In this document: positions 1-64,000 of the stretch, one piece after another
Layout of the letters: each line of letters opens with the position of its first letter
Numbering within the stretch: position 1 is the stretch's first letter
NCBI GenBank assembly: GCA_964544545.1
Contig: CAZJCG010000015.1
Span: 6,735 to 70,734, forward strand
Source of the DNA: an uncultured Lentimicrobiaceae bacterium
GTDB taxonomy: Bacteria; Bacteroidota; Bacteroidia; Bacteroidales; UBA4417
DNA length: 64,000 nucleotides
Direction of reading: 5' to 3'
Notes under the pieces: generated by a model
Seen by the model: the letters and a program-made list of their open reading frames with translations, nothing else
The model's database searches: none
What the model was told of the DNA's origin: nothing
Position numbers and translations under genes: made by a program

Positions 1-1409
1 TAATAGTTTCCGCCGGCAGGAGCATCGATATAAAAAGCAGGTGTTTTCTGTTTCTTGATCGTTGCAACAGCATTCACTGCCTCATCTTTTGAAATGAAGG
101 CATCGCACAGATTGCAGGCAGCAAATTCAGCCGGTAAAGTTCCCAGTTGTAATGCGGCAACAGCTCCTTCGCGGTAGCCGGTTATCGTCCGGAAACGGTA
201 ACCTTTCCTGGCCCGGTATATGCGCTCCACAGTCCTTATCTCACTCCTCAGGGCAGCAGTATCTTCGCCAGGAAGAAATGCGAGGATCACAGGGAGCAGC
301 ATATTGCATTCCGTTTCTTTTGCTACTGCATCTGCGATATCTGACTGCAGGGAACGATCCCGGATCCCGGCAAAATACATTACCGGAAATCGCCGGTCGG
401 TTGAGGAGTATCCTTCAGGCAGAAAAACCTGTATGCCTTCCGGTTCCTCACCTGACAAGCTTTTCGCATTACAGTTGCGAGTACCGGCTTCATCGGAAGC
501 CGTATCACCCCTGTATGGAACCGAGCTGAAGGCATCGCTCATGAAGCGCAGCGCGTTGGGAAGGGCCGATGTCCAGTATTGGAAGCTGTGTCCGCCGTCC
601 CTGACCCTGAATTCATGATGAATGTTCAGGTTGCGCATCAGGATGTGAAGTTCTTCATTGCTGCGGCAGAGCGTCTGCTCATCATCGCCGTTGTCAATAT
701 AGATCCGGAGATTACTGATTCGGGCTGCCGGCATATCTTTGAGCAGGTGAAACGGGCTGTGGGAACGGTAATACGGGGTAATCCTTTCTTCTCCTGTCTT
801 CCCTTCAGCACCGAAGATACTGCCCCATTGCTTATCCCATCCGGAGGCTTCTTCTGTCATATATTGCTCATCAGTCCTCACCGAAATGCTGAGTGGAACG
901 GTTGCCCCAAACACGTCGGGATGCTGCAGGGCAAGCATGAGAGCTCCGTAACCACCCATGGAGTACCCGATGAGGGCACGCTGGTCGTTACGGGGAATTG
1001 TCCGGAAAATACGATCGATATAGGGTACCAATTCCTGAATAAACATATCCTGGTATCGGCAGGAGTCATGATAGTCGTTCATGTAATAGGTCCTGAAACC
1101 CTGAGGCATCACGAATATCATCGGAACTATCTCGCTTCGGGCTGTTGCCGCGTATGCATATTGACTGATCTGACCGTATTCGAGCCAGGAGCTTTCGTCA
1201 TCGCCCAGACCGTGCAGCATGTATACCACCGGATAGGATGAACTGCTTGTATAGTAATCCTGTGGCAGGCAAACGGAGAAACGGATATCCTGTTGCAGTA
1301 TCCGGCTGTGCATCACCATTCCTTCCCGGATCAGCAGGCCGTTGCCTGCCCCGGCAAAGTTTGCTGCAAGCAGGCATATCATTAAGAAGGTCACCGTTTT
1401 CCTGATCAT
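1..1409 (-). CDS. Tandem-domain putative esterase (CE1/esterase-D-like alpha/beta hydrolase); 3' end lies outside the window
   Basis: My own reverse translation from ATG at 1409-1407 gives MIRKTVTFLMICLLAANFAG (signal peptide), then YPVVYMLHGLGDDESSW and a nucleophile elbow GYSMGGYGAL. The frame appears open to position 1, which explains its absence from the complete-ORF track. The + strand ORFs at 152-1241 are its shadows. The start overlaps the upstream stop (ATGA at 1406-1409). Confidence 0.8.
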   Translation of the reverse strand, partial: MIRKTVTFLMICLLAANFAGAGNGLLIREGMVMHSRILQQDIRFSVCLPQDYYTSSSSYPVVYMLHGLGDDESSWLEYGQISQYAYAATARSEIVPMIFVMPQGFRTYYMNDYHDSCRYQDMFIQELVPYIDRIFRTIPRNDQRALIGYSMGGYGALMLALQHPDVFGATVPLSISVRTDEQYMTEEASGWDKQWGSIFGAEGKTGEERITPYYRSHSPFHLLKDMPAARISNLRIYIDNGDDEQTLCRSNEELHILMRNLNIHHEFRVRDGGHSFQYWTSALPNALRFMSDAFSSVPYRGDTASDEAGTRNCNAKSLSGEEPEGIQVFLPEGYSSTDRRFPVMYFAGIRDRSLQSDIADAVAKETECNMLLPVILAFLPGEDTAALRSEIRTVERIYRARKGYRFRTITGYREGAVAALQLGTLPAEFAACNLCDAFISKDEAVNAVATIKKQKTPAFYIDAPAGGNY

Positions 1410-3031
1410 AAGCCCGTGTATGTAAGATGTTGATTCATAAATCCGTAGGATTCATAAAGGCCGTTCAGAAATGATCTGTGATTCTGAACACCCTGACCAA
1501 TCCTGAATTCATAGTCGGCTTCATTTTGCCGGAAAGAAGCATACAGGGAATTGTATCCTTTATAGTAATCTCCCTTATCACAACTATACAGGTAGTAAGC
1601 CATTCCCGGGTTGAACGCATCGGCATTTGCCGGCAGGCTTGCATCGAAAAGGAGGCAGCCATTCAAAGTACTTTCGGGTTCCAGGGATATTTCCCAGGCC
1701 TGTGCGCCGCCTCTGCCATTCCCAAGAAGAATTGACTTCCTCAGGTCGTTGCTGACCCTGTATTTTACACGGACCTGATCAATAATCTGTCCGAGTGCCG
1801 CAGCAGAAAGATCTGTCGCCGTTACCGGGATCTCCACAACCAGCGATTGCGGGCATTTGTTCTGATCCATCTGATAAGCCAGCAGTGAGTAAAGATCCTG
1901 CGATTCTGTTTCCTCATAGCCGGTGGTACGGTCATGAAGAGCAATGATCAATGGAAAGCGGGCGGCAGTATCGGAATAGACTTCAGGCAACACTACATTG
2001 TATACCAACGAATTATCAGGGCTTGTCTCATGCTTTATTCTGCTCTCGGGAACCGGTAAACCTGTATACAGACGATCCGGCTCATCCGGATATTGTATTT
2101 GCCTGACCGCACATCCAATGAAGCGGAGAGCTTCCGGTAGTGCGCTATGCCAGTAGTCCCAGGTATGCGCTCCGTTCCTGACCCTGTATTCATGCGGTAT
2201 TCCCTGCTCCCTCATGATTGAATGCAACGCATTATTCGTAATGGATAGAGTCTCCTCATCGTCGCCGCAATCCAGGAAAAGGGCAAGGTCGTTCAGGGAG
2301 GCGTTCTCCGGAGGATTCATGAAATGGAACGGGCTGTATTCCTTATAATACTCCGTTATCCGCTGTTCGCCGACGGATCCCGATCCGCCGAAAATCGATC
2401 CCCATTGCAGGTCAAAGACGCCCTGCGGTTCCGCCATATATTGTTCATCGGTACGGAACGACATACTGAGGACCACACCTGTTTTAAATACTTCCGGATG
2501 TTTGGCCGGCAGAATAAGTGCGCCATATCCTCCCATCGAATATCCCATCACGGCCCTGTACTGTGCCCCCCGCTGCGTCCGGTAAAGTGAGTCAATCGCC
2601 GGAACAAGCTCATCGACAAACATGTCCATGTAATCGAAGCTGCCGTTGTAACGGTTCACGTAATAGGAATTATATCCCTCGGGCATTACATAGATCATCG
2701 GTATTGTTCCTGAGGAATATCTATCAAGATAGTATTGAAAATAACCTCCCTTATACCATCCTGTTTCCGATTCGCCGAAGCCATGCAACAGAAAAACCAC
2801 GGGGTAGTCAATCGTTGTCTTGTCGTAATCGGCAGGCAGCAATACTGCATATTTCACCGGACGCCCAAGCACGTGGCTTTGCAGGACCTGATTTTCCACC
2901 AGTCGATTGAAGACAACCGGTTCTTCCGGATCATCTTCGCACGACGACTTCCGGCATCCGGATGCCCCAAAGAAAAGGGCCAGCAGGAATATGCCGGTAA
3001 TCAATGGTATGAAGATTTTCCTGTACATCAT
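1406..3031 (-). CDS. Tandem-domain putative esterase (CE1/esterase-D-like), lipoprotein
   Basis: 541 aa. N-terminus MMYRKIFIPLITGIFLLALFFGASGC is a lipobox. Motifs: YPVVFLLHGFGESETGW and GYSMGGYGAL (GxSxG). The second half repeats the fold, but the elbow reads LLGNGRGGAQAW with no serine. Confidence 0.85.
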   Translation of the reverse strand: MMYRKIFIPLITGIFLLALFFGASGCRKSSCEDDPEEPVVFNRLVENQVLQSHVLGRPVKYAVLLPADYDKTTIDYPVVFLLHGFGESETGWYKGGYFQYYLDRYSSGTIPMIYVMPEGYNSYYVNRYNGSFDYMDMFVDELVPAIDSLYRTQRGAQYRAVMGYSMGGYGALILPAKHPEVFKTGVVLSMSFRTDEQYMAEPQGVFDLQWGSIFGGSGSVGEQRITEYYKEYSPFHFMNPPENASLNDLALFLDCGDDEETLSITNNALHSIMREQGIPHEYRVRNGAHTWDYWHSALPEALRFIGCAVRQIQYPDEPDRLYTGLPVPESRIKHETSPDNSLVYNVVLPEVYSDTAARFPLIIALHDRTTGYEETESQDLYSLLAYQMDQNKCPQSLVVEIPVTATDLSAAALGQIIDQVRVKYRVSNDLRKSILLGNGRGGAQAWEISLEPESTLNGCLLFDASLPANADAFNPGMAYYLYSCDKGDYYKGYNSLYASFRQNEADYEFRIGQGVQNHRSFLNGLYESYGFMNQHLTYTGL

Positions 3032-3038
3032 TGTTCTT

Positions 3039-4610
3039 CTATTTTACATTTCCGGGGTTGAGCATCGGGGCCGGCTTATCGCCGTAAACCACGTACGACT
3101 TCAGATAGATCCTGAAATCCGGATCAGGGTTCACCCATTTGATCTCCAGTTTATGGGCCCCGTTCGGCAGCATGTATTTATAATAGATGTCGTATTTACG
3201 AACGATATAATCGAAGGGCATCCTGACCTGTTCCGTCTTTTTACCATCGATATACACATCGAGCAGAGCGACAAAATCGCTTCCCGACAGGTCGCAGCGG
3301 CTTCTGACATTCCCCAGCACCACAATGCCGTTTCCGGTGAAATCGATTTTGATGCTTTCATCCAGGAAATCTTTCCGTACAAGTAATTCCTTAACGGGAT
3401 ACATCCCTTCGAAGGATTGTTCCAGCCGCAGCACTTCAGGTTGCTGCACTTTGATAGTGACCTGACCGTTTTTGATCTCACCGCCATTGCCGGTAATAAG
3501 CTGCGTTGCATGTTTATAGCTCAGGTCGTACACCTGGTTCAGGGTCATATCGGTATAGGGGAATTTCAGGTCCTGAACCTTTTCGATGGCCGGTTTCCAG
3601 AAGGCCGGGATCTTGTCGTAGCCAAGCACGACACCCAATATGCCGGCAGCAGTTGCCGGATTGCAGTCTGAATCCTGTCCGCAACGCGTGGCAATGTCCA
3701 TGGTCCTGTAAAAGTCTTTTTCTCCATAGAGGAGCCCCATAACGACATAGGCTGCATTCACGCTGGCATCTATGTTAAAGGCGTTGAACACCCCTTCGGG
3801 GCAGCCCTTCTCGGAAGTATGTTTCTTTTCAAATTCGAACCAGCATTGTTTCCAGTCGTTGGGATACTTTTTATGCCATTTCAGTACGTCGTCGATAGCC
3901 TGATAGAATTTGCTTTGCTGCGGAACGGGCTTCAGTCCCTCCCTGACGATGAATTCAATATCATCCGAAATAAAAGCGGTACTGTACATTCCGGCCATGA
4001 AAACGCCGCCGTACCATCCATCGCCATAGTTCATGATATGTCCGGTCCGGTCACAGATCTCCGCTGCCGAGTTAATCATTCCGGGCGCCATCATTCCGGC
4101 GAAATCGGCTTCAATCTGGAAATCGATATCATCAGCATGGGGATTGTTCATCCAGTAGCCTGAAGCAGGAGGCATGATGCCGTTAAGGATATTGTAACGG
4201 GCGGCCTGGTTGGCATGCCAGAGCTTATAATCATCATGGGCAAAGGAGAGAGCGAATGAATCGGCAGGAGCATGGATACCCAGGCGTTCGATCACCTCCA
4301 CAAAGGTCAGGTCCATGTAAACATCGTCGTATAAACCGGGATCGGATTCGAAGATCTCTTTAATATAATCATCATACCACACCATAGGCTGATAATCCTG
4401 GATCATAGTCCCTTTGAACCGGAATTCCGTAGGTCCGCCAAATGTGCAACCAATAGTCTGCCCTGCCCATCCACCTTTGATCTTGTCCTTCAGGACCTCC
4501 ACAGGGATCGTTACCCTTTCGGGCAGACTGCCGGTTTTATGCCCTTTCTCCCTGCAGGAGGTGATGAGCAGTGCCGGCAGTATAAACAGGACTATCCATG
4601 CACGTTTCAT
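3039..4610 (-). CDS. Exported ADP-ribosylglycohydrolase (ARH)-fold protein with C-terminal beta-sandwich module, lipoprotein
   Basis: 523 aa. Lipobox LLITSC. ARH-family-like acidic clusters PGLYDDVYMDLTF and CGQDSDCNPATAAGILGV (compare the canonical GGDTDTnAAIaG). About 130 aa C-terminal extension. The start overlaps the upstream stop (ATGA 4607-4610). Confidence 0.8.
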   Translation of the reverse strand: MKRAWIVLFILPALLITSCREKGHKTGSLPERVTIPVEVLKDKIKGGWAGQTIGCTFGGPTEFRFKGTMIQDYQPMVWYDDYIKEIFESDPGLYDDVYMDLTFVEVIERLGIHAPADSFALSFAHDDYKLWHANQAARYNILNGIMPPASGYWMNNPHADDIDFQIEADFAGMMAPGMINSAAEICDRTGHIMNYGDGWYGGVFMAGMYSTAFISDDIEFIVREGLKPVPQQSKFYQAIDDVLKWHKKYPNDWKQCWFEFEKKHTSEKGCPEGVFNAFNIDASVNAAYVVMGLLYGEKDFYRTMDIATRCGQDSDCNPATAAGILGVVLGYDKIPAFWKPAIEKVQDLKFPYTDMTLNQVYDLSYKHATQLITGNGGEIKNGQVTIKVQQPEVLRLEQSFEGMYPVKELLVRKDFLDESIKIDFTGNGIVVLGNVRSRCDLSGSDFVALLDVYIDGKKTEQVRMPFDYIVRKYDIYYKYMLPNGAHKLEIKWVNPDPDFRIYLKSYVVYGDKPAPMLNPGNVK

Positions 4611-6253
4611 GGTCTTTCAGGATTAGGTAAATTGCTTTCAGGCTGCTTTTCCGAGTACACAACTATGTCGTTGATCCGGATTTCGTATCCGGGCGCAGGA
4701 TTTCGCCATTTGAGCGTCACATTGTGCTTTCCTTCTGTCAGTTGATATTTCCATGCAGGCTCAAGCCGCCTCGAAGTGTTTTTCATGGGCAGTTTTACCA
4801 GTCCGTCCGGCTTACCGTCAATTGTCACCTCCACTTCTGCCACGTAAGGATCATCCGGTTCGGCAAGCGCCATGGCTTCCGATCCGGCACGTTTGGCTAT
4901 CCGGTCGATATAGCTCTTATCGATCTTTGCATTCTTCACCAGGTTCCCGTAAAAGATAAAACCATTCCCCTGGAAGTCGTAAGAGAGTTCATCGGTGAAT
5001 GATTTATCGAACCTGTCGCGGTAAACGGGAAAGGTATTCTCAAAGTTCTGTTCGAAAGCTACCGGAGCGATCTTTTTGACAGGGATAACGATCGTATCTC
5101 CATCCGTTTTTCCTCCGGCTTTCGTGATCATTTCGAGGGCATGCCTGAGGCTGATATCATAAACTTTCTGAAGCGACATGGATGTTCCTTCGAAGGTCAT
5201 GGGCTCTATTTCCTGAAGAGGCTCCAGCCAGAAGGCCGGGATGTGGGAATACCCAAGTATCACCCCCAGAACACCGCCAACCGTAGAAGCATTGCAGTCG
5301 GAATCCTGCCCGCAGCGCGTTGCAATGTCAACCGACCGCGTAAAATCACCCTTCCCGTAAAGCAATGCCAGTGCCACATAAGCCGAGTTGATCTTTGCAT
5401 CGATGTTGAATGACAGGAAGACGCCCTTGGGGCATCCTACATCCCTGTCCCATTTCTTCTGGAGTTCAAACCAGGCTGATTTCCAGTCATCCGGGTACTG
5501 CTTATAGAAACTCAACACATCACTGATGCAATCATGGAATTTCGTTTTTGCCGGTATCACCGACAAGGCTCCGCTGACAAGTTTTTCAGGATCGCTGGTG
5601 GTAAAAGCCTGGGAATAGAGACTTGAAACAAAAACACCTCCGTACCATCCGTCGCCGCTGTTCATGATATGCCCCACACGGTCGGCGATTTCAGCCGCTT
5701 CATTCGGAAGCCCCGGTGACATGATACCGATAAAATCCGATTCGATCTGGAAGTCCAGGTCATCCGCATGGGGATTGTTCTTCCAGTTTCCCGATGCAGG
5801 GGGCATGATTCCCTGCAGGATATTGTACCGGGAAGCCTGGTTAGCATGGGCAAGGTGATATTCGGCTCCGGCCCAGCAGGTAGCAATCGTATCCCTGGAG
5901 ACATCGAGGCCATATTTTTCAAACATGCTCACGAAGTTCAGGTCTGTATAAATATCATCGAAAAGACCGGGTTTTTTATCCCACCAGTATTTCACATAAT
6001 GCCGGTTCCAGGGGATGATCTGCCAGTCGTTGATGAGAGCTCCCTGATACTTGAATTCAACCGGGGCTCCGTATACCACACCGATCGTCTGGCCGGCCCA
6101 TCCCCCTTTGATCTTATCGGCCAGCACCGTTTTCGGAATGCTGAATGATTCCTTGTCTTTCCCATCGGTTGCAGACTGGCGGCAGCTGACGCCTGCCAGC
6201 ATCAGTGCCAGCAAGGCGGGAATAAGGATATGGTTCAGGTTGAGCTTGAGCAT
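4607..6253 (-). CDS. Exported ARH-fold protein, paralogue of 3039-4610, lipoprotein
   Basis: 548 aa. Lipobox MLAGVSC. Same architecture, and collinear by eye with the neighbouring protein (KGGWAGQTIG, PGLFDDIYTDLNF, CGQDSDCNASTVGGVLGV). Confidence 0.8.
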   Translation of the reverse strand: MLKLNLNHILIPALLALMLAGVSCRQSATDGKDKESFSIPKTVLADKIKGGWAGQTIGVVYGAPVEFKYQGALINDWQIIPWNRHYVKYWWDKKPGLFDDIYTDLNFVSMFEKYGLDVSRDTIATCWAGAEYHLAHANQASRYNILQGIMPPASGNWKNNPHADDLDFQIESDFIGIMSPGLPNEAAEIADRVGHIMNSGDGWYGGVFVSSLYSQAFTTSDPEKLVSGALSVIPAKTKFHDCISDVLSFYKQYPDDWKSAWFELQKKWDRDVGCPKGVFLSFNIDAKINSAYVALALLYGKGDFTRSVDIATRCGQDSDCNASTVGGVLGVILGYSHIPAFWLEPLQEIEPMTFEGTSMSLQKVYDISLRHALEMITKAGGKTDGDTIVIPVKKIAPVAFEQNFENTFPVYRDRFDKSFTDELSYDFQGNGFIFYGNLVKNAKIDKSYIDRIAKRAGSEAMALAEPDDPYVAEVEVTIDGKPDGLVKLPMKNTSRRLEPAWKYQLTEGKHNVTLKWRNPAPGYEIRINDIVVYSEKQPESNLPNPERP

Positions 6254-6263
6254 GGCTGATGAG

Positions 6264-8252
6264 TTAGTGATACACCGACAATTCTGTTACCGACGTAAAT
6301 CCCGATACATTCTTTGTATACTTGTTCCAGTGATCCTGGACCTTGGCATCTCCGATTACCCGGATAGCCGTGGTGGTAACGGTCGGGAAACTGATGACAT
6401 ACTCCACAAAATGGGGCTGATAAAATACTATATCGGTTGCCGGTAACGGAGGATCAATCTGCGAACCGCACACCGGCACCCATTTGCCTTCATTGTTCAG
6501 GTATTGTACCTCGAGAGAGGTGAACCAGCCGCCGAATTCTTCCAGACAGCCGGTATGCAATGCCAGCATGCTGATTTGCTGCGGTGTCTTCCAGGAATAA
6601 CCGTAATAGTCGACCTTGGGCAGCTTTGATTTGGCGGCAAGGCTGTAAAATACCGAGCCGGGGCCGTCAACGATCCCGTCGTTCAGCACATCTACACTCC
6701 TGGCATACATGGATTTCCCGAAAGTATACCAGCAGGAATCGAGAACGCTCTCGTTGAGGATTCTCACATTGGCGATGACAGAATCGGCCGTGGGAGCAAT
6801 ATTGGGTTTACGCACAAGCAGATGGAACTGCTTTGTCCGCGTTTCGGTTCCGTTGCCAACCTGCAAAGTAATGTCATAATAGCCTGGTTTTCCCGGAATA
6901 CCTGTGAGCCTGCCCTTATCGAATTTCAGTCCTTCAGGGAGATTTCCCGAAACAAGGCTCCAGTCGTAAATCCGTGTTGCCTGTGTATAGAAGTTGAAGT
7001 CAACCGGTTTGCCGACTTCGAGGTGAGGCAACGGCCCGACTGCAAACTCCAGGGGCGGATTGAACAACGCATCCGTCTTGATGTAAAGCACCTGATTGCC
7101 GGGCTTGCCGGTCAGTTTGCCACCTTTCAGGAGGATGGTCTTGATGGCTGCATCCAGGGTCTTATCAATGATGGAAGAGATATCTGCATCAGGCAGATCG
7201 TAACGGGTAATGTTGATATATCTGTTATTGAAAGGTTGTGTCCATCCTTCCACCGGAAGGTAGAGGTTTGCCGGAAGGCCTTTCATACCGTTGATCACGC
7301 CGAGCAGTCCGGCAACCGTGGCAGCCTGGTTATCGGCATCAAAGCCCATGGCGCACGCCAGGTCGAGGGTACGCTGGAAATCGCCGTTACCATATAACAT
7401 TGCCAGGATGGCGCAGGCGCCGTTCAGGTTTGCGTTCCAGATAGTCCGTGTCATGTCCGGCTCTTTGACATAATATTTATCAGCCATCTCCTGCCGGGCG
7501 GCTTTCCAGTCGGAAGGATATTTGGCATGCAGGGCGATCATATCCCTTACAGTGCCGGCATAGCGGCTGTCGGGCGGAAGCTGCTGAAGTCCGATCTGGA
7601 TAAGCTTGCGGATATCTTTCTCGAAAAATGCGGCAGCATACATGGCACCATAATGTACGGTCGGCTCGGCGCCCCAGCTGTCGCTGGTGATGCGGGCAAC
7701 CCAATCGGACTTTGAAGCAGCATATTTCACCATCCCGGGAGCCGTTACAGCCCACACTTCATTGATCAGCTGCGGGTCGATCTGATACCAGTGCGGATTC
7801 AGGTTTTTATCACCGGTAAAAGGCGGCGTATACCCGAAATGCATCAGGCCGAGAGCTCCTCTGTTGGCAAGCCACACGCGGTCGCGGATATGATACATCC
7901 AGGCATCCCGGAGGTTGGCATAACTGGGTTCGGGACCATATTTCTCCATCTGAAGGACATACATGTATTCCACATCCGTATCGTCATCGGAGAAGGCGCC
8001 GCCGTATTTCTTCAGCTTTTCCAGGTTCTTGGTGTAGCCATACGGCCAGTTTTCGGGCCCCGGCATCTGTACATACTTGTTCTCATGAGGCAGCCCATAG
8101 ATATTCCCGATCATCTGTCCGACCCATTCGGCAGCGATCTTGTCCCGAAGTTCCGACACAGTGATCTTCCGGTAATTGCTTCCGGCAGCTGTATTGATCA
8201 TCAGTCCGGCCAGGAAGATCAGTAGCGTCAATCCACGATCTGCTCTTTTCAT
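6264..8252 (-). CDS. Exported ARH-fold protein fused to Ig-like and discoidin/F5-8-type-C-like modules
   Basis: 662 aa with a signal peptide. Acidic clusters GAFSDDDTDVEYMY and GFDADNQAATVAGLLGV. Then an Ig-like segment (LPEGLKFDKGRLTGIPGKPGYYDITLQV) and a ~170 aa C-terminal beta-sandwich. Confidence 0.8.
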   Translation of the reverse strand: MKRADRGLTLLIFLAGLMINTAAGSNYRKITVSELRDKIAAEWVGQMIGNIYGLPHENKYVQMPGPENWPYGYTKNLEKLKKYGGAFSDDDTDVEYMYVLQMEKYGPEPSYANLRDAWMYHIRDRVWLANRGALGLMHFGYTPPFTGDKNLNPHWYQIDPQLINEVWAVTAPGMVKYAASKSDWVARITSDSWGAEPTVHYGAMYAAAFFEKDIRKLIQIGLQQLPPDSRYAGTVRDMIALHAKYPSDWKAARQEMADKYYVKEPDMTRTIWNANLNGACAILAMLYGNGDFQRTLDLACAMGFDADNQAATVAGLLGVINGMKGLPANLYLPVEGWTQPFNNRYINITRYDLPDADISSIIDKTLDAAIKTILLKGGKLTGKPGNQVLYIKTDALFNPPLEFAVGPLPHLEVGKPVDFNFYTQATRIYDWSLVSGNLPEGLKFDKGRLTGIPGKPGYYDITLQVGNGTETRTKQFHLLVRKPNIAPTADSVIANVRILNESVLDSCWYTFGKSMYARSVDVLNDGIVDGPGSVFYSLAAKSKLPKVDYYGYSWKTPQQISMLALHTGCLEEFGGWFTSLEVQYLNNEGKWVPVCGSQIDPPLPATDIVFYQPHFVEYVISFPTVTTTAIRVIGDAKVQDHWNKYTKNVSGFTSVTELSVYH

Positions 8253-8261
8253 ATTGTTTTA

Positions 8262-9788
8262 TTACAATGGGTTTTGAACCAGGTTTTTATTGGCATTCAG
8301 CACCGACTGAGGTATCGGGAAAAGCTTGGCATTGTTGCCCGACGGGGGTTTATTCCACCAGGCATTCCCCCAGGCGCCAAATCGAATCATATCCTGGCGG
8401 CGATGCCCTTCCCAGGCAAATTCGCGACCCAGCTCATCCAGAAATGCCGCGTTGGTCAGGTCGCTCACCGTGAGAGGTTCCAGCCCTGCACGGGTGCGTA
8501 TCTTCTGCAGGTCGGGATCGTTGATCATCTCCCCTGCCCTGCCAAGCCTCCACAAGGCTTCGAGCTTAGTGTAGAGGACGTCAGCATAGCGGAACAATAC
8601 AAAATCATTTTCCATGTCGGTGACGTAATACTCCAGCCCATCCTGGTATTCATATTTACAGCACCTTGCGCCTTCCCATTTCTTGCGGGCCATATAGTTC
8701 TCGATGGTGGAGGTGTAGATGAACGGCTCGTATTCATTGGTGCTTGCATTCAGGATGTAGATGTCATTTCCGTTCTTATCCTTCTGCTGTCCGCAAAGAA
8801 ACGAATTACGGCGCTTATCATTCCCCTGGTACTTTTCATAGAAATTCGGTTCAAGAACAAACTCATCCCACATGCCTCCCTTGAAATTAAAGGTCGCCCG
8901 GCTTGCATCGTTCAGCGTAAGCGTGTACCAATAGAAACGGTCCTTGGTATAAACCGCATCCATAGGGATTACAAAGATATTCTCCGTTGAGGATTCATTG
9001 TAAACTTTAAAATTGGCGAAATAGTCATTCTCGATCGAATAGCTGTTCAGGCCGATCACCTTGTTACAGGCATCAACGGCCTCCTGGTACATGTTCTGGC
9101 CGATCCATTCCTCAGCATTCAGGTACAGCTTGGCAAGCAGCGTATACGCCACCCCCTGTGTCACCCTGCCATAATAGGCGGTAGTGGGAACATCCTGCAA
9201 CTTATCGACATTGCCAAGTATCTCATCCTTAATGTATTGAAATACAAACTGTCGGTCCTTTTGTACAGGGAGATTCTTGTCGGTATAATCAATTGAGAAG
9301 GGAATGTTACCCCAGTTGTCGAGGGCCAGGTAATAGAAGTAAGCCCTGAGGATCTTTATTTCCGAGACCACCCGTTCTTTATCCGGGAAAGTGATCGGCG
9401 ACATCTCCGTTTCATAAATTACCTCGTTGCAGGCGCTGATACCTTCAAAAACATTGTTCCAGGCATAGGTAAGGATCTTGTTCGTGGGCGATACCTGGTG
9501 TTTCTGGATCTCATTCCAGCGACCGTTATCCCAGACAAATCCATCATCGCGGGCCGGCGCCACCATTTCGTCCGAAGCAAGTTCATCCAGCGTCCAGAGA
9601 CTGAATTCTTCGGGGTACCGCTGGAGTTTGGTATAGGCTCTTCCGGCATTCATCAGAACATCTTTCTCGGTATGGAAGAAATTATCAAGCGGGATGTCGG
9701 AATACACTGTTTCATCCAGTTTGGTGCAGGAGACAAATCCTGTAATAAAAACTGCGACAGTAAGGTAGGTAAATATCCTGGTTTTCAT
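8262..9788 (-). CDS. susD: RagB/SusD family nutrient-binding outer membrane lipoprotein
   Basis: 508 aa. Lipobox GFVSC. SusD-like helical N-terminus and typical C-terminal segment (EFAWEGHRRQDMIRFG). Located directly downstream of SusC. Confidence 0.9.
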   Translation of the reverse strand: MKTRIFTYLTVAVFITGFVSCTKLDETVYSDIPLDNFFHTEKDVLMNAGRAYTKLQRYPEEFSLWTLDELASDEMVAPARDDGFVWDNGRWNEIQKHQVSPTNKILTYAWNNVFEGISACNEVIYETEMSPITFPDKERVVSEIKILRAYFYYLALDNWGNIPFSIDYTDKNLPVQKDRQFVFQYIKDEILGNVDKLQDVPTTAYYGRVTQGVAYTLLAKLYLNAEEWIGQNMYQEAVDACNKVIGLNSYSIENDYFANFKVYNESSTENIFVIPMDAVYTKDRFYWYTLTLNDASRATFNFKGGMWDEFVLEPNFYEKYQGNDKRRNSFLCGQQKDKNGNDIYILNASTNEYEPFIYTSTIENYMARKKWEGARCCKYEYQDGLEYYVTDMENDFVLFRYADVLYTKLEALWRLGRAGEMINDPDLQKIRTRAGLEPLTVSDLTNAAFLDELGREFAWEGHRRQDMIRFGAWGNAWWNKPPSGNNAKLFPIPQSVLNANKNLVQNPL

Positions 9789-9807
9789 AACTGATTGTCG
9801 TTAACCG

Positions 9808-12759
9808 TTAAAATGAAGCGTTCACGCCAAACACGAGGGTTGTGGTGCGGGGGTAATAGTACTGGTATTCAATTCCCGGTGACAAACCGCTCATACTCAC
9901 CTCAGGATCCAGCCCTTTGTAATGAGTCAGGCAGAAAACATCCTGTGCCGTTATGCTTAACGTCAACTTAGAGATATGCCTTGTGACCTCATGAAAATTA
10001 TAGGCCAGCGACAGGTTGTCGAGCTTTACAAAGGAAGCATCTTCGATGTACTTGGATGAATACTGGCCGGTACCGATGAATTCAGGATTTTCGAGCTGGG
10101 AGTAAACGATGTTCCTGCCCAGGCTTAGCCAGTTCTCATAATAAAGCCGGTACATGTTAAGTACATCCCCGCCGATCTGACCCCTGAGAGAAAAATTCAG
10201 GGTGAACTGCTTATAGTTGAGGGTATTGCTGAATCCCAGCTTACAAAACGGCATTGCGTTGCCGATGGCCTCCCACTTATCCGGACTGACATGTCCGACA
10301 GGATCCTGGTTTTTAAATTTATCAAATCCGTATTGATCCACTTCCAGCCAGGCCGGGCCATAGAATGTTCCGATTGCCTTGCCTTCCTCCAGACGCTGGC
10401 AGTTCAGCGGGAATGAGCCTCCCAGCCAACCGATCTCGATATACTTGTTAGTGAATTCAGAGTTTGAAAACTTGACCAGCTTGTTGATGTTCCTGTCGAA
10501 AGTGAGGTTAGCCGACCACTCAAATTCAGAGGTTTTCACCGGGATGAAGCCCAGAGTCAGTTCAACGCCATGGTTGCTAACGGTTCCCACGTTTGTATAG
10601 AGCTGATTGGTGAGATAAGGCGGAACTGATACCGTGTAGGTATATAGCAGATCGGTGCTCCACCGGTAGTAATAATCGAGAGCGCCGCTGATACGTCCGT
10701 TCAGGAAGGCGAAATCAATACCGGTATTGAACTCTTGTTTCTTCTCCCATCTCAGGTCCGGATTTGGATTAGAAATGGGCTGATAGGTGTTGATCCATTC
10801 GCCGTTATACAAGAACTTCCCGGCTTTGCCCATGAGGGTCAACGATTTGTAATTGTCAAAGTCCTGATTTCCGGTTACGCCGTATCCAACCCTTAGTTTC
10901 AGATCGCTGATCCACTTCACATCCTTCATAAACGATTCCTGATTGATCCTCCATCCAAGGCTGGCTGCAGGGAACCATCCCCATTTATGGTTGGCGCCGA
11001 AACGCGAAGAGCCTTCCCTTCGCAGCGACATCGATAGAAGGTAACGTTCCTTGTAGTTGTACATTACCCGCCCGAAGAATGAGATAAGCCTGCTCTGGCC
11101 TTTGTATGAGCCCATCTCAGCAGTGCCTTCTCCCAGGGCTGTGCCCGCACCGATATTGTTGACCCCGTAAAGGTCACTGTCAAAACCAGAGTTGATCAGA
11201 TAAGAATCATTCGACTCCAGTTGCTGGAACGTGTACCCTCCCAGCACCTGCAGGTTGTGATCACCAAATGAATTGGTGTAATTGACCATGCTTTCCAACT
11301 GTTTGTCAACGCTTCTTCCATTGTCAATCTCGGCAACCCCGCCACGGCCGATCCTGCTGGGATAGTATTTCGTCCAGTATGAGGACTCCTCCCAGTCGGA
11401 AAGGTTGTAAGTGGCCGTCGTCGTCCAGTTCAGTGTTTTGTGAAGTTGCAACTGGACGCGCACATTCCCTTCGGCATCGTTTGATTTGCCTTCGCGGAAC
11501 CTTTCATTCAGCATGGCAACCGGATTGTTGTAATCCACTCCTTCCAGATAAGTATATCCTCCCGAATAGGTATTGGTCGGATCATACACCGGGCTCGTCG
11601 GATTACGGACAAAAGCCTGATAGAACACATCGTAATTGGCCGGTTTATAGAACCTCGTTCCATACAACAGGTTATAATCGATGGTCATCAGATCGCCCAG
11701 TGCCTTTTGCTTGATATTCGTCTTGATGATATATTTTTTGGATTCATTATTCTTCAACAGACCATTCGACTGATCTACAAAAAAGGATGAACGGTGCGAA
11801 AACCTGTCGGTACCGCCGGTGAGCGAGATATTATGTTGCTGGCTGACCGGATTCTTCCGTGTGACCTCGTCAAACCAGTTCACATCATCGCCATAGAGGT
11901 TGCCGCTCTTTTCGGGGGCATACGTCTCAATCGCATATTTGAATTCATCGGCAGTGAGGTTGCGTACCGAACGCGGATTTACCTGCATGGAAACCCTGCC
12001 GGTGTATTCTATCTTGCTGTCGCCGGCTTTTGCCCTCTTGGTGGTAATGATGATCACACCGTTCGAACCCCGGGTTCCATAGATAGCAGCTGCCGAACCG
12101 TCCTTGAGCACATCGACTGATTCAACCTCCTCGGGACTGATGTTCTTTAGGTCCACGCCCGTAACACCGTCTACAATCACCAAAGGCCCCTGACCGGATG
12201 TGAGGGTATTGGTCCCGCGGAGGATAATGTTAAAGCCCGCCTGAGGATCTGCCCCGTCCGGTTTCACGATGCTAAGCCCTGCAACCTTGCCCTGCAGAAG
12301 AGCAATGGGGTTATTATACGTGCCCCTGGAGAAATCATCTTCCTTAAGTGTCGTGATTGATCCAGTGATCTCCTTTTTTGTGGTGATGCCGTACCCGATC
12401 ACAACCAGTTCATCGAGCGACGTCACCGTCACTTTGAGTTTCACGTTAACAACACTCTGATTGCCAACCGGTATCTCCTGCTTTTCATATCCTACCATCG
12501 TAAAGACCAGCGTTGCGCCCTGAGGGGCATTCAGGGTGTACTTGCCATCAAGGTCAGTGATCGTTCCGGTTTGAGTCCCTTTAATGACGACATTCACTCC
12601 GGGCATGCTCTGGTTGTCGGCTACATCCGTAACCTTTCCTGAGACTATTCTTGTGGCTCCCTCCTGGGCTGAAACGGTATGCGAAAGCATCACCAAAACG
12701 AGCAGGAAGGTGTATATGCCACCATGCCTGAACAAGTTGATTATTTTACTTGTCTTCAT
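9808..12759 (-). CDS. susC: SusC/RagA family TonB-dependent outer membrane transporter
   Basis: 983 aa. Signal peptide, carboxypeptidase-regulatory-like domain (GKVTDVADNQSMPGVNVVIKGTQTGTITDLDGKY), TonB box region DELVVIGYG, plug and barrel, terminal F. Confidence 0.95.
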   Translation of the reverse strand: MKTSKIINLFRHGGIYTFLLVLVMLSHTVSAQEGATRIVSGKVTDVADNQSMPGVNVVIKGTQTGTITDLDGKYTLNAPQGATLVFTMVGYEKQEIPVGNQSVVNVKLKVTVTSLDELVVIGYGITTKKEITGSITTLKEDDFSRGTYNNPIALLQGKVAGLSIVKPDGADPQAGFNIILRGTNTLTSGQGPLVIVDGVTGVDLKNISPEEVESVDVLKDGSAAAIYGTRGSNGVIIITTKRAKAGDSKIEYTGRVSMQVNPRSVRNLTADEFKYAIETYAPEKSGNLYGDDVNWFDEVTRKNPVSQQHNISLTGGTDRFSHRSSFFVDQSNGLLKNNESKKYIIKTNIKQKALGDLMTIDYNLLYGTRFYKPANYDVFYQAFVRNPTSPVYDPTNTYSGGYTYLEGVDYNNPVAMLNERFREGKSNDAEGNVRVQLQLHKTLNWTTTATYNLSDWEESSYWTKYYPSRIGRGGVAEIDNGRSVDKQLESMVNYTNSFGDHNLQVLGGYTFQQLESNDSYLINSGFDSDLYGVNNIGAGTALGEGTAEMGSYKGQSRLISFFGRVMYNYKERYLLSMSLRREGSSRFGANHKWGWFPAASLGWRINQESFMKDVKWISDLKLRVGYGVTGNQDFDNYKSLTLMGKAGKFLYNGEWINTYQPISNPNPDLRWEKKQEFNTGIDFAFLNGRISGALDYYYRWSTDLLYTYTVSVPPYLTNQLYTNVGTVSNHGVELTLGFIPVKTSEFEWSANLTFDRNINKLVKFSNSEFTNKYIEIGWLGGSFPLNCQRLEEGKAIGTFYGPAWLEVDQYGFDKFKNQDPVGHVSPDKWEAIGNAMPFCKLGFSNTLNYKQFTLNFSLRGQIGGDVLNMYRLYYENWLSLGRNIVYSQLENPEFIGTGQYSSKYIEDASFVKLDNLSLAYNFHEVTRHISKLTLSITAQDVFCLTHYKGLDPEVSMSGLSPGIEYQYYYPRTTTLVFGVNASF

Positions 12760-13697
12760 ATCTTATAGTTTTGCGATTCTGCATCCAGCGTAGCCAACTC
12801 TGATCTGTAGGGGATTGACCCCTGGGCGCCCATGCGGGTAACGGTGAGAGCGGCGGTTTTGGCGGCCATCTTCACCGAATCAAGTATAGATAATCCTTCG
12901 GAAAGACCGACACACAGCGAACCGCAAAATGCATCGCCGGCGGCAGTAGTATCCACAGTGTTTACCTGATATGCATTAACGAACTGATAAAGATCGTGTT
13001 CTTTGATCAATGCGCCCTGCGATCCAAGGGTGATTACCACGATATCTACTCCTTTTGCGCTGATGATGTCGGCAGCACGCTTAGCCGACTCAACGTCGGT
13101 CACTTTGATTCCTGAAAGTATTTCCGCTTCTGTCTTGTTCGGAATAATAATATAGGTGTTGCTGAGTAGTTTTTCCGACAGCGCTCTGGCCGGTGCAGGG
13201 TTCAGGATTACTTTTACCCCTTTACTGTTGGCCATCTCGGCTGCATATTCAACCGTTTCAACCGGTATTTCAAGCTGCATCAGGAGGATATCGCTTGTTT
13301 CAATCTCGCCGCGGGCTTTGTCGATATCAGCCGGACTTAAAGAAGCATTTGCCCCCGAAGCCACCACAATACAATTCTCTCCGTTCGAATCAACAGTTAT
13401 CAATGCTACTCCGGAGGGCTGCTTAGGATCAGAGAAAACATAATCGGTCTTTATGTTCTCGGCATTGTATAACATTACCGACTGCTTCCCGAACACATCG
13501 TTACCGGTCTTCGAAACGAATGTCACATTCCCTCCCATGCGTGCAGCAGTCACAGCCTGGTTTGCTCCTTTTCCACCCGGGTTCATCATAAAGGTACCTC
13601 CCAGGATTGTTTCACCGGGAACCGGAAGACGATCGGCTTTTATCACCATGTCGGTGTTACAACTCCCTACAACAACAATTTTTTTCGCTTGATTCAT
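12756..13697 (-). CDS. rbsK: Ribokinase (PfkB family)
   Basis: KIVVVGSCNTDMV, NPGGKGANQAV and C-terminal DTTAAGDAFCGSL motifs. The longest ORF runs to 13802. I prefer ATG 13697 (MNQAKKIVVVGS) because the upstream residues are not ribokinase-like and a TAnnTTTG box sits at 13717-13724. The stop overlaps the SusC start (ATGA). Confidence 0.85.
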   Translation of the reverse strand: MNQAKKIVVVGSCNTDMVIKADRLPVPGETILGGTFMMNPGGKGANQAVTAARMGGNVTFVSKTGNDVFGKQSVMLYNAENIKTDYVFSDPKQPSGVALITVDSNGENCIVVASGANASLSPADIDKARGEIETSDILLMQLEIPVETVEYAAEMANSKGVKVILNPAPARALSEKLLSNTYIIIPNKTEAEILSGIKVTDVESAKRAADIISAKGVDIVVITLGSQGALIKEHDLYQFVNAYQVNTVDTTAAGDAFCGSLCVGLSEGLSILDSVKMAAKTAALTVTRMGAQGSIPYRSELATLDAESQNYKI

Positions 13698-13716
13698 ATA
13701 GTTGAAATTTGACATA

Positions 13717-13724
13717 CAAATATA
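13717..13724 (-). promoter_or_regulatory. Candidate Bacteroidota -7 promoter box (TATATTTG on the minus strand) for the ribokinase-SusCD operon
   Basis: The + strand reads CAAATATA, which is TAtaTTTG on the minus strand. This is an exact match to the TAnnTTTG consensus, ~20 nt upstream of ATG 13697. Motif match only. Confidence 0.3.
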
Positions 13725-13830
13725 TTCACGGCTTCCGGTAAAGAATTTCAAAAATTTTAACTGTTTTGTATCCCTGAACATACAATCTTGTAATAAATTC
13801 ATTCTATTTATCTGATATTCTGATTTTTTA

Positions 13831-13838
13831 TAATTTTG
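13831..13838 (+). promoter_or_regulatory. Candidate -7 box (TAATTTTG) for the divergent gene 13894-15429
   Basis: Matches TAnnTTTG in the AT-rich divergent intergenic region, ~55 nt upstream of the ATG. Motif match only. Confidence 0.25.
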
Positions 13839-13893
13839 AAATTACAACAATTTTATAATTCTGAATTAACAAACTCCCAATTCCCGGCTCATC

Positions 13894-15429
13894 ATGACCC
13901 AGGTCCATTCACTCATTCATCTCATCCATTCGATGAGTGCTGTAGAAAAGAAAGCTTTCAGCAGCCATGCACGGTTCGACAACAGATGCCCCAACTACCT
14001 TACCCTGTACACCATCATTGCCAGGAATGGAACTATTTCCGATGCCGAACTCAAAGAGGCCTTTTTAAAAGCCTGTCCGGGAGCATCACTCGAAACATCT
14101 GCCAAATACCTGTTCTATAGATTGCTTGACACTATCCAGGCCTTACGGAAGACTCAGGATAGTTTTTTCAGCCTGTTCGACACGATTATGAAAGCAAGGA
14201 TTCTCTTCGAGATGTCGCTGTTCGATGAATGTTTCGATCTGCTGCACGAAGTGATGGAGCAGGCCCGGAAGAATGAGAATTACTATGCGTTGCTGCTGGC
14301 ATCCCGCCTCGAGTTGGAATACCTGCTGGCTGTCAACTTCCCGGGAATGAGTGAAAAGTCGCTGTTGCAAAAGCAGTTCCAGCTCACCGAGGCCCTGAAA
14401 TTTCTCAGACGGATCAATGAACAGTCGTCGCTCTATGAAATACTGAAATACAGGGTGCTGTACAAAGGGCATACACGCTCACAACAGCAAAAGAATGAAC
14501 TGAACGACCTCGTATTCAGTGAGCTTAGCCTGGTTGCCTCACAGAACATGGAGAATTTTGAGATCAATAAGCTGCACCAGCTCTTCCAGTCGGTCTACCT
14601 GATCAGCGTCGGCGACTACAAATCGGCCCAGCATTCGTTTTATGAACTCAACACCCTCTTTGAGTCGAACCGGCATTTGTGGAGTGACCCTCCCATCTAT
14701 TATCTCAACATGCTCGAAGGGGTTCTCGAAAGCCTGAGAAGCATTCATGACTATGAAGGGATGGGCTATTTCCTGGATCAGTTGAAGAAGATCGAAAGCA
14801 GTTCGACGGACTTCAGGATCAACCTGGTAAGCATAACATTCCAATACGAGCTTTTTCCCTTACTCGACACAGGCGACTTTGTTGCCTGCCGCACGCTTAT
14901 CGACCAGTATAAATTTAAACTATACGAGAAATCGGGTAACCTGAACCGGGTGCGACAGGCCGAGCTATATCTGTACACCTCCATTGTTTACCTGGGTTCC
15001 GGGGAGTACCACAAAGCACTCAAGGCCCTTAATCAAATCTACCTCAGGATCAAGAACATCACCTTCCTGCCTCTGCACCGCACCATCCGCCTGATCAACC
15101 TGGTGATCCTTTATCACTTGGATGAAACAGAACTGATCAAGAATGAAATCCGGTCGCTGAAACGGGATATGAGCAGCAACGATAAAGGCTACAGGATTGA
15201 ACGGTTCCTGTTCGGCTTTCTGAACAAGCATCAAAGCCATCTGACGGCCGGAAGACCCCGGGAATGGGAAAAAGTCGGGATTGCAATCGACGATATCCGC
15301 CAGGATCCTTTCGAACAACAAATCCTGAGAATATTTGATTTCACTGCCTGGATCGAATCACAATACCGGCTCATTCCGCTGAGCGATGTCCTGAAACAGA
15401 AAACTGCAAAAAGCAGTGCCCGGTCTTAA
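13894..15429 (+). CDS. Conserved hypothetical all-alpha (TPR-like) protein
   Basis: 511 aa with no signal peptide or TM segment. The N-terminus LIHLIHSMSAVEKKAFSSHARF...NYLTLYTII resembles a hypothetical family I recall as widespread in Bacteroidota. No catalytic motif recognised. Confidence 0.6.
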   Translation: MTQVHSLIHLIHSMSAVEKKAFSSHARFDNRCPNYLTLYTIIARNGTISDAELKEAFLKACPGASLETSAKYLFYRLLDTIQALRKTQDSFFSLFDTIMKARILFEMSLFDECFDLLHEVMEQARKNENYYALLLASRLELEYLLAVNFPGMSEKSLLQKQFQLTEALKFLRRINEQSSLYEILKYRVLYKGHTRSQQQKNELNDLVFSELSLVASQNMENFEINKLHQLFQSVYLISVGDYKSAQHSFYELNTLFESNRHLWSDPPIYYLNMLEGVLESLRSIHDYEGMGYFLDQLKKIESSSTDFRINLVSITFQYELFPLLDTGDFVACRTLIDQYKFKLYEKSGNLNRVRQAELYLYTSIVYLGSGEYHKALKALNQIYLRIKNITFLPLHRTIRLINLVILYHLDETELIKNEIRSLKRDMSSNDKGYRIERFLFGFLNKHQSHLTAGRPREWEKVGIAIDDIRQDPFEQQILRIFDFTAWIESQYRLIPLSDVLKQKTAKSSARS

Positions 15430-15792
15430 ATACTTCCGTGAACAGATCATCCTGAGGCACCCTGTGTATCTCTGCTTTTTGGACCGGATCTGACAGCTAA
15501 TCCATGGTTAATCCGGGATATATCAGCCGGGTACCCGTATATTCTGAATGCAGACACTGACCGGACTTCCCGGGTAGGTACATTCTGAAGAATAATACTA
15601 ATGCGTTGTCCAATACAAGCACTAATTTTAAATTGCAGCTTCCCGGCCTGCATTATTAATACTACATTCGTTGGGGAATTCCACTCATGTCCTGTTTCCG
15701 GAACTACTGTCCATACGGGAACAGGGGCGTCTAAGTATACTTACCGAAGCACCCTTCTGAATCTTAATCCGAAACAGATAAACAATCCTCTC

Positions 15793-16596
15793 ATGATATT
15801 GGACGAAACATACTCTTTATTGAGGACCAGATACAAGGAACAAGCCGGTAAACTTACCATTACAGCCGTCCGGATAGGAGTACATCTCACTGCCGTAAAA
15901 CTCTCCGACGAAAGCGTCGGTTTTGCCGGTACTTTGTCGGATAACTGTCTGCCGGGTATTAGAAAAGACCGGGATTATGGAGACTTCACCCCTGCACAGA
16001 TCCAGGGGAAGAAGATCACAGATCTGTTCGACACCCCGAAAAGATCCAGTATCATCGACACCCTCCGGATAGCGGTAATGAATGCCATTTCATCCGGGAT
16101 CCTTTCTTCAGGAGGATATAAAATCATTGAAGACAAGGACCCAATCGAGCTGGTTGATCTGACACCTCCCAAGACTATCACTATTGTCGGCGCCTTTCAA
16201 TCTTATATCCATACAATTTCCGATACCGGTAACCGGCTGCATGTGCTGGAGTTTGATGAAAATACCCTTTATGCTGAGCATCGAAAGCATTTTGTTCCGG
16301 CTTCGCAATACCGGGAGGTGATACCTTCGTCGGATATCGTGATCATAACCGGATTAACGCTGGTGAACAACACCATCGACGGCTTGTTATCCGCTATCTC
16401 TCCGGGCACCACACTGATAGTGACCGGCCCGTCCAGCAGCCTTATTCCCGATGTGTTATTCCGGAACCATGTAAATATCGTAGGAGCTACCCGCATAACG
16501 AATCCCGACCTCCTGTTTGATATCGTGAGCGAATCAGGAGCTGGATATCACCTGTTTAAGTATTGTGCCCGGAAAATCTGCATCCTGAATGAATAA
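15793..16596 (+). CDS. DUF4213/DUF364-like Rossmann-fold protein ('putative heavy-metal chelation' family)
   Basis: MILDETYSLLRTRYKEQAGKLTITAVRIGVHLTAVKLSDESVGFAG, followed by a Rossmann-like half (ITIVGAF...IVITGLTLVNNTIDGLL). The track ORF starts at 15601, but the first 64 codons look non-coding, so ATG 15793 is preferred. Confidence 0.6.
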   Translation: MILDETYSLLRTRYKEQAGKLTITAVRIGVHLTAVKLSDESVGFAGTLSDNCLPGIRKDRDYGDFTPAQIQGKKITDLFDTPKRSSIIDTLRIAVMNAISSGILSSGGYKIIEDKDPIELVDLTPPKTITIVGAFQSYIHTISDTGNRLHVLEFDENTLYAEHRKHFVPASQYREVIPSSDIVIITGLTLVNNTIDGLLSAISPGTTLIVTGPSSSLIPDVLFRNHVNIVGATRITNPDLLFDIVSESGAGYHLFKYCARKICILNE

Positions 16597-16807
16597 GGAA
16601 CAAAGGCCTGCCGTTAAAATACTGAATGATGTTTCATCCGGACAAGCCAGCTTAATACCAGTCGACCCTGCATAAGGGAGGGTACGGCATCCTATGCAGG
16701 TCCGCCGGTAATCCTTTCGCCCGGAGAGCGCCCTGGTGAATGAATATAGTCCAGGTTCAGGCTGTATGCGACGATTTTATAATTTCGGGTCCTCAACCAG
16801 CCCCGGA

Positions 16808-17920
16808 ATGTCGATACAAGAAAAAGTAACCATTATCACCTCATCCGTTGAGGCCGGCACCCTCGAAACACTACCGGTAATTCCTGAGATGGAGCTGATC
16901 CCGCATGAGGAGTTGTTCAGATCCGGAAGAGTGTTTGAACCGGAAGAGAAGATATGCATCACATCGGAGTATTCACTTTCGACAGTGGTCAACTGCCTGG
17001 ATCCTTCCAGGAAAAAAGCCGTGAAAGTACTCAAAGACAAGTTTCTGTTCAGGAATATCCTGAAAGAGATTTACCCGGAATATTTCTTCCGGTCAATAAA
17101 GCCCGAAGAGATCAGCACATTGAAAATTGACCGGAAGTCTGTTCTTAAACCTTCGAGAGGGATTTTCGGAACAGCCGTGAGGATTGTTGATCCGGATACC
17201 GATTTCCATACGCTGGGCAGAGAACTGAACGATGAGTTAAGGAAAAATGCCCGGGTTTACCCCGATTCCGTTCTTTCCCCTGCTGACTTTATCCTGGAGG
17301 ACTTCATCGATGGAGAAGAGTACGCGGTGGATATGTTTTACGATTCTGTTGGCAATCCCAACATCGTAAATATCTATCACCACCCCATACCTCAAAATAA
17401 GGCCTACCTCCACATGCTGTATAACTCCTCCAAAGCATCCTTTGAGGCAGTTTATGACAAGTCCATGCGGTTTTTTTCAGAGTTGAACCGCTTGCTGGAT
17501 GTCACTAATTTCGCAATGCATGCCGAATTCAAAGTCTGGCAGGGCCGACTCTTCCCGGTGGAGATCAACTGCATGCGCTTCGGCGGAATGGGACTCTGCA
17601 ACCTGTTGTATTATTCACTCGGGATCAATCCATTCCTTTGCTTTTTGCAGGATCAGGCACCTGACTGGAAATCGATCTGGAAAGAGAAGGGAGACAAGAT
17701 ATATTCCTTTTTTATCGCCTATAATGGAGCCGGGATTGAGGTAACCAAGGCAAGACCGCTCCCTGAAAAGTTGAAAAACCAATTTACCCAGGTGCTTCAT
17801 GAACATCTTTTCGATTATCGCAGACAACTGGCATTTGGAATTTATTTTCTGGAAGAAAGTGAAGAAAATATCCGCAAGTTGCTGAATCTGGAATTTGATC
17901 AATTCTTCGAGGCTTCATGA
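16808..17920 (+). CDS. ATP-grasp domain protein
   Basis: SVLKPSRGIFGTAVRIV...FILEDFIDGEEYAVDMFYDSVGNPNIV...FPVEINCMRFGG is typical ATP-grasp core spacing. Start uncertain: GTG 16736 or ATG 16808. Confidence 0.6.
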   Translation: MSIQEKVTIITSSVEAGTLETLPVIPEMELIPHEELFRSGRVFEPEEKICITSEYSLSTVVNCLDPSRKKAVKVLKDKFLFRNILKEIYPEYFFRSIKPEEISTLKIDRKSVLKPSRGIFGTAVRIVDPDTDFHTLGRELNDELRKNARVYPDSVLSPADFILEDFIDGEEYAVDMFYDSVGNPNIVNIYHHPIPQNKAYLHMLYNSSKASFEAVYDKSMRFFSELNRLLDVTNFAMHAEFKVWQGRLFPVEINCMRFGGMGLCNLLYYSLGINPFLCFLQDQAPDWKSIWKEKGDKIYSFFIAYNGAGIEVTKARPLPEKLKNQFTQVLHEHLFDYRRQLAFGIYFLEESEENIRKLLNLEFDQFFEAS

Positions 17921-17957
17921 GCCGGCTTCCCCTACGGATAAACAAACGAAAGACCTG

Positions 17958-18566
17958 ATGAACAACAATTTCCATCCCGGCAAATTAACTTCAGCCCTGA
18001 TCCTGGCTTCCGGACTGTCGGAGCGGATGCGGCAGCCCAAGGCCCTGCTGCGATGGGATTCTTCCAGGACGTTCATCGGGAAGATCATAGATGAATATCT
18101 GGATGCCGGATGCGGAAAGATTATCTGCACCGTTAACCACATGATTTATCAGGAATGTCAGTCACTCCATGTTGCCCATTCTGTAAGGTTCATTCTCAAT
18201 GAACATCCGGAATGGGGAAGACTTTACTCAGTGAAACTGGGACTTAAAGAAGTGGGGGATAGCGCATTTTGCTTCATTCAAAATGTCGATAATCCACACA
18301 TTACCTCCTGTACGATCCGGAAAATTCTTGAGAATGCAGACCCTGTGCTCTGGTGTTCGCCCGGGTTCCGGGGACAGGGAGGGCATCCGGTATTGTTGCC
18401 GGCGATTATCATTGATCATATCATGGCTGAGAGGAATACGGAGAACACCCTAAAGGAAGTATTAGATGCATTCCCAAAAAAGGTGGTAGAGATGGCAGAT
18501 GATTCTGTCCTGAGAAACATCAACACTCCGGAGGATTACCAGGCCTTGCTGAAAGGGATTCGTTAA
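17958..18566 (+). CDS. MobA/MocA-like nucleotidyltransferase (NTP_transf_3)
   Basis: ALILASGLSERMRQPKALL (P-loop-like GxxxRM motif), NVDNPHIT and GHPVLLP. ATG 17958 (MNNNFHPGKL) is preferred over the track start at 17895. Confidence 0.7.
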   Translation: MNNNFHPGKLTSALILASGLSERMRQPKALLRWDSSRTFIGKIIDEYLDAGCGKIICTVNHMIYQECQSLHVAHSVRFILNEHPEWGRLYSVKLGLKEVGDSAFCFIQNVDNPHITSCTIRKILENADPVLWCSPGFRGQGGHPVLLPAIIIDHIMAERNTENTLKEVLDAFPKKVVEMADDSVLRNINTPEDYQALLKGIR

Positions 18567-18708
18567 TTCACTGATCCATTGAGCATTACTAAAAGAAGTT
18601 GCCAATACTCCGGCAACCCGGAACCATTTTCTGTGAGCAGGCGCCGAAAGAATCTTCCCAGTATCCCCCCATGATTATACATTGAAATTACTATCTTTGC
18701 ACTGCCAA

Positions 18709-18792
18709 GCCCCGGTGGCGGAATAGGTAGACGCGTCGGTCTCAAAAACCGATGGACGTGAGTCCGTGCCGGTTCGATTCCGGCCCGGGGTA
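18709..18792 (+). tRNA. tRNA-Leu (anticodon CAA), type II with long variable arm
   Basis: Manual cloverleaf. Acceptor GCCCCGG/CCGGGGT (G1-U72). Anticodon stem TCGGT/ACCGA with loop CTCAAAA. Variable arm TGGACGTGAGTCCGTG. T arm GCCGG-TTCGATT-CCGGC. Discriminator A. CCA is not encoded. Confidence 0.9.
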
Positions 18793-18802
18793 CAGATCAA
18801 TC

Positions 18803-18845
18803 AAGACATTGTATATCAGTATTATACAATGTCTTTTTCTTTTTC
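18803..18845 (+). terminator. Intrinsic terminator after tRNA-Leu
   Basis: Perfect 13-bp stem AAGACATTGTATA / TATACAATGTCTT with a 7-nt loop, followed by TTTCTTTTTC. Confidence 0.65.
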
Positions 18846-18900
18846 TCACATACACTTCCAGATATACTGCAGAGTTCCCTTCATCAATTCTGCTGCGCTG

Positions 18901-19062
18901 TTAGTTCTTCCCGGCTGTACTCTTTAGATATTTCTCCCGCAGTCTGGCATCTGCCCTTGTTGCGCAGGTTTCAGTGTAGACTAACCAGAATGGAGCATAG
19001 GGTTTTGTCGAAAATACCCTCCTTCAACCGGAGAAATCATGCAAACTTCCGGCAGAAGAATA
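18901..19062 (-). pseudogene. Relic of a small GIY-YIG (UPF0213/YhbQ-like) nuclease gene
   Basis: The minus-strand frame reads ...YSSAGSLHDFSG*RRVFSTKPYAPFWLVYTETCATRADARLREKYLKSTAGKN*. This matches the C-terminal two-thirds of small GIY-YIG proteins (H-N/D-x-G...T...P-W-x-LVY-x-E...A-x-x-REK-x-LKS). It is interrupted by an in-frame TGA (19024-19026) and lacks the N-terminal GIY/YIG strand, with a stop at 19063-19065. Confidence 0.5.
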
Positions 19063-19111
19063 TTATTTGCTGATTTTCAGGCAGTCTTTATCTGACTAAT
19101 TCACATTGCTT

Positions 19112-19167
19112 TTACTAATCTTCGAATTGGCTAATCAGCTAATTGGCTAATCAGCTAATCGGCTAAT
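19112..19167. repeat. Seven-unit tandem array of an 8-bp repeat (NNGCTAAT)
   Basis: Units: ttactaat cttcgaat tggctaat cagctaat tggctaat cagctaat cggctaat. The same unit set, including the C(T/G)TCGAAT variant, recurs at 47723-47762. Confidence 0.7.
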
Positions 19168-19240
19168 TGATGATAACCTGCTAAGATTCGGTTGTTCGAC
19201 ATCTCTTTTCAAAACGCTGTCTCATGAATATGAAGAAAAA

Positions 19241-19254
19241 ATGCCATCTGGCAT
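19241..19254. promoter_or_regulatory. Palindrome ATGCCA-TC-TGGCAT, a candidate operator upstream of the Xre/RES module
   Basis: Perfect 6+6 inverted repeat ~45 bp upstream of antitoxin ATG 19300. TA antitoxins with HTH domains commonly autoregulate at such sites. Inference only. Confidence 0.3.
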
Positions 19255-19299
19255 GATAATATTGTCATTTGTCGTATTTTTGTGAATAACATAAACGCG

Positions 19300-19719
19300 A
19301 TGGAAGTCTCTGATCCTTTAGCTGTATATACTGCTCTGAGCGATGGCAATGCACGGTCGCTGATTGATCTTACCCGCAAGGGTATTGGATTTCAATCCTT
19401 CGCCAACCTGATGGCAAGGAGCCCGTTTAATCTCTCTGAATGGGCTATGATCCTGCATATCTCTGATCGTACCCTGATGCGGTACAAAAAAGAAAACCAT
19501 GCTTTTGACCCCCTCGTTTCCGAAAAGATCATTGAGATCGCTCTTTTGTTCAATAAAGGAAAAGAAGTGTTTGGAGATTCTTCCAAATTCAATCATTGGC
19601 TGGAAACAGACAATATTGCCCTGGGTATGATTAAACCCAGTGTGATTCTGGACAGTACCTTTGGCATCAGTCTGTTGAACGATGAATTAAACCGGATCGA
19701 ACAGGGTATTCTGTCATGA
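19300..19719 (+). CDS. Xre/MbcA/ParS-like antitoxin (DUF2384 toxin-binding domain)
   Basis: C-terminal ...KFNHWLETDNIALGMIKPSVILDSTFGISLLNDELNRIEQGI is typical of RES-partner antitoxins. There is a 4-nt overlap with the RES gene. The track start is GTG 19282; ATG 19300 is preferred. Confidence 0.75.
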   Translation: MEVSDPLAVYTALSDGNARSLIDLTRKGIGFQSFANLMARSPFNLSEWAMILHISDRTLMRYKKENHAFDPLVSEKIIEIALLFNKGKEVFGDSSKFNHWLETDNIALGMIKPSVILDSTFGISLLNDELNRIEQGILS

Positions 19720-20177
19720 TAGTATACCGGTTGTGTAAAGCAGAATATGCCGGCGACCTGTCCGGCGAGGGTGCCGGAAAATTCGGAGGTCGATGGAACA
19801 GCAAGGGCACGGCTATGATCTATACAGCCGAGTCACGGGCCCTCTGTACTGCAGAGTTGGCCGTTCACATTCCACTCGGCATGCTGCCAAAGGGATATCG
19901 GATGATAAGTATTTTGATTCCCGATGATATTACAACCGGAGAACTCCACAACAATGAACTGCCTGTTGACTGGAAGTCATTTCCTTACCAGCCATCCTCC
20001 CAGGCATTGGGTGATGCATTTATTCAAAATCTGGAATATGCAATAATCAAAGTACCATCAACCGTTGTACCCGGAGATCACAACTATTTATTAAACCCTT
20101 TGCATCCCGATTTCAGGGAAATCAGGATCATAGATTCTGAAAATTTCGATTTTGATGAAAGGCTATTCTTGAAATAG
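19716..20177 (+). CDS. RES domain toxin (NAD+-targeting RES family)
   Basis: 153 aa. GEGAGKFGGRWNSKGTAMIYTAESRALCTAELAVH shows the R...E...S signature spacing. Overlaps the antitoxin stop (ATGA at 19716-19719). Confidence 0.85.
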   Translation: MIVYRLCKAEYAGDLSGEGAGKFGGRWNSKGTAMIYTAESRALCTAELAVHIPLGMLPKGYRMISILIPDDITTGELHNNELPVDWKSFPYQPSSQALGDAFIQNLEYAIIKVPSTVVPGDHNYLLNPLHPDFREIRIIDSENFDFDERLFLK

Positions 20178-20272
20178 CCCTCCCGGTTGCGGTTTTTCAT
20201 GCCGTACCGGCAATGGAATTGTAGCCTGAATGCTTGTTATACCCAGTCAATGGGAAAGAAACTCCCTAAGCA

Positions 20273-21310
20273 TTATATCATCTTCAGGTAGTTCACCTCT
20301 TGTTCGGTGAGCATCCGCCAATGACCGCGAGGCAGGTCTTTCTTGGTAAGACCGGCGAACATGACCCGGTCGAGTTTTACAACCTGGTATTCAAGCGCTT
20401 CAAATATCCGCCTGACGATCCGGTTTCTTCCTGAATGTAATTCCACCCCTATCTCCTTCTTATTCCCGCTTTCACCGGTGTAAGCAATTTCATCGATCAG
20501 AGCCATGCCGTCATCCAGTTCAATTCCACCGGCGATTTTCAGCATATCAGCTTTAGTGAGGGCTTTATCCAGTTCAACATGGTAAATCTTCTTCACATTG
20601 TGTTTCGGATGGGTGAGCTTTTTAGCCAGGTCACCATCGTTTGTTAGCAGCAACAAACCAGTAGTGTTGCGGTCAAGCCTCCCAACCGGGTAAATACGCT
20701 CCTTACAGGCGTCCGAAACCAGCGCCATCACTGTTTTACGTTCAAACGGATCATCGGTGGTGGTTATATATCCCTTGGGCTTATTTAGTAATACATACCG
20801 GTGTTTTTCACTCCGGATGGTCTGGTTATCATATTGTACCTTATCGGATGGAGAAACCTTGGTACCCAGCTCCGTGACCACTTTGCCATTCACCATCACG
20901 GCACCGGCCAGGATAAGCTGATCAGCTTCGCGACGGGAACAGATCCCAGCATTGGCGATATATTTATTCAGACGGATCATCCCATCATCAGACCGGCTCA
21001 TGGTTTTTGACGGCCTGGATGATTCCCCTGAACGTTTGGAATACCGGTTCCCGGCTGCAACTTTTGGATAGGCGCCGCGTGTGGGTTTGCTCTCTTTTCT
21101 TTGTGCATCCTTTTCGGGGAAGTTATTCCTTTTACCTTTTTCTCCCGGCTCATCCTTTCGGGAAGACGTTTCAGAAGAAGGGCGTGAACGACGCCCGGCC
21201 GTAGCCTTATCCTTGTCATACTCCCGACGATTCCCCTGTTGTGAGGCTTTTGTCGATTTCCCTGCCCGGCTTTCTGCAGGATTTTCTTTCCGGCTGTTTC
21301 TTCTTTCCAT
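20273..21310 (-). CDS. rluB: 23S rRNA pseudouridine synthase, RluB/RsuA family, with a long basic N-terminal extension
   Basis: S4 domain (IRLNKYIANAGICSRREADQLI) and catalytic motif GRLDRNTTGLLLLTNDG. The first ~105 aa are K/R/E/S-rich low complexity. The true start could be internal. Confidence 0.85.
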   Translation of the reverse strand: MERRNSRKENPAESRAGKSTKASQQGNRREYDKDKATAGRRSRPSSETSSRKDEPGEKGKRNNFPEKDAQRKESKPTRGAYPKVAAGNRYSKRSGESSRPSKTMSRSDDGMIRLNKYIANAGICSRREADQLILAGAVMVNGKVVTELGTKVSPSDKVQYDNQTIRSEKHRYVLLNKPKGYITTTDDPFERKTVMALVSDACKERIYPVGRLDRNTTGLLLLTNDGDLAKKLTHPKHNVKKIYHVELDKALTKADMLKIAGGIELDDGMALIDEIAYTGESGNKKEIGVELHSGRNRIVRRIFEALEYQVVKLDRVMFAGLTKKDLPRGHWRMLTEQEVNYLKMI

Positions 21311-21660
21311 ACTATGTTGATTTCCGCAAAGGTACGAACATCCGTCAGAATCAAGCCTTTTCTCTCTGGTGCAGGTTTTCCGAAATGGAACAATTTAAAA
21401 GAACGAATAAATTTCTTGCATTTATATTTTATTGATTTCTTGCTGTTTATGTAAATATATTAAAATGGTATGCATTTAGGTTGGAAGATCACAATTCTTG
21501 TCTGCTGCCAACGACCGAAACCAGATAAAATTTTAGTTTCCCGGTTGTTAAGTCTTCCCGTCTCTTCCAGCCTGTAGTATACAGATTCCCTCCTGATCAA
21601 GTCAAACAGACCTGTTAGATTTCAATTCATACCAGCTTTCAACAACCAAAAACCCAACCT

Positions 21661-22704
21661 ATGAAGAAAATGTTAAAACAAATGGCGTTTCTTCTGATGG
21701 GTATTCCGCTGTTACTACTCGGATGCTCAAAATCGGAAGTAACTGACACCACCTCTACCAATCCGGATAACAATGCTGTAAAAACCGGCATTGCCTATTG
21801 CGGAACACCTGTAACCGTGAATTTATATACGTATCAGGGTACCACCAGCTGCGGTACTGCTACTATTGGTAACGACGGGAACAAACTCTATGTTTCATTC
21901 ACGTTATCCGATAACTGGATGATCTATAGAGATGTCACCAAATGGGAAACCGGGGCAAACCTGTTTGTCGGATCTGAAGCAGAACTTATTGCACTTCAGC
22001 CTGGCACTGTAGTGAACAGTAACGGCACAGGCCATTTCTACCTGTGGCGGTTCCCTTATCAGTATCTGCCAGTCGGACTGAATGAGCAAAGTCACACATT
22101 TGAGATCAACAGATCTGATATTGGTGAGGATTGCCCGTTCATTGTTTTAGGGATCAGGGTAAAGGATTATTCCACCAACCAGGTAGTGACCGTCTCGGCC
22201 AGGGCCAATACCAAATGCTGGGCTCACTGGATTCAATATTGCTTCCAGTCATGCGGTAATACCGAAACCGCATACGCGAAAGCTGATGATCCGGCGTCAA
22301 CCTGTTTCCTCAATCTTCCTTCTCCCGGAGCCAACAGCAACAACTGGGGGTGGTCGAACCTGATCACGGCTTCATCTGTGCCTTACACATTCCATTGGCC
22401 GATTTATGCAGGTGCAGGTCAGTGTAATATCTCGAATGCAACTCACGTAGGCTATCTCGACGGAACCTACGACGGGGCCAATGTCTATGTAACCTATAAC
22501 CTGTTTGGCGGCTTTCATTTGAATTCTACTGCTTTGTGGGTAGGAAATGATTACTTACCTCTTAAGAAAGGGAAGTACAATACAGCCCCGGGACAGTTCC
22601 CCTACAAACATTCCTCCTTAAAGGGTGCGGGAACTGATTCCTTCGGACCGATTCCCATTACAGGAGACGTATACATCGCGGCTCATTCCGATGTAGTCTG
22701 GTAG
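21661..22704 (+). CDS. Hypothetical lipoprotein
   Basis: 347 aa. Lipobox LLLLGCSKSE. No family recognised. Contains a conserved-looking C-terminal segment (TAYAKADD...NNWGWSN...YAGAGQC). Confidence 0.55.
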   Translation: MKKMLKQMAFLLMGIPLLLLGCSKSEVTDTTSTNPDNNAVKTGIAYCGTPVTVNLYTYQGTTSCGTATIGNDGNKLYVSFTLSDNWMIYRDVTKWETGANLFVGSEAELIALQPGTVVNSNGTGHFYLWRFPYQYLPVGLNEQSHTFEINRSDIGEDCPFIVLGIRVKDYSTNQVVTVSARANTKCWAHWIQYCFQSCGNTETAYAKADDPASTCFLNLPSPGANSNNWGWSNLITASSVPYTFHWPIYAGAGQCNISNATHVGYLDGTYDGANVYVTYNLFGGFHLNSTALWVGNDYLPLKKGKYNTAPGQFPYKHSSLKGAGTDSFGPIPITGDVYIAAHSDVVW

Positions 22705-22906
22705 CATCATTTTATTCAACATCTCCATGAGGATGTTTTGAAAGCAGGCCTATCCTCTTTTGAAGCATCCTTATTCTTTTGAATTAGAACCCGGGTAACC
22801 AACAGAAATAAATGTGATTATAACTATAAATATCTACAAATTTTTTATTATATTTGTGATAACACCGATTCAACCGGCTTGCTTTCCACCCAAAAAAGGA
22901 GGAGTT

Positions 22907-24025
22907 ATGAAACCCTATGCAAAAAGGATTATCACCGTCGGTACTTTCCCCTACTCAAGGGCAATTTTATTACAGATTCAACTGCAAACCGAAGGGATCG
23001 ATTGTTTCCTGGCCGACAGAGAATCGCCGGGCACATCCAGAACTGCTGATTTGCGTACTCAGGAAAAAGATGTTGCCAAGGCCTTAAAGATCATTCATGA
23101 ATCGATTAAGGATTCAGGCGCTGCAAAAGAAAAGGCAATACGCAATATAAGTGCTGTACGACGAATCCTTGTCCCTGTTGATTTCTCCACGCTGTCGCTT
23201 CACGCCTGCCGCTTTGCCATTAGTCTTGCAAACAAGTTCAAGGCAGAAGTAAAGTTGTTACATGTATTCTACAACCCGGCCATCGATATTACTCCTTATG
23301 ATGAGCATTATGCATACCAGGTCAAATTATCGAACAACCTGAGGGAAATAGAAAAAAATGCAAGGATCAATCTCGTGAAACTTGAACAGAAGCTTGAAAT
23401 CTGGAGCAAACAGGAAAAATACGGTGACATAAAAATAAGCACGGGGCTGGCAAATGGTGAGGCGGTCGACGAAATTCTTACATATTGCAATAAGTACAAG
23501 CCTTCGATCATTGTTATGGGAACGCGTGGTTTAACCAAAGGGACTCATCCTCTGGGAAGGGTCACCACACGGGTAATTGAGAATACGCATATTCCCGTAC
23601 TCGCACTCCCCGACGGTTCCATTAACAAGATCAACCTGCTGAAGAACCTGCTTTTCGCGACGGATTTCGATCCATCGGATTATAAAGCCATAAACCGCCT
23701 GATCAGTCTTACCAGGCCGCTTGACATACAGTTACACTGTGTCCACATCAGCGTGGGGGTTAAGAAACCCTGGGATCCCGTAAAGATGGAGGAGCTTAGA
23801 AACCAACTTGCCGAGGAGTATGCCGACAACAGGATCAAATTCAGTCTGCTTGTCAGCGACGACATAATCAAGGGCCTTGAGACCTATATCCGGAACAACT
23901 CTATTGATGCAGTCGCTGCGGTGACACATAAAAGAGTTGCCATGGAAAAGATGTTCTCTCCGAGTATGACCCGGAAGATCTTTGCTGAAACCGGCAAACC
24001 TCTGTTCGTATTCCATACTTCCTGA
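22907..24025 (+). CDS. Universal stress protein, tandem UspA domains with a DUF2007-like N-terminal domain
   Basis: RILVPVDFS...VMGTRG and a second LLFATDFD...HCVHI repeat. ATG 22907 is preceded by AAAGGAGGAG. The track start 22814 adds a non-protein-like hydrophobic leader. Confidence 0.75.
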   Translation: MKPYAKRIITVGTFPYSRAILLQIQLQTEGIDCFLADRESPGTSRTADLRTQEKDVAKALKIIHESIKDSGAAKEKAIRNISAVRRILVPVDFSTLSLHACRFAISLANKFKAEVKLLHVFYNPAIDITPYDEHYAYQVKLSNNLREIEKNARINLVKLEQKLEIWSKQEKYGDIKISTGLANGEAVDEILTYCNKYKPSIIVMGTRGLTKGTHPLGRVTTRVIENTHIPVLALPDGSINKINLLKNLLFATDFDPSDYKAINRLISLTRPLDIQLHCVHISVGVKKPWDPVKMEELRNQLAEEYADNRIKFSLLVSDDIIKGLETYIRNNSIDAVAAVTHKRVAMEKMFSPSMTRKIFAETGKPLFVFHTS

Positions 24026-24219
24026 TTGTTGGGCGAAGTTTGATTTCATTCTGAAAACATGTCGGGAGATCAGGCAGGCAACGAACCCATACAATCGGGA
24101 GCTCTGTCTGTTACTCCATGCAAACTGAAAATGTCTTTCAATGAACTTTCAGTCTGTTGAATTCCGTCCCATTTCCTGCATTCCCGGGAATTGAAAACTC
24201 AGTGACAGTCATCCAGATG

Positions 24220-24576
24220 TTATGGCAGAAAAGCATCCTGGATGTGATTCAGGTGTACTTTCTGCCTGTCGAGAAGAATACCGATAACATCGAATCGGGT
24301 TTCTCCGTGATAATCCGTTTCCATAATGAATCCTTCAGCGGCCCGTATCAAGGAGCGTTGCTTTGCCTCCGTCACTGCCATCTCAGGTTCACCAAACCAC
24401 GCTGAGGTACGGGTCTTTACTTCCACAATCACGAGCCAGTCGCCATCGCGGGCGATAATGTCTATTTCATCCCGGCTAAAGCGCCAGTTCCGTTTCAGGA
24501 TGCTATACCCCTTTTTCAGCAGATAATTGGCTGCAATGTTCTCGCCTGTCTTACCGAGGTCGTTGTGTTCTGCCAT
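24220..24576 (-). CDS. yraN: YraN family (UPF0102) endonuclease-like protein
   Basis: GKTGENIAANYLLKKGYSILKRNWRFSRDEIDIIARDGDWLVIVEVKTR is the canonical YraN core. ATG 24576 (MAEHNDLG) is preferred over 24615. Confidence 0.8.
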   Translation of the reverse strand: MAEHNDLGKTGENIAANYLLKKGYSILKRNWRFSRDEIDIIARDGDWLVIVEVKTRTSAWFGEPEMAVTEAKQRSLIRAAEGFIMETDYHGETRFDVIGILLDRQKVHLNHIQDAFLP

Positions 24577-24857
24577 GAAAAATGCAATAATTAACAGATT
24601 AATAATGATAAACATTGGTTCCCCTCCCGACAGGGATGTCCGCTGTTCGTTAAATATGCTGCCTTTTCTCTATACTAAGCCCTGCGCTCTCCGCCCTTCG
24701 CAGTTTAAAATCCGCTAACCGGGAGGAACAACCATAAATACTGGGTAATTGAAAGCGTAGAGAAATTAAAAACAAATAGTTTAACCGGCAATTGTTTACA
24801 CAAAGATAACCGATCCCCTTCTGAGAATCAACAATTTATTCCTTTGAAAATCGATAA

Positions 24858-25778
24858 TCAATCCATGCAGGGGTCACAGAATACCAGGCTTGAGACATCC
24901 CCTGAAACATGAAGTTTCACGCGCCTTCCCAGAATAAGAGCCCGGTTGTCTTCCAGATGTCCGGCAGGAAATCCGAAACAGACCGGGTAATGGTAACCGG
25001 CAACCGCCTCATAGATAATCTGTTCGGGTGTTTTGCCGAAAGGCACCGTGTTATCATTCATTCCAGACATCCCGCCAACAACCAGCCCCGCCAGCCCTGA
25101 CAGTTTTCCGGATCGCCGGAGATTCATCATCATCCGGTCGACATGATACAGATACTCATCCAGATCTTCAATAAATAAAATCTTTCCCCTCGTATCAAGG
25201 TCAGAAGGAGTGCCGTTCAAGGCATAGAGGATCGACAGGTTCCCACCTGCCAGAATGCCTTCAGCCTCACCCGTAACGGAAAGTCCTGTCGCCTGAAACT
25301 TATAGCTAAGTATCTCACCAAACAAAGCCTTCCGCAACGTTTCTGTTGAGAGGCTGTCTGAACCGTCGGGCGGGAAGGTATAAGGCATACAGGCATGCAG
25401 GGTTTCTATACCCAGATTGGTCTGGATATGAGAATGCAGGACAGTAATATCGGAGAATCCGACAATCCATTTGGGATTTATCCGGAATGCCGAAAAATCG
25501 AGGCTGTCAATTATCCTTACGGTTCCGTAACCTCCACGGGCAGCAATAATGGCCTTAATTCCGGGATCATCCAGAGCTGCCTGCATATCGGAAGTTCTTT
25601 CCTGATCGGTGCCGGAATACTGGTTGCAATCTCCAAAAAGGTGCTCCCCGAAAACGACTTCCAGTCCCCAGGAACGTAGTTTGTTTACTCCGGTTTCAAT
25701 TTCATCCGGACTCACTTTACGGGCCGGCGCCACGATGGCCACTTTATCGCCGGGTATCAGGAACGGAGGGGTTTGCAT
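24858..25778 (-). CDS. ldcA: LD-carboxypeptidase (peptidase S66, muramoyl-tetrapeptide carboxypeptidase)
   Basis: GDKVAIVAPA, ARGGYGT and the GFSDITVLH nucleophile motif. ATG 25778 (MQTPPFLIPGDK) is preferred; the track start 26039 overlaps the upstream gene. Confidence 0.85.
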   Translation of the reverse strand: MQTPPFLIPGDKVAIVAPARKVSPDEIETGVNKLRSWGLEVVFGEHLFGDCNQYSGTDQERTSDMQAALDDPGIKAIIAARGGYGTVRIIDSLDFSAFRINPKWIVGFSDITVLHSHIQTNLGIETLHACMPYTFPPDGSDSLSTETLRKALFGEILSYKFQATGLSVTGEAEGILAGGNLSILYALNGTPSDLDTRGKILFIEDLDEYLYHVDRMMMNLRRSGKLSGLAGLVVGGMSGMNDNTVPFGKTPEQIIYEAVAGYHYPVCFGFPAGHLEDNRALILGRRVKLHVSGDVSSLVFCDPCMD

Positions 25779-25836
25779 GAAGTATAAGTGTTGAGCAGGT
25801 ATAAAATTTAACGAAGTATAGAATGAAAAAATTGGA

Positions 25837-26820
25837 TCACAGACCAATTTGGGTAACCATTCGGGTAACATCGATATCGGAACACCTGAAGTGTCCAAGC
25901 GGGCAGGATTCCTTACCATGGAGTCCGCAAGGCCTGCAATCCAGTTTTTCTTCCACTTCGAAGATATAGGATGAATCCGAAAGAGGCCCAAAGCCGAATC
26001 CCGGAACAGTAGAACAAAAAACGGCCGAAACCGGGGCATTCATGGCAGAAGCCAGGTGAAGAGGCGCCGAATCGTTGGCAAATGTCATCCTGGCTCTGCC
26101 TATTAGCGCTGCCGACTGCAGGAAGGATAATTCACCTGCCAGAATAGTCACTTCTTTCCCCGACATTTCCAGGATCTGATCGCACAGTGCCCGGTCATCT
26201 TTTGAACCAATCAGGTAAATCTTATACTTCCCGGCCACAATCCTGATCAGTTCAGCCCAGTGCGAGGCAGGAAATTGCTTGGTGAACCAAACGGATGCCG
26301 GTGCAATACAGATGTATGGCTGGTCGCAGGCGACTCTGCCGTAATCCTCATCCGACGGATAAAGCCTGGGCCTCCTGACGGTTTTTTCAACAAGTGTTTG
26401 GATCAACGCCAGATTTCTGTCCACCTCATGGGTGGCAATGCTTTCGGTATTCAGGGTGTGTTTAACCGATTCGGAAAAAAGGAAAGACAATGGATTTTTA
26501 TCGAATCCGATCCGGTGTCCCGCACCGGATAAAGCGGTTATCAGGCCTGTTGTAAAGAAACGCTGAACGTTGATAACGTAATCGTATGACTGCTCCCTGA
26601 TCCTCATTATCAGCCATAGAAGGTTTCTGTATTTGGCTTTTCTTTTATCAAACACGATCACTTCGCGGATCAGGGGATGGTTTGACAGCAGGGATTCATT
26701 CCCTTTACGAAGCAGGAAATCAATAGTAGAATCCGGGTAAGAGGCTTTCAGCGATTCAACCAGTGGAGTGGCCAGGATAACGTCTCCGATAAAGGCAGTC
26801 TGAATGATGAGTATCTTCAT
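25837..26820 (-). CDS. Glycosyltransferase family 9 (heptosyltransferase-like)
   Basis: MKILIIQTAFIGDVILATPLVESLK is the typical GT9 N-terminus, with C-terminal NDSAPLHLASAMN. ATG 26820 is preferred over 26877. Confidence 0.8.
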   Translation of the reverse strand: MKILIIQTAFIGDVILATPLVESLKASYPDSTIDFLLRKGNESLLSNHPLIREVIVFDKRKAKYRNLLWLIMRIREQSYDYVINVQRFFTTGLITALSGAGHRIGFDKNPLSFLFSESVKHTLNTESIATHEVDRNLALIQTLVEKTVRRPRLYPSDEDYGRVACDQPYICIAPASVWFTKQFPASHWAELIRIVAGKYKIYLIGSKDDRALCDQILEMSGKEVTILAGELSFLQSAALIGRARMTFANDSAPLHLASAMNAPVSAVFCSTVPGFGFGPLSDSSYIFEVEEKLDCRPCGLHGKESCPLGHFRCSDIDVTRMVTQIGL

Positions 26821-27070
26821 AACAGCGCGGGAACTGCCCTGATTTCCGATGCCGATCCCGGCGTCAAAGATACGCAAGTAGTGCTGCAGAATGATATCAT
26901 AATATCATCCGGCCGATTTCGCCTCTGATTTTTTACCTCTGCCATTTTCTTATAATAAGCAACCCCTCCTCTTACTTCCGGAAGAAGCATCGGGAGGGGC
27001 CGTTTTATCAGCTATGAGCATCAGGGAAAAGGCCGGATGACCTAATACCTGGCTCGGAATATTTCAACTT

Positions 27071-27766
27071 TTATCCTGCAAGCGTGAACTTGATAGGCAT
27101 GTTAAACTGAACACGAACAGGTTTGCCACGCTGTTTACCAGGATTCCAGGGAGGCATAGCCTGAATGACGCGGATAGCTTCTTCGTCGCAACCGCCGCCA
27201 ATACCACGGAGTACCTTTACATCAGTAACCGATCCGTTCTTTTCAACAACGAACGTAACATAAACAGTCCCCTGGATTCCGCTTTCGCGTGCCATCTGGG
27301 GATACTTGATGTTTTCCTGGAGGAACCTGATCCTGGCCTCATCACCGCCCGGATAGGAAGGTGCTTCTTCAACAACCGTGAAAATCTCAGCTTCTGCTAC
27401 TTCCTCTTCAACAGCCTGGGTAGCAACAACAGGTGCCTTGTATTCTTCCATTTGGGTATTTTCGTCGGCTTCGGCATCGATCGAAATATCATCATTCACA
27501 ATAGCATCATTGTCCACAATGTTAATGATGGTGGTTGATGCCGGAGGAGCAGGAGGAGGAGGAGTATTCTGCTGCTGGGTGATCTGAATCATTTCCTCAG
27601 GCGTTTCGGCTCTTTTCCCGCCACTCAGATCCATTAATTCCTTTTTGTCGTAACTCTTGTACTCAAAAGCTACCAGAGTGACTGCCAGGGCAAAGATCAA
27701 ACCGATCTGAAGAAAGAAACCTTTCTTATTCTCAAGGTCAGCTTTGGCTGTTTTCTTTTGTTCCAT
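27071..27766 (-). CDS. tonB: Energy transducer TonB
   Basis: N-terminal TM anchor, Pro-rich linker (PPPPAPPAS) and C-terminal TonB domain (YPQMARESGIQGTVYVTFVVEKNGSV). Confidence 0.85.
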   Translation of the reverse strand: MEQKKTAKADLENKKGFFLQIGLIFALAVTLVAFEYKSYDKKELMDLSGGKRAETPEEMIQITQQQNTPPPPAPPASTTIINIVDNDAIVNDDISIDAEADENTQMEEYKAPVVATQAVEEEVAEAEIFTVVEEAPSYPGGDEARIRFLQENIKYPQMARESGIQGTVYVTFVVEKNGSVTDVKVLRGIGGGCDEEAIRVIQAMPPWNPGKQRGKPVRVQFNMPIKFTLAG

Positions 27767-27833
27767 GACCTAATCTATTATGAATGAGGTTATTGATTTT
27801 CCGCTAAATTAACAGGCTAAGTTAATAAATATT

Positions 27834-28241
27834 TTAATGATCTCGGGCTACCCGTAAAAAAAATCCTTTGCCGATGCGGTAAAGCAACATTCCTATCACA
27901 GTACCCATGAAATCGATACAAAAATCCCAGATGCTGCAAGTCCGATTGACAAATACCCATTCTTGCAGAAATTCTGTTAAACCTCCCACTCCCACAGCAA
28001 TAGTAAAGGCCAGGATCGCACTCTTTCTGCAACTCCATCCGGGTTCTCTGGCGAATCCGATTAAAAGGAAAATCACGAAGCCTGTGAACAGGAATAGATG
28101 CGCCAGGTTGTCGGGCGCAAGTAAATCCGGAAATCCTTCAATTCGGGGTATATATTGCCCTGGCAGCCCTGTAAGGAGGAGGATTAAGGCTCCCCAGGCA
28201 ATGGCCGGCCAATGCCGGTGCAGTCCTGCTTTCAGAGCCAT
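27834..28241 (-). CDS. VanZ-like small membrane protein
   Basis: 135 aa with four predicted TM segments. The H...F...GGLTEFLQ pattern resembles the VanZ family. Confidence 0.55.
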   Translation of the reverse strand: MALKAGLHRHWPAIAWGALILLLTGLPGQYIPRIEGFPDLLAPDNLAHLFLFTGFVIFLLIGFAREPGWSCRKSAILAFTIAVGVGGLTEFLQEWVFVNRTCSIWDFCIDFMGTVIGMLLYRIGKGFFLRVARDH

Positions 28242-28250
28242 CCAGCGGGC

Positions 28251-28631
28251 TTATGCTTCTACGACTTCTTTATATTGTGCAGGCGAAAGTAGTTCAGCCA
28301 GTTTGGATTCATCTGCAATCTTCACCTTAACGATCCAGCCTTCTCCGTAAGGATCAGAATTAACCAGCTCCGGAGTAGAGGTAAGTTTCTCGTTGAATTC
28401 CAGTACTTCGCAAGATACCGGTGCATACATATCAGAAACAGTTTTCACTGCTTCGATGGTTCCTATGGTGTCACCGGCATTCAGTGTATCGCCGACGGTT
28501 CCTACTTCGATAAATACGATATCGCCGAGTTGATGTTGGGCAAAATCCGTTACGCCGACAATACCTTCATTACCGGTAACTTTAATCCATTCGTGTTCTT
28601 TTGTGTAGTAAAGATTATCAGGAATATTCAT
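28251..28631 (-). CDS. gcvH: Glycine cleavage system protein H
   Basis: YTKEHEWIK...GVTDFAQ...IEAVKTVSD is the lipoyl-lysine motif. Confidence 0.95.
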   Translation of the reverse strand: MNIPDNLYYTKEHEWIKVTGNEGIVGVTDFAQHQLGDIVFIEVGTVGDTLNAGDTIGTIEAVKTVSDMYAPVSCEVLEFNEKLTSTPELVNSDPYGEGWIVKVKIADESKLAELLSPAQYKEVVEA

Positions 28632-28731
28632 TTGTTTATGTGTTTAATACAGGTCAAAATTACGCAAATACAGAAATCATCCTAATTGATTCTATAAGTT
28701 AGAATAATTCTGAATAATGCTTTCAGAGGTT

Positions 28732-28763
28732 AAAAAAAAACCGTCTTAAAAATAAGACGGTTT
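28732..28763 (-). terminator. Intrinsic terminator downstream of the exbB-exbD operon
   Basis: On the minus strand: stem CCGTCTTA/TAAGACGG (extendable by A-T pairs), a 4-nt loop, then a run of nine T. Confidence 0.65.
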
Positions 28764-28784
28764 ATAAGATCACATATAATGGCG

Positions 28785-29252
28785 TCAGTCTTCCTTTTTA
28801 GCCATTTTCCGTGTTGAGTAGTTGATCTTGAAGGCTCCTGCCTTACGCAGTTCTTGTTTCACATCAGTCACGATACCCATGCGGGTTTCTTTATCCACCT
28901 TGAGTGCTGTTGTGATAAAGTTTTTATCAGCTTCGTTGCGGGAAGCCCTTTCAGCCAGAACAAATGCCTGAATATCGCCCAAGGTTGCAAACGTATTGTT
29001 GAGCTGGATTCGCGATTCATTCCCCAGCTTTGCCTGCCTGGGCTGACCGACGTAGATATAACTTACCAGTGACTTCTTCTCCAGTTTCTGAACCTCGGTA
29101 GCCAAAGGAGGAGTAAGTTTAACCTGAAGGGTCACTTCCCTGATGGTTGTGATAACCATGAAGAAGAACAGGAACATGAAGATAATGTCGGACATGGATC
29201 CGGTATTGATACCAGGAACCCCACGTCCACCTTTTTTCTTAAAGCGTGCCAT
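28785..29252 (-). CDS. exbD: ExbD/TolR biopolymer transport protein
   Basis: 155 aa. The N-terminal INTGSMSDIIFMFLFFFMV is the ExbD signature. There is a 1-nt overlap (TAATG) with the upstream exbD. Confidence 0.85.
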   Translation of the reverse strand: MARFKKKGGRGVPGINTGSMSDIIFMFLFFFMVITTIREVTLQVKLTPPLATEVQKLEKKSLVSYIYVGQPRQAKLGNESRIQLNNTFATLGDIQAFVLAERASRNEADKNFITTALKVDKETRMGIVTDVKQELRKAGAFKINYSTRKMAKKED

Positions 29253-29827
29253 TACTTGGTTCCTCCGATATTTTCAGGTTCAGCTTCAGAAACAGCAACA
29301 GGGATTGCTTTCGAGATTGCGTCGATATATTCCTGTTTTGTCAGATCGGCAAACTTAACACCGTACCGCTGCCTTGAGAGTTCATCACGCAGTTCGTTGA
29401 TAGCGGCAGTAAGTTCATTTTGTACCTGTATGTACATATCATAGCTTGTACCCCGGTCATTTTTAAGAGAAATGATCCCTTTTGAGACCTTAACGGTACC
29501 CAGGTTAGGAATGGTCTTCTCTTCCATTTCAGGTAAATCCTGACTGTTGGTCGGATTTGACAGGAAGTTCTTGGCCGTTTCTTTAAGCTGCGATATATCA
29601 ATAGGTTTGTTTTGCACCAGCAACCTATCGCTTTTATTCACGAGAACCTTGAGTACGTTTCGTGTTTTCACTTCAGGGATAGGAGCGTTAGGATCCGGTG
29701 GCGGGGGCAACTTCCTTGTGATACCCAGGTCTGTATTGATGGATGAGGTCAACAGAAAGAAGGTAAGCAGCAGGAAGGAGATATCCGCCATTGATCCTGA
29801 GTTTATTTCTGGAATCTTCTTGGACAT
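29252..29827 (-). CDS. exbD: ExbD/TolR biopolymer transport protein (second copy)
   Basis: 191 aa. INSGSMADISFLLLTFFLL is the ExbD-type N-terminus. Confidence 0.8.
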   Translation of the reverse strand: MSKKIPEINSGSMADISFLLLTFFLLTSSINTDLGITRKLPPPPDPNAPIPEVKTRNVLKVLVNKSDRLLVQNKPIDISQLKETAKNFLSNPTNSQDLPEMEEKTIPNLGTVKVSKGIISLKNDRGTSYDMYIQVQNELTAAINELRDELSRQRYGVKFADLTKQEYIDAISKAIPVAVSEAEPENIGGTK

Positions 29828-29846
29828 AGGATCAATTTTTTCCTGA

Positions 29847-30173
29847 TCATTTAAACCATTTTACCACTACCGAATAGATCATGATCACTACCAGTGCGGC
29901 AAAAATAATGTATGTGCTGAGGAGACCTGCGCCGATAATTTTCGACTGCCCGGGGCCTACATTCATTTTTGTATAAAACTGGCCCTGATCGGCAGGTGAC
30001 ACCAGGTATGACAGGATCAGAACGCCAACGAGGATTCCAACTCCTATAAGTGAGCCTTTTGCATTCTTGACATTACCTTTCACCAGACTAAGCACGGGGA
30101 AAAGCAACAGGGCTCCGATTGCCACAAAGAATGCCAGATAGGCAATGTACATCCCTATATCAATAATTCCCAT
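29847..30173 (-). CDS. Small membrane protein of unknown function
   Basis: 108 aa with three or four hydrophobic helices. Embedded between exbB and exbD with short gaps. Confidence 0.5.
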   Translation of the reverse strand: MGIIDIGMYIAYLAFFVAIGALLLFPVLSLVKGNVKNAKGSLIGVGILVGVLILSYLVSPADQGQFYTKMNVGPGQSKIIGAGLLSTYIIFAALVVIMIYSVVVKWFK

Positions 30174-30178
30174 GATTC

Positions 30179-31012
30179 TTAGTTTTTAACGTTCTTGTTC
30201 TTCACCAGGATATCCATGAAACTGATGGTAGCATCTTCCATGGAGTTAACGATTGATTCCACCTTTGAAACGAGGTAGTTGTAAATGACCTGGAGAATAA
30301 TAGCTACGATAAGACCGAATACGGTGGTCAACAGAGCGACCTTCATACCGGCAGCCACAACGGTCGGGGAGATATCTCCGGCCTTTTCAATAGCGTCAAA
30401 TGCCTGTACCATCCCTACAACTGTTCCCAAGAACCCGAGCATGGGGGCCAGAGCGATAAAGAGGGTGATCCAGGAAAGGTTGGTTTCGAGGCGTGCCATC
30501 ATGACACCACCATAAGAAACGATTGATTTTTCAACCATGTCAAGGCCTTCGCTGTAACGGTCAAGACCCTGGAAGAAGATTGAAGCGACCGGTCCGCGGG
30601 TACTCCTGCATACTTCCTTGGCTGCGGTTACACCATTGGACTGAAGCTCTGACTCAACCTTGTTGAGAAGCTTGGTGGTATTGGTGGAAGCCATGTTCAG
30701 GTAAATGATACGTTCGATGCATAGACCCAGCCCGATAATGAGGCAGAGGAGAATAGGTGCCATCCAGCCGGCGCCCCCTTCAATAAATTTTTGCTTGAGA
30801 GCCTGGTGGAAAGATTTGGATTCCTCAACCGGTGCGGTTTCCGTTGTAGCAGCAGCAGGTGCAACAGCAGTGTCAGCAGGCTGTGTGGCGGAATCGACAG
30901 TAGCCTCGGTTTGAGCAGGCTGGGCTTTGGTCTGATCCTGAGCGGATGCAATATTCGACAGACCAAGGGTTAGCATAACTGCTAATGACAGGACAGCGAT
31001 TACTTTTTTCAT
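30179..31012 (-). CDS. exbB: MotA/TolQ/ExbB proton channel protein
   Basis: 277 aa. Signal/TM segment, an A/T/P-rich linker, then the ExbB core (LGFLGTVVGMVQAF). Confidence 0.9.
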   Translation of the reverse strand: MKKVIAVLSLAVMLTLGLSNIASAQDQTKAQPAQTEATVDSATQPADTAVAPAAATTETAPVEESKSFHQALKQKFIEGGAGWMAPILLCLIIGLGLCIERIIYLNMASTNTTKLLNKVESELQSNGVTAAKEVCRSTRGPVASIFFQGLDRYSEGLDMVEKSIVSYGGVMMARLETNLSWITLFIALAPMLGFLGTVVGMVQAFDAIEKAGDISPTVVAAGMKVALLTTVFGLIVAIILQVIYNYLVSKVESIVNSMEDATISFMDILVKNKNVKN

Positions 31013-31091
31013 GGTAAATTCTATTGATTTTTGTTTTGTGGTGGATTACGTTTAAGTTATTTAACAATACTATACGTGCGACCGTATCTTG

Positions 31092-31179
31092 CGGAGAGAA
31101 TGGGATTCGAACCCATGAAGCGCTTTCGGCGCTTACACACTTTCCAGGCGTGCTCCTTCGACCACTCGGACATCTCTCC
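31092..31179 (-). tRNA. tRNA-Ser (anticodon GGA), type II
   Basis: The minus strand reads GGAGAGATGTCCGAGTGGTCGAAGGAGCACGCCTGGAAAGTGTGTAAGCGCCGAAAGCGCTTCATGGGTTCGAATCCCATTCTCTCCG. Acceptor GGAGAGA/TCTCTCC, anticodon loop CTGGAAA, long variable arm, T loop TTCGAAT. Confidence 0.9.
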
Positions 31180-31386
31180 CTACATTTCCATGCATTTGCT
31201 TGATTATACCGCAAATGTCACAAAACGGGGCGCTAAGTTACAAAAAAATATTAGAAACGAGTTTTGCCCAAAATATTTATGCCCCGGAACCCTGAAAAAT
31301 TCCAACAAAATGCCCTTTAAATTGTTACCTGTCGTATATTTGTTAATTCCTACATAAGAGTTATTCTCCCATAGATTGAAATCCTC

Positions 31387-31821
31387 ATGGATGCATTTGA
31401 TGGTCGTAAAAAACTGATTGACAAAGGGCTGAAGGTTACGCCCCAGCGTGTAGCCATATTGGAAGCAGTGCATATCCTGAACAATCATCCTGCTGCTGAA
31501 CAGATTCTTGAGTATATCCGGAGCAATCATCCCAATATCGCTTCAGGAACCGTGTACAAGGTACTTGATACTTTAGTGGAAACCGGATTGATCAGGAAAG
31601 TGAAGACCGACAGGGACATCAAGCGTTACGACGCCATGCTTGAGCCCCACCATCACCTTTACTGTGCCGAATCGGACCGGATAGAGGATTACCGGGATGA
31701 AGAACTGAACCGCCTGATCGAAGGGTATTTCCAAAACAGGTCTATAGCAGGATTTCAGATTCATGACATCAAACTGCAGATCATTGGCAGGTTTGTTCAG
31801 GATGCCCTGCCGAAAACTTAG
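31387..31821 (+). CDS. fur: Fur family transcriptional regulator
   Basis: LKVTPQRVAILEAV...SGTVYKVLDTLVETGLI winged helix plus an HHHLYC metal-site motif. Only one Cys in the protein. Confidence 0.8.
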   Translation: MDAFDGRKKLIDKGLKVTPQRVAILEAVHILNNHPAAEQILEYIRSNHPNIASGTVYKVLDTLVETGLIRKVKTDRDIKRYDAMLEPHHHLYCAESDRIEDYRDEELNRLIEGYFQNRSIAGFQIHDIKLQIIGRFVQDALPKT

Positions 31822-31934
31822 AATGGGATTCCGATTTCACTGAACTTCTGTTATACCGGGTTACCGCTGAATGGATTACGAAGTGACCCGTCAAATCAAA
31901 AAAATCTTAACTTTAACCATAAATACAATATACC

Positions 31935-32432
31935 ATGAAAGAAAAAAGTATCGAACTGTTGAACAAGGCTGTTGCTGACGAATTGTCGGCCGTGCACCAG
32001 TACATGTATTTTCATTTTCACTGCGACGACAGGGGATATGATTTACTGTCGGGATTATTCAGGCGGACAGCCATTCAGGAGATGATGCATGTTGAGAGGC
32101 TTGCCGAACGTGTCCTTTTCCTTAAGGGCGAAGTTGAAATGAAACCCGCTGTTGAGGTAAAGAAAATACATGATGTAAAAGGCATGCTTGAGTTAGCAGC
32201 TCAGATGGAAACGGAAAGTGCCCGGGATTACAACCTATGGGCCAATGAATGCGCAGCCAATGCCGATTCCGTTTCAAAGAAACTGTTTGAAGCCCTGGTA
32301 GAAGAAGAAGAGGTTCATTTTGACCAGTATGATGTTGAGCTGGAGAATCTGGCGAAATTCGGTGACAACTACTTAGCACTGCAATCGATCGAACGCAGTA
32401 AAAACCTGGCTGCCGGAACACCTGCCGAATAA
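31935..32432 (+). CDS. bfr: Bacterioferritin / ferritin-like di-iron protein
   Basis: LNKAVADELSAVHQYMYFHF...AIQEMMHVERLAERV shows the ExxH di-iron ligands and a bacterioferritin-type N-terminus. Confidence 0.85.
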   Translation: MKEKSIELLNKAVADELSAVHQYMYFHFHCDDRGYDLLSGLFRRTAIQEMMHVERLAERVLFLKGEVEMKPAVEVKKIHDVKGMLELAAQMETESARDYNLWANECAANADSVSKKLFEALVEEEEVHFDQYDVELENLAKFGDNYLALQSIERSKNLAAGTPAE

Positions 32433-32540
32433 CATACCATCAACTGTCTGCCGTTTACAGAAACCCTGTTCAACAACCTTTGTACAGGCAGCAAAAGGAA
32501 GTTGTTCACTGCTGTAAAGGAGATTCCTTTCAGCAGGCCA

Positions 32541-32572
32541 GAGCCATTGCGCTAAATCATGCGTAATGGCTC
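32541..32572. terminator. Hairpin between convergent bfr and ansA (possible bidirectional terminator)
   Basis: Stem GAGCCATT / AATGGCTC (8 bp) with a 16-nt loop. Flanks are A/T-rich but there is no long T-run. Confidence 0.35.
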
Positions 32573-32585
32573 AATATTTACAGGT

Positions 32586-33608
32586 TCAGATCGTAAGCTC
32601 ACCCCGAAGAGGCGTTTGCAATAGCTGACGCAGTTCTTCTCCCTGAAAACCCTGCCCAAGGAGGAACATGAGTTTTGCTATAGCCGATTCCGTAGTGATA
32701 TCATAACCTCCAACCAGTCCTATCTGGCTCAGGGCCAGACTGGTTTCGTATTTGCCCATCTCTACGGATCCGCCTTTGCATTGCGTCACATTATAGATGA
32801 CGATCCCTTTACCTATGGCCGATTCAAGCGAACGGATGAACCATTCGTCGGTCGGAGCATTGCCGGCACCATAAGTTTCCAGGATCACTCCTTTTAATCC
32901 CGGAATCGTCAATATATTGCATACCACTTGTTCACTTATGCCCGGAAAGAGCTTAAGCACGGCAACGTTTGTATCCAGGTTGGTGTGTACTTTCAGGTTT
33001 TTAAAGTTGGGTTTGAGGATCACATTGCGGTTGTACCTGATATGAACCCCGACTTCAGCCAGCGGAGGATAGTTGCCTGAAAGGAAGGCGTTGAAGTTTT
33101 CGGCGTTGAACTTATTGGTACGGTTTCCGCGCAACAGCTTATTCTCAAAATAGATGGCGACTTCAGGAACAACCGGGGTGTTGTCTTCGCGTGCAGCTGC
33201 GATTTCTACGGCATTGATAAAATTATCCCGGCCGTCGGTCCTCACCACCCCCATCGGCAACTGAGATCCTGTGAAGATCACCGGCTTGTTAAGGTTTTCA
33301 AGCATGAAACTCAGCATGGAAGCCGAGTATGCCATTGTATCGGTTCCATGGAGTACGACAAAACCGTCGTATTTGCCGTAGTTCGATTCAATTACCCCCG
33401 CCAGTTTTACCCAGAAGGAGGGAGATACGTTCGATGAATCGATAAGCGGATCAAATGAGACCCCGTCGATGGCATAGTCGAAGTTTTCGAGAACCGGCAT
33501 CATCTTGTAGATGTTCTCAAATGCAAAAGGATGAAGGGCGCCGGTCGCTTTATCTTTTACCATACCAATGGTGCCGCCGGTATATATGACAAGAATGGAA
33601 ACTGACAT
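32586..33608 (-). CDS. ansA: L-asparaginase, type I (cytoplasmic)
   Basis: ILVIYTGGTIGM active-site threonine motif and HGTDTMAYSAS. Confidence 0.9.
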   Translation of the reverse strand: MSVSILVIYTGGTIGMVKDKATGALHPFAFENIYKMMPVLENFDYAIDGVSFDPLIDSSNVSPSFWVKLAGVIESNYGKYDGFVVLHGTDTMAYSASMLSFMLENLNKPVIFTGSQLPMGVVRTDGRDNFINAVEIAAAREDNTPVVPEVAIYFENKLLRGNRTNKFNAENFNAFLSGNYPPLAEVGVHIRYNRNVILKPNFKNLKVHTNLDTNVAVLKLFPGISEQVVCNILTIPGLKGVILETYGAGNAPTDEWFIRSLESAIGKGIVIYNVTQCKGGSVEMGKYETSLALSQIGLVGGYDITTESAIAKLMFLLGQGFQGEELRQLLQTPLRGELTI

Positions 33609-33728
33609 GTGGGTTGCGAATTATGGATTCGATTTCAGGGTCTGTATTGAAAAACAACGATTTTTCACTCAGGTAGTGATAATCTTGAAAATGGCATTTC
33701 TGCTCCGGGCAGTTTGAGTACGGCCAGG

Positions 33729-34496
33729 TTAAAGGTTAAACAGGGTTGCTGCATTTGTTGAAGTTTTCTCAGCAACAGTGTTCAAGGAAGCCCCCGTTAT
33801 CTCTGCTATCTTTGAGGCGATCAACGGGATATAGGCAGGCTCGTTCCGTTGTCCGCGGAAAGGTACAGGTGCAAGGTAAGGTGCGTCTGTTTCCAGTAAA
33901 ACATGATCAAGACCAATCTCTCTGACGACCTCCTGCAATCCGGAATTCTTAAAGGTGATCACGCCGCCGATCCCCAGGAAAAAGCCTGCCCCGATCACTA
34001 TAAGCGCCTGCTCCAGGTTCCCCGAAAAGCAATGGAAGACTCCTCTCAGGTCTGGTCCTGCTTCCTCCTTTAAGATGTCCCAGACTTCCTGAAAAGAACT
34101 CCGCATGTGGATGGCTACGGGCAGTTTCAACTCCTTTGCCCAGCGAAGCTGTTGCCGGAAAGCTGCCTGCTGAGCCGCCAGAAATGTCTTGTCCCAGTAA
34201 AGGTCGATTCCAATTTCGCCCACAGCATAGTACTTTCCGCTAGCCAGTTGCTGTTCAACCAGGTGCAGTTCAGATTTTACCGTTTCTTCCATTACCGAAG
34301 AAGGATGCAGTCCGGCCATTGGAAAACAATGATCCGGGAAAGCCTCACAAAGACTCAGCAGAGGTTCCCAGGATGTGGAATCAATATTTGGCAACAGGAG
34401 TTTCTCAACTCCGGACTCTACAGCCTTGCGAATAACATCGCCACGATCCGGATCGAATTCTTCGAGATATATATGGGTGTGCGTGTCGGTAAACAT
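33729..34496 (-). CDS. tatD: TatD family metal-dependent hydrolase
   Basis: MFTDTHTHIY, VGEIGLD-like (AVGEIGIDLYW), HCFSG and ETDAPYL motifs. Confidence 0.9.
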   Translation of the reverse strand: MFTDTHTHIYLEEFDPDRGDVIRKAVESGVEKLLLPNIDSTSWEPLLSLCEAFPDHCFPMAGLHPSSVMEETVKSELHLVEQQLASGKYYAVGEIGIDLYWDKTFLAAQQAAFRQQLRWAKELKLPVAIHMRSSFQEVWDILKEEAGPDLRGVFHCFSGNLEQALIVIGAGFFLGIGGVITFKNSGLQEVVREIGLDHVLLETDAPYLAPVPFRGQRNEPAYIPLIASKIAEITGASLNTVAEKTSTNAATLFNL

Positions 34497-34746
34497 GGCA
34501 CAAAGGTACACAATGCAGTATAAATCCCTGCCGCATGATGAAAGCCCTCTCCCTGCCCGATCAGGAGGTATGACTGACCGCCGGGATCAGGATCCGGGAA
34601 TGCCCCGGAAAATCTTTACACGACACCATGTTTTTATCAGAATATTACTTTTCCAAACTGTATCCATTAACCTAAACCAATGGCTTCAGTGATGGCGTTT
34701 CTCCCGGAAATCCCTGATTTGGCTGATCCATTGGAATGATTTCAAA

Positions 34747-37596
34747 ATGGATATCATGGAACTCCCATTCCGGTGTTGTCTATTCTTTTTGTTTCTGCTG
34801 TTCCTGTCAGATCAGCAGGCTTTCGGGCAAATACCCGACAGCCTGTTGAGCAGCCGGGAACAGTGCAATGCATTCAATACAGTGACAGAAACCAATGGGA
34901 ATGTCACCTGTTACGTTCAGAAGGGCAGTGCACTTCCTGTCACCACCGCTTCGGCTGGTCCGGACGACTCCATTTGCCAGGGAACTCCCAGCTATACCAT
35001 CACCGGAACTTCTGCAACGAATTACATCAACCTGTGGTGGACCACGACCGGGCTTGGAATACTATCCAATTCGAATTCACTGAACCCTGTATACTACCCT
35101 CCTTCCAACGAGACCGGTTCTATCACGATGACCCTGACGGCAGCCGGGGCCGGACCGGGAAGCATTGTCACTGACCAGCGGATCCTCAGCATTATTCCGG
35201 CGCCCATGGTATCGGCAGGTATCGACGATTCCATCTGCATGGGAGAAACCTTTTCACCCGTCACAGCTTATGCATCCTTCTATTCCGGCCTGCATTGGGT
35301 GACCGGCGGAAACGGAATATTTGATGATCCGCGGAGTATTACCCCGATCTACACACCCGGTTTCACTGACATCAGGAATGGCAGAGTTGTACTTTCGCTG
35401 ATAGCCGATGGTTTCACGCCCTGTAATTCTCCTGCCGACAGTATGACGCTGTTCATCTTCAGGCCTCCGGTTACAGATGCAGGACCGGATGGTGAAATCT
35501 GTGAAGGTTTGCCCTATACCATCACAGGGTCAGAAGTACTGCATCCCGGAACCATAGTATGGACACATACCGGCGCCGGGACTCTGGACGGAGAAAATCT
35601 GCTATCCCCGACTTACACTCCTGCACCCGGTGAAACCGGGATGATAACGCTGACGCTCCATTCAACCAACCGTTGCGGCAGTTCATCCGATTATACGCTC
35701 CTTACGATCTATGCCCTACCCACCGTTTCTGCAGGTAATGATACACTCTCCTGCAATCTGTCACCCGTAAAGCCTGGCGCATCGGCAACGACCAATGCAG
35801 CTGACCTGTTATGGACGACTTCCGGTTCCGGCAATTTCGATAACCCTGAGTTACTGCACCCTCTCTATTACCCCGGAATTGACGATGTACAAGCCGGACA
35901 GGTAATTTTAAGCCTTTCGGCCAAAGGATTTGCCAATTGCGGAACCGTGACCGATCAGATGGTTTTGTCATTGAACCCGCTCCCTATTGTTAGTGCGGGT
36001 CCGGATGGCATTACCTGTCAGGGGATGCCGTTTCAGATCAAAGATGCCGTTGTATCCGGCGCTGACTCAGTAGCCTGGATCCACAACTCCTCCGGCACCC
36101 TGGAAGAAGCCAATACGTTGACTCCGACTTACCGGCCATCCGAAAGTGAATCAGGCAGCATCACGCTTATACTCACCGGAACCGGTGCAGAGGGCTGCGG
36201 GAACATATCCGACACCATGAACCTGTTGATACGCAAAGCGCCTGAAGTGAGTTGCGGCAACGACCTGTCGGCCTGCGGCACTTCACCGGTAAACCTGCCG
36301 GAGGCCCAGTATCAGAATTGCTGTTCTGTCAGGTGGACTACCGCAGGGGGCGGAACGTTCAACGATCCGACAAAACTGAATCCTGAATATCTTCCCGGAG
36401 AAAATGATCCGGAGGCTGGCACTGTCATACTGACCCTTCACGGGGCTGGATTGACTCCCTGCGGGGATGTAGCCGATGAACTTCTGTTGACTTTCGCAAA
36501 AAGCCCTGTTGCCGATGCCGGAACGGATGCTTCTATCTGCGAAGGTGAAACCTATACTTTATCAGATGTAAGATTGGAGAATGGAACTCCGGTCTGGAAT
36601 ATTATCCCCGGAAACAGCGGAACGCTCACCGGAACTGAAACGCTGACTCCCCTTTTTATGCCTGCTCCCGGCTTTTCCGGTAATGTGATCGTGAAACTAA
36701 CTGCAAAGGGATCAGAAGTCTGTGATAATGTACTGATATCGGACGAAATGCATCTTACCGTGAATGAAGCATTGAAAGGATACGCCGGAAATGACCAGGA
36801 GATTACCGAAGGTAACAAGGCCAGTTTACAGGGATCTGTCTCAAACGGTTCCGGTATTTACGCCTGGAGTTGGCAACCGGACAGTCTGCTTGAAAATTCA
36901 GAAGTAAAGGATCCGGTTACCATACCGCTGGACGATCCGGCTACTTTCACCCTTACAGTAATGGACCTCTCAACCGGTTGCACGGGCATTGATGAAGTAA
37001 CTGTTATGATCAGGCGCAATGTTACCGGAGAGCTCACAGCCCATGCAGATTATGATACAACCGTTGTTGATATTCCTTTACGCATCGACGTTCTGGCAAA
37101 TGACATCTACCCGGAAGGCAGACTCCCGGAAAACTCACTGTGCAGCATGCCGGCAAACGGAAAGGCTTCGGTGAATGACGATCTGAGTATCACCTATGAG
37201 CCTGATCCATCTTCCTTCGGGGATGACTCCCTCTGTTACCGGATTTGTATCCCGGAAATGCCTGAAATATGTTCCGAAAACCAGATTTATATTCACATTG
37301 CCGCTTCGGGCGCCGGCGACCTTGTAATCCCATCCGGAATAACCCCTAACGGAGACCATATCAACGATAACTGGATCATTCAGGGGATAGAAGAGTATCC
37401 TGACAACTCGGTTGTCATTTTCAACCGGTGGGGCGACAAGATCATTGAATATTCCCGTTACGACAATAGCGAGCAGGTGTGGTCAGGCCGGAACAGCCGC
37501 AACCAGAGGGTTTCGGATGGCACTTACTTCTATATTCTTGATATCAAAGACCTGGGCAAGCGTACAGGCTGGATTTTCGTCCGGGATAACCATTGA
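34747..37596 (+). CDS. Large repetitive secreted protein with a T9SS type B (gliding-motility-associated) C-terminal sorting domain
   Basis: 949 aa with a signal peptide. About seven ~90-aa repeats, each beginning AG.D..(I)C and containing W(T)T.G.G.F...L.P.Y.P. Then a cadherin/Ig-like segment. C-terminus: IPSGITPNGDHINDNWIIQGIEEYPDNSVVIFNRWGDKI...DGTYFYIL. Confidence 0.85.
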   Translation: MDIMELPFRCCLFFLFLLFLSDQQAFGQIPDSLLSSREQCNAFNTVTETNGNVTCYVQKGSALPVTTASAGPDDSICQGTPSYTITGTSATNYINLWWTTTGLGILSNSNSLNPVYYPPSNETGSITMTLTAAGAGPGSIVTDQRILSIIPAPMVSAGIDDSICMGETFSPVTAYASFYSGLHWVTGGNGIFDDPRSITPIYTPGFTDIRNGRVVLSLIADGFTPCNSPADSMTLFIFRPPVTDAGPDGEICEGLPYTITGSEVLHPGTIVWTHTGAGTLDGENLLSPTYTPAPGETGMITLTLHSTNRCGSSSDYTLLTIYALPTVSAGNDTLSCNLSPVKPGASATTNAADLLWTTSGSGNFDNPELLHPLYYPGIDDVQAGQVILSLSAKGFANCGTVTDQMVLSLNPLPIVSAGPDGITCQGMPFQIKDAVVSGADSVAWIHNSSGTLEEANTLTPTYRPSESESGSITLILTGTGAEGCGNISDTMNLLIRKAPEVSCGNDLSACGTSPVNLPEAQYQNCCSVRWTTAGGGTFNDPTKLNPEYLPGENDPEAGTVILTLHGAGLTPCGDVADELLLTFAKSPVADAGTDASICEGETYTLSDVRLENGTPVWNIIPGNSGTLTGTETLTPLFMPAPGFSGNVIVKLTAKGSEVCDNVLISDEMHLTVNEALKGYAGNDQEITEGNKASLQGSVSNGSGIYAWSWQPDSLLENSEVKDPVTIPLDDPATFTLTVMDLSTGCTGIDEVTVMIRRNVTGELTAHADYDTTVVDIPLRIDVLANDIYPEGRLPENSLCSMPANGKASVNDDLSITYEPDPSSFGDDSLCYRICIPEMPEICSENQIYIHIAASGAGDLVIPSGITPNGDHINDNWIIQGIEEYPDNSVVIFNRWGDKIIEYSRYDNSEQVWSGRNSRNQRVSDGTYFYILDIKDLGKRTGWIFVRDNH

Positions 37597-37651
37597 TCCG
37601 GTTTCCGAAAGGAAAAGCTGATCTGTCAAACATGACTTCCTTGTTTTAAAT

Positions 37652-37692
37652 AATCCTGTTCCGGATACTTCCGGAACGGGGATTCTCTTTTT
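37652..37692 (+). terminator. Intrinsic terminator after the T9SS cargo gene
   Basis: Stem AATCCTGTTCCGG / CCGGAACGGGGATT (one bulge, one G-T pair), a 6-nt loop, then CTCTTTTT. Confidence 0.55.
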
Positions 37693-37910
37693 CAGAAATT
37701 CTCCGGAGAGGTTCATATTGGAATATTCCGGATATGATCAGGTATCCGCAATAATCTATTGAAGATTTTATTAGTTTCTGGTTATCAATGTCTTAATAAT
37801 GCACAATTTGACGAAAATTGCCTGTTCCCTTGTTTGGCATGCCTTTGGGTAAACCCTGCCTGACTAAACAGAGCCCCTGACGGGCTTTGACTTGAGAAGT
37901 TTTCCATTTT

Positions 37911-38849
37911 ATGACTTTAAAGGCAATACGGAGCAGCAGTATCATCACAGCTCTTCTGATAATCCATTCAGTATCTGTTACTGCTCAGCAGGATCCCTTG
38001 TTGAGTCATTATCTGTTCAATAAGCTGGATGTCAATCCGGGTTATGCCGGCAGTCGTGAAGCCCTTTGCGCGGATATTCTGTACAGGTACCAGTGGGTCA
38101 ATATTGACGGCTCTCCCAGGACCTTTTCTGCTTCCCTTCATTCACCCCTTCGCAACGATCATATCGGACTTGGGCTCAATATCTATCAGGATGTGACCGG
38201 TCCGGATATCAGCCAGGGCGCCCTGGCCACATTTGCCTACCGCATCCTGTTTAAAAAATCAAAACTCAGTTTTGGCCTGCAGACGGGCATGCGCCACTCC
38301 GATATCCTTTGGTCGCGGATAGTAACCCTCCAGAGCGATGATCCGGCGATGCGCCCGGTAAACCAAAACATTACGGTCCCGGATGCCGGTTTCGGCATTT
38401 ACTATTATTCAGGCAGGTTTTATGCAGGGCTGTCCGCGAAGCATCTTTTTAAAAATGAAATAAGCAAAGGAATTGTGGAAGGCATTGAACACTACACACA
38501 ACTATCCCGTCATTACTACGGAATAGCTGGTGGTGCGATCCCTGTCGGAAATGAGCTGGTATTCTGTCCTTCCTTACTGGTAAAGTACGTGCGGAATAGT
38601 CCGCTCCGGATGGATCTGAATGCCAGTTTCATCATTTCCCGGGTGATCCGGGCAGGTATATCCTACAGAACGGAGAAGGCTGTGTCGCTGATGACAGAGG
38701 TGATGCTGACAAGGAATCTTCGCCTCGGTTATACATACGATCAGTGGTTCAATGAATTACTGACGGCAAACAAGGGTTCGCATGAATTCCGGCTCGGAGT
38801 TGATCTGGATGTGTTTGTGAAAACCATGCTGACGCCGGTATATTTTTGA
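37911..38849 (+). CDS. PorP/SprF family type IX secretion system membrane protein
   Basis: QQDPLLSHYLFNKLDVNPGYAGS...YRYQWVNIDGSPRTFSASLH is the canonical PorP/SprF N-terminus. Terminal ...TPVYF. Confidence 0.9.
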   Translation: MTLKAIRSSSIITALLIIHSVSVTAQQDPLLSHYLFNKLDVNPGYAGSREALCADILYRYQWVNIDGSPRTFSASLHSPLRNDHIGLGLNIYQDVTGPDISQGALATFAYRILFKKSKLSFGLQTGMRHSDILWSRIVTLQSDDPAMRPVNQNITVPDAGFGIYYYSGRFYAGLSAKHLFKNEISKGIVEGIEHYTQLSRHYYGIAGGAIPVGNELVFCPSLLVKYVRNSPLRMDLNASFIISRVIRAGISYRTEKAVSLMTEVMLTRNLRLGYTYDQWFNELLTANKGSHEFRLGVDLDVFVKTMLTPVYF

Positions 38850-39056
38850 GAGAGTATTCAATTCTTACTTCACAGAATCCACCTCGGGTTAATATAACGG
38901 CTATCAGGCGGGATTATACTACGTACGCCCTGGTTAACTATATCTGATAGAACGTCGCAAGCCTGACCCAGGGTAACTGAAGTGGATCATGGCACATTCC
39001 GTTGCTTCCCTGATTGGCAATACCAGCAAAGGCTTATGCAACGAGAAAATTGAATT

Positions 39057-39692
39057 TTAAAGAAAAGGGTTGTTAAGCTTCTCGTAGCCGATTGAAGTCT
39101 CGGGCCCGTGACCGGGATATACACGGCAATCGGCCGGAAGCGGAAAGAGTTTCTGGTAGATACTTTCCTTGAGAAGGTCGTAGTCACCGGTTGGAAGGTC
39201 GGTACGGCCGATGCTCTCCAGGAAAAGAACATCCCCGGTTATCACGAAATTCTTTGCTTCGCAATACAAGCTGATACTTCCATCAGCGTGACCGGGAGTA
39301 TAAAGGACCTTAAGATCGAAATCATCCGCCAGCAGTACATCCCCTTCCTCAATAAAACTGCCCGGTTTGATAACATCTTCGATGGCAAGGCCGAAGACGG
39401 ATCCGAATTCGCGTGCTGTCTCCCAGAAAAGCTTACCCCTGGCATGGGCAATGGGCTTCAGGTTGAACGTATTGCTCACAAAGGAATTACCCAGAATATG
39501 ATCGACATGGTAATGCGTGTTGACCATCATGACCGGGGTAAGTTGATTGTCGTGAATATATTCTTTCAGTTCCTGCTCTTCTTTCCGGTTCATGCAGGCA
39601 GGGTCCACGATGATGCAATCGCGGCTCTTGCCTGAGATGACGTAGGTGTTCACACCGAACGAGTTAAAAACAAACCGTTGAACAGCAATCAT
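39057..39692 (-). CDS. MBL-fold metallo-hydrolase (glyoxalase II-like)
   Basis: HYHVDH (HxHxDH) motif and TPGHADGS. Confidence 0.85.
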   Translation of the reverse strand: MIAVQRFVFNSFGVNTYVISGKSRDCIIVDPACMNRKEEQELKEYIHDNQLTPVMMVNTHYHVDHILGNSFVSNTFNLKPIAHARGKLFWETAREFGSVFGLAIEDVIKPGSFIEEGDVLLADDFDLKVLYTPGHADGSISLYCEAKNFVITGDVLFLESIGRTDLPTGDYDLLKESIYQKLFPLPADCRVYPGHGPETSIGYEKLNNPFL

Positions 39693-39826
39693 ATTGTTAA
39701 TCTATACTATTTTTGCTGGTGTAAAGTTATCAATTATACGCCAGAGTTTATCCCTCTAAAACAAACAGCACCGAAATATTGTTGAAGAGACTCGTAAATC
39801 CATCAGAACGCTTCATGGTACTGGCA

Positions 39827-42800
39827 ATGAACAAGATACACAACCACTCCTTCAGGGTCATCCTGCTGGGTTTATTGCTGTGGATCCTGATGCCGGAAGT
39901 GAAAGCCCAGTTCTATAACGGCTCACAACTTACATTCGGCAAGAACCGGGTTCAATACTCGGATTTCCTCTGGACATACTTCCGTTTCAACAACATCGAC
40001 GTATATTACTACCTCAACGGGAAAGAACTGGCCCTGCATACAGCCGAATACGCCCGGCAATTCCTTCCGGAAATCGAGAAAAAACTGGAGACCAATCTTG
40101 ACAAGAAAATCCAGTTCATTGTTTACAATACCTACGGCGATCTGCGGCAAAGCAATCTCGGCCTGCTGAGTCAGTCACAATATAATACGGGGGGGATCAC
40201 CCACATTATCGGGAGCAAGGTATTCCTGTATTTTGATGGCGACATGAACCATTTCGACCGTCAGATCCGGGCCGGCATAACGCGCCTGCTGATCGACGGC
40301 ATCATTTACGGCGAATCCATCGGCTCGCAGGTGAAGAACAGCACCCTGATCAACCTTCCTTCCTGGTACTCCGACGGTCTGGTTTCTTATTACAGCCGGA
40401 ACTGGGACACTGAACTTGACAATATCCTCAAGGACGGGATACTCAGCGGCCGTTACAGGAAATTCAACCATCTTACCGGCGCCGATGCTGTTTATGCCGG
40501 TCATTCCATCTGGCGGTTTGTGGCGGAAAAATACGGAGCCGGGAATATCGCCAATATCATCTACATGACCCGCGTGAACCGCAGCGTTGAAAGCGGTTTC
40601 CTTTATGTGCTGGGAGTGTCGTTCAAAACCATCATGAAGGAGTGGGAAGCCTGGTACAAGAGCATCTATGAAGGACAGAACCCTCAGGAATTTACGGCTT
40701 ACGGGACAAAACTCAATGTGAGGCAAAAGGCCGACCGGGTCTATGACCGGTTGAAGATCAGTCCCGACGGCGAACATCTGGCATATACCTCCAACGACAA
40801 AGGGCTGTACAAGGTTTTCCTTTATGACAACCGTACGGGTAAACAGAAAAAGATATTCCGCAAAGGGATCCGCCTTGATGAAAAGGTAGATTATTCCTAT
40901 CCTTTACTGGCGTGGCACCCAACGGGACAGGTTCTGGCTATGATCACGGAATGGAAAGGGCTTGTATATCTTTATTTTTATGATCTGGAGACCCGGAAGT
41001 GGACCAGTCAGAATATTTTCGGTTATCAGAAGATCCTTGACTTCAGCTATTCGCCCGACGGTCGTTCCCTGGTTTTTTCAGCCATCCAGAAAGGTCAGTC
41101 GGATATATTCGTATACAACATAGCCGCCAACAGTTCCGAGCAGATCACCAGGGATATATACAACGACTTCGAGCCCCATTTCCTTTATAAAAGCAATAAG
41201 ATCATATTCAGTTCCAATCGTCCCGATGATACGCTGCGGTTTGTAAGAGACGAGCTGATCTCTTACGACGGGATGGAGAACAATGATCTTTTCGTTTACG
41301 ACAGAGCCTCCAAAAGCAATCTCCTGACACGCGTTGCCCGCACTCCCCTGGCTAACGAGGTGCAACCCATGTCGTACTCACCCGGGAAATTCACCTACCT
41401 GAGTGACGCGAATGGAGTCTATAACCGGTATGTCGCCCGCTTCGACAGCGCAATTTCCTTTATCGATACAACGGTGCACTACCGTTATTTTGCGATGACC
41501 CAGCCGGTAAGCAATGTGTCGCGGAGCATCCTGTCGCAGGATGTAAGTCCGGTTGGAGGTAAAACGGCCGAAGTCATTTTCGACAACAACCGTTACCGGA
41601 TGTATCTCAACGACATCCGCGACAGTGAAGCCGCACCTCTCACCCTGGTTACCACGGCTTACAAGCAGCAGTATGAGGTAATGGTGAGAGAAGAGACGGA
41701 GCGAAAGGAGAAAGAGAAGAAAGAAGCTTCGCAGAAGAGCAAGCGGAAGAAATTCGTGAATGTATTTGAGGATGATGTTGTTGCCCCCCCGGGCGACAGC
41801 CTGAAGATAGATATCAGCAATTACCGGTTGACGGCAACAGGGCAGGCTGCACCATTGTACAAAGAGGACAAGTTCGGGAGGATGGTGCCCGTGGACCAGA
41901 AGGCAAAGCCTCCAAAACCCCGGAACTACAATGTTGAGTACTCCGTGAACCAGCTGATCAGCCAGCTTGACTTTTCGTACCTGAACATGAGCTATCAGCC
42001 GTTCATCGGCTATGCCGGACCGATCTTCCAGAATGCCCCGACCAACGCCCTCTTTTCGGTCGGCGCCACCGACCTTCTTGAGGACTACCATATCGTCGGC
42101 GGGGTAAGGCTCAATTCCGACTTATACAACAACGAATACCTGCTGGGATTTTCAAACCTGAAGCACCGTATCGACCGGGAGATCTTCTTCCACCGGAACT
42201 CTTTCGACGTAAGCTATTCCAATGCTTATGTACGGCACAGGATTCACGAGCTTCATTACATCGTAAGCTATCCTTTTAACGAGATCCTGGCACTGAAGGG
42301 CACCTTCTCTTCACAGTACGACAAAGCCATCGTGCTGGCACTCGACCAGTCCACCGCGAAAATGAAAGACCAGAATAATGTCTGGGGCATTGCCAAGGGA
42401 GAATTGATATTTGACAATACCCGCAGCCTTGGGACAAATCTTTACCAGGGTATGCGGTTCAAAGTGTTTGGCGAGTATTACAGGTTGTTTGCAAAGGAAT
42501 GGACCGATATGGCCGTAGTAGGTTTCGATGTCAGACATTATACCCGTATCCACCGGTCCTTTATCTGGGCGAACCGTTTCGCCGGAAGCACCTCCTTCGG
42601 CAAAAGCAAACTGCTGTATTACCTCGGCGGGGTCGATAACTGGCTTATTCCCGGCTTCGACGACAGTAACGACATCGATTACAGTCAGAACTATGCTTTC
42701 CAGACAGTAGCCACCAATATGCGCGGATTCAAGCAGAACGTCCGGTCAGGGAATTCATTTGCAGTCATCAATTCGGAATTGCGGTTCCCGGTCTTCAAGT

Positions 42801-43111
42801 ATTTTTTCAACAGGCCATTGAAGTCCGACTTCCTGAACAACTTCCAGGTAGTTGGTTTCGGTGACCTTGGCGCCGCCTGGAAAGGGCTTAATCCCTTTTC
42901 GGATGAAAACACGTTCTTTACCCAGTACGTTTACCGTCCACCCCTATATATTACCGTACAGGTACAGAAAAGCCCTATTGTGGCAGGTTACGGCTTCGGA
43001 TTAAGAAGCAGCCTGCTGGGCTATTTTATCCGTGCCGACTGGTCGTGGGGGGTCGAAGACAATGTAATCCAGCCCCGGCAGTTTTACCTGTCGCTCAGTC
43101 TGGATTTCTGA
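39827..43111 (+). CDS. Outer-membrane protein: TolB-like (PD40) beta-propeller region fused to a C-terminal beta-barrel
   Basis: Signal peptide (LLLWILMPEVKAQ). PD40-type repeats (ISPDGEHLAYTSNDKG, YSPDGRSLVFSAIQKGQSDIFVY). A K/E-rich linker (REETERKEKEKKEASQKSKRKK). A ~350-aa C-terminus with alternating beta-strand pattern ending LSLSLDF. ATG 39827 is preferred over TTG 39779. Confidence 0.7.
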   Translation: MNKIHNHSFRVILLGLLLWILMPEVKAQFYNGSQLTFGKNRVQYSDFLWTYFRFNNIDVYYYLNGKELALHTAEYARQFLPEIEKKLETNLDKKIQFIVYNTYGDLRQSNLGLLSQSQYNTGGITHIIGSKVFLYFDGDMNHFDRQIRAGITRLLIDGIIYGESIGSQVKNSTLINLPSWYSDGLVSYYSRNWDTELDNILKDGILSGRYRKFNHLTGADAVYAGHSIWRFVAEKYGAGNIANIIYMTRVNRSVESGFLYVLGVSFKTIMKEWEAWYKSIYEGQNPQEFTAYGTKLNVRQKADRVYDRLKISPDGEHLAYTSNDKGLYKVFLYDNRTGKQKKIFRKGIRLDEKVDYSYPLLAWHPTGQVLAMITEWKGLVYLYFYDLETRKWTSQNIFGYQKILDFSYSPDGRSLVFSAIQKGQSDIFVYNIAANSSEQITRDIYNDFEPHFLYKSNKIIFSSNRPDDTLRFVRDELISYDGMENNDLFVYDRASKSNLLTRVARTPLANEVQPMSYSPGKFTYLSDANGVYNRYVARFDSAISFIDTTVHYRYFAMTQPVSNVSRSILSQDVSPVGGKTAEVIFDNNRYRMYLNDIRDSEAAPLTLVTTAYKQQYEVMVREETERKEKEKKEASQKSKRKKFVNVFEDDVVAPPGDSLKIDISNYRLTATGQAAPLYKEDKFGRMVPVDQKAKPPKPRNYNVEYSVNQLISQLDFSYLNMSYQPFIGYAGPIFQNAPTNALFSVGATDLLEDYHIVGGVRLNSDLYNNEYLLGFSNLKHRIDREIFFHRNSFDVSYSNAYVRHRIHELHYIVSYPFNEILALKGTFSSQYDKAIVLALDQSTAKMKDQNNVWGIAKGELIFDNTRSLGTNLYQGMRFKVFGEYYRLFAKEWTDMAVVGFDVRHYTRIHRSFIWANRFAGSTSFGKSKLLYYLGGVDNWLIPGFDDSNDIDYSQNYAFQTVATNMRGFKQNVRSGNSFAVINSELRFPVFKYFFNRPLKSDFLNNFQVVGFGDLGAAWKGLNPFSDENTFFTQYVYRPPLYITVQVQKSPIVAGYGFGLRSSLLGYFIRADWSWGVEDNVIQPRQFYLSLSLDF

Positions 43112-43148
43112 CATCATTCCCTCAATTATTCACCCTTATTTCTAAACC

Positions 43149-43517
43149 ATGAGTTTACAAGAAGCTGTTATCCTCCTGCTGATCGGATTGGCTGCCGGTA
43201 TTTTCGGCGGCATGGTCGGATTAGGCGGCGGGGTCATCATGATCCCTGCCATGGTCTTTTTTATGGGAATGACCCAACTGGAAGCACAAGGTACAAGCCT
43301 TGCCGTGATGCTTCCTCCGGTTGGGCTCTTCGCCGTAATGAACTATTATAAGTCGGGAAACCTCAACATCAGATATGCTCTTCTCATTTCACTGGCATTC
43401 CTGATAGGCGGGTACTTCGGATCCAAAATAGCACTGAACATTCCCATTTCACTGGTGAAGAAGATCTTTGCCATTTCCCTGATCGCCATAGCCGTAAGGA
43501 TGATCATCAAAAGCTGA
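43149..43517 (+). CDS. TauE/SafE (TSUP) family membrane protein, half-size
   Basis: 122 aa. GIFGGMVGLGGGVIMIPAMVF is the TSUP signature. Four TM segments. Confidence 0.7.
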   Translation: MSLQEAVILLLIGLAAGIFGGMVGLGGGVIMIPAMVFFMGMTQLEAQGTSLAVMLPPVGLFAVMNYYKSGNLNIRYALLISLAFLIGGYFGSKIALNIPISLVKKIFAISLIAIAVRMIIKS

Positions 43518-43527
43518 TTATTTCATC

Positions 43528-43965
43528 ATGACCAAACCTATTGACCCGAGGATCATCAAATTCATCCGGAAGCACCACATTTTTACCCTGGCCACCTCAG
43601 CTGATAATAAGCCCTATACCTGTACCTGCTTTTATGTTTACCTGAGCGATGTAAACAGGATTGTGTTTACTTCGGAACACGATACGCGGCATATACGGGA
43701 ATTAGCGATGCAACCTGAAGTTGCCGGAGCCATTGCCCTTGAAACCCTGGTAATTGGACGGATCCAGGGGGTTCAGTTCACCGGTAAAGCTCAGGAACTT
43801 AAGGGTGAAGACTATAAGACAGCTCATAAGGTTTATGTGGAACGGTTCCCGGTGGTTGCTCTTTCACATCTTTATCTATGGGGAGTGGACCCGGACTTCA
43901 TAAAAATGACCCATAACCAACTGGGTTTTGGGAAGAAGCTGATATGGCAGAAAACGGAACCCTGA
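43528..43965 (+). CDS. Pyridoxamine 5'-phosphate oxidase-like / YhbP (UPF0306)-like protein
   Basis: 145 aa. HHIFTLATSADNKPYTCTCFY...RIQGVQFTGKA has the pattern of the split-barrel FMN-binding fold family. Confidence 0.6.
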   Translation: MTKPIDPRIIKFIRKHHIFTLATSADNKPYTCTCFYVYLSDVNRIVFTSEHDTRHIRELAMQPEVAGAIALETLVIGRIQGVQFTGKAQELKGEDYKTAHKVYVERFPVVALSHLYLWGVDPDFIKMTHNQLGFGKKLIWQKTEP

Positions 43966-44408
43966 TCACAGGGATGAACACTCAAGGTTGTACAATTGTT
44001 ATTTCATTCCTTGTTCCTTTTTGTGAAGATATACCACGCTATAATCTTGCGAAACCCTCAAAGATGAATGCAAAGTCAGAACTATATCAGTGATGAGTAT
44101 ATGATTGTGAAGAAGTTATTTTGCTCCATTTTCATTAAACGAATTGTGTAAACTTTGTCATATTTATAATCCGCTGTTAACGGGCTTTCTGGAATCAGCC
44201 AATATCAAGGCTTTTAATAGTTATTAAGATTTCTATTTTCTGTTTCTCAGCGATTTAACACTATGTAATTTGAATATTGTTAATAAAACGTTTTGTGATA
44301 AGGGAAAACCTTGTTGTAATTTGGCTGAAAGGTTCAGCAACAATTACGAAATAAGTGTAATTGCTGTAAATCAGGTTTTTGTCTTTCTTTAAAGTAGATT
44401 TTACGAGA

Positions 44409-47144
44409 ATGGATAAACTTCAGGATGCAAATCTGTTTTCAATCATTGATTCCTCTTTGGAAGACGACGTTAAACACGGTTTCTACAACAAAGTATTGGA
44501 GAATCGCCATCGTCCCGACGGGATGCCTGAGCAGCAGCAGGAACCAGTAATATTACCAAAGGAAAGGATTGAAACAACTTCCATGCAACCGAAGAAAGAA
44601 ACAACAGAAGTACCACAGCAGTTGACAGCCTATTCGCATGAGGAGGTGTTGGCGGCAGCTACCGTCTATTTTAAAGGCGATACGCTTGCAGCCAATGTCT
44701 GGATGAATAAATATGCCCTGAAAGATAGTGACGGGAACATTTATGAGCGCACGCCCGATGATATGCATCACCGGCTTGCTTCCGAAGTGGCCCGTATTGA
44801 GCGTAAATACCCGAATCCCATGAGTGAAGAGGAAATTTTCGAGCTCTTCCGGGATTTCCGATACATTGTTCCGCAAGGAAGCCCCATGGCCGGCATAGGC
44901 AACCGTTTTCAGGTTTCCTCCCTCTCGAATTGTTTTGTGATCGGAGGTGATAACAACCAGGATTCATACGGGGCCATCATGAAGGTGGATGAAGAACAGG
45001 TACAGCTCATGAAACGCCGTGGCGGCGTCGGGCACGACCTGTCACACATCCGTCCCTCCGGCAGTCCTGTAAAGAACAGCGCCCTCTCCTCTACCGGCAT
45101 TGTTCCTTTTATGGAACGTTACAGCAATTCCACGCGGGAAGTTGCACAGGATGGTCGCCGCGGAGCTTTAATGCTCTCTATCTCCATCAAGCACCCGGAT
45201 TCGGAAAACTTCATCGATGCCAAGATGGTCCAGGGGAAAGTGACCGGGGCCAATGTGTCGGTCAAGATCGATGACGAATTCATGCGGGCTGTGAAGGAAA
45301 ACGGTACATACCGTCAGCAATATCCTGTTGAATCATCGAACCCGATGAAGATTCAGGAGATTGAAGCCCGGAAGCTCTGGGATAAGATCATCCACAACGC
45401 ATGGCAGTCAGCCGAACCGGGCGTGCTGTTCTGGGATACCATTATCCGGGAAGCCGTTCCCGACTGCTATTCGGACCTGGGATTCAAGACCCAGTCGACG
45501 AATCCATGCGGCGAAATACCGCTCTGTCCTTACGACAGTTGCCGCCTGCTTGCATTGAACCTTTACAGCTACGTTGAAAATCCGTTTACCGCTGCCGCCA
45601 CTTTCAATGCCGACCTTTTCGCTAAGCATTCCCGCTACGCCCTGCGGATCATGGACGATATCATCGACCTGGAAATGGAGAAGATTGAGGGTATTCTGGC
45701 CAAGATTGACGGCGATCCCGAAGATCCGGAGATCAAGCGCACCGAAAGACTGTTGTGGGAAAAGATACGCGAAAAGACCCTGCAAGGACGCCGCACAGGT
45801 ATTGGCATAACTGCTGAAGGCGATATGCTTGCTGCACTCGGACTCCGATACGGAACTTCTGAGGCCACCAACTTCAGTGTAAACGTTCACAGAACCCTGG
45901 CCATAGAAGCTTACGGTTCCTCTGTTGACCTGGCTGCCGAACGCGGAGCCTTCCCCATTTACAACACCGAAAGGGAGAAGAACAATCCGTTCATTAACCG
46001 GATCCGGGAAGCCGCTCCCGAAACGTATGAAAAAATGATCCGTTACGGGCGCAGGAACATCAGCATGCTCACCATCGCCCCAACCGGCAGTGTCAGCATT
46101 TGCACCCAGACTTCTTCCGGCATTGAGCCTGTTTTCATGGTGAGCTACAAACGCCGCCGTAAAGTCAACCCGAACGATAAAAACGTTAACGTTACCTTCG
46201 TGGATGAGGTGGGCGATTCATGGGAAGAATACAACGTTTTCCATCCCAAGTTCCTCGACTGGATGCGCCTGAACGGTTACGATGTGGATGCCGCCAATGC
46301 ATACACCGATGATGAACTGAAACCTATCATCGAGAAATCACCTTATTTCAAGGCCACTTCCAACGATATCGACTGGGTTGCCAAGGTGCATATGCAGGGC
46401 GCCATTCAGAAATGGGTCGACCACAGCATCAGCGTTACCGTAAACCTGCCTTCTGATGTGACGGAAGAGTTGGTGAGTAAAGTGTACCTTACCGCATGGG
46501 AAAGCGGCTGTAAAGGGATGACCATCTACCGCGACGGATCCCGTTCGGGTGTGCTCGTCAGCAATGAGACTAAAACGGAAGAAACCACAACCTTCAAAGA
46601 AACCAAGGCTCCGCCCCGTCCCGAGATACTGGAAGCCGATGTTGTTCGTTTCACCAACGAAAGCGAAAAATGGATCGCCGTTGTGGGTCTTATGGACAAC
46701 AAACCTTACGAGATCTTCACCGGTAAAAGTGAGGATTTCTTCCTCCCGGAATGGGTTGAAAAAGGCTGCGTGATCCGTCAGAAACACGAAGGCCAGCGTG
46801 CCCAGTACAATTTCCGCTATCAGGATCGTCAGGGATACAAAGTGACCTATGAAGGATTGTCGAGAACGTTCGAAAAAGAGTACTGGAACTATGCCAAGCT
46901 TATCTCCGGTATCCTGCGTCATGGTATGCCGCTGCATTACGTGGTAAGCCTTATTGACAACCTGACTTTCGACAAGGATTTCATTACCACCTGGAAGAAC
47001 GGCGTGGTACGCACCTTGTCGCGGTACATCACCGATCCGGTTGATACAGGGGAAACCTGTCCAAAATGTGAATCAAAGAATTCGCTCTACCGCAAGGAGG
47101 GGTGTATTTACTGCAAAAATTGCGACTATTCCAAGTGCGGATAG
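44409..47144 (+). CDS. nrdJ: Adenosylcobalamin-dependent ribonucleotide reductase (class II)
   Basis: STNPCGEIPL active-site loop, TIAPTGSVS, and a C-terminal Cys cluster CPKC...CIYCKNC. ATG 44409 (MDKLQD) is preferred over TTG 44379. About 90 aa of low-conservation N-terminal extension. Confidence 0.9.
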   Translation: MDKLQDANLFSIIDSSLEDDVKHGFYNKVLENRHRPDGMPEQQQEPVILPKERIETTSMQPKKETTEVPQQLTAYSHEEVLAAATVYFKGDTLAANVWMNKYALKDSDGNIYERTPDDMHHRLASEVARIERKYPNPMSEEEIFELFRDFRYIVPQGSPMAGIGNRFQVSSLSNCFVIGGDNNQDSYGAIMKVDEEQVQLMKRRGGVGHDLSHIRPSGSPVKNSALSSTGIVPFMERYSNSTREVAQDGRRGALMLSISIKHPDSENFIDAKMVQGKVTGANVSVKIDDEFMRAVKENGTYRQQYPVESSNPMKIQEIEARKLWDKIIHNAWQSAEPGVLFWDTIIREAVPDCYSDLGFKTQSTNPCGEIPLCPYDSCRLLALNLYSYVENPFTAAATFNADLFAKHSRYALRIMDDIIDLEMEKIEGILAKIDGDPEDPEIKRTERLLWEKIREKTLQGRRTGIGITAEGDMLAALGLRYGTSEATNFSVNVHRTLAIEAYGSSVDLAAERGAFPIYNTEREKNNPFINRIREAAPETYEKMIRYGRRNISMLTIAPTGSVSICTQTSSGIEPVFMVSYKRRRKVNPNDKNVNVTFVDEVGDSWEEYNVFHPKFLDWMRLNGYDVDAANAYTDDELKPIIEKSPYFKATSNDIDWVAKVHMQGAIQKWVDHSISVTVNLPSDVTEELVSKVYLTAWESGCKGMTIYRDGSRSGVLVSNETKTEETTTFKETKAPPRPEILEADVVRFTNESEKWIAVVGLMDNKPYEIFTGKSEDFFLPEWVEKGCVIRQKHEGQRAQYNFRYQDRQGYKVTYEGLSRTFEKEYWNYAKLISGILRHGMPLHYVVSLIDNLTFDKDFITTWKNGVVRTLSRYITDPVDTGETCPKCESKNSLYRKEGCIYCKNCDYSKCG

Positions 47145-47166
47145 CACACTCGTTTTTCTGCCTCAA

Positions 47167-47205
47167 AACCCCGTGATCATATCTGGTTGCGGGGTTGTTC
47201 TTTTT
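47167..47205 (+). terminator. Intrinsic terminator after nrdJ
   Basis: Stem AACCCCG / CGGGGTT (7 bp) with a 16-nt loop, followed by GTTCTTTTT. Confidence 0.55.
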
Positions 47206-47250
47206 AGGGGCGGAGGGCAAAGAGCGAAGGGCAAAGGGAGTCGTCAATCA

Positions 47251-47330
47251 GTTGTCATTCGTAGTAATTCATAGTCATTCGTAGTCATTCGTAGTCATTC
47301 GTAGCTATTCGTAGCTATTCATAGTAAGTC
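47251..47330. repeat. Eight-unit tandem 10-bp repeat (consensus GTAGTCATTC)
   Basis: Units: gttgtcattc gtagtaattc atagtcattc gtagtcattc gtagtcattc gtagctattc gtagctattc atagtaagtc. Confidence 0.85.
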
Positions 47331-47405
47331 TTTTATCTTTTTACTTTTATCTTTTGTCTTTAAGCAGCCTAGAGCGAAGGGCAAAGGGCTGAGGAGAACT
47401 CACAA

Positions 47406-47445
47406 GTCATTCATGGTTATTCATAGTCATTCATAGTCATTCGTT
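47406..47445. repeat. Four-unit tandem 10-bp repeat of the same family (GTCATTCATA)
   Basis: Units: gtcattcatg gttattcata gtcattcata gtcattcgtt. Confidence 0.8.
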
Positions 47446-47660
47446 GTGAATTCTTTTATCTTTTTCCTTTTGTCTTTTATCTTGTAAATGCTGAGGGCAA
47501 AGAGCAGAGAGCATGGAGGTATAGTAGAAATTCATGTTGAATTTTTAAATTCTTAAATTTTCAAATCTCTTAATTAACTGATTAGCTAATTATCACATTC
47601 TCAAATCCTTTTATCTTTTTCCTTTTGTCTTTTGTCTTTTCATTGTCAGGCCAAGTTTCT

Positions 47661-47700
47661 CGCAGATTCCGCAGAAAAAAAACGCAGATTTCCGCAGAAG
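47661..47700. repeat. Direct duplication CGCAGATT(T)CCGCAGAA separated by an A-run
   Basis: Sequence: cgcagattccgcagaa-aaaaaa-cgcagatttccgcagaa. Confidence 0.7.
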
Positions 47701-47722
47701 TACATGGCTCATCAACGTTTAT

Positions 47723-47762
47723 TGACTAATCAGCTAATCAGCTAATCGTCGAATTAGCTAAT
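47723..47762. repeat. Five-unit tandem 8-bp repeat (NNGCTAAT), same family as 19112-19167
   Basis: Units: tgactaat cagctaat cagctaat cgtcgaat tagctaat. Confidence 0.75.
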
Positions 47763-47993
47763 TCTTACATTCTTACATTCTCAAATTCTTTTATCTTTTT
47801 CCTTTTATCTTTTATCTTGCAAATGCTGAGGGCAAAGGGCAAAGGGCCGGGAGGGTACCAATAAAAAACAAAGAAGATAAGTTTTGCAGGATCAAATAGC
47901 AACCTTACGCTACCACCGGATAAACAACGGATTAGCACAAAGCGTGAAGTTGATTAAATTTACAGAGTATTTGTTTCTGTAAGAGCCCTGAAG

Positions 47994-50519
47994 GTGAAAC
48001 CCTATGCCGTCCTGAGCATCCCGCTTCTATGCCTTGCCGTTTACCTGGCAACCTGGCTGCTGCAAAGGTTTGGAGTGATCTCCAACAGCTCTCTGCGTAA
48101 ATTCTGGAATTCAGTCCTGTTAATCGCTTTCCTTGGTGCTGCCGGGCTCGGATTTCTGTTAGCGATCCAGGTCAATCTGAAAATCGACCTTCCGGCGGCA
48201 GCATCCTTTCTACTGTGGCACGTCGATTTCGGGATCGGGCTCCTTTCCATCGCTCTGATCCATTTGATTCGGCACCTGCGTTATTTCAGAGATCTCATCT
48301 TTCCGAGAAGGGAAAGTCCTGACCGCTCCGGAGGTAATCATGATGCTGTCAGGCAACAGGGAAGGAATGAAGTCACGTCCGAAATCCGCTCCGGAATATT
48401 GCTTCCATTTATCCTTGGCTTTACGGCCATGGCCTCCCAGATCATCCTTCTGCGGGAATTCATGTCGCTTTTCCAGGGGAATGAACTCTCGATTGCGATA
48501 GTACTTGCCAACTGGATGCTGCTGACCGGTCTGGGTGCATGGCTTGGCAGAAAAGGAAAGCAATCCGGGATTTCGCTCCGTCCTGTTCTGTCCGGGATTG
48601 CTATATTGTCGGTGTTGGCTCCGGTCACCTTATTCACCGCCGATCTGCTGAAGGTTGTCATCTTTCCTTCAGGGACCCTTGTGGGACTGGGTGGCATATT
48701 CCTGAGCGCACTGGTTCTGCTTGCTCCTTTCTGTCTGCTTTCAGGATTTCTTTTTACCCGGATCACCGGACGGTTATCCTCTCCGGATGCCAATACCCCG
48801 GCAACGGTATATTCGCTGGAATCGCTAGGAAGTATGGCAGGAGGCATGCTGGTCAATCTGGTCCTCATTTTCCTGCTCAAACCGTTTTACAGCATGCTGG
48901 CGGTTGTGTTGTTGAGCCTGTTTCTGACAGCGATCGTTGCACATCGCAACAAACTGGCAAGATTGAACAGGGCGTTGATCCCCGTTATGTTTCTGTTTAC
49001 CCTGGTGATGATCTCCGTTAATCCGGACAGGCTGAGCCGGAAAATGCTGTTCCCGGGGCAGGAGATTGAATACTACCGTAATACGCCTTATGGCTCGCTG
49101 TTAGTCACCCGATCAGCCGAACAGCGCAATTTCTTTGGCAACACCTCCCTGCTCTTTACCACCAACGACGTTATCTCCAATGAGGAGGCCATCCATTACG
49201 CCTTGCTACAGCGGCCGTCGCCGAAAAATGTTATGCTTGTCGAAGGCGGTATATCAGGAACCCTGAAAGAGATCCTGAAGTACCCGGTAGAAAAAGTAAA
49301 ATACGTGGAGTTGAATCCCTGGATTATCCGGCTTGGCCGGAAGTACACCAAAGAATTGTCGGATCAGCGCGTAAGCCTCTGTCAGGGCGATGTCCTTAAT
49401 TTTTTACGACGGGAAACGGTGCTACAGGATGCCATTCTGTTACAGGTGCCCGAGCCTTCTTCTCTCATGGTCAACCGTTTCTATACGCTGGAATTCTTTA
49501 AATTAGTCCGATCGAAACTCAAACCTGGAGGTGTATGCTCGGTGGGACTGATGCCTACGCCAAACTATGTTGGCGACGAAGCCAGGCAGGTACAGTCCGT
49601 CATGCTTTCCACGCTGAAGAAGGTTTTCCCAACCGTCATCCTGATCCCCGGGGAAAAGAACTATTTCCTTGCCTCCACCGGGCCACTGGATACAGGGGTA
49701 GCCGGACTCCAGGAAATCCGGGGTATCCCGACTGAGTATGTGAATAGTTACTATCTCGACGACACAATCATTCGTGCCCGGAGCAAAGAGATCACAGGTG
49801 CCTTGTCGAACACAGCAGAGATCAATCAGGATTTCAAACCTCTGTTATTTTTCGGACAAATCCGGTATTGGCTTAGTTACTTCGGGAAGCCATCCGCTCT
49901 CTTTCTGTTACTTCCCCTGTTGCTGTTCTTTCTGCTCGTCTGGGGGTTACACGCCCGTCCGGTAAATACAGGCGTCATGGTTACCGGGTTCACGGCATCT
50001 TCTGTTGAGATACTTCTGCTATTCGTCTTCCAGGTCCTGTTTGGGAACCTTTACCTGATGGCGGGTCTTATCATTCTGGTATTCATGGCAGGATTGTACC
50101 TGGGTGCCGGCCGATTCGGTAAAAGGTTCCGGGTTTCTTCGGCTCATAACCTGGTACGGGTACAGATGCTCATCGCCCTGGTTTGTCTGATGATTTTAGA
50201 TGCGGTGGCCGGATTCACAGTGATCGCACTCCCTTCCTGGCTCATACAGGCATGTATTCTATTGCTGATCCTGATCATCTCCGTAATCACCGGTATCCAG
50301 TATCGAGTTTCGGCACTGGTGCTTGCCGGTGAGCCGCAGCATGTTTCGGGGTCTCTCTACAGTGCAGATCTGCTGGGATCGGCAACCGGCACTTTGCTGG
50401 TGAGTGTCTGGCTGACGCCTCTACTGGGAATACAGGGTACCTTGCTGGCGCTGGCAGGCTTGAATATTCTGACCGCCATCTGGCTGAATCTTCGGCTGAA
50501 AAAGGTATCTTTGAAGTAG
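47994..50519 (+). CDS. Polytopic membrane protein with an embedded spermidine-synthase-like (class I methyltransferase-fold) domain
   Basis: 841 aa. About 8 TM helices, then a soluble domain (VMLVEGGISGTLKEILKYPVEKVKYVELNPWII...QGDVLNFL, spermidine synthase-like), then ~6 more TM helices. The start is a GTG; there is no in-frame ATG nearby. Confidence 0.7.
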   Translation: MKPYAVLSIPLLCLAVYLATWLLQRFGVISNSSLRKFWNSVLLIAFLGAAGLGFLLAIQVNLKIDLPAAASFLLWHVDFGIGLLSIALIHLIRHLRYFRDLIFPRRESPDRSGGNHDAVRQQGRNEVTSEIRSGILLPFILGFTAMASQIILLREFMSLFQGNELSIAIVLANWMLLTGLGAWLGRKGKQSGISLRPVLSGIAILSVLAPVTLFTADLLKVVIFPSGTLVGLGGIFLSALVLLAPFCLLSGFLFTRITGRLSSPDANTPATVYSLESLGSMAGGMLVNLVLIFLLKPFYSMLAVVLLSLFLTAIVAHRNKLARLNRALIPVMFLFTLVMISVNPDRLSRKMLFPGQEIEYYRNTPYGSLLVTRSAEQRNFFGNTSLLFTTNDVISNEEAIHYALLQRPSPKNVMLVEGGISGTLKEILKYPVEKVKYVELNPWIIRLGRKYTKELSDQRVSLCQGDVLNFLRRETVLQDAILLQVPEPSSLMVNRFYTLEFFKLVRSKLKPGGVCSVGLMPTPNYVGDEARQVQSVMLSTLKKVFPTVILIPGEKNYFLASTGPLDTGVAGLQEIRGIPTEYVNSYYLDDTIIRARSKEITGALSNTAEINQDFKPLLFFGQIRYWLSYFGKPSALFLLLPLLLFFLLVWGLHARPVNTGVMVTGFTASSVEILLLFVFQVLFGNLYLMAGLIILVFMAGLYLGAGRFGKRFRVSSAHNLVRVQMLIALVCLMILDAVAGFTVIALPSWLIQACILLLILIISVITGIQYRVSALVLAGEPQHVSGSLYSADLLGSATGTLLVSVWLTPLLGIQGTLLALAGLNILTAIWLNLRLKKVSLK

Positions 50520-50527
50520 ATCAGGAC

Positions 50528-51670
50528 ATGAAAAAACGGGATTTCATTCGGTCGGGAATGGCAGCAATGATGTATGCTGCCTGCCTTTCGTGCCGGAACA
50601 GGCTTCTGGCCGGAGAGCCGAATGACATTGCTGCATCCGGCCCGTCAGGAGAATTATGGAAATGGAGCCATGAAGCTTACCATTACCAGGTAACTACGCG
50701 GGGAGTGCAATGTACCAACTGCCCGAACGGTTGCACCCTGAAACGAAAAGAGACCAGCAAATGCCGTAACCGGATCAACATAGGTGATAAGCTATACTCC
50801 ATCGCTTATGGAAATCCTTGCGCGGTCCATATCGATCCTATAGAGAAAAAGCCGTTTTTTCACTATCTGCCGGCAAGCCGGGCTTATTCCATTGCGACGG
50901 CAGGGTGTAACCTTGCCTGTCTGAATTGTCAAAACTGGGAAATTTCACAAAAGAGCCCTAAAGAGACGGTCAATTACGATCTGATGCCTGGTCAGGTTGT
51001 AGAAGAATGCCTGAAGAACAGGTGCGAAAGCATCGCCTATACCTATTCGGAACCTACTTCGTTCTACGAATATGTGCACGACACAGCCAGGCTGGCCCGA
51101 AGCCGGGGTATCAGGAATCTTTATAAATCGAACGGCTACATCAACGAAAAGCCCTTACGCCAGCTCTGCAAATACCTGGATGCTGCCAACATCGACCTGA
51201 AAAGCTTCAGCGAAACCACCTACCTGAAACTGAACTCCGGCAAGCTGGCTCCTGTATTGCGTTCGTTACAGGTACTAAAGGAAGAAGGCGTCTGGCTCGA
51301 GATCACCAACCTTGTAATCCCGGGCTGGACTGATAACCTTTCCGAAATCCGGAAAATGTGTGAGTGGCTGGTAAGTAATAAGTTACACGACTGTCCATTG
51401 CATTTCAGCCGGTTCACCCCTCTTTATAAGCTTACCCAGTTGCCATCCACTCCGGCATCGGTGCTGCAGAAAGCCCGTGCCATCGCCCTGGAAGCAGGTA
51501 TGAAATACGTTTATGTGGGCAACATACCGGGGACCGACATGGAGAATACTTACTGTCCCAAGTGCCACAAGCTGCTGATTGAGCGGAAAGGATTCCGCAT
51601 CATACAGAATCTTCTCAAAAGCGGCAGATGCCCGTCTTGTGGTACCATGATTGACGGAATCTGGGTATAA
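50528..51670 (+). CDS. AmmeMemoRadiSam-type radical SAM enzyme with a Tat-like N-terminal leader
   Basis: Radical SAM cluster motif GCNLACLNCQNWEIS. N-terminal CTNCPNGC and C-terminal CPKC...CPSCG cysteine motifs typical of this family. Leader: MKKRDFIRSGMAAMMYAACLSCRNRLLAG. Confidence 0.8.
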   Translation: MKKRDFIRSGMAAMMYAACLSCRNRLLAGEPNDIAASGPSGELWKWSHEAYHYQVTTRGVQCTNCPNGCTLKRKETSKCRNRINIGDKLYSIAYGNPCAVHIDPIEKKPFFHYLPASRAYSIATAGCNLACLNCQNWEISQKSPKETVNYDLMPGQVVEECLKNRCESIAYTYSEPTSFYEYVHDTARLARSRGIRNLYKSNGYINEKPLRQLCKYLDAANIDLKSFSETTYLKLNSGKLAPVLRSLQVLKEEGVWLEITNLVIPGWTDNLSEIRKMCEWLVSNKLHDCPLHFSRFTPLYKLTQLPSTPASVLQKARAIALEAGMKYVYVGNIPGTDMENTYCPKCHKLLIERKGFRIIQNLLKSGRCPSCGTMIDGIWV

Positions 51671-51782
51671 TCCGGATTCGTAAACAATCGCTATATTTGT
51701 ACTATATACTCACTATATGTATCGGTTTGTCATTATCCAGATTATGAACTGTTCCAATCTGCTAGGTCTATAATTGTTTGCC

Positions 51783-51908
51783 ATGCCTGTCGATAATCGC
51801 CTGCTGGAATGGTCCGTTCCCGTCGGACGCCTCCCGGCAGGGGTATATACCATACAGTTAAAAAGCCCTCAGGGGCTGATTGCATCTGAGAAACTGACCA
51901 AAATATAG
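51783..51908 (+). pseudogene. Orphan fragment of a T9SS type A C-terminal sorting domain
   Basis: The 41-codon ORF MPVDNRLLEWSVPVGRLPAGVYTIQLKSPQGLIASEKLTKI* matches the last ~40 residues of Por_Secre_tail domains (L.aGvY.v.l....g....K..K). The frame is closed by TAA at 51771-51773, so no upstream protein body exists. Confidence 0.45.
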
Positions 51909-52014
51909 GCTATTGACCAGGAACCTGTTCAAAGAGACAAGCGGAAACAGTAATTCCTTACCATATTTTTATAGGATTAAGTTCCAAACAACATTATTCA
52001 TTTTTCATATTCCC

Positions 52015-52713
52015 ATGAAAATCACTATCCTTTTCTCCGATTTTATTTCTCTGTTATACCCTCGGCTTTGTATGGCCTGCGGCAACTCATTATTCAGGCA
52101 TGAACAGGTGCTCTGCACCCAATGCCTGCTGGAACTCCCCAAAACCAACTTCCACCGGTTCCCCGACAGTCCCCTTGATAAAGTGTTCTGGGGCAGGGTA
52201 CCCATCGAACGGACAGCCGCAATGTATTATTTCAGCAAGGGAGGAAAGGTGCAGCATCTTATCCACCAGCTCAAATACAAAGGACAACGCGAGGTCGGCA
52301 TATACATCGGCAAACTCCTTGGCAAAGACCTGACCGAAGAGCCGGATTTCCTGAAGATAGATGCGATCATCCCGGTTCCTCTGCATCTCAGCAAGCTCAG
52401 GAAGAGGGGCTATAATCAGAGCGAGCAGTTTGCCCATGGACTGGCAGAATCGATGGGGATCGCCGTCGATACCACCTCGTTTATCCGCGCCAGGGCTACG
52501 GAAACCCAGACGAAGAAATCGCGTTTCGCCAGGTACGAAAATGTTAAAGAGATCTTCCGGATTGCCGATCCTGAATCGATTACCAACAAGCACATCCTTT
52601 TGGTGGACGACGTGATCACCACGGGGTCAACTCTTGAATCCTGTGCAGTCATGCTGCTGACGGTTCCCGGCGTCAGGGTAAGCGTTGCAGCCATGGCTTA
52701 TGCAGTCGGATAA
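52015..52713 (+). CDS. comF: ComF family protein (phosphoribosyltransferase-like)
   Basis: N-terminal zinc-finger cysteines CMACGN...CTQC and the PRTase motif ILLVDDVITTGSTL. ATG 52015 is preferred over 51913. Confidence 0.8.
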   Translation: MKITILFSDFISLLYPRLCMACGNSLFRHEQVLCTQCLLELPKTNFHRFPDSPLDKVFWGRVPIERTAAMYYFSKGGKVQHLIHQLKYKGQREVGIYIGKLLGKDLTEEPDFLKIDAIIPVPLHLSKLRKRGYNQSEQFAHGLAESMGIAVDTTSFIRARATETQTKKSRFARYENVKEIFRIADPESITNKHILLVDDVITTGSTLESCAVMLLTVPGVRVSVAAMAYAVG

Positions 52714-52717
52714 GGGA

Positions 52718-55315
52718 TCATAAACGGCTCCCGACAGCAACGGCCTGCTTGTACCTTTTTACGGTCCCGTTCATGTCGAAGGCTTCTACACGGATCACAT
52801 ACCAGCCTGCAGGCACTCTGGTCCGTTTGTCGCTGATGCCATCCCACGACCAGCACCCGCTCACACCGCAGAGATCATTGTTCACCAGGTTTCGCACCAG
52901 GTGCCCTGTGGCATCAAAGATCATCACCCTGGCCGTGAAAGCCGGTGCGGGAAAGGAATAGCTGATCATGAGATTATCATCCACCCCGTCGTTATCGGGA
53001 GAGAATATCTTCGACGACAGGATTATGCCATCGCCCCCTTCCGGAACACTGCCAAACTGAGAATTCCTGTAGCCCGGCGTGGCATAGCCGGCCGTTTCCG
53101 CAGCTGAATGCCAGTTGGACCGGTCGTCCGAAGGTCTTTCAGGATTGACACGTTCAAGTGAAACGCCTTCTGCATCGGTTAATAGCGGGTACTGCATATC
53201 GCTCGTATAGGAGAGATTGTCGATGATCTCACCCGTACGTGTGGCCAGAGCGATCGATCCATCCTCGTTGCCCAGCGGTGGAAGCGCCTCCACCCGGATG
53301 AGCCGGTCAGGATCGGAGCCCGGGTAAAACAGCCGGATGGCAGCAGTATCCTTCGTAAAAACAAGATACCTGCCGGGAAATACCAGCAGGGATTCTTCGC
53401 TCAGGTTGACCACATCCGTCAGCAGGCCGGTCAACGTATCCAGGCATGCAAGTGTCAGTTCTGTAAGGTCTACCACCTTGAATGAACGGTTATAGATTTC
53501 CACAAAGTCATCGCAGCCTTCCCGGGGATCGAACAGTATTTCGTTGATGACAATATCCTGAGCTCCGGCCTTTACAGGCAAGGCAAAGGGAATAACTGTA
53601 CTGGCGGCTAAAGCATTGCCGGCACAGTCGCAGAAACTGCCTGTTACACCTACCGAGTATAACACACCTTCCTGAATGGTTGATCCCAGGTCCAGCATTG
53701 CCTGCCGGAAAGAACTTCCCGTTGTCGCAACCGATAACGGATGCCCGATATCGGGCGTAATATCATAGTTTGCCGGTTCAAGGAGGGACGCACTGTCGAC
53801 CGGCTCACTGAAAGTGATGAGCAGGCGGGACGAATCCGGCGTGCCGATACGGCTGATGGACGGAGCCCGTGTATCCGGATTGGCCGCTGACACCGAATTG
53901 ACCCTGCCGGGTGTACCACCGGAGGCATCGTTTGAAGCATTCCAGTTGTCAGCATCGCCGCAAGGATTCATAGGATCGATCTGTTCCAGCGACCAGCCGC
54001 CCTCCTGCTTGTATTCGTTTCTGTACCAGCTGTCGTGGTAGGTAACAGCGTGGATAACGGAACCTTCGCTGTTCCGGAGGACAAGTTCCTGACCCGCATT
54101 GACCAGTGAAAACGATGACAGGAAAACAACGGGACCGTATGGCTCTAAATCTTCGCTAAAAGCATCATCGGCAACCAGCAGATATCCTCCGGCCGGCAGC
54201 GAGCAGGACGGGAGAATTTTCCGGGATGTGCCCGTAGTGATGCTCCAGCCGGTAAGGTCAACCGAAAATCCTGTCCGGTTGTATAGTTCCATGTATTCGG
54301 CAGCCGGCAGCCCCACCGGAGGATCCGGATCACACATCAGCTCATTGATCAATACATCGAACGACCTTACAGTATGCCATGAAAATGTCAGGTTCGTATC
54401 CCGCATTACATTCCCGGCCTGATCCTGAACACCTCTTACAGAAAGCAAATAGGTAAGGTCCGGTTGAAATTCGACGGGAAAAGCCAGGCTGACGCGGGCG
54501 GGATTTGTTCCATCATGCAGGATCACCGATGGATTGCCAACGCCCTGGTCAACCAGGTAGTTGCCAGTATTGGAAACACTTCCCGCCTCCGCATTCTCGC
54601 TGAATTCAATCTTCAGACTGTTGGATGCCGGCACCTCGAGTGTGAGAATCGTTGGCGCTGCTATATCGACAATCACCGTTCCTGCATAGAAATCATCAAA
54701 AAAGAACTTCGTACTGTTACTGGATGTGTACTTACAACTCAGCCCGAACCAGGAGCCGGCAAGCGGATCGTCATCCCGAGCAGAGGCTTCCGGCTGCCAG
54801 GCCGTTCCTCCAGCCGGATCGGTGAACACTTGCCAGAGCCCTGCAGATGATCGGGTGACCCGGATGCGGAGAGTGAATGCAGAAGCGATCAGCCCCGGTT
54901 TGCCCTTGCACAAGGAAACTGATGTGTTGCCTGTTTGCCTGAACAACTCAATGGCATCATCGGTACCGGAGGCTCCCAGCTTCAGATAATACCCGTTCAG
55001 CTGACCTTCCAGGTCTTGCTGATCCGATAACAGAAATATTTTCGCCAGGTTATTCTCCGACGGACTGAATCCCAGTTTAACCCAGAAACTCCACTCCATG
55101 CTGTCGGCCGGCGAAACCGGAGTAACCAGGCTGGACTGTCCTTCACCGCCTGAATTTAACTGTAGCTGAAAGGCAGTGTTGACCTTGAATTGTTGGATGT
55201 CACCTGACCAGGCAGGATTGGAAGAAAAATCACCGTCAGTGAACGAATCGTTCATCTGAGCCTTCATCATCCCATGCAGCAGGATGAAGAAGCAAAAAAT
55301 AAAGATAGTCTTCAT
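52718..55315 (-). CDS. Secreted protein with two lamin-tail domains (LTD) and a C-terminal Ig-like module
   Basis: Signal peptide. LTD motifs VLINELMCDPDPP...EYMELYNRTGFSVDLTGW and IVINEILFDPREGCDDFVEIYNRSFKVVDLT. C-terminus FSPDNDGVDDNL...AGWYVIRVEAFD. The start could be 55333 or 55315. Confidence 0.75.
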   Translation of the reverse strand: MKTIFIFCFFILLHGMMKAQMNDSFTDGDFSSNPAWSGDIQQFKVNTAFQLQLNSGGEGQSSLVTPVSPADSMEWSFWVKLGFSPSENNLAKIFLLSDQQDLEGQLNGYYLKLGASGTDDAIELFRQTGNTSVSLCKGKPGLIASAFTLRIRVTRSSAGLWQVFTDPAGGTAWQPEASARDDDPLAGSWFGLSCKYTSSNSTKFFFDDFYAGTVIVDIAAPTILTLEVPASNSLKIEFSENAEAGSVSNTGNYLVDQGVGNPSVILHDGTNPARVSLAFPVEFQPDLTYLLSVRGVQDQAGNVMRDTNLTFSWHTVRSFDVLINELMCDPDPPVGLPAAEYMELYNRTGFSVDLTGWSITTGTSRKILPSCSLPAGGYLLVADDAFSEDLEPYGPVVFLSSFSLVNAGQELVLRNSEGSVIHAVTYHDSWYRNEYKQEGGWSLEQIDPMNPCGDADNWNASNDASGGTPGRVNSVSAANPDTRAPSISRIGTPDSSRLLITFSEPVDSASLLEPANYDITPDIGHPLSVATTGSSFRQAMLDLGSTIQEGVLYSVGVTGSFCDCAGNALAASTVIPFALPVKAGAQDIVINEILFDPREGCDDFVEIYNRSFKVVDLTELTLACLDTLTGLLTDVVNLSEESLLVFPGRYLVFTKDTAAIRLFYPGSDPDRLIRVEALPPLGNEDGSIALATRTGEIIDNLSYTSDMQYPLLTDAEGVSLERVNPERPSDDRSNWHSAAETAGYATPGYRNSQFGSVPEGGDGIILSSKIFSPDNDGVDDNLMISYSFPAPAFTARVMIFDATGHLVRNLVNNDLCGVSGCWSWDGISDKRTRVPAGWYVIRVEAFDMNGTVKRYKQAVAVGSRL

Positions 55316-55378
55316 TTTGCATACTCCTTTCAAATGGTTAATAATCTAAATTTGCAATCCGAAAAAAATGTGAATTAT

Positions 55379-56380
55379 ATGAAAATAGCTGTTGTAGGTG
55401 CAACCGGACTGGTAGGCGGAGTGATGTTGAAGGTGCTGGAAGAAGGTCGGTATCTTTCTTTTGATAAAATTACGGAAATTATTCCTGTTGCATCCGAAAA
55501 ATCGGTAGGAAAAGAGATCCATTTCAACAATATGCCTTACACGGTGGTCAGCGTTCGCGAGGCCATCGCAAGGAAACCTGAGATAGCCATCTTTTCAGCC
55601 GGCGGAGCTGCTTCCAGGGAATATGCCCCACTGTTTGCCGCATCAGGCACCACAGTGATCGATAACAGTTCAGCCTGGCGGATGGATCCGAATGTCCCGC
55701 TGGTTGTCCCTGAGATTAACGCACATGTGCTGCAGCCCGGCCAGAAGATCATTGCCAATCCCAATTGCTCCACTATCGGGATGGTAATGGCGCTTGCCCC
55801 GTTGCATAAAGCCTTCGGGATAAAGCGGGTTGTGGTATCAACTTACCAGTCGGTTACAGGCACCGGTCAAAAGGCTGTCCAACAGCTCCTGAACGAACGT
55901 GCCGGTGTAAGCGGCGAACGGGTATATCCTCACCCGATCGACCTGAACCTTTTCCCTCATGGTGGCACTTTTGAGCCCAATGGTTACACCACAGAAGAGA
56001 TCAAGCTGGTGAATGAAACCAGGAAGATACTGGGTGACGATTCCATTCGCCTCACAGCCACTGTTGTAAGAGTCCCTGTAACCGGCGGCCACTCCGAGTC
56101 GGTGAATGTGGAATTCTACAATGATTTTACCCTGGAAGCTGTCAACAAATTGCTCTCTTCTGCAAAAGGCGTTATCCTGCAGGATGAACCTGATAAATCC
56201 ATTTACCCCATGCCCAGGTATGCCGAAGGCCGTGATGAGGTATTTGTCGGAAGGATCCGCCGGGATGAATCCCAGCCAAACACGCTCAACCTGTGGGTGG
56301 TTTCGGATAACCTGAGGAAAGGGGCTGCTACCAACGCAGTGCAGATTGCGGCGTATCTCGTTGACAATGAACTGATCTGA
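55379..56380 (+). CDS. asd: Aspartate-semialdehyde dehydrogenase
   Basis: MKIAVVGATGLVGG Rossmann motif and active-site IANPNCSTI. ATG 55379 is preferred; the track start 55274 overlaps the divergent gene. Confidence 0.9.
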   Translation: MKIAVVGATGLVGGVMLKVLEEGRYLSFDKITEIIPVASEKSVGKEIHFNNMPYTVVSVREAIARKPEIAIFSAGGAASREYAPLFAASGTTVIDNSSAWRMDPNVPLVVPEINAHVLQPGQKIIANPNCSTIGMVMALAPLHKAFGIKRVVVSTYQSVTGTGQKAVQQLLNERAGVSGERVYPHPIDLNLFPHGGTFEPNGYTTEEIKLVNETRKILGDDSIRLTATVVRVPVTGGHSESVNVEFYNDFTLEAVNKLLSSAKGVILQDEPDKSIYPMPRYAEGRDEVFVGRIRRDESQPNTLNLWVVSDNLRKGAATNAVQIAAYLVDNELI

Positions 56381-56452
56381 AACAGAAGTTGCCTTCACTA
56401 AATATGGGAATGGCGCCCATTGCCGGTTGTTGGTTGATGAATCTTTGAATTC

Positions 56453-57421
56453 ATGCGTATATACAGGTCGATAGGTGAATTTAAGTCTTCCTGCCATCCC
56501 GTGGCTACTGTGGGCGTTTTCGACGGCATCCACAAAGGTCACTGGGAGATACTCCGCCGATTGATCGCATCAGCCAGAGAAAAGAACTGCGAATCCGTAG
56601 TGATCACCTTCGATCCGCATCCGCGTCTGGTGGTAGGAAACCCGTCGGAAGTTCGCCTGCTGCAGTCGATTGATGAAAAGATCGAACGGTTTCGTCAGGC
56701 AGGTGTGGATGTGTTGCTCATTATACCGTTTGACAAGGATTTCGCCACAATCTCTCCCCGCGATTTTATTCAGAATGTACTGATTGACGGCGTCCGTGTC
56801 AGCAAAGTGATTACCGGCTACGATCATTATTTCGGCCGGTCAAGGATGGGCGACTTCACTCTTTTCCAGGAAATTGGCAAAGAGGCCGGTTTTGAAGTTG
56901 AACAGGTGGAAGCTGTAAGCCATTGCAACCGTACTGTCAGCTCCTCTCTCATCCGTCAGGCCCTGACCGACGGCGACATCAGCCTCGCCAACTGCATGCT
57001 GGGATATACCTATTCGCTGAAAGGGAAAGTGGTGAGAGGAAACCAGATCGGAAAGCTGATCGGCTTCCCGACTGCCAATATTCATCCCTTCGACCCCAAC
57101 AAAATTATCCCGGCACAGGGCGTCTATGCCTCCCTGATCCGATGGAACGGCAATATTTACAAGGGAATGAGCAATATAGGCATCCGCCCGACTATCGATG
57201 CTAACCGGCTGACAGTTGAGGTGAATATCTTTGATTTCGAAGAAGATATCTATGCCGAAACCATCACGCTTTATTTCTATCAGCGTACACGCGACGAAAA
57301 ACGTTTCGGCGGCCTGGAACAACTCCGGGATCAACTCAATAATGACAGAGAGGAAGTCAGACTACTGCTAGCCGGGATCTCAGAAAAATCCTTCTCTCCC
57401 GACGCTCACGCCTCTGAATAA
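56453..57421 (+). CDS. ribF: Bifunctional riboflavin kinase / FMN adenylyltransferase
   Basis: VGVFDGIHKGH, then the riboflavin kinase half GNQIGKLIGFPTANI...VEVNIFDFEEDIY. Confidence 0.9.
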   Translation: MRIYRSIGEFKSSCHPVATVGVFDGIHKGHWEILRRLIASAREKNCESVVITFDPHPRLVVGNPSEVRLLQSIDEKIERFRQAGVDVLLIIPFDKDFATISPRDFIQNVLIDGVRVSKVITGYDHYFGRSRMGDFTLFQEIGKEAGFEVEQVEAVSHCNRTVSSSLIRQALTDGDISLANCMLGYTYSLKGKVVRGNQIGKLIGFPTANIHPFDPNKIIPAQGVYASLIRWNGNIYKGMSNIGIRPTIDANRLTVEVNIFDFEEDIYAETITLYFYQRTRDEKRFGGLEQLRDQLNNDREEVRLLLAGISEKSFSPDAHASE

Positions 57422-57430
57422 TTTGCCTTT

Positions 57431-59008
57431 TCACTGTTTTACCAATTCCCGGGGCCTGGCCTGCAGGTTGATCAGCCTGTACACGTAAAAGGAATAGGCT
57501 GTTCTGCCTGACCTCATAACCTGCAAGGTATCCGGAGGAAGTATCTTTCTGTAATACACAAATGGCAGGGTGACCGGATCGCGGAAATCGATGCTTGAAG
57601 TGATATACCAGGCATCGGTATTTAGCCGGAATCCTCCGTGCCGGTTGTTAATCCAGGCATAATGATGGATGGCATCCAGCTCACCTGCAGCCAGCACTAC
57701 CTTCCCCGCCGGACGGGCTACATAGTATTCCAGGTTAGCCGCGGGAAACCAGCGATAGGTGACCAACGGCGAATCCTCCCTGATCGAACCTTCCTGCTCA
57801 TATTTCCGCGACAGCTCTCCGAATTTCGATCCAAGTTGCTTCCAGCCGTATACCTGCAGCGAAAAATCTTCTATCTTGCTTTTCCGGCCCGACTTCTCCA
57901 CCGAAGGCAGTTGTATAAAACCTGTGACGGTCTGGGCGATTGCTCCGCCAACAATTATTATCATCACCGTAAGTGAGACGACGAGAACCGGCCGGAAGAT
58001 TTTATCCATATCAGGTTTCAATTCCCTGATCCATAAGGCTGCCAGAGGGATCAGCGTCGTATAACCCGGTCCCGACCAGTGTGGCAGCGTATTCCTGAAC
58101 AACGACAGGCCCAGGAATACAGCGATAAGTGGCAATCCCGACAGCAGCAAGATCCTTACACGGGGATCTTCCCGGATGTCAGCGGAACGAAAAGCCGCGA
58201 CAACCGCCAGAAGGATCAGAATGAAATTGACGGGATTATGGTACAGGATCTCGCCGCCCGCCTCAGTGAGGAATGTTCCAAAACCCAGACGTCCTTCCCA
58301 GAGCACACTCCTTCCGCCCTGGTAAGCGAAGCTGATGAAATCATATTGCGCATTCCAGATCAGCACGATCGAGAAAAAGGCAATCATGATAAGGCTTGCC
58401 AGGTAGAACGACCAGGAACGGAGCCAGCGCCTGTTAAAGAGTAAAATATAACCTGCCATCCCGGCCCAAAGAAAGATGGTGGTGTATTTCGACAACAGGC
58501 CCAGTCCCAGCAGAATTCCTGTCAGGATCATCATTCGGTTTCCACGGCTACCGATCTCTTCCCGGGGTAAGTTATCCAGCATGAGCAACAAGGCAAGCAG
58601 CCAGCAACACATCTGAGGCGTATCGGGCAGGATGAAGATCCCGGTGATCACAAACCCATAGAGGGAGGCTGAGAACAACAAAGCGGCATACCAGCCCGTC
58701 AGTTCGTCTTTCAGCCTTTTGCCGATCCGGAACATCAGCCAGATATTGAAAGTGCCAAAAAGAACGGATGCCAGACGGACAAAGAATTCCTGCTGGAAAT
58801 GCAGGTTAAGGGTGAACAGCCGGATCAGCCAGCCGACCATGGGAGGATGGTCGAAATAACTGAGTGCCGGATAAGCGGCATAGGTCCAGTAATACACCTC
58901 ATCGTTGCCCAGCTCGAACAGTCCGGCAATCAATGCCCGGGTAACAGCCGAAAAGACCATCAGGAAGATGATCCAATGTTTGATCTGTGGCTTCTTTCCG
59001 GCAGGCAT
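57431..59008 (-). CDS. Glycosyltransferase family 39 (ArnT/PMT-like) membrane protein
   Basis: GNDEVYYWTYAAYPALSYFDHPPMVGWL first-loop motif and more than 10 TM helices. ATG 59008 (MPAGKKPQ) is preferred; the track start 59251 overlaps the upstream gene. Confidence 0.8.
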   Translation of the reverse strand: MPAGKKPQIKHWIIFLMVFSAVTRALIAGLFELGNDEVYYWTYAAYPALSYFDHPPMVGWLIRLFTLNLHFQQEFFVRLASVLFGTFNIWLMFRIGKRLKDELTGWYAALLFSASLYGFVITGIFILPDTPQMCCWLLALLLMLDNLPREEIGSRGNRMMILTGILLGLGLLSKYTTIFLWAGMAGYILLFNRRWLRSWSFYLASLIMIAFFSIVLIWNAQYDFISFAYQGGRSVLWEGRLGFGTFLTEAGGEILYHNPVNFILILLAVVAAFRSADIREDPRVRILLLSGLPLIAVFLGLSLFRNTLPHWSGPGYTTLIPLAALWIRELKPDMDKIFRPVLVVSLTVMIIIVGGAIAQTVTGFIQLPSVEKSGRKSKIEDFSLQVYGWKQLGSKFGELSRKYEQEGSIREDSPLVTYRWFPAANLEYYVARPAGKVVLAAGELDAIHHYAWINNRHGGFRLNTDAWYITSSIDFRDPVTLPFVYYRKILPPDTLQVMRSGRTAYSFYVYRLINLQARPRELVKQ

Positions 59009-59114
59009 GGTATGAGGATAGGAGTTATCCCGGGTCAGGGATATGTCGCTGGTATGGTCAAATTGAGCCCGTAAAGATAGGGCATATTGAATCCGGATAG
59101 GAAATGCAGGAATG

Positions 59115-60341
59115 TCACTTTTTAAAGCGCCTGCGCAATACCACGATGTTGATTGCCATAAACAGCAGTGATCCGAATCCGATGATCCTGTACACCCAGG
59201 TTCCGGCCTTATCCACCCGGGCATGCTCCATTTCGGGGCGCCTGCCGTCATTGGTGCGGATTATAGGATTCAGGTACATGGAAATCCCTTCCTGATCGTG
59301 TGGGGTGGAATAAAGGACAACAGTCCTGATGTAAGTATCTTCCGGCTGCAGAGCATAGAAGGCATGCCTGCTGCGTGCAAGTTTTGAAAGCAACTTACCC
59401 GACTGTCCGAAGAAACGGAATTCGAGTGCTTCGGAACCGGCAGTCACAAACAGGGTATCGTTCCGGACTACCACGGAAGTAATAACAGACAGGCTGTCGA
59501 AACGCGCTGTCTTACTCTCATACGTTTCGTTGCCGGGCATCCGGATCTCTACGCCGTACGAATTACCTGCCCTGAGTGCACGAAGGATGCTCTCCCTCGT
59601 ATTGTCCGGGGCATTCACCATCATCAGCCGCCGCGACACTTCACCGGGATCATCCAGGCTGTGCATGTCATCATCGGCCATGAGGAAAACAGGCTTGCCT
59701 GCCGACAAGGCTGAATCCCAATCAGGAATGGAATTCCGGTATCCGTTCAGCGCCTCAATGAAATCATAATTGGTGAGGTACCGGAAGTCGTTGGGGTTAT
59801 AGCCTCCGAAAAAAACGGGGTGGTTGATGGAGAGAAGTTCTGTCCGGCTTCGCAACAGGTTCAAAATGTATTGCTTATGATGGATGTTTTGCCCGAAGGG
59901 CAGATCGTACCAGAGCACTTTCTTTGCTCCTATGCTCAGTTGATGACTTTTAAATATCCCGTAACCGTGTTCGTAAACCGGGATGTAATAGGGTTGTGAA
60001 GCGTTCAGGGTGTCAATAAACTGGTAGTTGCTGATGCCAATGCTTTCATATCCAAGCTTGCGATAGCGATCCCAAACCTTGTGATTGCTGTTGTCGCTAC
60101 CATTGGTGATCCCGCCCCAGGCATGTGAGTGCATGTGCAGATTGGTGCGCCTCCATTGCAGCGAATCCATATCCTGGTAAGGATTATACCATATACTGCC
60201 TGAAAAGGGCTTTGGAGCTGGGAAAATATACCGCTCTGCAATCAGGTAGTTGAAGACGAAGATCAACAGGAAGAGCCCAAAGGAGATTCCAAAAACCTTA
60301 AAAATGAACTTCAGGGACTTCAGGAGAAGGCGGAACAGCAT
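59115..60341 (-). CDS. Membrane-anchored PHP/CehA-like putative metal-dependent phosphoesterase
   Basis: N-terminal TM anchor. NLHMHSHAWGG (HxH) and later DDDMH motifs suggest a PHP-type fold. The assignment is tentative. Confidence 0.45.
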   Translation of the reverse strand: MLFRLLLKSLKFIFKVFGISFGLFLLIFVFNYLIAERYIFPAPKPFSGSIWYNPYQDMDSLQWRRTNLHMHSHAWGGITNGSDNSNHKVWDRYRKLGYESIGISNYQFIDTLNASQPYYIPVYEHGYGIFKSHQLSIGAKKVLWYDLPFGQNIHHKQYILNLLRSRTELLSINHPVFFGGYNPNDFRYLTNYDFIEALNGYRNSIPDWDSALSAGKPVFLMADDDMHSLDDPGEVSRRLMMVNAPDNTRESILRALRAGNSYGVEIRMPGNETYESKTARFDSLSVITSVVVRNDTLFVTAGSEALEFRFFGQSGKLLSKLARSRHAFYALQPEDTYIRTVVLYSTPHDQEGISMYLNPIIRTNDGRRPEMEHARVDKAGTWVYRIIGFGSLLFMAINIVVLRRRFKK

Positions 60342-60426
60342 TCAGAAAGAAGGAATTAGTAAAACTGCCTGGGATTAATGGCAGCTAAGTTACAACAAAT
60401 CGACTGACAGAAGGTTCAGGAACTTA

Positions 60427-62484
60427 TCATGGATAAACAACCTTCACCACTCTGGAATCATATCCGGTCAGGATCCTGCAAAAATAGATCCCTTTGCCCG
60501 GCAGTTTGTCGCCAACCGGCAGCTGGTAATTGCCGGCAGCCTGGTTCCCTTCAAAAAGGCAACCTAACAATTTACCACCGGTATCAAACAAATCAATCCT
60601 AACCCTGGAAGGTGTTGAAACGGAATATTCCAACAAGGTATTTGCTGAGGCAGGATTCGGGTAAAGCAGGTAATTTACTCCGGAATATTGAAGATTGTCA
60701 GGTATCGATAAAGGCGATTGAGAATATGTAGAAAGCATCACTCCATAATTTCCGCAAAGCCATTTGTAACTGTCAGATGAAAAATCCATGGAGATAAAGG
60801 CTACTCCGGGGATGGAATTATCATACTCCCAACTGATCCCGTCATATTGCATAATTCCATTCGGATTCCTGATATAGCCTTCCTCAGCATCATGCATGTA
60901 AATATCCGGAGATTCATTTATGTAGTTATGCTGGTTGGCGACTTCTTCTGTTAGTATTCCTGAAAGCAGATCATACCTGTAAACGTTCCCAAATCCGCCT
61001 ACGATCCAACACTTTTCTCCATCGAAAGCGCCGACCCGCTCAAAATTATCCGGAAAATCTGTTCTGATCGGATTCCATGTATTCCCATCGTATTGAAACA
61101 ATATGGATGACACATAGGCTCTTCTCGCTAGAGCGTATCCCATTGTGGGGCTGACCATGCAGAAATCCTTCAATTCAGCGCCACTGATTCCGGTTAGTTC
61201 AGTATTCCATTCTTCACCGTTGTAAAAGTAAATTCCGAGTGAACTCATCACCCAGATATGATTGGTATCCAGTACTTTCAACCTGATAACATAACCGGAA
61301 CCGGGCACTTCGTGGTCGCTCCAGATACCATTATTATATATCAGAAAATGGAAATGATCGGAGTCTTCAGGCCGGCTTGCAATAGCATATCCATGAAGGG
61401 AATCAGTGAATTGAACATCAGAAAAATAATAATCAGGAAGAATGGTATCTGGTTCCAGCAACCCATTCGCATACCGGTAAATAAAATTTTTATTCGCTAC
61501 CATCCATCCATGGGTTGAATCGGGAAAGCTTATATGATAAAAGGAATTATCTGTTTGTCCGTTGCATAGTCTCCAGTGGCCATCTGTGTTTCGGTATATG
61601 TTTCCCGATTCGCCTACAGCCCAGTAGCTGCCATCCGTGCCATATATATCATTCAGGGGTGTTCCCACGATCGTGTCAATTGACCAGTCACCATTTTGAA
61701 ATTTGAAAATATGGCCTCTGGTATCGCCTACGTAGAACCAGCCTCCGGTCCCTGAAGCAAATGCTGTTGCGGAATCAGGCATAAATATGGTCCGGACAAA
61801 GGGCGATATAATCCCGGCAGTGATAGTTCCCTGATTATAATTGCAGATCATATCTTCGTCCATTTCGACTCTGCTGAGAACACCATGTTGCGGATCGGGG
61901 AAGCTTAAATATTTGTAGCTGTCATCAAAAGTTTGCCGCACCGACCAGTTTGATCCGTCAAAATGAAGTAAACAACAGCTGCCCTGCCATTTCCCTAAAG
62001 CAAAACCGTTGCCCGGGGACGAAAATTTCATCGCAGAGATACCCAGCGTATCCAAATCCGGCTGATAGGTCCATTCACCAGCGATTAACCGCATGATCGT
62101 ATCCCCCGAAATCCATCCGTCGTTGCCAAAAAAGGCTATATACGTAAGGTTTTTGGCTTCAGGTATGCTTTGATCCGACCAGCTCCCGTTTTCATATTTC
62201 AGGATACAACCGTTCTCGCCAACGGCCCAGCCATGCTGTACATCCGAAAAACTGACTGAACGCAGATCGTCCGTGCGCGGACTTACCTGACGTTTCCAGT
62301 GCTGGCCGTCCCAGACAAGGATCTTACCGAGGTCGCCAACGGCCCAGGCATGATGCTCATTTACCTGAAAAACAGAATTCAGCCTGATCCCGTCAGGATA
62401 AGGATTGTACCATTTCCATTGTGTCTGGCCAATGAGAAGGACCGGCAGAAAAAATAACAGTGAGAATAAAATAACAGTCTTCAT
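60427..62484 (-). CDS. Secreted beta-propeller (Ycf48/BNR-like repeat) protein with a T9SS type A C-terminal sorting domain
   Basis: Signal peptide. Repeated W..Q/GW..G.. motifs. C-terminus YPNPASANTLLEYSVSTPSRVRIDLFDTGGKLL...GIYFCRILTGYDSRVVKVVY. Confidence 0.75.
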   Translation of the reverse strand: MKTVILFSLLFFLPVLLIGQTQWKWYNPYPDGIRLNSVFQVNEHHAWAVGDLGKILVWDGQHWKRQVSPRTDDLRSVSFSDVQHGWAVGENGCILKYENGSWSDQSIPEAKNLTYIAFFGNDGWISGDTIMRLIAGEWTYQPDLDTLGISAMKFSSPGNGFALGKWQGSCCLLHFDGSNWSVRQTFDDSYKYLSFPDPQHGVLSRVEMDEDMICNYNQGTITAGIISPFVRTIFMPDSATAFASGTGGWFYVGDTRGHIFKFQNGDWSIDTIVGTPLNDIYGTDGSYWAVGESGNIYRNTDGHWRLCNGQTDNSFYHISFPDSTHGWMVANKNFIYRYANGLLEPDTILPDYYFSDVQFTDSLHGYAIASRPEDSDHFHFLIYNNGIWSDHEVPGSGYVIRLKVLDTNHIWVMSSLGIYFYNGEEWNTELTGISGAELKDFCMVSPTMGYALARRAYVSSILFQYDGNTWNPIRTDFPDNFERVGAFDGEKCWIVGGFGNVYRYDLLSGILTEEVANQHNYINESPDIYMHDAEEGYIRNPNGIMQYDGISWEYDNSIPGVAFISMDFSSDSYKWLCGNYGVMLSTYSQSPLSIPDNLQYSGVNYLLYPNPASANTLLEYSVSTPSRVRIDLFDTGGKLLGCLFEGNQAAGNYQLPVGDKLPGKGIYFCRILTGYDSRVVKVVYP

Positions 62485-62697
62485 AGTATAAATATTTCAT
62501 TGTGGATAGTATCTCAAATTTATGTAATTATCCTGATAGTGTGCAACGTGAGAAAAAATAATATGCAAACAAATACAATATGTCGGACTTTCTGCGTTTC
62601 CTATTGATACCGGAATACTAAACTACATCTGCGGTTGTCATATATTTGTAACTATCCACTACTGCCGGAATTCATCGAATAAGAACCTGTTGCGCCC

Positions 62698-64000
62698 ATG
62701 ATCCCTAAGGTTACCCTTATCTTTCTGATTGTAATAAATGTGGCGGCAAAGGCTGTTTGTCAACCGTTCTCGTTCAGTTCGTATGATATTTCGGATGGAT
62801 TGTCACAGTCGGTGGTGAACTGCATTTTCCAGGATTCGCGCGGATTTATCTGGATCGGGACCCAAAACGGACTGAACCGCTTCGATGGTTATAATTTCAA
62901 AGTATATACCTATAAACCGGGTGATACGACCTCCATTTCCAATAACTGGATCTTTGGAATAGCCGAGGATAAAGCCGGCAACCTCTGGATTGGCACCAAA
63001 TCGGGGCTGAACAAGTATTTCAGGAACGAAGACCGGTTTGACCGGATCCGCTACAATACTCCCTATAAGAGTGATATCACCACTTGTGTTTACGATGTCA
63101 AATGTTCGGGCGACGGCCTGATCATGATCAATACCCCGCCGGTTCTCACCCTGCTCAACCCGGAGAACGGTAAATGCTCCCATAAGGTCGTACCTCTTGA
63201 ATTTGACGGCAGCGTCAAAGACAATACGATTCCGGTGTTGCAGGACCAGCAGGGGAATATCTGGACGGGCTCAACGCGCGGGCTAAGCTGCTACAGTACT
63301 TACACCGGGAAAATACGGGTATTCGTGCACGATCCGCAAAATCCCAGAAGCCTCTCCGATAATACGGTCACGGCCCTTTTCCAGGACGTTGCCGGGAACC
63401 TTTGGGTTGGAACAGCTCACGGCCTGAACCTGCTGGATCCGAACTGGAAGGGATTTGAACGGTATTACAGCGGCACCGGGGAGCAAAGCCTTCCGAATGA
63501 CTTCATCCGGGCTGTCCTTGGCGACCGTTTCGGGAATATCTGGATCGGCATGGAAGGTGGTGGCCTTAGCCGGCTTCGGTACAAAGCGAAAGGCGAGCCC
63601 TTTTTTGAAAATTTCACTACGGGGAAACACAACCTGAACCATTCCATTGTGCTCTCCCTGTGCATCGATCAATCCGAAAACCTTTGGATCGGGACACTTT
63701 CCGGGATCAACCGGACGGACCTGAAGAAAACAAAGTTCAGGCTGTACCGCAGGAGTGATGCGCCCGGCTCGATAGACCTATCGGGGAATGTTATAGCCTC
63801 AGTCTACAAAGATCTCTTCAACGTCCTTTGGATCGGCACCTGGGGACAGGGGTTGAATCTTTATGACCGGAAGACAGGAAAGATTGAGCATTACTCGACA
63901 CAGGCAGGTGGCAAATATCACCTGCCAAATGACTATATCCACACCATCTTCGTTGATCACAACCACCGGTTATGGCTGGGTACACGCGACGGGCTCCTGG
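62698..64000 (+). CDS. Two-component regulator propeller (Reg_prop) sensor protein, N-terminal part; 3' end lies outside the window
   Basis: My own translation from ATG 62698: MIPKVTLIFLIVINVAAKAVCQ..., followed by repeated Reg_prop units (GFIWIGTQNGLNRFDG, GNLWIGTKSGLNKY, GNLWVGTAHGLNLLD, GNIWIGMEGGGLSRL, NLWIGTLSGINR). Not in the ORF track because it runs off the edge. The minus-strand ORFs at 62803-63672 are shadows. Confidence 0.8.
   Translation, partial: MIPKVTLIFLIVINVAAKAVCQPFSFSSYDISDGLSQSVVNCIFQDSRGFIWIGTQNGLNRFDGYNFKVYTYKPGDTTSISNNWIFGIAEDKAGNLWIGTKSGLNKYFRNEDRFDRIRYNTPYKSDITTCVYDVKCSGDGLIMINTPPVLTLLNPENGKCSHKVVPLEFDGSVKDNTIPVLQDQQGNIWTGSTRGLSCYSTYTGKIRVFVHDPQNPRSLSDNTVTALFQDVAGNLWVGTAHGLNLLDPNWKGFERYYSGTGEQSLPNDFIRAVLGDRFGNIWIGMEGGGLSRLRYKAKGEPFFENFTTGKHNLNHSIVLSLCIDQSENLWIGTLSGINRTDLKKTKFRLYRRSDAPGSIDLSGNVIASVYKDLFNVLWIGTWGQGLNLYDRKTGKIEHYSTQAGGKYHLPNDYIHTIFVDHNHRLWLGTRDGLL

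Follow-up and report, generated by a model that had tools for sequence, protein, structure and literature searches.

Positions 1-13802 of the window, by which we mean the whole 64,000-nucleotide stretch of DNA analysed here, carry a minus-strand operon that its predicted gene content identifies as a genuine rus-type (ribose-utilisation) PUL. On balance, we favour a model in which this locus imports an acylated ribose-containing glycan or glycoconjugate, which would be de-esterified and then cleaved by ARH-fold proteins to free ribose in a four-step pathway. The assignment to the rus type is based on a regulator gene, rusR, located divergently upstream, an equivalog-level ribokinase, a SusC/SusD pair and a RusT-type permease (Table 1).

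Operon layout and the rus core

Within the operon, the ribokinase is followed by SusC, SusD, three PF03747 (ARH-fold) proteins and two PF00756 esterases. ATGA start/stop overlaps are found on the minus strand at 1406-1409, 4607-4610 and 12756-12759, and the other neighbours are separated by 7, 10, 9 and 19 bp, the last of these being the SusC-SusD gap. This is a tightly packed Bacteroidota nutrient-uptake operon, and its genes are presumably co-transcribed. A check of the open reading frame list and the sequence reproduced exactly the eight-gene order, overlaps and 7-19 bp gaps given by the first-pass annotation, and Pfam and NCBIfam searches placed all eight proteins in the families it had predicted. 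Its claim that the operon runs past the left edge was likewise borne out by metagenome contigs encoding identical operon proteins (L001-L004), in which the last 49 residues of Est2 (518 aa at full length), a RusT-like permease and a 343-aa lipoprotein (P343) are all that follows. For P343, the match to BT0360 is confined to the non-catalytic N-terminal domain of that protein.

Table 1. Features of the operon and its divergent regulator (positions within the window)
Feature	Position	Strand	Evidence
RusR, BT2802-family ribose-utilisation regulator	13894..15429	+	NF058569 BT_2802_fam 618.9 bits vs curated cut-off 550; divergent from operon
Candidate Bacteroidetes -7 promoter box (TATATTTG; TAnnTTTG)	13717..13724	-	Regex consensus match only; ~20 nt upstream of probable rusK start
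Ribokinase (RusK)	12756..13697 (maximal ORF to 13802)	-	PfkB 3e-71; TIGR02152; PRK11142
SusC-like TonB-dependent transporter (RusC equivalent)	9808..12759	-	TIGR04056 733.7 bits; plug, barrel, CarboxypepD_reg domains
SusD-like lipoprotein (RusD equivalent)	8262..9788	-	SusD_RagB 8e-23; SusD-like_3 7e-12
ARH1, 662 aa, type-I signal peptide	6264..8252	-	PF03747 4e-28; He_PIG 8e-7
ARH2, 548 aa, lipoprotein	4607..6253	-	PF03747 6e-37; two-domain layout same as ARH3
ARH3, 523 aa, lipoprotein	3039..4610	-	PF03747 5e-38; catalytic ARH-fold ~40-375, C-terminal beta-jelly-roll ~378-520
Est1, 541 aa, lipoprotein	1406..3031	-	PF00756 1.1e-30, N-terminal; C-terminal domain looks like pseudo-esterase
Est2, type-I signal peptide; N-terminal 469 of 518 aa in window	1..1409 (frame open at left edge)	-	PF00756 3.5e-40; degenerate second esterase-like domain
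RusT-type (GRP/glucose-uptake family) permease	Beyond left edge, after esterases (contigs L001-L004)		PF07168 1e-20; PF06800 1e-6
P343, 343-aa lipoprotein	Beyond left edge, operon end (contigs L001-L004)		FN3-like domain; DUF4595

The rus assignment emerged stronger than first proposed, owing to RusR, which scores above the curated cut-off, and to the RusT-type permease encoded after the esterases. Although it lies outside the coordinates given at first pass, RusR belongs to the system; its match to NF058569 is full length (model positions 1-500 of 502, residues 1-500 of 511). When rusR is lost in B. thetaiotaomicron, ribose brings about only some 10% activation (10.1101/574913). Among the related loci, 46-49 encode a RusT-type permease. 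The ribokinase exceeds the cut-offs of both TIGR02152 (377.5 bits vs 299.65) and PRK11142/NF008353 (348.9 bits vs 341), so that the family named for the gene at the head of the operon stands, whereas its start at 13802 probably does not. As the kinase domain begins at residue 40 of the maximal frame, orthologue N-termini lie 5-15 residues ahead of the KIVV(I/V)GS motif and a candidate -7 box is suitably placed, translation probably starts at Met36.

Around the operon, an Rfam scan revealed no riboswitch or other RNA element, the only hits being two tRNAs elsewhere. The operon end is not defined by scanning for sigma-70 promoters and terminators, because their counts were not above those in shuffled sequence. 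A hairpin at L001 15388-15407 is at most suggestive of an operon end. A DASS symporter gene downstream was rejected as an operon member, since it follows in only 26 of 45 genomes and at a median gap of 245 bp, and was kept as an association.

In 47 species-level genomes, no insertion interrupts the order RusK-SusC-SusD-ARH1-ARH2-ARH3-Est1-Est2-RusT-P343; among them are members of Bacteroidales, Lentimicrobiaceae, Marinilabiliales, Prolixibacteraceae, Cyclobacteriaceae/Marinoscillum, Chitinophagales and Saprospiraceae. Across the syntenic genomes, SusD is 61-81%, the ARH proteins 62-83% and the esterases 40-63% identical. Most carriers of this RusR-led cassette are environmental MAGs from lakes, soils and sediments.

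The exported ARH-fold proteins and esterases

None of the ten operon genes has a Pfam or NCBIfam match to a GH or PL family, the mark of a classical PUL, in agreement with the first-pass annotation. Signal peptides or lipoprotein signals are present on all five enzymes, among them the three ARH proteins that had been described as exported.

The three ARH proteins score 99.4, 128.3 and 131.8 bits against PF03747 (gathering cut-off 26.2). ARH2 and ARH3 are paralogues (46% identity over 530 aa, blastp), to both of which ARH1 is about 30% identical. ARH1 consists of an ARH-fold domain with the canonical S-D-D motif at the metal site (D-D in ARH2 and ARH3), a He_PIG Ig-like domain and a C-terminal beta domain. 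An AF2 model of ARH3 (pLDDT 80.3) adopts the ARH fold, and among its best 50 Foldseek matches in the PDB nearly all are solved ARH3, DraG, ARH1, Tri1 and MJ1187 structures (target-normalised TM 0.45-0.70). A single-sequence search with ARH3 against PDB sequences returned nothing at E <= 0.01; a profile of 30 homologues does reach solved ARHs, only over the D-x-D region. ARH3 has at least 8000 homologues, all at E <= 1e-5. No substitution occurs among 181 sequences at Glu62, Asp96, Asp313 or Asp315 (ARH3 numbering), which in the alignment to solved ARHs (6dre, 1t5j, 2qty) fall on the catalytic Glu and the D-x-D metal motif.

The C-terminal parts of ARH2 and ARH3, searched in isolation, have no Pfam match. 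In the model, the jelly roll of ARH3 looks like a carbohydrate-binding domain, resembling CBM35, CBM36, CBM6 and the CE2 jelly roll by weak matches (E 5e-4 to 1e-2, TM 0.3-0.48). Immunity in the periplasm against ADP-ribosylating toxins (Tri1-like) was considered as a role for the ARH proteins and rejected in view of the SusC/SusD, permease, kinase and RusR context.

Both esterases lie far above the PF00756 cut-off of 22 bits (Est1, 107.7; Est2, 138.8), and their N-terminal domains retain the Ser-Asp-His triad: GYSMGG, the Asp of a D-D-E motif and the His of G-x-H are invariant in 56 (Est1) and 53 (Est2) orthologues, and the Est2 domain is predicted to be active. The second domains are degenerate; that of Est1 is devoid of the Ser nucleophile and gives no Pfam match in isolation, its Est2 counterpart giving only a sub-threshold Esterase match (E 0.14). 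Bacteroides-type feruloyl esterases are the best matches of both N-terminal domains, and the ferulic acid esterase 7xrt is the best PDB match of Est1 (2e-44).

These feruloyl-like esterases, together with the GH3, GH43, beta-helix, GH78, DUF2961 and GDSL esterase genes that adjoin solo ARH homologues (52-56% identity), would suit a reading in which the ARH proteins hydrolyse a non-ribose furanoside or other linkage in a complex plant or microbial glycan, with the rus genes handling only a ribose side product or regulation. We consider this very unlikely: throughout the 47 genomes, the downstream functions of the cassette are ribose-specific only, with no other sugar kinase, isomerase or permease, and minimal modules of ARH, ribokinase and RusT recur, which ties the ARH product to ribose.

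Proposed pathway and competing substrates

From the gene families, gene order, export signals and the conservation of catalytic residues and cassette described above, we infer the following order of steps and the nature of the substrate. An extracellular, acylated glycan or glycoconjugate containing ribose would be captured and imported by SusC, SusD and the 343-aa surface lipoprotein; the two CE1-like esterases, one lipid-anchored and one soluble in the periplasm, may then strip its acyl groups. The three ARH-fold paralogues, two of them lipoproteins and one soluble, would hydrolyse ribosyl (anomeric C1) linkages in a metal-dependent manner, most likely as ribofuranosidases on unphosphorylated ribosides that release free ribose. 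RusT would then carry ribose over the inner membrane for phosphorylation by the ribokinase, with RusR switching the operon on in response.

To our knowledge, every characterised ARH-fold enzyme acts on ADP-ribosyl substrates, and we know of no plain ribofuranosidase of this fold. The first-pass annotation had read the ARH proteins as true ADP-ribosyl hydrolases acting on imported ADP-ribosylated proteins, poly(ADP-ribose) (PAR), NAD-derived material or O-acetyl-ADP-ribose. Under such a reading, pyrophosphatases and phosphatases of the periplasm, encoded elsewhere, would have to supply ribose to RusT and RusK. PF03747 scores above the gathering cut-off, the solved ARH3, DraG and Tri1 folds as nearest structures and the kept catalytic Glu and D-x-D motif all speak for this reading; moreover, three paralogues could suit the linear, branch and protein-proximal linkages of PAR, and O-acetyl groups could be the esterase targets. 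We nevertheless regard it as unlikely. Hydrolysis of an ADP-ribosyl conjugate yields ADP-ribose, not ribose, and neither the cassette studied here nor its counterparts in the 47 syntenic genomes contain a Nudix, ENPP, nucleotidase or phosphatase gene, so that the cassette enzymes alone would give free ribose only from unphosphorylated ribosides. The families, rus type and export proposed at first pass stand, as does its mention of ARH genes in the rus survey, but the release of ribose from an ADP-ribosyl conjugate does not find within the cassette the pyrophosphatase and phosphatase it would need. The proteins are also only 12-15% identical to solved ARHs and have Cys (ARH2, ARH3) or Asn (ARH1) after D-x-D in place of the Ser/Thr aligned there, the jelly roll and the CAZyme genes next to solo homologues suggest glycans, and the feruloyl-type esterases are unlike the macrodomain or ARH3 type acting on O-acetyl-ADP-ribose. 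Furthermore, PAR and ADP-ribosylated proteins are minor pools in lakes, soils and sediments. The missing phosphatases are not decisive, since B. thetaiotaomicron grows on ADP-ribose in a rus-dependent manner with the help of unlinked enzymes (10.1101/574913).

Cleavage of N-ribosidic or other small ribosides (nucleosides, modified nucleosides, alpha-ribazole-type cofactor fragments, nicotinamide riboside), as an alternative to IUNH-type nucleoside hydrolases, appears less probable still. Such a role is suggested by the rus survey of Glowacki et al. (10.1101/574913), which groups ARH genes with nucleoside hydrolases as 'nucleoside-cleaving enzymes' and lists a locus mixing NH and ARH genes (Proteiniphilum Type 22a). 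It would also agree with minimal ARH-kinase-permease modules that have neither SusC nor SusD, as listed for Runella, Spirosoma and Mariniphaga (Table S5, 10.1101/574913). Minimal modules of ARH, ribokinase and permease were also found here in two loci, L075 and L081, the former with an IU_nuc_hydro gene between the ribokinase and an ARH3-like gene. However, small ribosides would not call for SusC/SusD, a surface glycan-binding-type lipoprotein, two lipid-anchored CBM-like ARH proteins and two esterases, and the conservation of SusD across orders suggests a defined, larger ligand.

Returning to the acylated ribose-containing substrate that we favour, the missing phosphatases, the jelly-roll domain and the GH3, GH43, GH78 and DUF2961 neighbours of distant homologues favour ribofuranosyl glycans or glycosides no less strongly than ADP-ribose. 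As ribose-bearing materials we considered, claiming none of them, cyanobacterial ribofuranosyl exopolysaccharides, methanopterin-type alpha-ribofuranosides, ribose-containing O-antigens and RNA, and we identified no abundant polymer in nature that would combine three ribosyl linkages with esters. More tentatively, ARH1, ARH2 and ARH3 may represent one or more unrecognised GH families on the ADP-ribosylhydrolase fold, namely exported, CBM-bearing, metal-dependent D-ribofuranosidases which, together with the two-domain esterases, could dismantle a structurally invariant acylated ribofuranose-containing glycan, one so common in lakes, soils, sediments and guts that the ten-gene cassette has stayed intact across Bacteroidota orders.

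These ARH-type proteins belong to a large family, and the cassette whose catalytic core they form matches many housekeeping genes in its degree of conservation. Should they be ribofuranosidases, a second role outside signalling would be added to the ARH fold, and classifications of carbohydrate enzymes would have to take in a new fold; should they be true ADP-ribosyl hydrolases, environmental and gut Bacteroidota would forage on ADP-ribosylated material, of which we know of no demonstration so far. Either way, a catalogued class of rus loci would be given its substrate; cultured carriers exist (B. ovatus ATCC 8483, with the Type 8 locus, and Marinoscillum luteum KCTC 23939).

Comparison with known systems

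The rus study of Glowacki et al. reportedly appeared later in Cell Host & Microbe in 2020. As the first-pass annotation stated, its survey contains ARH genes with no substrate assigned (10.1101/574913); rus loci with three ARH genes, such as B. ovatus Type 8, are already catalogued there. Ribose induced eight other rus systems 100-1000-fold (10.1101/574913). We found no biochemical, induction or transcript study of any ARH-type rus locus in the searchable open-access literature.

The rus PUL of B. thetaiotaomicron (BT2802-BT2809; 10.1101/574913) shares with the present locus the divergent BT2802-family RusR, SusC/SusD, a GRP-type RusT and a kinase-first operon. It has two kinases instead of one, and its RusGH and RusNH (nucleoside hydrolase) are replaced here by three ARH proteins and two esterases, with an extra terminal FN3-like/DUF4595 lipoprotein. 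Type 8 (BACOVA_02049-02058; B. ovatus ATCC 8483 and B. xylanisolvens) and Type 17 (Prevotella multisaccharivorax) have the same enzyme set and order as the present locus, the esterases probably included (Table S5, 10.1101/574913). Their order is ribokinase, two unlisted genes that are presumably SusC and SusD, an Ig-domain protein, two ARH proteins, two further unlisted genes and a permease; from position and the figure legend, we infer that the second unlisted pair encodes the esterases (10.1101/574913). The Ig-domain protein is 25% identical to the ARH query, in likeness to ARH1, and the two ARH proteins are 42% identical to each other, compared to 46% for ARH2 and ARH3. Types 8 and 17 differ in having a LacI-type regulator rather than RusR, and their carriers are gut or oral isolates, in contrast to the mostly environmental MAGs with the RusR-led cassette.

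At the protein level, the ARH proteins share with ARH3, ARH1, DraG and Tri1 (PF03747; PDB 6hgz, 2woc, 6dre, 1t5j) the all-helical ARH fold, the catalytic Glu, the acidic pair and the G-x-D-x-D metal motif. In addition to their low identity and the exchange after D-x-D, they are set apart by export, by lipid anchoring of two of the three, and by the fused beta-jelly-roll, accompanied by an Ig domain in ARH1. Similarly, the N-terminal esterase domain aligns over ~265 residues with PF00756 feruloyl esterases (PDB 7xrt, 7xrv, 5vol) and keeps G-x-S-x-G, Asp and His, whereas Est1 and Est2 each carry a further, degenerate esterase-like domain (~220 aa) that has no nucleophile and are encoded in a ribose locus, not a xylan locus.

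Operon layout, regulator and extent

Seven complete genes occupy 1406–13802 on the minus strand of the window, and an eighth starts at 1409 and exits the left edge. ATGA start/stop overlaps are found at 1406–1409, 4607–4610 and 12756–12759, and the remaining intergenic gaps measure 7, 10, 9 and 19 bp; the ORF table and a sequence check bear out the eight packed genes described in the first-pass annotation. Its family assignments, namely ribokinase, SusC, SusD, three exported ADP-ribosylglycohydrolase-fold proteins (ARH1–ARH3) and two esterases (Est1 and Est2), were likewise recovered in HMM searches against Pfam and NCBIfam (see table), as was the stated absence of classical glycoside hydrolase and polysaccharide lyase genes, no operon gene matching any such family in either collection. 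The true start of the ribokinase is probably 13697, as judged from the domain onset at residue 40 of the maximal ORF, from the orthologues, which start just ahead of a KIVV(I/V)GS motif, and from a TAnnTTTG box at 13717–13724 (minus strand).

Features of the locus and their family matches (L001 is a metagenome contig encoding identical operon proteins)
Feature	Position	Strand	Match	Identity to window protein (47 cassette genomes)
RusR	13894–15429	+, divergent from operon	NCBIfam 'BT2802 family ribose utilization protein', full length, 618.9 bits (cut-off 550)	
Ribokinase (RusK)		−	PfkB 3e-71 (Pfam); TIGR02152 377 bits, above cut-off (NCBIfam)	
SusC		−	TIGR04056 734 bits	
SusD		−	SusD_RagB 8e-23	61–81%
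ARH1, 662 aa		−	ADP_ribosyl_GH 4e-28; He_PIG Ig domain	62–83% (ARH1–3)
ARH2, 548 aa		−	ADP_ribosyl_GH 6e-37	62–83% (ARH1–3)
ARH3, 523 aa		−	ADP_ribosyl_GH 5e-38	62–83% (ARH1–3)
Est1, Est2		−	PF00756 'putative esterase', 1e-30 and 4e-40	40–63%
Esterase C-terminal domains	1406–2125; L001:12490–13179		Degenerate esterase fold	
Permease (RusT type), 336 aa	After Est2, metagenome contigs		Ureide/glucose-uptake (GRP); PF07168 1e-20, PF06800 1e-6	
P343, 343-aa lipoprotein	After permease, metagenome contigs		FN3-like N-domain + DUF4595	
DASS-family Na+/anion symporter	L001:15447–16931, beyond left edge, 155 bp after P343		TIGR00785 257 bits	

The divergent gene belongs to the family of BT2802; BT2802 itself is RusR, which is the candidate activator of ribose utilisation in B. 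thetaiotaomicron (10.1101/574913). An exact-match look-up of Est1 returned five metagenome contigs (L001–L005) with identical operon proteins that reach past the left edge and in which full-length Est2 comprises 518 aa. Because RusR is divergent and the permease and P343 follow Est2 in these contigs, the unit is RusR, transcribed away from RusK-SusC-SusD-ARH1-ARH2-ARH3-Est1-Est2-RusT-P343. All defining parts of a ribose-utilisation (rus) locus are present, and the locus belongs to the rus PUL family. A terminator-like hairpin (L001, 15388–15407) lies between P343 and the DASS symporter gene. This gene stands behind the cassette in 26 of 45 genomes, which span several orders (median gap, 245 bp); the symporter could take up an acid that the esterases set free, or its position could be mere synteny.

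Directly behind RusR (15601–18566, +) are genes for DUF364/DUF4213 'putative heavy-metal chelation', ATP-grasp_4 and MobA-like NTP transferase proteins, and this three-gene cluster is followed by a tRNA (18709–18792). An Xre-like antitoxin gene (PF20432/PF09722) and a RES-domain toxin gene (PF08808) overlap by 4 nt at 19282–20177 (+), forming a type II toxin-antitoxin module that lies within a few kb of the rus locus and is probably unrelated to it. The window further encodes two large cargo proteins of type IX secretion with CHU_C sorting domains (34747–38849 and 52718–55333), one of them carrying a lamin-tail domain, and a PorP/SprF protein, all ordinary Bacteroidota chromosome content. At 47994–51670 (+), a gene for an 841-aa protein containing a spermidine-synthase-like domain precedes one for a radical SAM protein.

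Conservation of the cassette

One genome per species was scanned, and all reference proteins were then mapped by blastp, which placed ARH1-ARH2-ARH3-Est1-Est2 contiguously in 47 genomes. On all contigs of sufficient length, the remaining cassette genes followed the same order with zero inserted genes and median gaps of 2–50 bp. Carriers are mostly MAGs from lakes, groundwater, soils and reactors and include Bacteroidales, Lentimicrobiaceae, Marinilabiliales, Prolixibacteraceae, Chitinophagales, Saprospiraceae, Cyclobacteriaceae and Marinoscillum, among them the isolate M. luteum KCTC 23939. A shorter variant with a single esterase occurs in two gut or rumen MAGs (L064 and L085). The strong conservation of the SusD sequence suggests a structurally constant ligand. 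One contig labelled 'Omnitrophica WOR_2 bacterium' (L039, JBLMZZ010000196.1) carries the complete Bacteroidota cassette, with RusR, SusC and SusD among its genes, at 54–79% identity and is most likely mis-binned.

More distant ARH3-like genes (52–56% identity) were found in two settings other than the cassette. Minimal modules consist of such a gene and a ribokinase, to which a nucleoside hydrolase or RusT may be added (L075 and L081). In Mucilaginibacter, Chitinophagaceae and related MAGs (L066, L069, L065, L076 and L078, around position 10000), the ARH3-like genes (52–56%) are instead accompanied by GH3, GH43, beta-helix, GH78 rhamnosidase, DUF2961, GDSL esterase, PQQ or GMC dehydrogenase and SusC/SusD genes, with no ribokinase nearby.

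Enzymes of the locus and their candidate function

ARH2 and ARH3 share 46% identity over their full length, and ARH1 is about 30% identical to either in the catalytic domain. A profile of 30 family members gave weak matches to solved ARHs (6dre, 1.5e-6; 1t5j; ARH3 entries), in which the metal motif G-x-D-x-D-(S/T) pairs with G-Q-D-(A/S)-D-C of the family, and the segment holding the catalytic Glu with G-x-P-x-E-F. Four residues, Glu62, Asp96, Asp313 and Asp315 (ARH3 numbering), do not vary in any of 181 orthologues and paralogues. In ARH1 the motif is the canonical S-D-D; in ARH2 and ARH3 it reads D-D-x-Y. An AlphaFold2 model of the window's ARH3 (pLDDT 80.3) matches solved ARH3, DraG, ARH1, Tri1 and MJ1187 structures at 12–15% identity and shows the C-terminus as a beta domain of its own. 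In a model of this domain by itself (pLDDT 80.9), it is closest, with weak scores (E 5e-4 to 1e-2), to the jelly-roll sugar-binding modules CBM35, CBM36, CBM6, CE2 N-domain and EclA.

In the N-terminal domains of Est1 and Est2, GYSMGG, Asp and His are all invariant, and the best PDB match is a ferulic acid esterase (7xrt, 2e-44). Both proteins end in a domain of about 220 aa that repeats the esterase fold in degenerate form and lacks the G-x-S-x-G serine. Its conservation is lower than that of the N-domain (mean top-residue frequency 0.51–0.52 versus 0.72–0.75), and it may be a binding module. N-termini indicate lipoprotein signals for ARH2, ARH3, Est1, SusD and P343 and type-I signals for ARH1 and Est2, a split that is consistent in the orthologue N-termini inspected; the strict lipobox pattern occurs in 33–37 of 51–59 orthologues of ARH2, ARH3 and Est1, and in 4 of about 50 for ARH1 and Est2.

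The predicted output of the locus is ribose, fixed by context: the cassette combines a ribokinase with a permease for ribose and a regulator predicted to respond to it, without any other sugar pathway. The exported ARH-fold proteins, with their catalytic residues kept, are the sole candidates for cleaving the bond that frees ribose, and Est1 and Est2 presumably strip acyl groups that block them. The ARH proteins could be ADP-ribosyl hydrolases, and rus-dependent use of ADP-ribose is known in B. thetaiotaomicron; however, their action on an ADP-ribosyl conjugate would yield ADP-ribose, and its conversion to free ribose requires a pyrophosphatase and a phosphatase, which are never in the cassette, although phosphatases encoded elsewhere could fill in. 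In view of this absence, of the CBM-like domain and of the CAZyme genes that neighbour the solo homologues, we favour a reading in which the ARHs would act as ribofuranosidases on ribosyl glycans or glycosides without phosphate groups and so release free ribose.

Comparison with known rus loci

The survey of Glowacki et al. describes about 70 rus configurations and explicitly includes ADP-ribosylglycohydrolases and esterases among the rus enzymes (10.1101/574913), as the first-pass annotation had noted for the former. In the openly searchable literature, no substrate or activity is reported for rus-linked ARH-type enzymes. Our contribution consists of the connection to RusR, the true end of the operon, the extent to which the cassette and the catalytic residues are conserved, the domain architecture and the argument that the ARHs may be ribofuranosidases rather than ADP-ribosyl hydrolases. 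The biochemistry of these enzymes is a worthwhile question, testable in cultured carriers; the existence of the locus is unsurprising to a specialist. ARH genes are named 245 times in Table S5 of the survey, which also contains minimal ARH-kinase-permease loci (10.1101/574913), and the three-ARH rus layout is already catalogued there. B. ovatus BACOVA_02049-58 ('Type 8') and Prevotella multisaccharivorax ('Type 17') resemble the window's locus in having a kinase, an Ig-domain ARH-like protein, two more ARHs and a permease, but carry a LacI regulator where the window's locus has RusR (10.1101/574913).

Follow-up and report, generated by a model that had tools for sequence, protein, structure and literature searches.

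The three ARH-type genes examined here form the enzyme block in a PUL of the Rus (ribose utilization) type. They lie within a 64,000-nucleotide stretch of DNA from an uncultured Lentimicrobiaceae bacterium (hereafter, the window). We favor the idea, with a probability of roughly 0.6, that their products (ARH-A, ARH-B, and ARH-C) are periplasmic, metal-dependent hydrolases of ribosyl bonds that would supply the permease and kinase of this locus with ribose. To our knowledge, enzymes with the ARH fold are known almost exclusively as erasers of ADP-ribosylation inside cells; the large subfamily described here is exported, carries modules in the style of carbohydrate enzymes, and is linked to the uptake and phosphorylation of ribose.

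The Rus-type locus and its spread among genomes

The open reading frame listing places the three ARH genes in tandem on the minus strand, spaced by 4-nt overlaps or 9-10-nt gaps. The order of the operon is ribokinase, SusC, SusD, ARH-C, ARH-B, ARH-A, and two esterases, with the RusR gene divergent. The features, in window coordinates, are as follows.

1..1409, minus strand: Est2, the second esterase; signal peptide without Cys (from the translation and orthologue N-termini)
1406..3031, minus strand: Est1, esterase (541 aa); PF00756 'putative esterase' at aa 52-304, E 1e-30
3039..4610, minus strand: ARH-A (523 aa); lipoprotein signal at aa 1-19 (nt 4554-4610)
3603-4475, minus strand: catalytic domain of ARH-A (aa 46-336), with E62, D95/D96, and D313/D315
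~3075-3413, minus strand: C-terminal beta-sandwich of ARH-A (aa ~400-512), from an AlphaFold2 model
4607..6253, minus strand: ARH-B (548 aa); lipoprotein signal MLAGVSC
5234-6106, minus strand: ARH domain of ARH-B (aa 50-340), PF03747
6264..8252, minus strand: ARH-C (662 aa); signal peptide without Cys
7269-8126, minus strand: ARH domain of ARH-C (aa 43-328), PF03747
6816-7022, minus strand: He_PIG Ig-like domain of ARH-C (aa 411-479), Pfam
6267-6800, minus strand: CBM32/discoidin-like domain of ARH-C (aa ~485-662), Foldseek and a faint F5_F8_type_C match
8262..9788, minus strand: SusD-like lipoprotein (RusD equivalent), PF07980 and PF14322
9808..12759, minus strand: SusC-like TonB-dependent transporter (RusC equivalent), CarbopepD_reg_2, Plug, and TonB_dep_Rec
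12756..13802, minus strand: ribokinase (RusK equivalent), first gene of the operon, TIGR02152 and PfkB
13894..15429, plus strand: BT2802-family ribose utilization protein (RusR-type regulator), NF058569

The window holds the rusC/rusD-type pair, the ribokinase, and the upstream BT2802-family RusR. The ribokinase scores 377.5 bits against TIGR02152 (equivalog cutoff 299.65) and the RusR-type protein, encoded across a 91-bp intergenic region from the operon, scores 618.9 bits against NF058569 (cutoff 550). A RusT-like permease gene falls outside the window, whose start cuts the operon short. Est2 is incomplete for the same reason, with its N-terminal ~469 aa inside the window. In a 99%-identical contig (L002) and in a complete genome (L001) the same gene order continues into the second esterase and a PF06800/PF07168 permease, and in both the Est2 orthologue is a 518-aa PF00756 gene after Est1. 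Est1 itself has a second, uncharacterised half beyond its PF00756 domain and gives a partial match, below cutoff, to a feruloyl-esterase model. The first-pass annotation of this DNA overlooked the Rus-type ribose PUL context of the ARH genes.

Linkage was counted in 42 genome loci in which 8 kb or more flanked the ARH-A-type gene on each side. A ribokinase occurs within 10 kb of this gene in 36 of these loci, a RusT-like permease in 37, and one or the other in 37. The full order of ARH-C, ARH-B, and ARH-A with SusCD and esterase is found in 23/42 loci from several Bacteroidota classes. Parabacteroides hominis has a minimal operon (RusR / RusK, ARH-A-type gene, nucleoside hydrolase, RusT).

The prototype Rus PUL is BT2802-2809 of B. 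thetaiotaomicron (Glowacki et al., bioRxiv 10.1101/574913). In that paper, the variable enzymes of rus loci, in 70 configurations, include ADP-ribosylglycohydrolases ('ADP-RGH') and carbohydrate esterases, so ARH genes in rus loci are not wholly new. The same paper reports that ribose induces rus loci 100- to 1000-fold; induction by ribose, or a role in growth on ribose sources, is shown there for eight other rus loci, not for the triple-ARH type. The available text does not describe the configuration of three ARH genes and two esterases, its spread across classes, the export signals, or the CBM fusions.

A divergent ARH subfamily with added modules

The Pfam family PF03747 (ADP_ribosyl_GH) matches all three proteins end to end, covering profile positions 1-286 in ARH-A and ARH-B and 3-286 in ARH-C, of 287. 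The E values (5e-38, 6e-37, and 4e-28 for ARH-A, ARH-B, and ARH-C) are far beyond chance, and the scores of 131.8, 128.3, and 99.4 bits compare with a cutoff of 26.2. ARH-B is 48% and ARH-C 27% identical to ARH-A. AlphaFold2 models of ARH-A and ARH-C (pLDDT 78 and 73) were compared with known structures using Foldseek, which returned DraG, ARH3, ARH1, Tri1, and TTHA ARH with a probability of 1.00 and target TM of 0.5-0.66. Both proteins are thus predicted to adopt the all-alpha ARH fold; loops near the active site have pLDDT <50 (residues 60-69 and 268-279 of ARH-A, 61-73 and 122-158 of ARH-C).

Alignment with canonical enzymes places E62 of ARH-A on the Glu of the 'GxPxE' motif in DraG, Tri1, and MJ1187, Y94-D95-D96 on T-D-D of MJ1187, and D313/D315 on D314/D316 of ARH3. 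All three proteins have the catalytic Glu, the DD, and the DxD. This pentad recurs in 104/112 representatives of diverse clusters, and the few exceptions mostly miss several of the five residues at once. Judged from these alignments, the predicted binuclear metal ligands and catalytic Glu are retained in ARH-A, ARH-B, and ARH-C. The hydroxyl metal ligands are changed, with Tyr94 before the DD in ARH-A and ARH-B and with Cys316 (ARH-A and ARH-B) or Asn (ARH-C) after the DxD. Many further polar residues are conserved across the subfamily, and ARH-C departs from ARH-A and ARH-B at many of these positions.

The subfamily is divergent and far from ARH1, ARH3, and DraG. A phmmer search against PDB chains gave no match, identity to DraG, ARH3, and ARH1 in the Foldseek alignments is 12-14%, and profile matches to the canonical classes are limited to the N-terminal and DxD motifs. 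It comprises 474 clusters at 50% identity (E <= 1e-30) from at least 589 species genomes, and our literature search found no enzymology or biochemical study of any member. Other members are often fused to a PF00756 esterase, GH92 (mannosidase), GH43, GH106 (rhamnosidase), GH26, or a GH84-like domain, or to F5/8 type C, Laminin_G_3, or PKD modules, and one representative carries an endonuclease/exonuclease/phosphatase domain.

The C-terminal extensions are real. Residues ~404-510 of the ARH-A model form an all-beta domain, and ARH-B ends in a sandwich of this type that also holds an additional insert. This ~130-aa region has no Pfam match; its Foldseek matches, at E 5e-3 to 2e-2, are the beta-sandwich at the N-terminus of CE2 esterases and CBM36/CBM35-like domains, and we tentatively regard it as CBM-like. 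The Ig and C-terminal regions of ARH-C match the Ig-linker plus CBM32 tandem of a Micromonospora sialidase (Foldseek E 3e-7). Matches to such tandems and to CBM32 modules span E 3e-7 to 1e-3, and factor V/VIII C domains are matched as well. Its match to PF00754 F5_F8_type_C (E 0.063, 13.8 bits) falls below the cutoff of 28.2, and residues 496-547 of the CBM32-like region have pLDDT <50.

These results bear on several proposals of the first-pass annotation, which had been made from the letters alone. It had assigned the proteins to the ARH fold as a divergent subfamily, to be checked by structure prediction and comparison with ARH3 and DraG. The profile matches, models, and distances given above bear this out, and the homologues did not turn out to be a well-characterised enzyme class. 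Every motif it quoted is present in the translations: the lipoboxes LLITSC and MLAGVSC, the Gly-rich N-terminal motifs GQTIGC, GQTIGV, and GQMIGN, the first acidic motifs YDDVYMD, FDDIYTD, and SDDDTD, and the second acidic motifs GQDSDCN (two proteins) and GFDADNQ (the third). The claim that both acidic metal clusters are kept agrees with the alignment, and the loss of ligands that it had named as a possible refutation was not seen. Its description of the extensions as carbohydrate-binding-like agrees with the fold matches of ARH-C and has weak backing for the sandwich of ARH-A and ARH-B.

Export signals and compartment

Using our own heuristic rather than SignalP or LipoP, we counted a lipobox Cys in 98/119 A-type and 28/35 B-type orthologues; by the same heuristic, C-type orthologues begin with a hydrophobic signal peptide that lacks Cys. 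Est1 carries a lipoprotein-type signal (FGASGC), with a lipobox in 23/33 of its orthologues. The signals earlier assigned to all three ARH proteins are therefore conserved in orthologues and, because the genes are tightly packed and the same signals recur in the orthologues, they are not start-codon artefacts.

In Bacteroidota, acidic residues right after the lipidated Cys are the signal for export of lipoproteins to the surface. The residues here are not acidic (CREKGH in ARH-A, CRQSAT in ARH-B), and positions +2 to +6 in the 98 A-type orthologues with a lipobox are mainly G, N, S, K, or R. Profile searches detected no type IX secretion C-terminal domain. From this admittedly crude reading, a periplasmic location appears at least as likely as a surface one. 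Of the surface-enzyme architecture that had been proposed, the Ig and discoidin-like modules of ARH-C agree with the matches above, and the surface location finds no support in the residues after the Cys of ARH-A and ARH-B.

Proposed role, alternatives, and known systems

We propose that SusD and SusC capture and import a glycan or glycoconjugate that contains ribose and is probably acylated, and that the two esterases would strip its acyl groups in the periplasm. The three ARH paralogues, with ARH-A and ARH-B lipid-anchored and ARH-C soluble, would then use the two-metal center and catalytic Glu to hydrolyse different ribosyl (C1) linkages and release free ribose. The RusT-like permease would take up this ribose, the ribokinase would phosphorylate it, and the divergent RusR-type protein would control the operon. 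Against this reading, we know of no widespread acylated ribose polymer that would fit, and in bacterial glycans ribofuranose is mostly beta-linked. By contrast, the canonical enzymes ARH1 and ARH3 act selectively on alpha-1'' linkages (PMC7050489). In its favor, the chemistry has a precedent: the ARH metal center binds the cis 2'',3''-hydroxyls of ribose and cleaves the 1'' bond (PMC7050489).

An unlikely alternative is that these proteins are extracytoplasmic ADP-ribosyl hydrolases that salvage ribose from the ADP-ribose of PAR, ADP-ribosylated proteins, O-acetyl-ADP-ribose, or NAD-derived debris. Membership in PF03747 and the retained metal and Glu site are consistent with this, the esterases could de-acylate O-acyl-ADP-ribose, and the endonuclease/exonuclease/phosphatase fusion points the same way, as does the placing of ADP-RGH among 'nucleoside cleaving enzymes' by Glowacki et al. 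(bioRxiv 10.1101/574913). However, the locus has no Nudix, pyrophosphatase, or 5'-nucleotidase gene for converting ADP-ribose to ribose, and the GH and CBM fusions point to glycans. In addition, mapping on the Pfam profile sets S148-R156 of ARH3 (SYGNGGAMR, with the adenine-stacking Tyr149), a loop that we take to contact the diphosphate as well, opposite A159-E167 of ARH-A (ADDIDFQIE), a stretch in which the subfamily shows high conservation of D160, D161, D163, Q165, and E167. ARH3-type elements for binding adenosine and diphosphate were not found in ARH-A by this mapping. Because the canonical ARH classes themselves differ in how they bind adenosine (PMC7050489), this argument is suggestive rather than decisive. 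Overall, the substrate of ARH-A, ARH-B, and ARH-C is probably something other than ADP-ribose.

It is quite improbable that the proteins are N-ribosyl hydrolases, not active on glycans, whose substrates are small ribosides outside the range of ordinary nucleoside hydrolases (such as alpha-linked ones or those with an unusual base). ARH1 and DraG do cleave the N-glycosidic ribosyl-arginine bond (PMC7050489), the ARH-A-type gene adjoins an IU-type nucleoside hydrolase in compact rus operons, and the lack of an obvious endo-acting surface enzyme in the locus suits a small substrate. Against this stand the Ig and CBM32-like tandem on ARH-C and the relatives fused to GH, CBM, and PKD modules, and the presence of three paralogues and two esterases suggests a more complex substrate.

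We also give little credence to a general metal-dependent glycosidase family that here cuts a non-ribose sugar, such as another cis-diol furanoside, with the ribose genes reflecting a mixed substrate only. GH92-, GH43-, and GH106-type fusions suggest that some members of the subfamily could act on non-ribose sugars; the GH26 and GH84-like fusions and the departures of ARH-C at conserved polar positions are in keeping with this. But the locus has no catabolic genes for another sugar, and a ribokinase or ribose-type permease accompanies the ARH-A-type gene in 37 of the 42 loci counted, including minimal operons that hold nothing else. Finally, that these are dead enzymes, giving the PUL additional lipoproteins for substrate binding, is very improbable; the altered hydroxyl ligands (Thr to Tyr before DD, Thr of DxD to Cys or Asn) and the few representatives lacking the pentad are outweighed by its conservation elsewhere and by that of the other polar residues.

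If the ARH proteins are ribosyl-glycan hydrolases as we propose, a mechanistically distinct two-metal family would join the carbohydrate-active repertoire, and the missing enzymes of many rus loci would be named. It would also help to find the ribose-containing nutrient that Bacteroidota take from gut, lake, soil, and marine habitats, a question remaining from the original Rus study. More tentatively, and as something less likely than not, the subfamily may be an unrecognised metal-dependent glycoside-hydrolase-like family on the ARH fold that releases ribofuranose from glycans or glycoconjugates; in that case the triple-ARH, double-esterase PUL of several Bacteroidota classes would target an abundant acylated ribose-containing polymer, so far unrecognised as a nutrient for microbes.

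As a comparison, the Rus prototype resembles this locus in its divergent RusR, ribokinase, SusC/SusD, and variable enzymes, and its RusT-type permease has a counterpart after the same gene order in L001 and L002, but it has a GH and a nucleoside hydrolase where the ARH genes stand here. The sialidase of Micromonospora viridifaciens (1eut/2bzd) has an Ig-linker plus CBM32 tandem that superposes on the C-terminus of ARH-C, whereas its catalytic domain is a beta-propeller rather than an ARH fold. With ARH3 (ADPRS/ADPRHL2), ARH1, and DraG, the three proteins share PF03747, the predicted all-alpha fold, the Glu in a Gly-rich motif, and the DD and DxD. They differ in that the canonical GDALG reads GQ(T/M)IG(C/V/N), the GSxGNGxxMR loop is an acidic HADDIDFQIE in ARH-A, and the hydroxyl metal ligands are Tyr, Cys, or Asn. 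Unlike ARH1, ARH3, and DraG, they have a signal peptide or lipobox and a C-terminal beta-sandwich or Ig and CBM32-like modules, and they belong to a nutrient-uptake locus rather than to signalling or nitrogen fixation.

Genes and export signals of a ribose utilization locus

The three tandem ADP-ribosylglycohydrolase genes, here called ARH-A, ARH-B and ARH-C, are consecutive minus-strand ORFs at exactly the coordinates given in the first-pass annotation, and every motif that it quoted is found as written. In a Pfam search all three proteins cover the PF03747 profile nearly end to end. ARH-A is 48% identical to ARH-B and 27% identical to ARH-C.

Genes of the ribose utilization locus, in window positions
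Downstream of Est1, minus: Est2, first ~469 aa; crosses the window start
1406-3031, minus: Est1, PF00756 esterase, downstream of the ARH genes
3039-4610, minus: ARH-A, 523 aa; PF03747 E = 5e-38
4607-6253, minus: ARH-B, 548 aa; PF03747 E = 6e-37
6264-8252, minus: ARH-C, 662 aa; PF03747 E = 4e-28; He_PIG Ig-like domain at residues 411-479
8262-9788, minus: SusD homologue, upstream of the ARH genes
9808-12759, minus: SusC homologue, upstream of the ARH genes
12756-13802, minus: ribokinase; TIGR02152 377.5 bits, cutoff 299.65
13894-15429, divergent: BT2802-family 'ribose utilization protein' (RusR-type); NF058569 618.9 bits, cutoff 550

The first-pass annotation described the ARH genes correctly and lacked this context; the ribokinase, BT2802-family and SusC/SusD neighbours place them in a ribose-utilization PUL. 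Four of the defining genes assign the locus to the Rus (ribose utilization system) PUL family, and its architecture is that of Glowacki et al. (bioRxiv 10.1101/574913). The same gene order occurs in a metagenomic contig 99% identical to the window (L002) and in a 5.4-Mb chromosome-level metagenome assembly (L001, GCA_942493265.1). In both, the remainder of Est2 is followed by a PF06800/PF07168 sugar permease; the window edge cuts the operon, and the permease is visible in these syntenic contigs alone. In L001 the operon continues past the RusT-like permease (15856-18430) with genes for a 342-aa protein that has no match in Pfam and for a transporter of the Na_sulph_symp/CitMHS type. These extra genes might belong to the same system, hinting at a substrate with an anionic part.

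Several other features of the region were observed. The esterases Est1 and Est2 stand in tandem (window 1-3031, minus; ~520-540 aa each), with the esterase domain recognisable in the N-terminal half only. Residues ~311-541 of Est1 have no Pfam match and resemble a second, degenerate alpha/beta-hydrolase repeat ('PLIIALHD' vs 'PVVFLLHG'). Est1 has a lipobox-type signal and Est2 a signal-peptide-type signal, and orthologues keep both types. The RusR-type gene and the ribokinase operon are transcribed away from each other across a gap of 91 bp (window 13802-13894), which, judging from this layout, must contain the two promoters and any RusR operator. Beside RusR are genes for DUF4213/DUF364, ATP-grasp_4 and NTP_transf_3 proteins (15601-18566, plus; annotations from L002), followed by a tRNA at 18709-18792. 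As far as can be told, this cluster is unrelated to the PUL. Elsewhere in the window (47994-51670, plus) there is an unusual pairing: an 841-aa protein with a central spermidine-synthase-like domain and, directly after it, a radical SAM protein (380 aa).

The signal peptides noticed in the first pass are real and not start artefacts, since the tight packing of the genes (they overlap by 4 nt or are spaced 9-10 nt apart) excludes alternative upstream starts and the signals are kept in relatives. With an in-house heuristic applied to orthologue N-termini, a lipobox Cys behind a hydrophobic stretch was found in 98 of 119 A-type homologues and a lipobox in 28 of 35 B-type orthologues, and a hydrophobic signal peptide that lacks a Cys in 116 of 120 C-type homologues. 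Residues after the Cys in A-type lipoproteins are mostly G, N, S, K or R, not acidic, and profile searches detected no type IX secretion C-terminal domain in the three ARH proteins. From these two features we infer a periplasmic location. Type IX secretion of the ARH proteins was rejected for want of such a domain, though the genome does encode CHU_C-tagged proteins. CHU_C type IX sorting domains are present on two large window proteins (34747-37596, plus; 52718-55333, minus), accompanied in one by Big_9 and in the other by Lamin-tail and Big_5 domains, so the organism possesses a type IX secretion system that appears to be unused by the ARH proteins.

Relatives of ARH-A are numerous. A library of 50%-identity cluster representatives contains 474 clusters at E <= 1e-30 and 3401 at E <= 1e-3. 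A pattern scan of species-representative genomes matched at least 600 stretches, at least 589 of them encoding relatives. The best 80 of these are all from Bacteroidota and fall in Bacteroidales (including Parabacteroides, Phocaeicola, Alistipes, Muribaculaceae), Marinilabiliales, Cytophagales, Chitinophagales, Flavobacteriales and Saprospiraceae. For linkage, we searched these 80 loci with tblastn and counted those flanked by 8 kb or more on each side, 42 in all. A ribokinase lies within 10 kb in 36 of the 42, and a RusT-like permease was found in 37, SusC/SusD in 26 and esterases in 24. The complete ARH-C, ARH-B, ARH-A, SusCD and esterase arrangement occurs in 23 loci and a single A-type gene in 17. 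Among cultured carriers, Gelidibacter salicanalis PAMC21136 and Ferruginibacter sp. HRS2-29 have the full locus. The compact operon of Parabacteroides hominis NSJ-79 consists of RusR (divergent), RusK (ribokinase), an ARH-A-type gene, an IU-type nucleoside hydrolase and RusT. Because each paralogue has orthologues across classes (52-83% identity), the ARH triplication is, by this measure, old.

Fold, catalytic site and accessory domains

AlphaFold2 models of ARH-A and ARH-C (mean pLDDT 78 and 73, with low confidence in loops near the active site) match DraG, ARH3, ARH1, Tri1 and a Thermus ARH-related protein with a Foldseek probability of 1.00, at a target-normalised TM of 0.5-0.66 and sequence identity of just 12-14%. 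Single-sequence phmmer searches of the PDB with ARH-A and ARH-C gave no match. Profile alignment paired three motifs of the subfamily of exported ARH-A-like proteins with canonical ones: the N-terminal motif (GGWAGQTIGCTFGGPTEF vs GAFLGLAVGDALGATVEF in DraG, also aligned to a 23-residue stretch of MJ1187), the DD motif (glyDDly vs GEWTDDTE in MJ1187) and the DxD motif (RCGQDSDCN vs LGGDTDT in ARH3). On these alignments, ARH-A residues E62, D95/D96 and D313/D315, like the matching residues of ARH-B and ARH-C, correspond to the Glu-flap glutamate, which is essential in ARHs (PMC7050489), and the carboxylate metal ligands of the canonical enzymes. With hhalign, the subfamily profile aligned to ARH3 (single sequence or an 18-sequence alignment) in the C-terminal DxD region alone. 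A forced global alignment with ARH3 was rejected because it mis-paired the DD motif to a non-conserved WYDD.

We aligned 150 cluster representatives to the subfamily model, and 112 span all five positions of this pentad. It is complete in 104. Most of the other eight miss several pentad residues jointly, a pattern expected of one functional site. Most of these deviants lack the catalytic Glu plus one or both metal motifs (P0263, P0276 and P0284 in alignment A4), with GQDSDCN replaced by, for example, GQNTKGN, CPGSNAH or GQASATN; these members may be offshoots of the ARH fold, either pseudo-enzymes or binding proteins. Cys residues are also kept across the subfamily (ARH-A C55, C270, C310 and C316). 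C310 (84 of 112 representatives) and C316 (104 of 112) flank the DxD motif (RCGQDSDCN) and could reflect an altered metal preference or a periplasmic disulfide.

The first-pass annotation also proposed carbohydrate-binding-like extensions. The ARH-A model has an all-beta domain at residues ~404-510, so that the domain itself stands; its Foldseek matches are weak (E 5e-3 to 2e-2; a CE2 esterase N-terminal beta-sandwich, CBM36 and a CBM35-like domain) and the isolated C-terminal domains of ARH-A and ARH-B have no Pfam match, which leaves the label tentative for both. The Ig plus discoidin-like reading of ARH-C is supported by the He_PIG domain, a Foldseek match of its tail to the Ig-linker and CBM32 tandem of a Micromonospora sialidase (E 3e-7), further matches to BT0459, several CBM32 modules and factor V/VIII C domains, and a faint F5/8 type C Pfam match (E 0.063). 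Among 57 long representatives searched against Pfam, fusions were found to PF00756 esterase (3), F5/8 type C (4), Laminin_G_3 (4) and GH43 (2), and one each to GH92, GH106, GH26, GH32N, a GH84-like NAGidase domain, GDSL lipase, an endo/exonuclease/phosphatase domain and choline-binding repeats. Two have type IX sorting domains. An alignment-based scan of 50 of them found PKD_4 in 25. This make-up looks like the modular style typical of extracytoplasmic carbohydrate-active enzymes, and the ARH-esterase fusions would tie together two activities found at the window locus.

Proposed ribosyl hydrolysis and its alternatives

In ARHs the metal centre binds a ribose at its cis 2'',3''-hydroxyls, and it is the 1'' bond of this ribose that is cleaved (PMC7050489). 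Pentad conservation, export signals and close linkage to ribose permease and ribokinase are in keeping with the following reading, to which we give a probability of about 0.6. ARH-A, ARH-B and ARH-C would be ribosyl hydrolases. The SusC/SusD-type Rus locus would take up a ribose-containing, probably acylated substrate, the ARH proteins would hydrolyse its ribosyl linkages in the periplasm, and the free ribose would enter central metabolism.

It is unlikely that the proteins, for all their canonical catalytic motifs, are genuine ADP-ribosyl hydrolases used for scavenging. ARH-A and human ARH3 were split at corresponding positions and compared through their Pfam profile coordinates; immediately before the stretch compared here the placement is ambiguous by ~2 residues. 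The ARH3 query was verified by its retrieval of ARH3 orthologues at 99-100% identity. ARH3 S148-R156 (SYGNGGAMR, profile 120-128), which includes Tyr149, one of two adenine-stacking residues (PMC7050489), lies opposite ARH-A A159-E167 (ADDIDFQIE). ARH-A D160, D161, D163, Q165, E167 and D169 are highly conserved in the subfamily. Such an acidic loop is predicted to be a poor diphosphate partner, and no enzyme turning ADP-ribose into ribose is found at the locus; together these argue against ADP-ribose as substrate. Adenosine binding varies greatly between canonical ARH classes (PMC7050489), which makes the sequence argument suggestive and not decisive. ARH-C diverges from ARH-A and ARH-B at many subfamily positions in this region, which suggests a different specificity.

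Hydrolysis of small N-ribosides seems improbable; action on another sugar, in keeping with the glycosidase fusions and at odds with the ribose genes, is doubtful to a similar degree. With the pentad in place, it is very improbable that the three are pseudo-enzymes. Tri1-like toxin-immunity and defence roles were rejected, as the export signals and nutrient-uptake operon oppose both.

Comparison with known rus loci and ARH classes

By sequence, fold and catalytic motifs, ARH-A, ARH-B and ARH-C are members of the ARH superfamily, and they lie outside the ARH1, ARH3 and DraG classes. Their hydroxyl metal ligands depart from the canonical ones. Thr stands before DD in canonical ARHs and Tyr in ARH-A and ARH-B; after DxD, the canonical Thr/Ser is replaced by Cys in ARH-A and ARH-B and by Asn in ARH-C.

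Searches of the open literature for a ribofuranosidase, for ARHs with carbohydrate-binding modules and for ARHs in PULs gave one relevant work, the preprint of Glowacki et al. (bioRxiv 10.1101/574913), and otherwise irrelevant papers; no later characterisation of the ADP-RGH enzymes was found there, and no description of the biochemical role of subfamily members. According to the available text of the preprint, the enzymes of rus loci comprise GHs, nucleoside hydrolases, carbohydrate esterases and 'ADP-ribosylglycohydrolases (ADP-RGH)', and the eight loci tested were induced 100- to 1000-fold by ribose; no activity is assigned there to the products of the ADP-RGH genes. That rus loci can harbour such genes is thus already published, and our finding is not categorically new. 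What appears to be undescribed is that the ADP-RGH proteins make up a large and divergent subfamily whose members are exported and modular, that another sequence takes the place of the canonical Gly-rich loop in this subfamily, and that a PUL with three ARH and two esterase genes is conserved across Bacteroidota classes.

Follow-up and report, generated by a model that had tools for sequence, protein, structure and literature searches.

Mosaic organisation is the hallmark of BIMEs, and the BOX elements of Streptococcus pneumoniae are built as boxA-boxB(n)-boxC. Elhai et al. (cited in PMC3116915) reportedly described a further kind in 2008, the small dispersed repeats (SDRs) of Nostoc punctiforme, for which we know of no description of polarity or of a module grammar. 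BIMEs and REP elements occur with RAYT transposases in Enterobacteria and Pseudomonas (PMC3733652, PMC3116915), and one end of the REP palindrome bears an unpaired tag, GTAG or CGTC (PMC3733652). The STRRs of heterocystous cyanobacteria and the "long simple sequence repeats" (LSSRs) are intergenic heptamer arrays, as far as the works cited in PMC4679880 and PMC4692102 are relayed there; TAACTGA repeats occur in Beggiatoaceae, Cyanobacteria and a few Bacteroidetes (PMC4679880), and GGGAATC and GGGGAYT repeats in Xanthomonas and Nostoc (PMC4692102). The BrickBuilt element of Porphyromonas gingivalis is a MITE with an internal minisatellite made of one 23-nt repeat, has small inverted ends and is present in 19 copies (PMC4596501).

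We compared these systems with a non-coding tract next to nrdJ at positions 47207-47855 of the window, the whole 64,000-nt stretch of DNA that was analysed. The tract is most likely modular repeat DNA that is selfish or neutral and changes fast, rather than a regulator; it is a variant of the type known from STRR/LSSR arrays and BIME/BOX mosaics. The initial annotation had assigned it to no known class, which was too strong, since it groups with STRR/LSSR heptamer arrays and with BIME/BOX-type mosaic repeats. No published description of this repeat family was found in the literature, where a sequence-word search gave only unrelated primers.

Tandem units of 5-11 nt, overwhelmingly intergenic and present at many loci, characterise STRR/LSSR arrays and the family of the tract alike. 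In both, the units (7-10 nt here) lie almost only between genes, often near a gene end, and at many loci per genome; the distribution is patchy and lineage-specific, suggesting horizontal spread; length and sequence vary between close relatives; and a mechanism is known for neither. Unlike the heptamer arrays, the islands here string several different arrays and discrete units that are not arrays together in one set order and direction, the T-rich "array" is for the most part a fixed four-unit element rather than a free-running microsatellite, and the orientation of the islands is unrelated to start codons.

With BIME and REP elements the family shares extragenic mosaics assembled from a small kit of units and linkers in hundreds of copies, a small GC hairpin within that kit, and a RAYT gene in the genome. 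It differs in that its units are mostly non-palindromic and face one direction, the RAYT gene has another hairpin beside it, and there is no 3'-end bias. Like BOX elements, the islands are intergenic, have a fixed module order with a variable number of internal modules and carry no transposase of their own, whereas their module types are many more, are mostly 7-10 nt tandem arrays and belong to another taxon; the fixed order with variable internal repetition, seen across 127 islands, is a likeness of architecture only. BrickBuilt is likewise a Bacteroidales element that is always intergenic and joins tandem repeats with leader and tail units, but the islands combine several arrays, have no inverted ends and number in the hundreds. 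Finally, very small discrete units (about 20-30 nt) inserted in tandem-repeat contexts without a full-length parent recall SDRs, which have other sequences and belong to another phylum.

The tract downstream of nrdJ

The tract begins one base past the intrinsic terminator of nrdJ, a 13-pair hairpin with a T-run that a terminator scan places at 47167-47206 (+ strand), and ends 138 nt short of the next gene. This terminator directly precedes the mosaic without belonging to it, and its hairpin is kept downstream of nrdJ in the sister genome G002. We saw no sign that the tract, which sits past the terminator, regulates nrdJ or the neighbouring gene. It is gene-free, and recurring modules make up almost all of it, which bears out the non-coding mosaic proposed in the initial annotation. 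The accompanying claim that no ORF of at least 60 aa is present is true of ORFs wholly inside the tract; three ORFs touch its edges, two of 77 and 72 aa at the left and one of 57 aa at the right. TRF returned 16 rows within the 650-nt tract vs 18 across the other 63 kb of the window, counts in which overlapping rows can stand for one array.

The module string of the tract is P-D-T-P-D-T-P-A-F/E-T-c-E-F-T-P, placed on the + strand, with no strand assigned to the palindrome A. It opens with a 5' terminal purine block of 7-nt RAGGGCN units (P module 1, 47207-47241; GGGGCGGAGGGCAAAGAGCGAAGGGCAAAGGGAG; TRF 47210-47238; repeat family D7), followed by a 10-nt array of GTCATTCRTA units (D module 1, about 47253-47327; TRF 47254-47325; repeat family D2) and by T-core 1 (47329-47361; TCTTTTATCTTTTTACTTTTATCTTTTGTCTTT), a discrete element of four units plus CTT. 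P module 2 (47370-47396; TAGAGCGAAGGGCAAAGGGCTGAGGAG; D7) precedes a second 10-nt array with GTGAAT at its end (D module 2, about 47405-47451; TRF 47405-47442) and T-core 2 (47452-47483; TCTTTTATCTTTTTCCTTTTGTCTTTTATCTT), a 32-nt sequence with 18 exact copies in the genome and 240 copies at up to 3 mismatches. The two 10-nt arrays had been counted as eight and four copies; both are present, the first with a TRF copy number of 7.2 rather than 8 and the second with 3.8.

P module 3 (47493-47519; repeat families D5 and D7), preceded by the spacer GTAAATGCT, is followed by the small palindrome AAATTCA-TGT-TGAATTT (A module, 47528-47544), an anchor between P and the 8-nt arrays. These F/E arrays (AATTCTTA, TAATTAAC/GCTAATTA, ATTCTCAA; 47540-47606, with a TRF array at 47540-47592; D1 and D3) run up to T-core 3 (47607-47641; CCTTTTATCTTTTTCCTTTTGTCTTTTGTCTTTT). 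The c module (47656-47700; TTTCTCGCAGATTCCGCAGAAAAAAAACGCAGATTTCCGCAGAA) is the left arm only of a 96-nt CGCAGA palindromic element and includes the duplicated CGCAGATT(T)CCGCAGAA (47663-47700). An E module (8-nt array CTAATCAG/CGAATTAG, about 47724-47763; TRF 47726-47762; D1) and an F module (8-nt array ATTCTTAC/ATTCTCAA, 47761-47786; TRF 47761-47790) then lead to T-core 4 (47787-47818; TCTTTTATCTTTTTCCTTTTATCTTTTATCTT), whose 31-nt core CTTTTATC...ATCTT is the commonest T-core variant in the genome, with 41 exact copies. The string closes with the 3' terminal purine block (P module 4, 47828-47855; GAGGGCAAAGGGCAAAGGGCCGGGAGGG), which is preceded by the spacer GCAAATGCT and contains a run of G3 tracts with a G-quadruplex-type pattern; BLAST coverage of the tract by other loci stops at about 47855. 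The four T-rich cores (31-33 nt), the four purine blocks (two of them behind a T-core and one of the two spacers), the duplicated element and the palindrome had all been recognised correctly, and the 8-nt array noticed at the outset proved to be several.

A second, small member of the family lies elsewhere in the window, between tRNA-Leu and the next gene. It is an E-type 8-nt array (GCTAATCA) at 19110-19184 on the + strand (D1).

Copy number, intergenic location and polarity in the genome

The genome surveyed is a 3.87-Mb draft in 99 contigs from an uncultured Bacteroidales bacterium, in whose genus one genome is labelled Lentimicrobiaceae at NCBI, and holds about 270-300 copies of the T-core. 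A 26-nt T-core pattern with up to 2 mismatches matched 294 times vs 0 times for the reversed-pattern control, and thus the T-core recurs far beyond chance. Repeated 14-mers add up to about 60 kb and form 632 islands when no size limit is set; 404 islands are at least 40 nt long, almost all of them between genes. The repeat kit amounts to about 1.6% of the genome. BLAST of the nrdJ island gave 926 HSPs at other loci, some of which extend over several modules (230-370 nt, 77-85% identity). The T-cores lie outside crude ORF calls in 257 of 269 cases, though the genome is 86% coding. Exactly four units in a fixed unit order make up 189 of 301 T arrays, and the C module, the 96-nt CGCAGA palindrome, has 50 full-length-pattern matches elsewhere, 44 of which measure 90-99 nt. 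The D, E and F arrays vary in length within the genome and between strains, while the T-core is mostly fixed at four units.

The genome-wide search that the initial annotation had proposed was the decisive test: with hundreds of occurrences of the modules, random local drift is ruled out. It is scarcely credible that the tract is local low-complexity drift by slippage alone or a mis-assembly of repeat reads: the same modules recur in the same order at hundreds of loci, and they are also found in assemblies made independently, among them megabase contigs and one complete chromosome, as well as in a separate metagenome. Islands do break short-read assemblies. In this draft the contig studied here has an island at either end, and of 151 islands with a T-core 46 reach a contig end; array lengths may therefore be wrong. 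As an account of the existence of the family, drift or artefact is largely refuted.

The module grammar is strict and runs one way only, P > D/H > T > P > A > E > F > T > {P, C, end}, and T-core orientation is uniform in 72 of the 73 islands with at least two cores. Transitions counted in 127 islands were T>P 107, T>end 83, E>F 80, F>T 63, D>T 55, T>C/c 40, A>E 29 and P>A 16, with P a frequent first module. The orientation of the islands shows no bias relative to flanking genes (22 vs 21; 15 vs 13) and no association with GC skew (Fisher p = 0.85), and the spacers that they occupy (72 tandem, 19 convergent, 14 divergent) are near background shares. The lack of a link to flanking genes, spacer type and GC skew counts against terminator, 5' UTR and lagging-strand (IS200/IS605-type) models.

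We consider it probable that the tract is one copy of a genome-wide, polar, modular and non-coding repeat-mosaic family that acts as selfish or neutral DNA. The copying that we infer would place discrete units (the 31-nt T-core, a 16-nt GC hairpin flanked by TCATT and the 96-nt CGCAGA palindrome) and multi-module blocks into other intergenic spacers. Slippage and unequal recombination would lengthen, shorten and duplicate the 7-, 8- and 10-nt arrays between these units and are proposed to keep all pieces in the same direction. Selection would act only to exclude the repeats from coding sequence. The strict polarity is unusual for junk DNA and weighs against the selfish or neutral reading, as do the near-identity of the T-core across families, the one-strand complementarity of T and P and the negative results for a mobilising enzyme or companion gene, all described below. 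The fixed order and direction of the modules call for a copying mechanism for which no known repeat system accounts.

RNA folding, hairpins and mobility signals

From a hand pairing of the T-core with the purine block behind it, the initial annotation had proposed long wobble-rich hairpins in a + strand transcript. Pairing does exist: fold energies are about -15 to -17 kcal/mol for the T-rich strand vs about -7 for the other. Replacing native P by a reversed or shuffled version costs about 2 kcal/mol of pairing with T (p about 1e-6), an effect confined to the T-rich strand. This complementarity beyond composition at the level of the family means that the hand pairing was not imaginary. For the copies in the window, however, the fold is no better than that of dinucleotide shuffles (z -0.34 to +0.35), and the whole nrdJ island gave z = -0.3; folding both strands, as had been suggested, thus revealed no excess over shuffles in single T/P units or in the island as a whole. 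Cognate and swapped T/P pairs were equivalent (-17.1 vs -16.9, p = 0.55, 79 units), and no copy-specific co-variation between T and P was detected in these units. A search of Rfam at E up to 1 on 44000-48300 gave 0 matches. A structured non-coding RNA was rejected on the Rfam result, the z values near zero and the equivalence of cognate and swapped pairs. Since the islands are also oriented at random to flanking genes and the tract sits after an intact terminator, we regard it as very improbable that T-core and purine block serve as a functional RNA, be it a stabiliser, a terminator or a small RNA.

A different structure, the 16-nt GC hairpin TCCGCCGGCTGGCGGA, has 74 copies in the genome, located inside 10-nt arrays and flanked on both sides by TCATT in 45 of the 74. 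It is followed by TCATTCGTAG, in which a GTAG stands 6 nt off as part of the 10-nt array unit. The hairpin is present or absent between strains, G002 has a compensatory variant of it (TCCGTCAGCTGACGGA), and the genome encodes a single RAYT homologue (C1:208988-209545). Together with the mosaic organisation, these observations would fit REP/BIME elements proper, that is, clusters of REP-type hairpins and linkers moved as single-stranded DNA by the RAYT (Y1) transposase, with the arrays as by-products. We judge this decidedly improbable. The hairpin that flanks the RAYT gene is another one, CCGCGCGAATCCTTTCGCGCGG, which occurs nowhere else in the genome, and the nrdJ island has no GC hairpin, its T, P, D, E and F modules being direct arrays. 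Most modules are non-palindromic and the units face one way instead of alternating, and the islands show neither a preference for convergent or tandem spacers nor a replication-strand bias. Membership of the REP/BIME class was rejected, as the nrdJ island lacks an imperfectly palindromic unit of 20-40 nt and the family lacks a cognate RAYT gene flanked by the same repeat, alternating orientation and post-gene enrichment.

A MITE of ~190 nt in G013 and other species, with CCTG...CAGG ends and matching TTAA/TTAG direct flanks (a TTAR target duplication), has the T-core as its subterminal repeat. MITE ends of the TTAACCTG type are absent from the present genome, and for its islands neither a mobilising enzyme nor terminal inverted repeats or target duplications came to light. 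For target duplications, the island borders were set against spacers of the sister species, whose flanks are about 70-80% identical and which gave no alignment with the islands. These islands were rejected as MITEs for want of inverted ends. ORF clustering at 111 loci of other species found no gene family or recurrent transposase beside T-cores.

Relatives, strains and distribution in Bacteroidales

The distribution of the T-core is patchy. More than one match was found in 4 of 25 genomes of the genus, and across the order the T-core was found in 24 of 301 genomes and 20 of 202 genera. Its sequence is almost the same, letter for letter, in genomes from over a dozen of the order's families, which is easier to explain if a protein recognises the T-core or if the T-core has a function. 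A near-identical 31-nt core in so many families, within a MITE in one lineage and within mosaics in another, likewise calls for a copying mechanism beyond known repeat systems. Two further readings were considered. In one, the T-core would be the recognition or landing module of a trans-acting enzyme that spreads horizontally in Bacteroidales, and units would be added at a specific site and in a specific orientation beside an existing T-core, hence the grammar, loosely as in cassette addition. We think this unlikely; if true, the mosaics would represent mobile non-coding DNA of a new type, one that has neither inverted ends nor hairpins, and the strand-specific wobble complementarity of T and P could point to a single-stranded intermediate.

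In the other, the tract would be a functional DNA element, a cluster of binding sites or structure-prone DNA for nucleoid organisation, insulation, or promoter or terminator activity. Candidate features include the G-quadruplex purine blocks, the polypyrimidine tracts and the helically phased 10-mers. The conservation of the T-core in many families would speak for this reading. The G3-tract pattern of the 3' purine block resembles the G4-forming heptamer repeats of Xanthomonas and Nostoc (PMC4692102), and the BrickBuilt repeat of Porphyromonas has promoter activity (PMC4596501). The islands abut gene ends, with T the terminal module 83 times, and they may affect neighbouring expression.

This functional reading is quite improbable, as orthologous spacers of a sister species do without the islands. 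The sister genome G012, whose NrdJ is 88% identical over the C-terminal 280 aa, is without a T-core, and its spacers measure 9-75 nt at 5 of 6 orthologous sites, vs about 440-1000 nt in the present genome. In G002, three sites are empty and three hold different islands of their own. At the nrdJ site each close relative has different arrays and more distant relatives have only the terminator; the gene downstream of nrdJ differs from that of all relatives checked. Orientation and spacer type are random, content differs even in near-identical strains (below), sampled stretches of G002 and G044 contain only T and the hairpin of all the modules, and no sigma-70-like promoter was found in the tract by a scan that does not cover Bacteroidota promoters.

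The reading as selfish or neutral repeat DNA fits these empty or differently filled sites, which mark the islands as dispensable and recent, and it also fits the patchy distribution, the link to a MITE in other species and the differences between strains. A metagenome scan gave no match to the 3' junction at nrdJ. Contig L139 (1,183 nt), from a separate metagenome, carries the same module kit and is 93% identical overall and nearly identical in the adjoining flank shown. The differences are a 32-nt indel, made up of hairpin and array sequence, and two substitutions in arrays, so that the comparison of array lengths between strains suggested in the initial annotation does reveal a difference. 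Islands of this kind call for caution in annotating small RNAs or regulatory regions in Bacteroidales MAGs and, because they differ between close strains, could serve as strain markers.

The repeat tract downstream of nrdJ

The nrdJ gene (44379-47144; Ribonuc_red_lgC, E = 5e-89) ends in a terminator, a 13-pair hairpin with a T-run (47167-47206), which is also present after nrdJ of the sister genome G002 ("Bacteroidetes bacterium Cfx3-02"). The mosaic tract occupies 47207-47855, and the gene 3' of it, for a membrane protein that has a spermidine-synthase-like domain, starts at 47994. Tandem Repeats Finder returned 16 rows within the tract versus 18 across the remaining 63 kb of the window. The tract opens with a purine block (P, built of 7-nt RAGGGCN units; 47207-47241), a 10-nt array (D; 47253-47327) and a T-rich core (T-core; 47329-47361), followed by a second P (47370-47396), D (47406-47451) and T-core (47452-47483). 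A third P (47493-47519) precedes a small palindrome (A; 47528-47544), 8-nt arrays (F/E; 47540-47606) and a third T-core (47607-47641). The left arm alone of a palindromic element based on CGCAGA then appears (c; 47656-47700), and the tract closes with 8-nt arrays E (47724-47763) and F (47761-47786), a T-core (47787-47818) and a last P (47828-47855).

Every feature described in the initial annotation was located at the position it had assigned, and there is no ORF of at least 60 aa internal to 47207-47855. Both of its 10-nt arrays are present, at 7.2 and 3.8 copies rather than the eight and four it had counted; the MAG is fragmented, and mis-assembly may affect the array lengths quoted here. 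The island ends 3' in GGGCAAAGGGCAAAGGGCCGGGAGGG (47830-47855, + strand), whose five G3 tracts, separated by loops of 1-4 nt, form, judged by sequence, a canonical G-quadruplex pattern. A second small member of the family, an 8-nt array (GCTAATCA/ATTGGCTA), lies at 19110-19184, ~320 nt downstream of tRNA-Leu(CAA) (18709-18793).

A dispersed family with fixed order and direction

The draft genome G000 (3.87 Mb, 99 contigs, 47.5% GC; the window is C15:6735-70734) was searched for the core, as the initial annotation had proposed, and the search uncovered a family. The 32-nt T-core has 18 exact copies and 240 at ≤3 mismatches; a degenerate 26-nt version (≤2 mismatches) matched 294 times, and the same pattern read backwards, used as a control, 0 times. 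Though the genome is 86% coding, 257 of 269 T-cores lie outside ORFs, a status that rests on crude ORF calls. Repeated 14-mers (occurring at least eight times) span 60.6 kb in 632 islands, and islands of at least 40 nt number 404. BLAST of the window island gave 926 HSPs covering ~47210 to ~47855, among them multi-module alignments 230-370 nt long (77-85% identity), which shows dispersal of composite blocks beyond single motifs. T-containing islands touch contig ends in 46 of 151 cases, making the repeats one of the chief reasons why the MAG assembly breaks; both ends of contig C15 (~36 and 75089-75158) fall within repeat islands.

The T-core is a discrete element rather than a free microsatellite: 189 of 301 T arrays consist of precisely four 7-nt units and a closing CTT, and the unit order is fixed, CTTTTAT-CTTTTT(C/A)-CTTTT(A/G)T-CTTTT(A/G)T-CTT. 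When complete, the CGCAGA unit is a discrete palindrome of 96 nt (TTCTCGCAGAT...ATCTGCGAGAA; for example C23:754-849), in which four CGCAGAT-type repeats stand opposite four ATCTGCG-type repeats. It resembles ERIC/Correia-type elements. Its search pattern matched 50 times in G000, 44 of these being 90-99 nt long, and the element always keeps one direction relative to the T-core. A 16-nt GC hairpin, TCCGCCGGCTGGCGGA, occurs in 74 copies inside 10-nt arrays, always in the same direction and in 45 of the 74 with TCATT on both sides; the window copy of the mosaic has none. An element of ~160 nt with inverted ends (CACTGTTGTCCGG...CCAGACAATAGTG) and core CCCCTCTTCCCGATGAATCGGGACAGG sits inside 8-nt arrays of G000 in 11 copies (among them C23:~880-1040, C10:~35640-35800, and others on C70 and C5).

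Across 127 T-core-oriented islands, the reversed modules amounted to two T and one F, and T-cores were co-oriented in 72 of the 73 islands with at least two. Transitions between modules were sharply ordered: a T-core led to P 107 times, to the island end 83 times and to C/c 40 times (C being the whole 96-nt palindrome), and was itself preceded by F 63 times and by D 55 times, with E>F at 80 and P>D and A>E at 29 each. The module order of the window copy conforms to this grammar.

The initial annotation had called for a comparison of arrays between strains, and they proved variable. JGI metagenome contigs scanned for the D>T junction yielded two contigs from one sample, L138 and L139, with 97.7% and 93% identity to G000 over their whole length. 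The L139 flank adjoining the island differs by a single base across ~250 aligned nt, while its 10-nt array carries two substitutions and an extra 32 nt made up of the hairpin and array units; L138 shares its flank with G000 and differs in array content. Because the flanks are alike and the arrays differ, the arrays change faster than their surroundings.

Orthologous spacers were compared using a chimeric query of flanks from ten G000 islands. In the sister species G012, which has no T-core and whose NrdJ is 88% identical to that of G000 over the C-terminal 280 aa, the gap between the flanks is 9-75 nt at five of the six sites versus ~440-1000 nt in G000. In G002, three sites are empty and three hold smaller islands of its own; in one of these the T-type heptamers point the opposite way, and there is a variant of the hairpin, TCCGTCAGCTGACGGA, whose paired changes preserve the palindrome. 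Sampled stretches of G002 and G044 contain T and hairpin modules alone, with no P, E or F arrays and one weak D match in G044. The region 3' of nrdJ holds a (GGGTGCT)n array together with its inverted copy in G012, different 8- and 17-nt arrays in G002, and a terminator alone in more distant relatives. The G012 array enters the end of the nrdJ frame: in the first ~100 nt past the conserved nrdJ end (L120) it replaces the last codons and stop (...CDYSGCWVLGAGCWVLGAEC*), the inverted copy lying ~150 nt further on. The window island is at a synteny break (47144-47994) relative to the nrdJ loci L120-L124. A conserved minus-strand gene directly follows nrdJ in G012, G002 and G005; in G000 this gene, with a radical-SAM-like gene behind it as in G012, is on C47:2521-3805 with a plain 95-nt spacer, and its place after nrdJ is taken by the gene for the spermidine-synthase-like membrane protein.

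As a whole, the results fit non-coding DNA that is invasive, dispensable and quick to evolve. Small discrete units, and composite blocks as well, would be copied from spacer to spacer; expansion, contraction and duplication of the arrays would follow in place, which would preserve direction.

Transcription, replication and folding models

Three functional models were considered: a terminator, a 5' UTR element and a lagging-strand (IS200/IS605-like) element. Where the flanking genes are co-directional, the T-rich strand coincides with the coding strand in 22 and 13 cases and with the opposite strand in 21 and 15. Of the island spacers, 72 lie between tandem, 19 between convergent and 14 between divergent genes, near background shares, and orientation shows no relation to local GC skew (four classes of 29, 28, 24 and 26; p = 0.85). 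These results are evidence against all three.

The initial annotation had also suggested that T-core and purine block form wobble-rich hairpins. The pairing exists (+ strand, ~-15 kcal/mol; other strand, -6 to -8), with 7-nt units CUUUU and RAGGG pairing through two G-U wobbles, but dinucleotide shuffles fold equally well (z = -0.34, +0.35 and +0.27 for T/P folds of the window). Folding of the whole island, predicted on both strands as had been advised, was likewise no better than shuffles (z = -0.31 and -0.07 for + and -). Among 79 T>P units from across the genome, the folds of cognate pairs (-17.1) equalled those of swapped ones (-16.9; p = 0.55), so copy-specific co-variation is absent from this set. 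Native P blocks fold better with T than reversed (-15.1) or shuffled (-14.9) P (p ~1e-6); the two families are thus weakly complementary beyond composition. An Rfam search gave no match.

STRR/LSSR heptamer arrays (PMC4679880, PMC4692102) and BIME/REP or BOX mosaics (PMC3733652, PMC3116915) are the same kind of DNA, and BrickBuilt is a Bacteroidales precedent (PMC4596501). Unusual in the G000 mosaics are their strict grammar and polarity, and a 31-nt core that is near-unchanged across families and housed in different composite elements. Membership of REP/BIME itself fails on four grounds: palindromic units, a RAYT cognate to the repeats, alternation of unit orientation, and a bias in spacer type. 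At C1:208988-209545, G000 has a gene for a RAYT-type transposase (IS200-like Y1) with its own flanking hairpin, CCGCGCGAATCCTTTCGCGCGG, and a homologue in G009 (L125; 80.6% identity) lies directly downstream of nrdJ.

The T-core across the order and a TTAR-flanked element

Within the genus, the T-core goes beyond a single hit in 4 of 25 genomes: G000, G002 (136), G013 (157) and G009 (12). The backwards control gave 33 matches in G008 and 0-9 in the rest of the genus; G008 may therefore carry a separate T-rich heptamer family of its own. An exact scan for the 26-nt core, with one genome per species, found it in >111 contigs, nearly all from uncultured Bacteroidales/Bacteroidia MAGs (sediment, fen, soil, digesters) and including megabase contigs and one complete chromosome. 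An even sample of the order had the T-core in 24 of 301 genomes and 20 of 202 genera, usually at 1-30 copies, with the reversed control at 0 throughout. Other modules are mostly missing from core-bearing genomes of other species, where the core is often directly next to a start codon or to the end of a gene on the opposite strand; no recurrent gene family stands beside these T-core loci. Our favoured lead is a candidate recognition protein that would bind the T-core.

At about ten loci of other species and in G013, the T-core is subterminal in an element of ~190 nt, laid out as TTAR / CCTGATTAATTCAT... A-rich inverted copy ... ~75 nt ... T-core - CTGCATGAATAATGCAGG / TTAR. Each copy has the same 4-nt flank on its two sides, TTAG/TTAG for L057 and L080 and TTAA/TTAA for others; this is a target duplication, and the element is thus a true MITE. 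Such TTAR (YTAR-type) duplication recalls IS5-family elements. The MITE is absent from G000, and a full-length parent element with a transposase was not found. Its ends are CCTGATTAATTCAT...ATGAATAATGCAGG, with the T-core and the inverted A-rich copy as subterminal repeats, and its sites include L041:4566-4753, L053, L057, L068, L080, L100, L101 and ~54 sites in G013.
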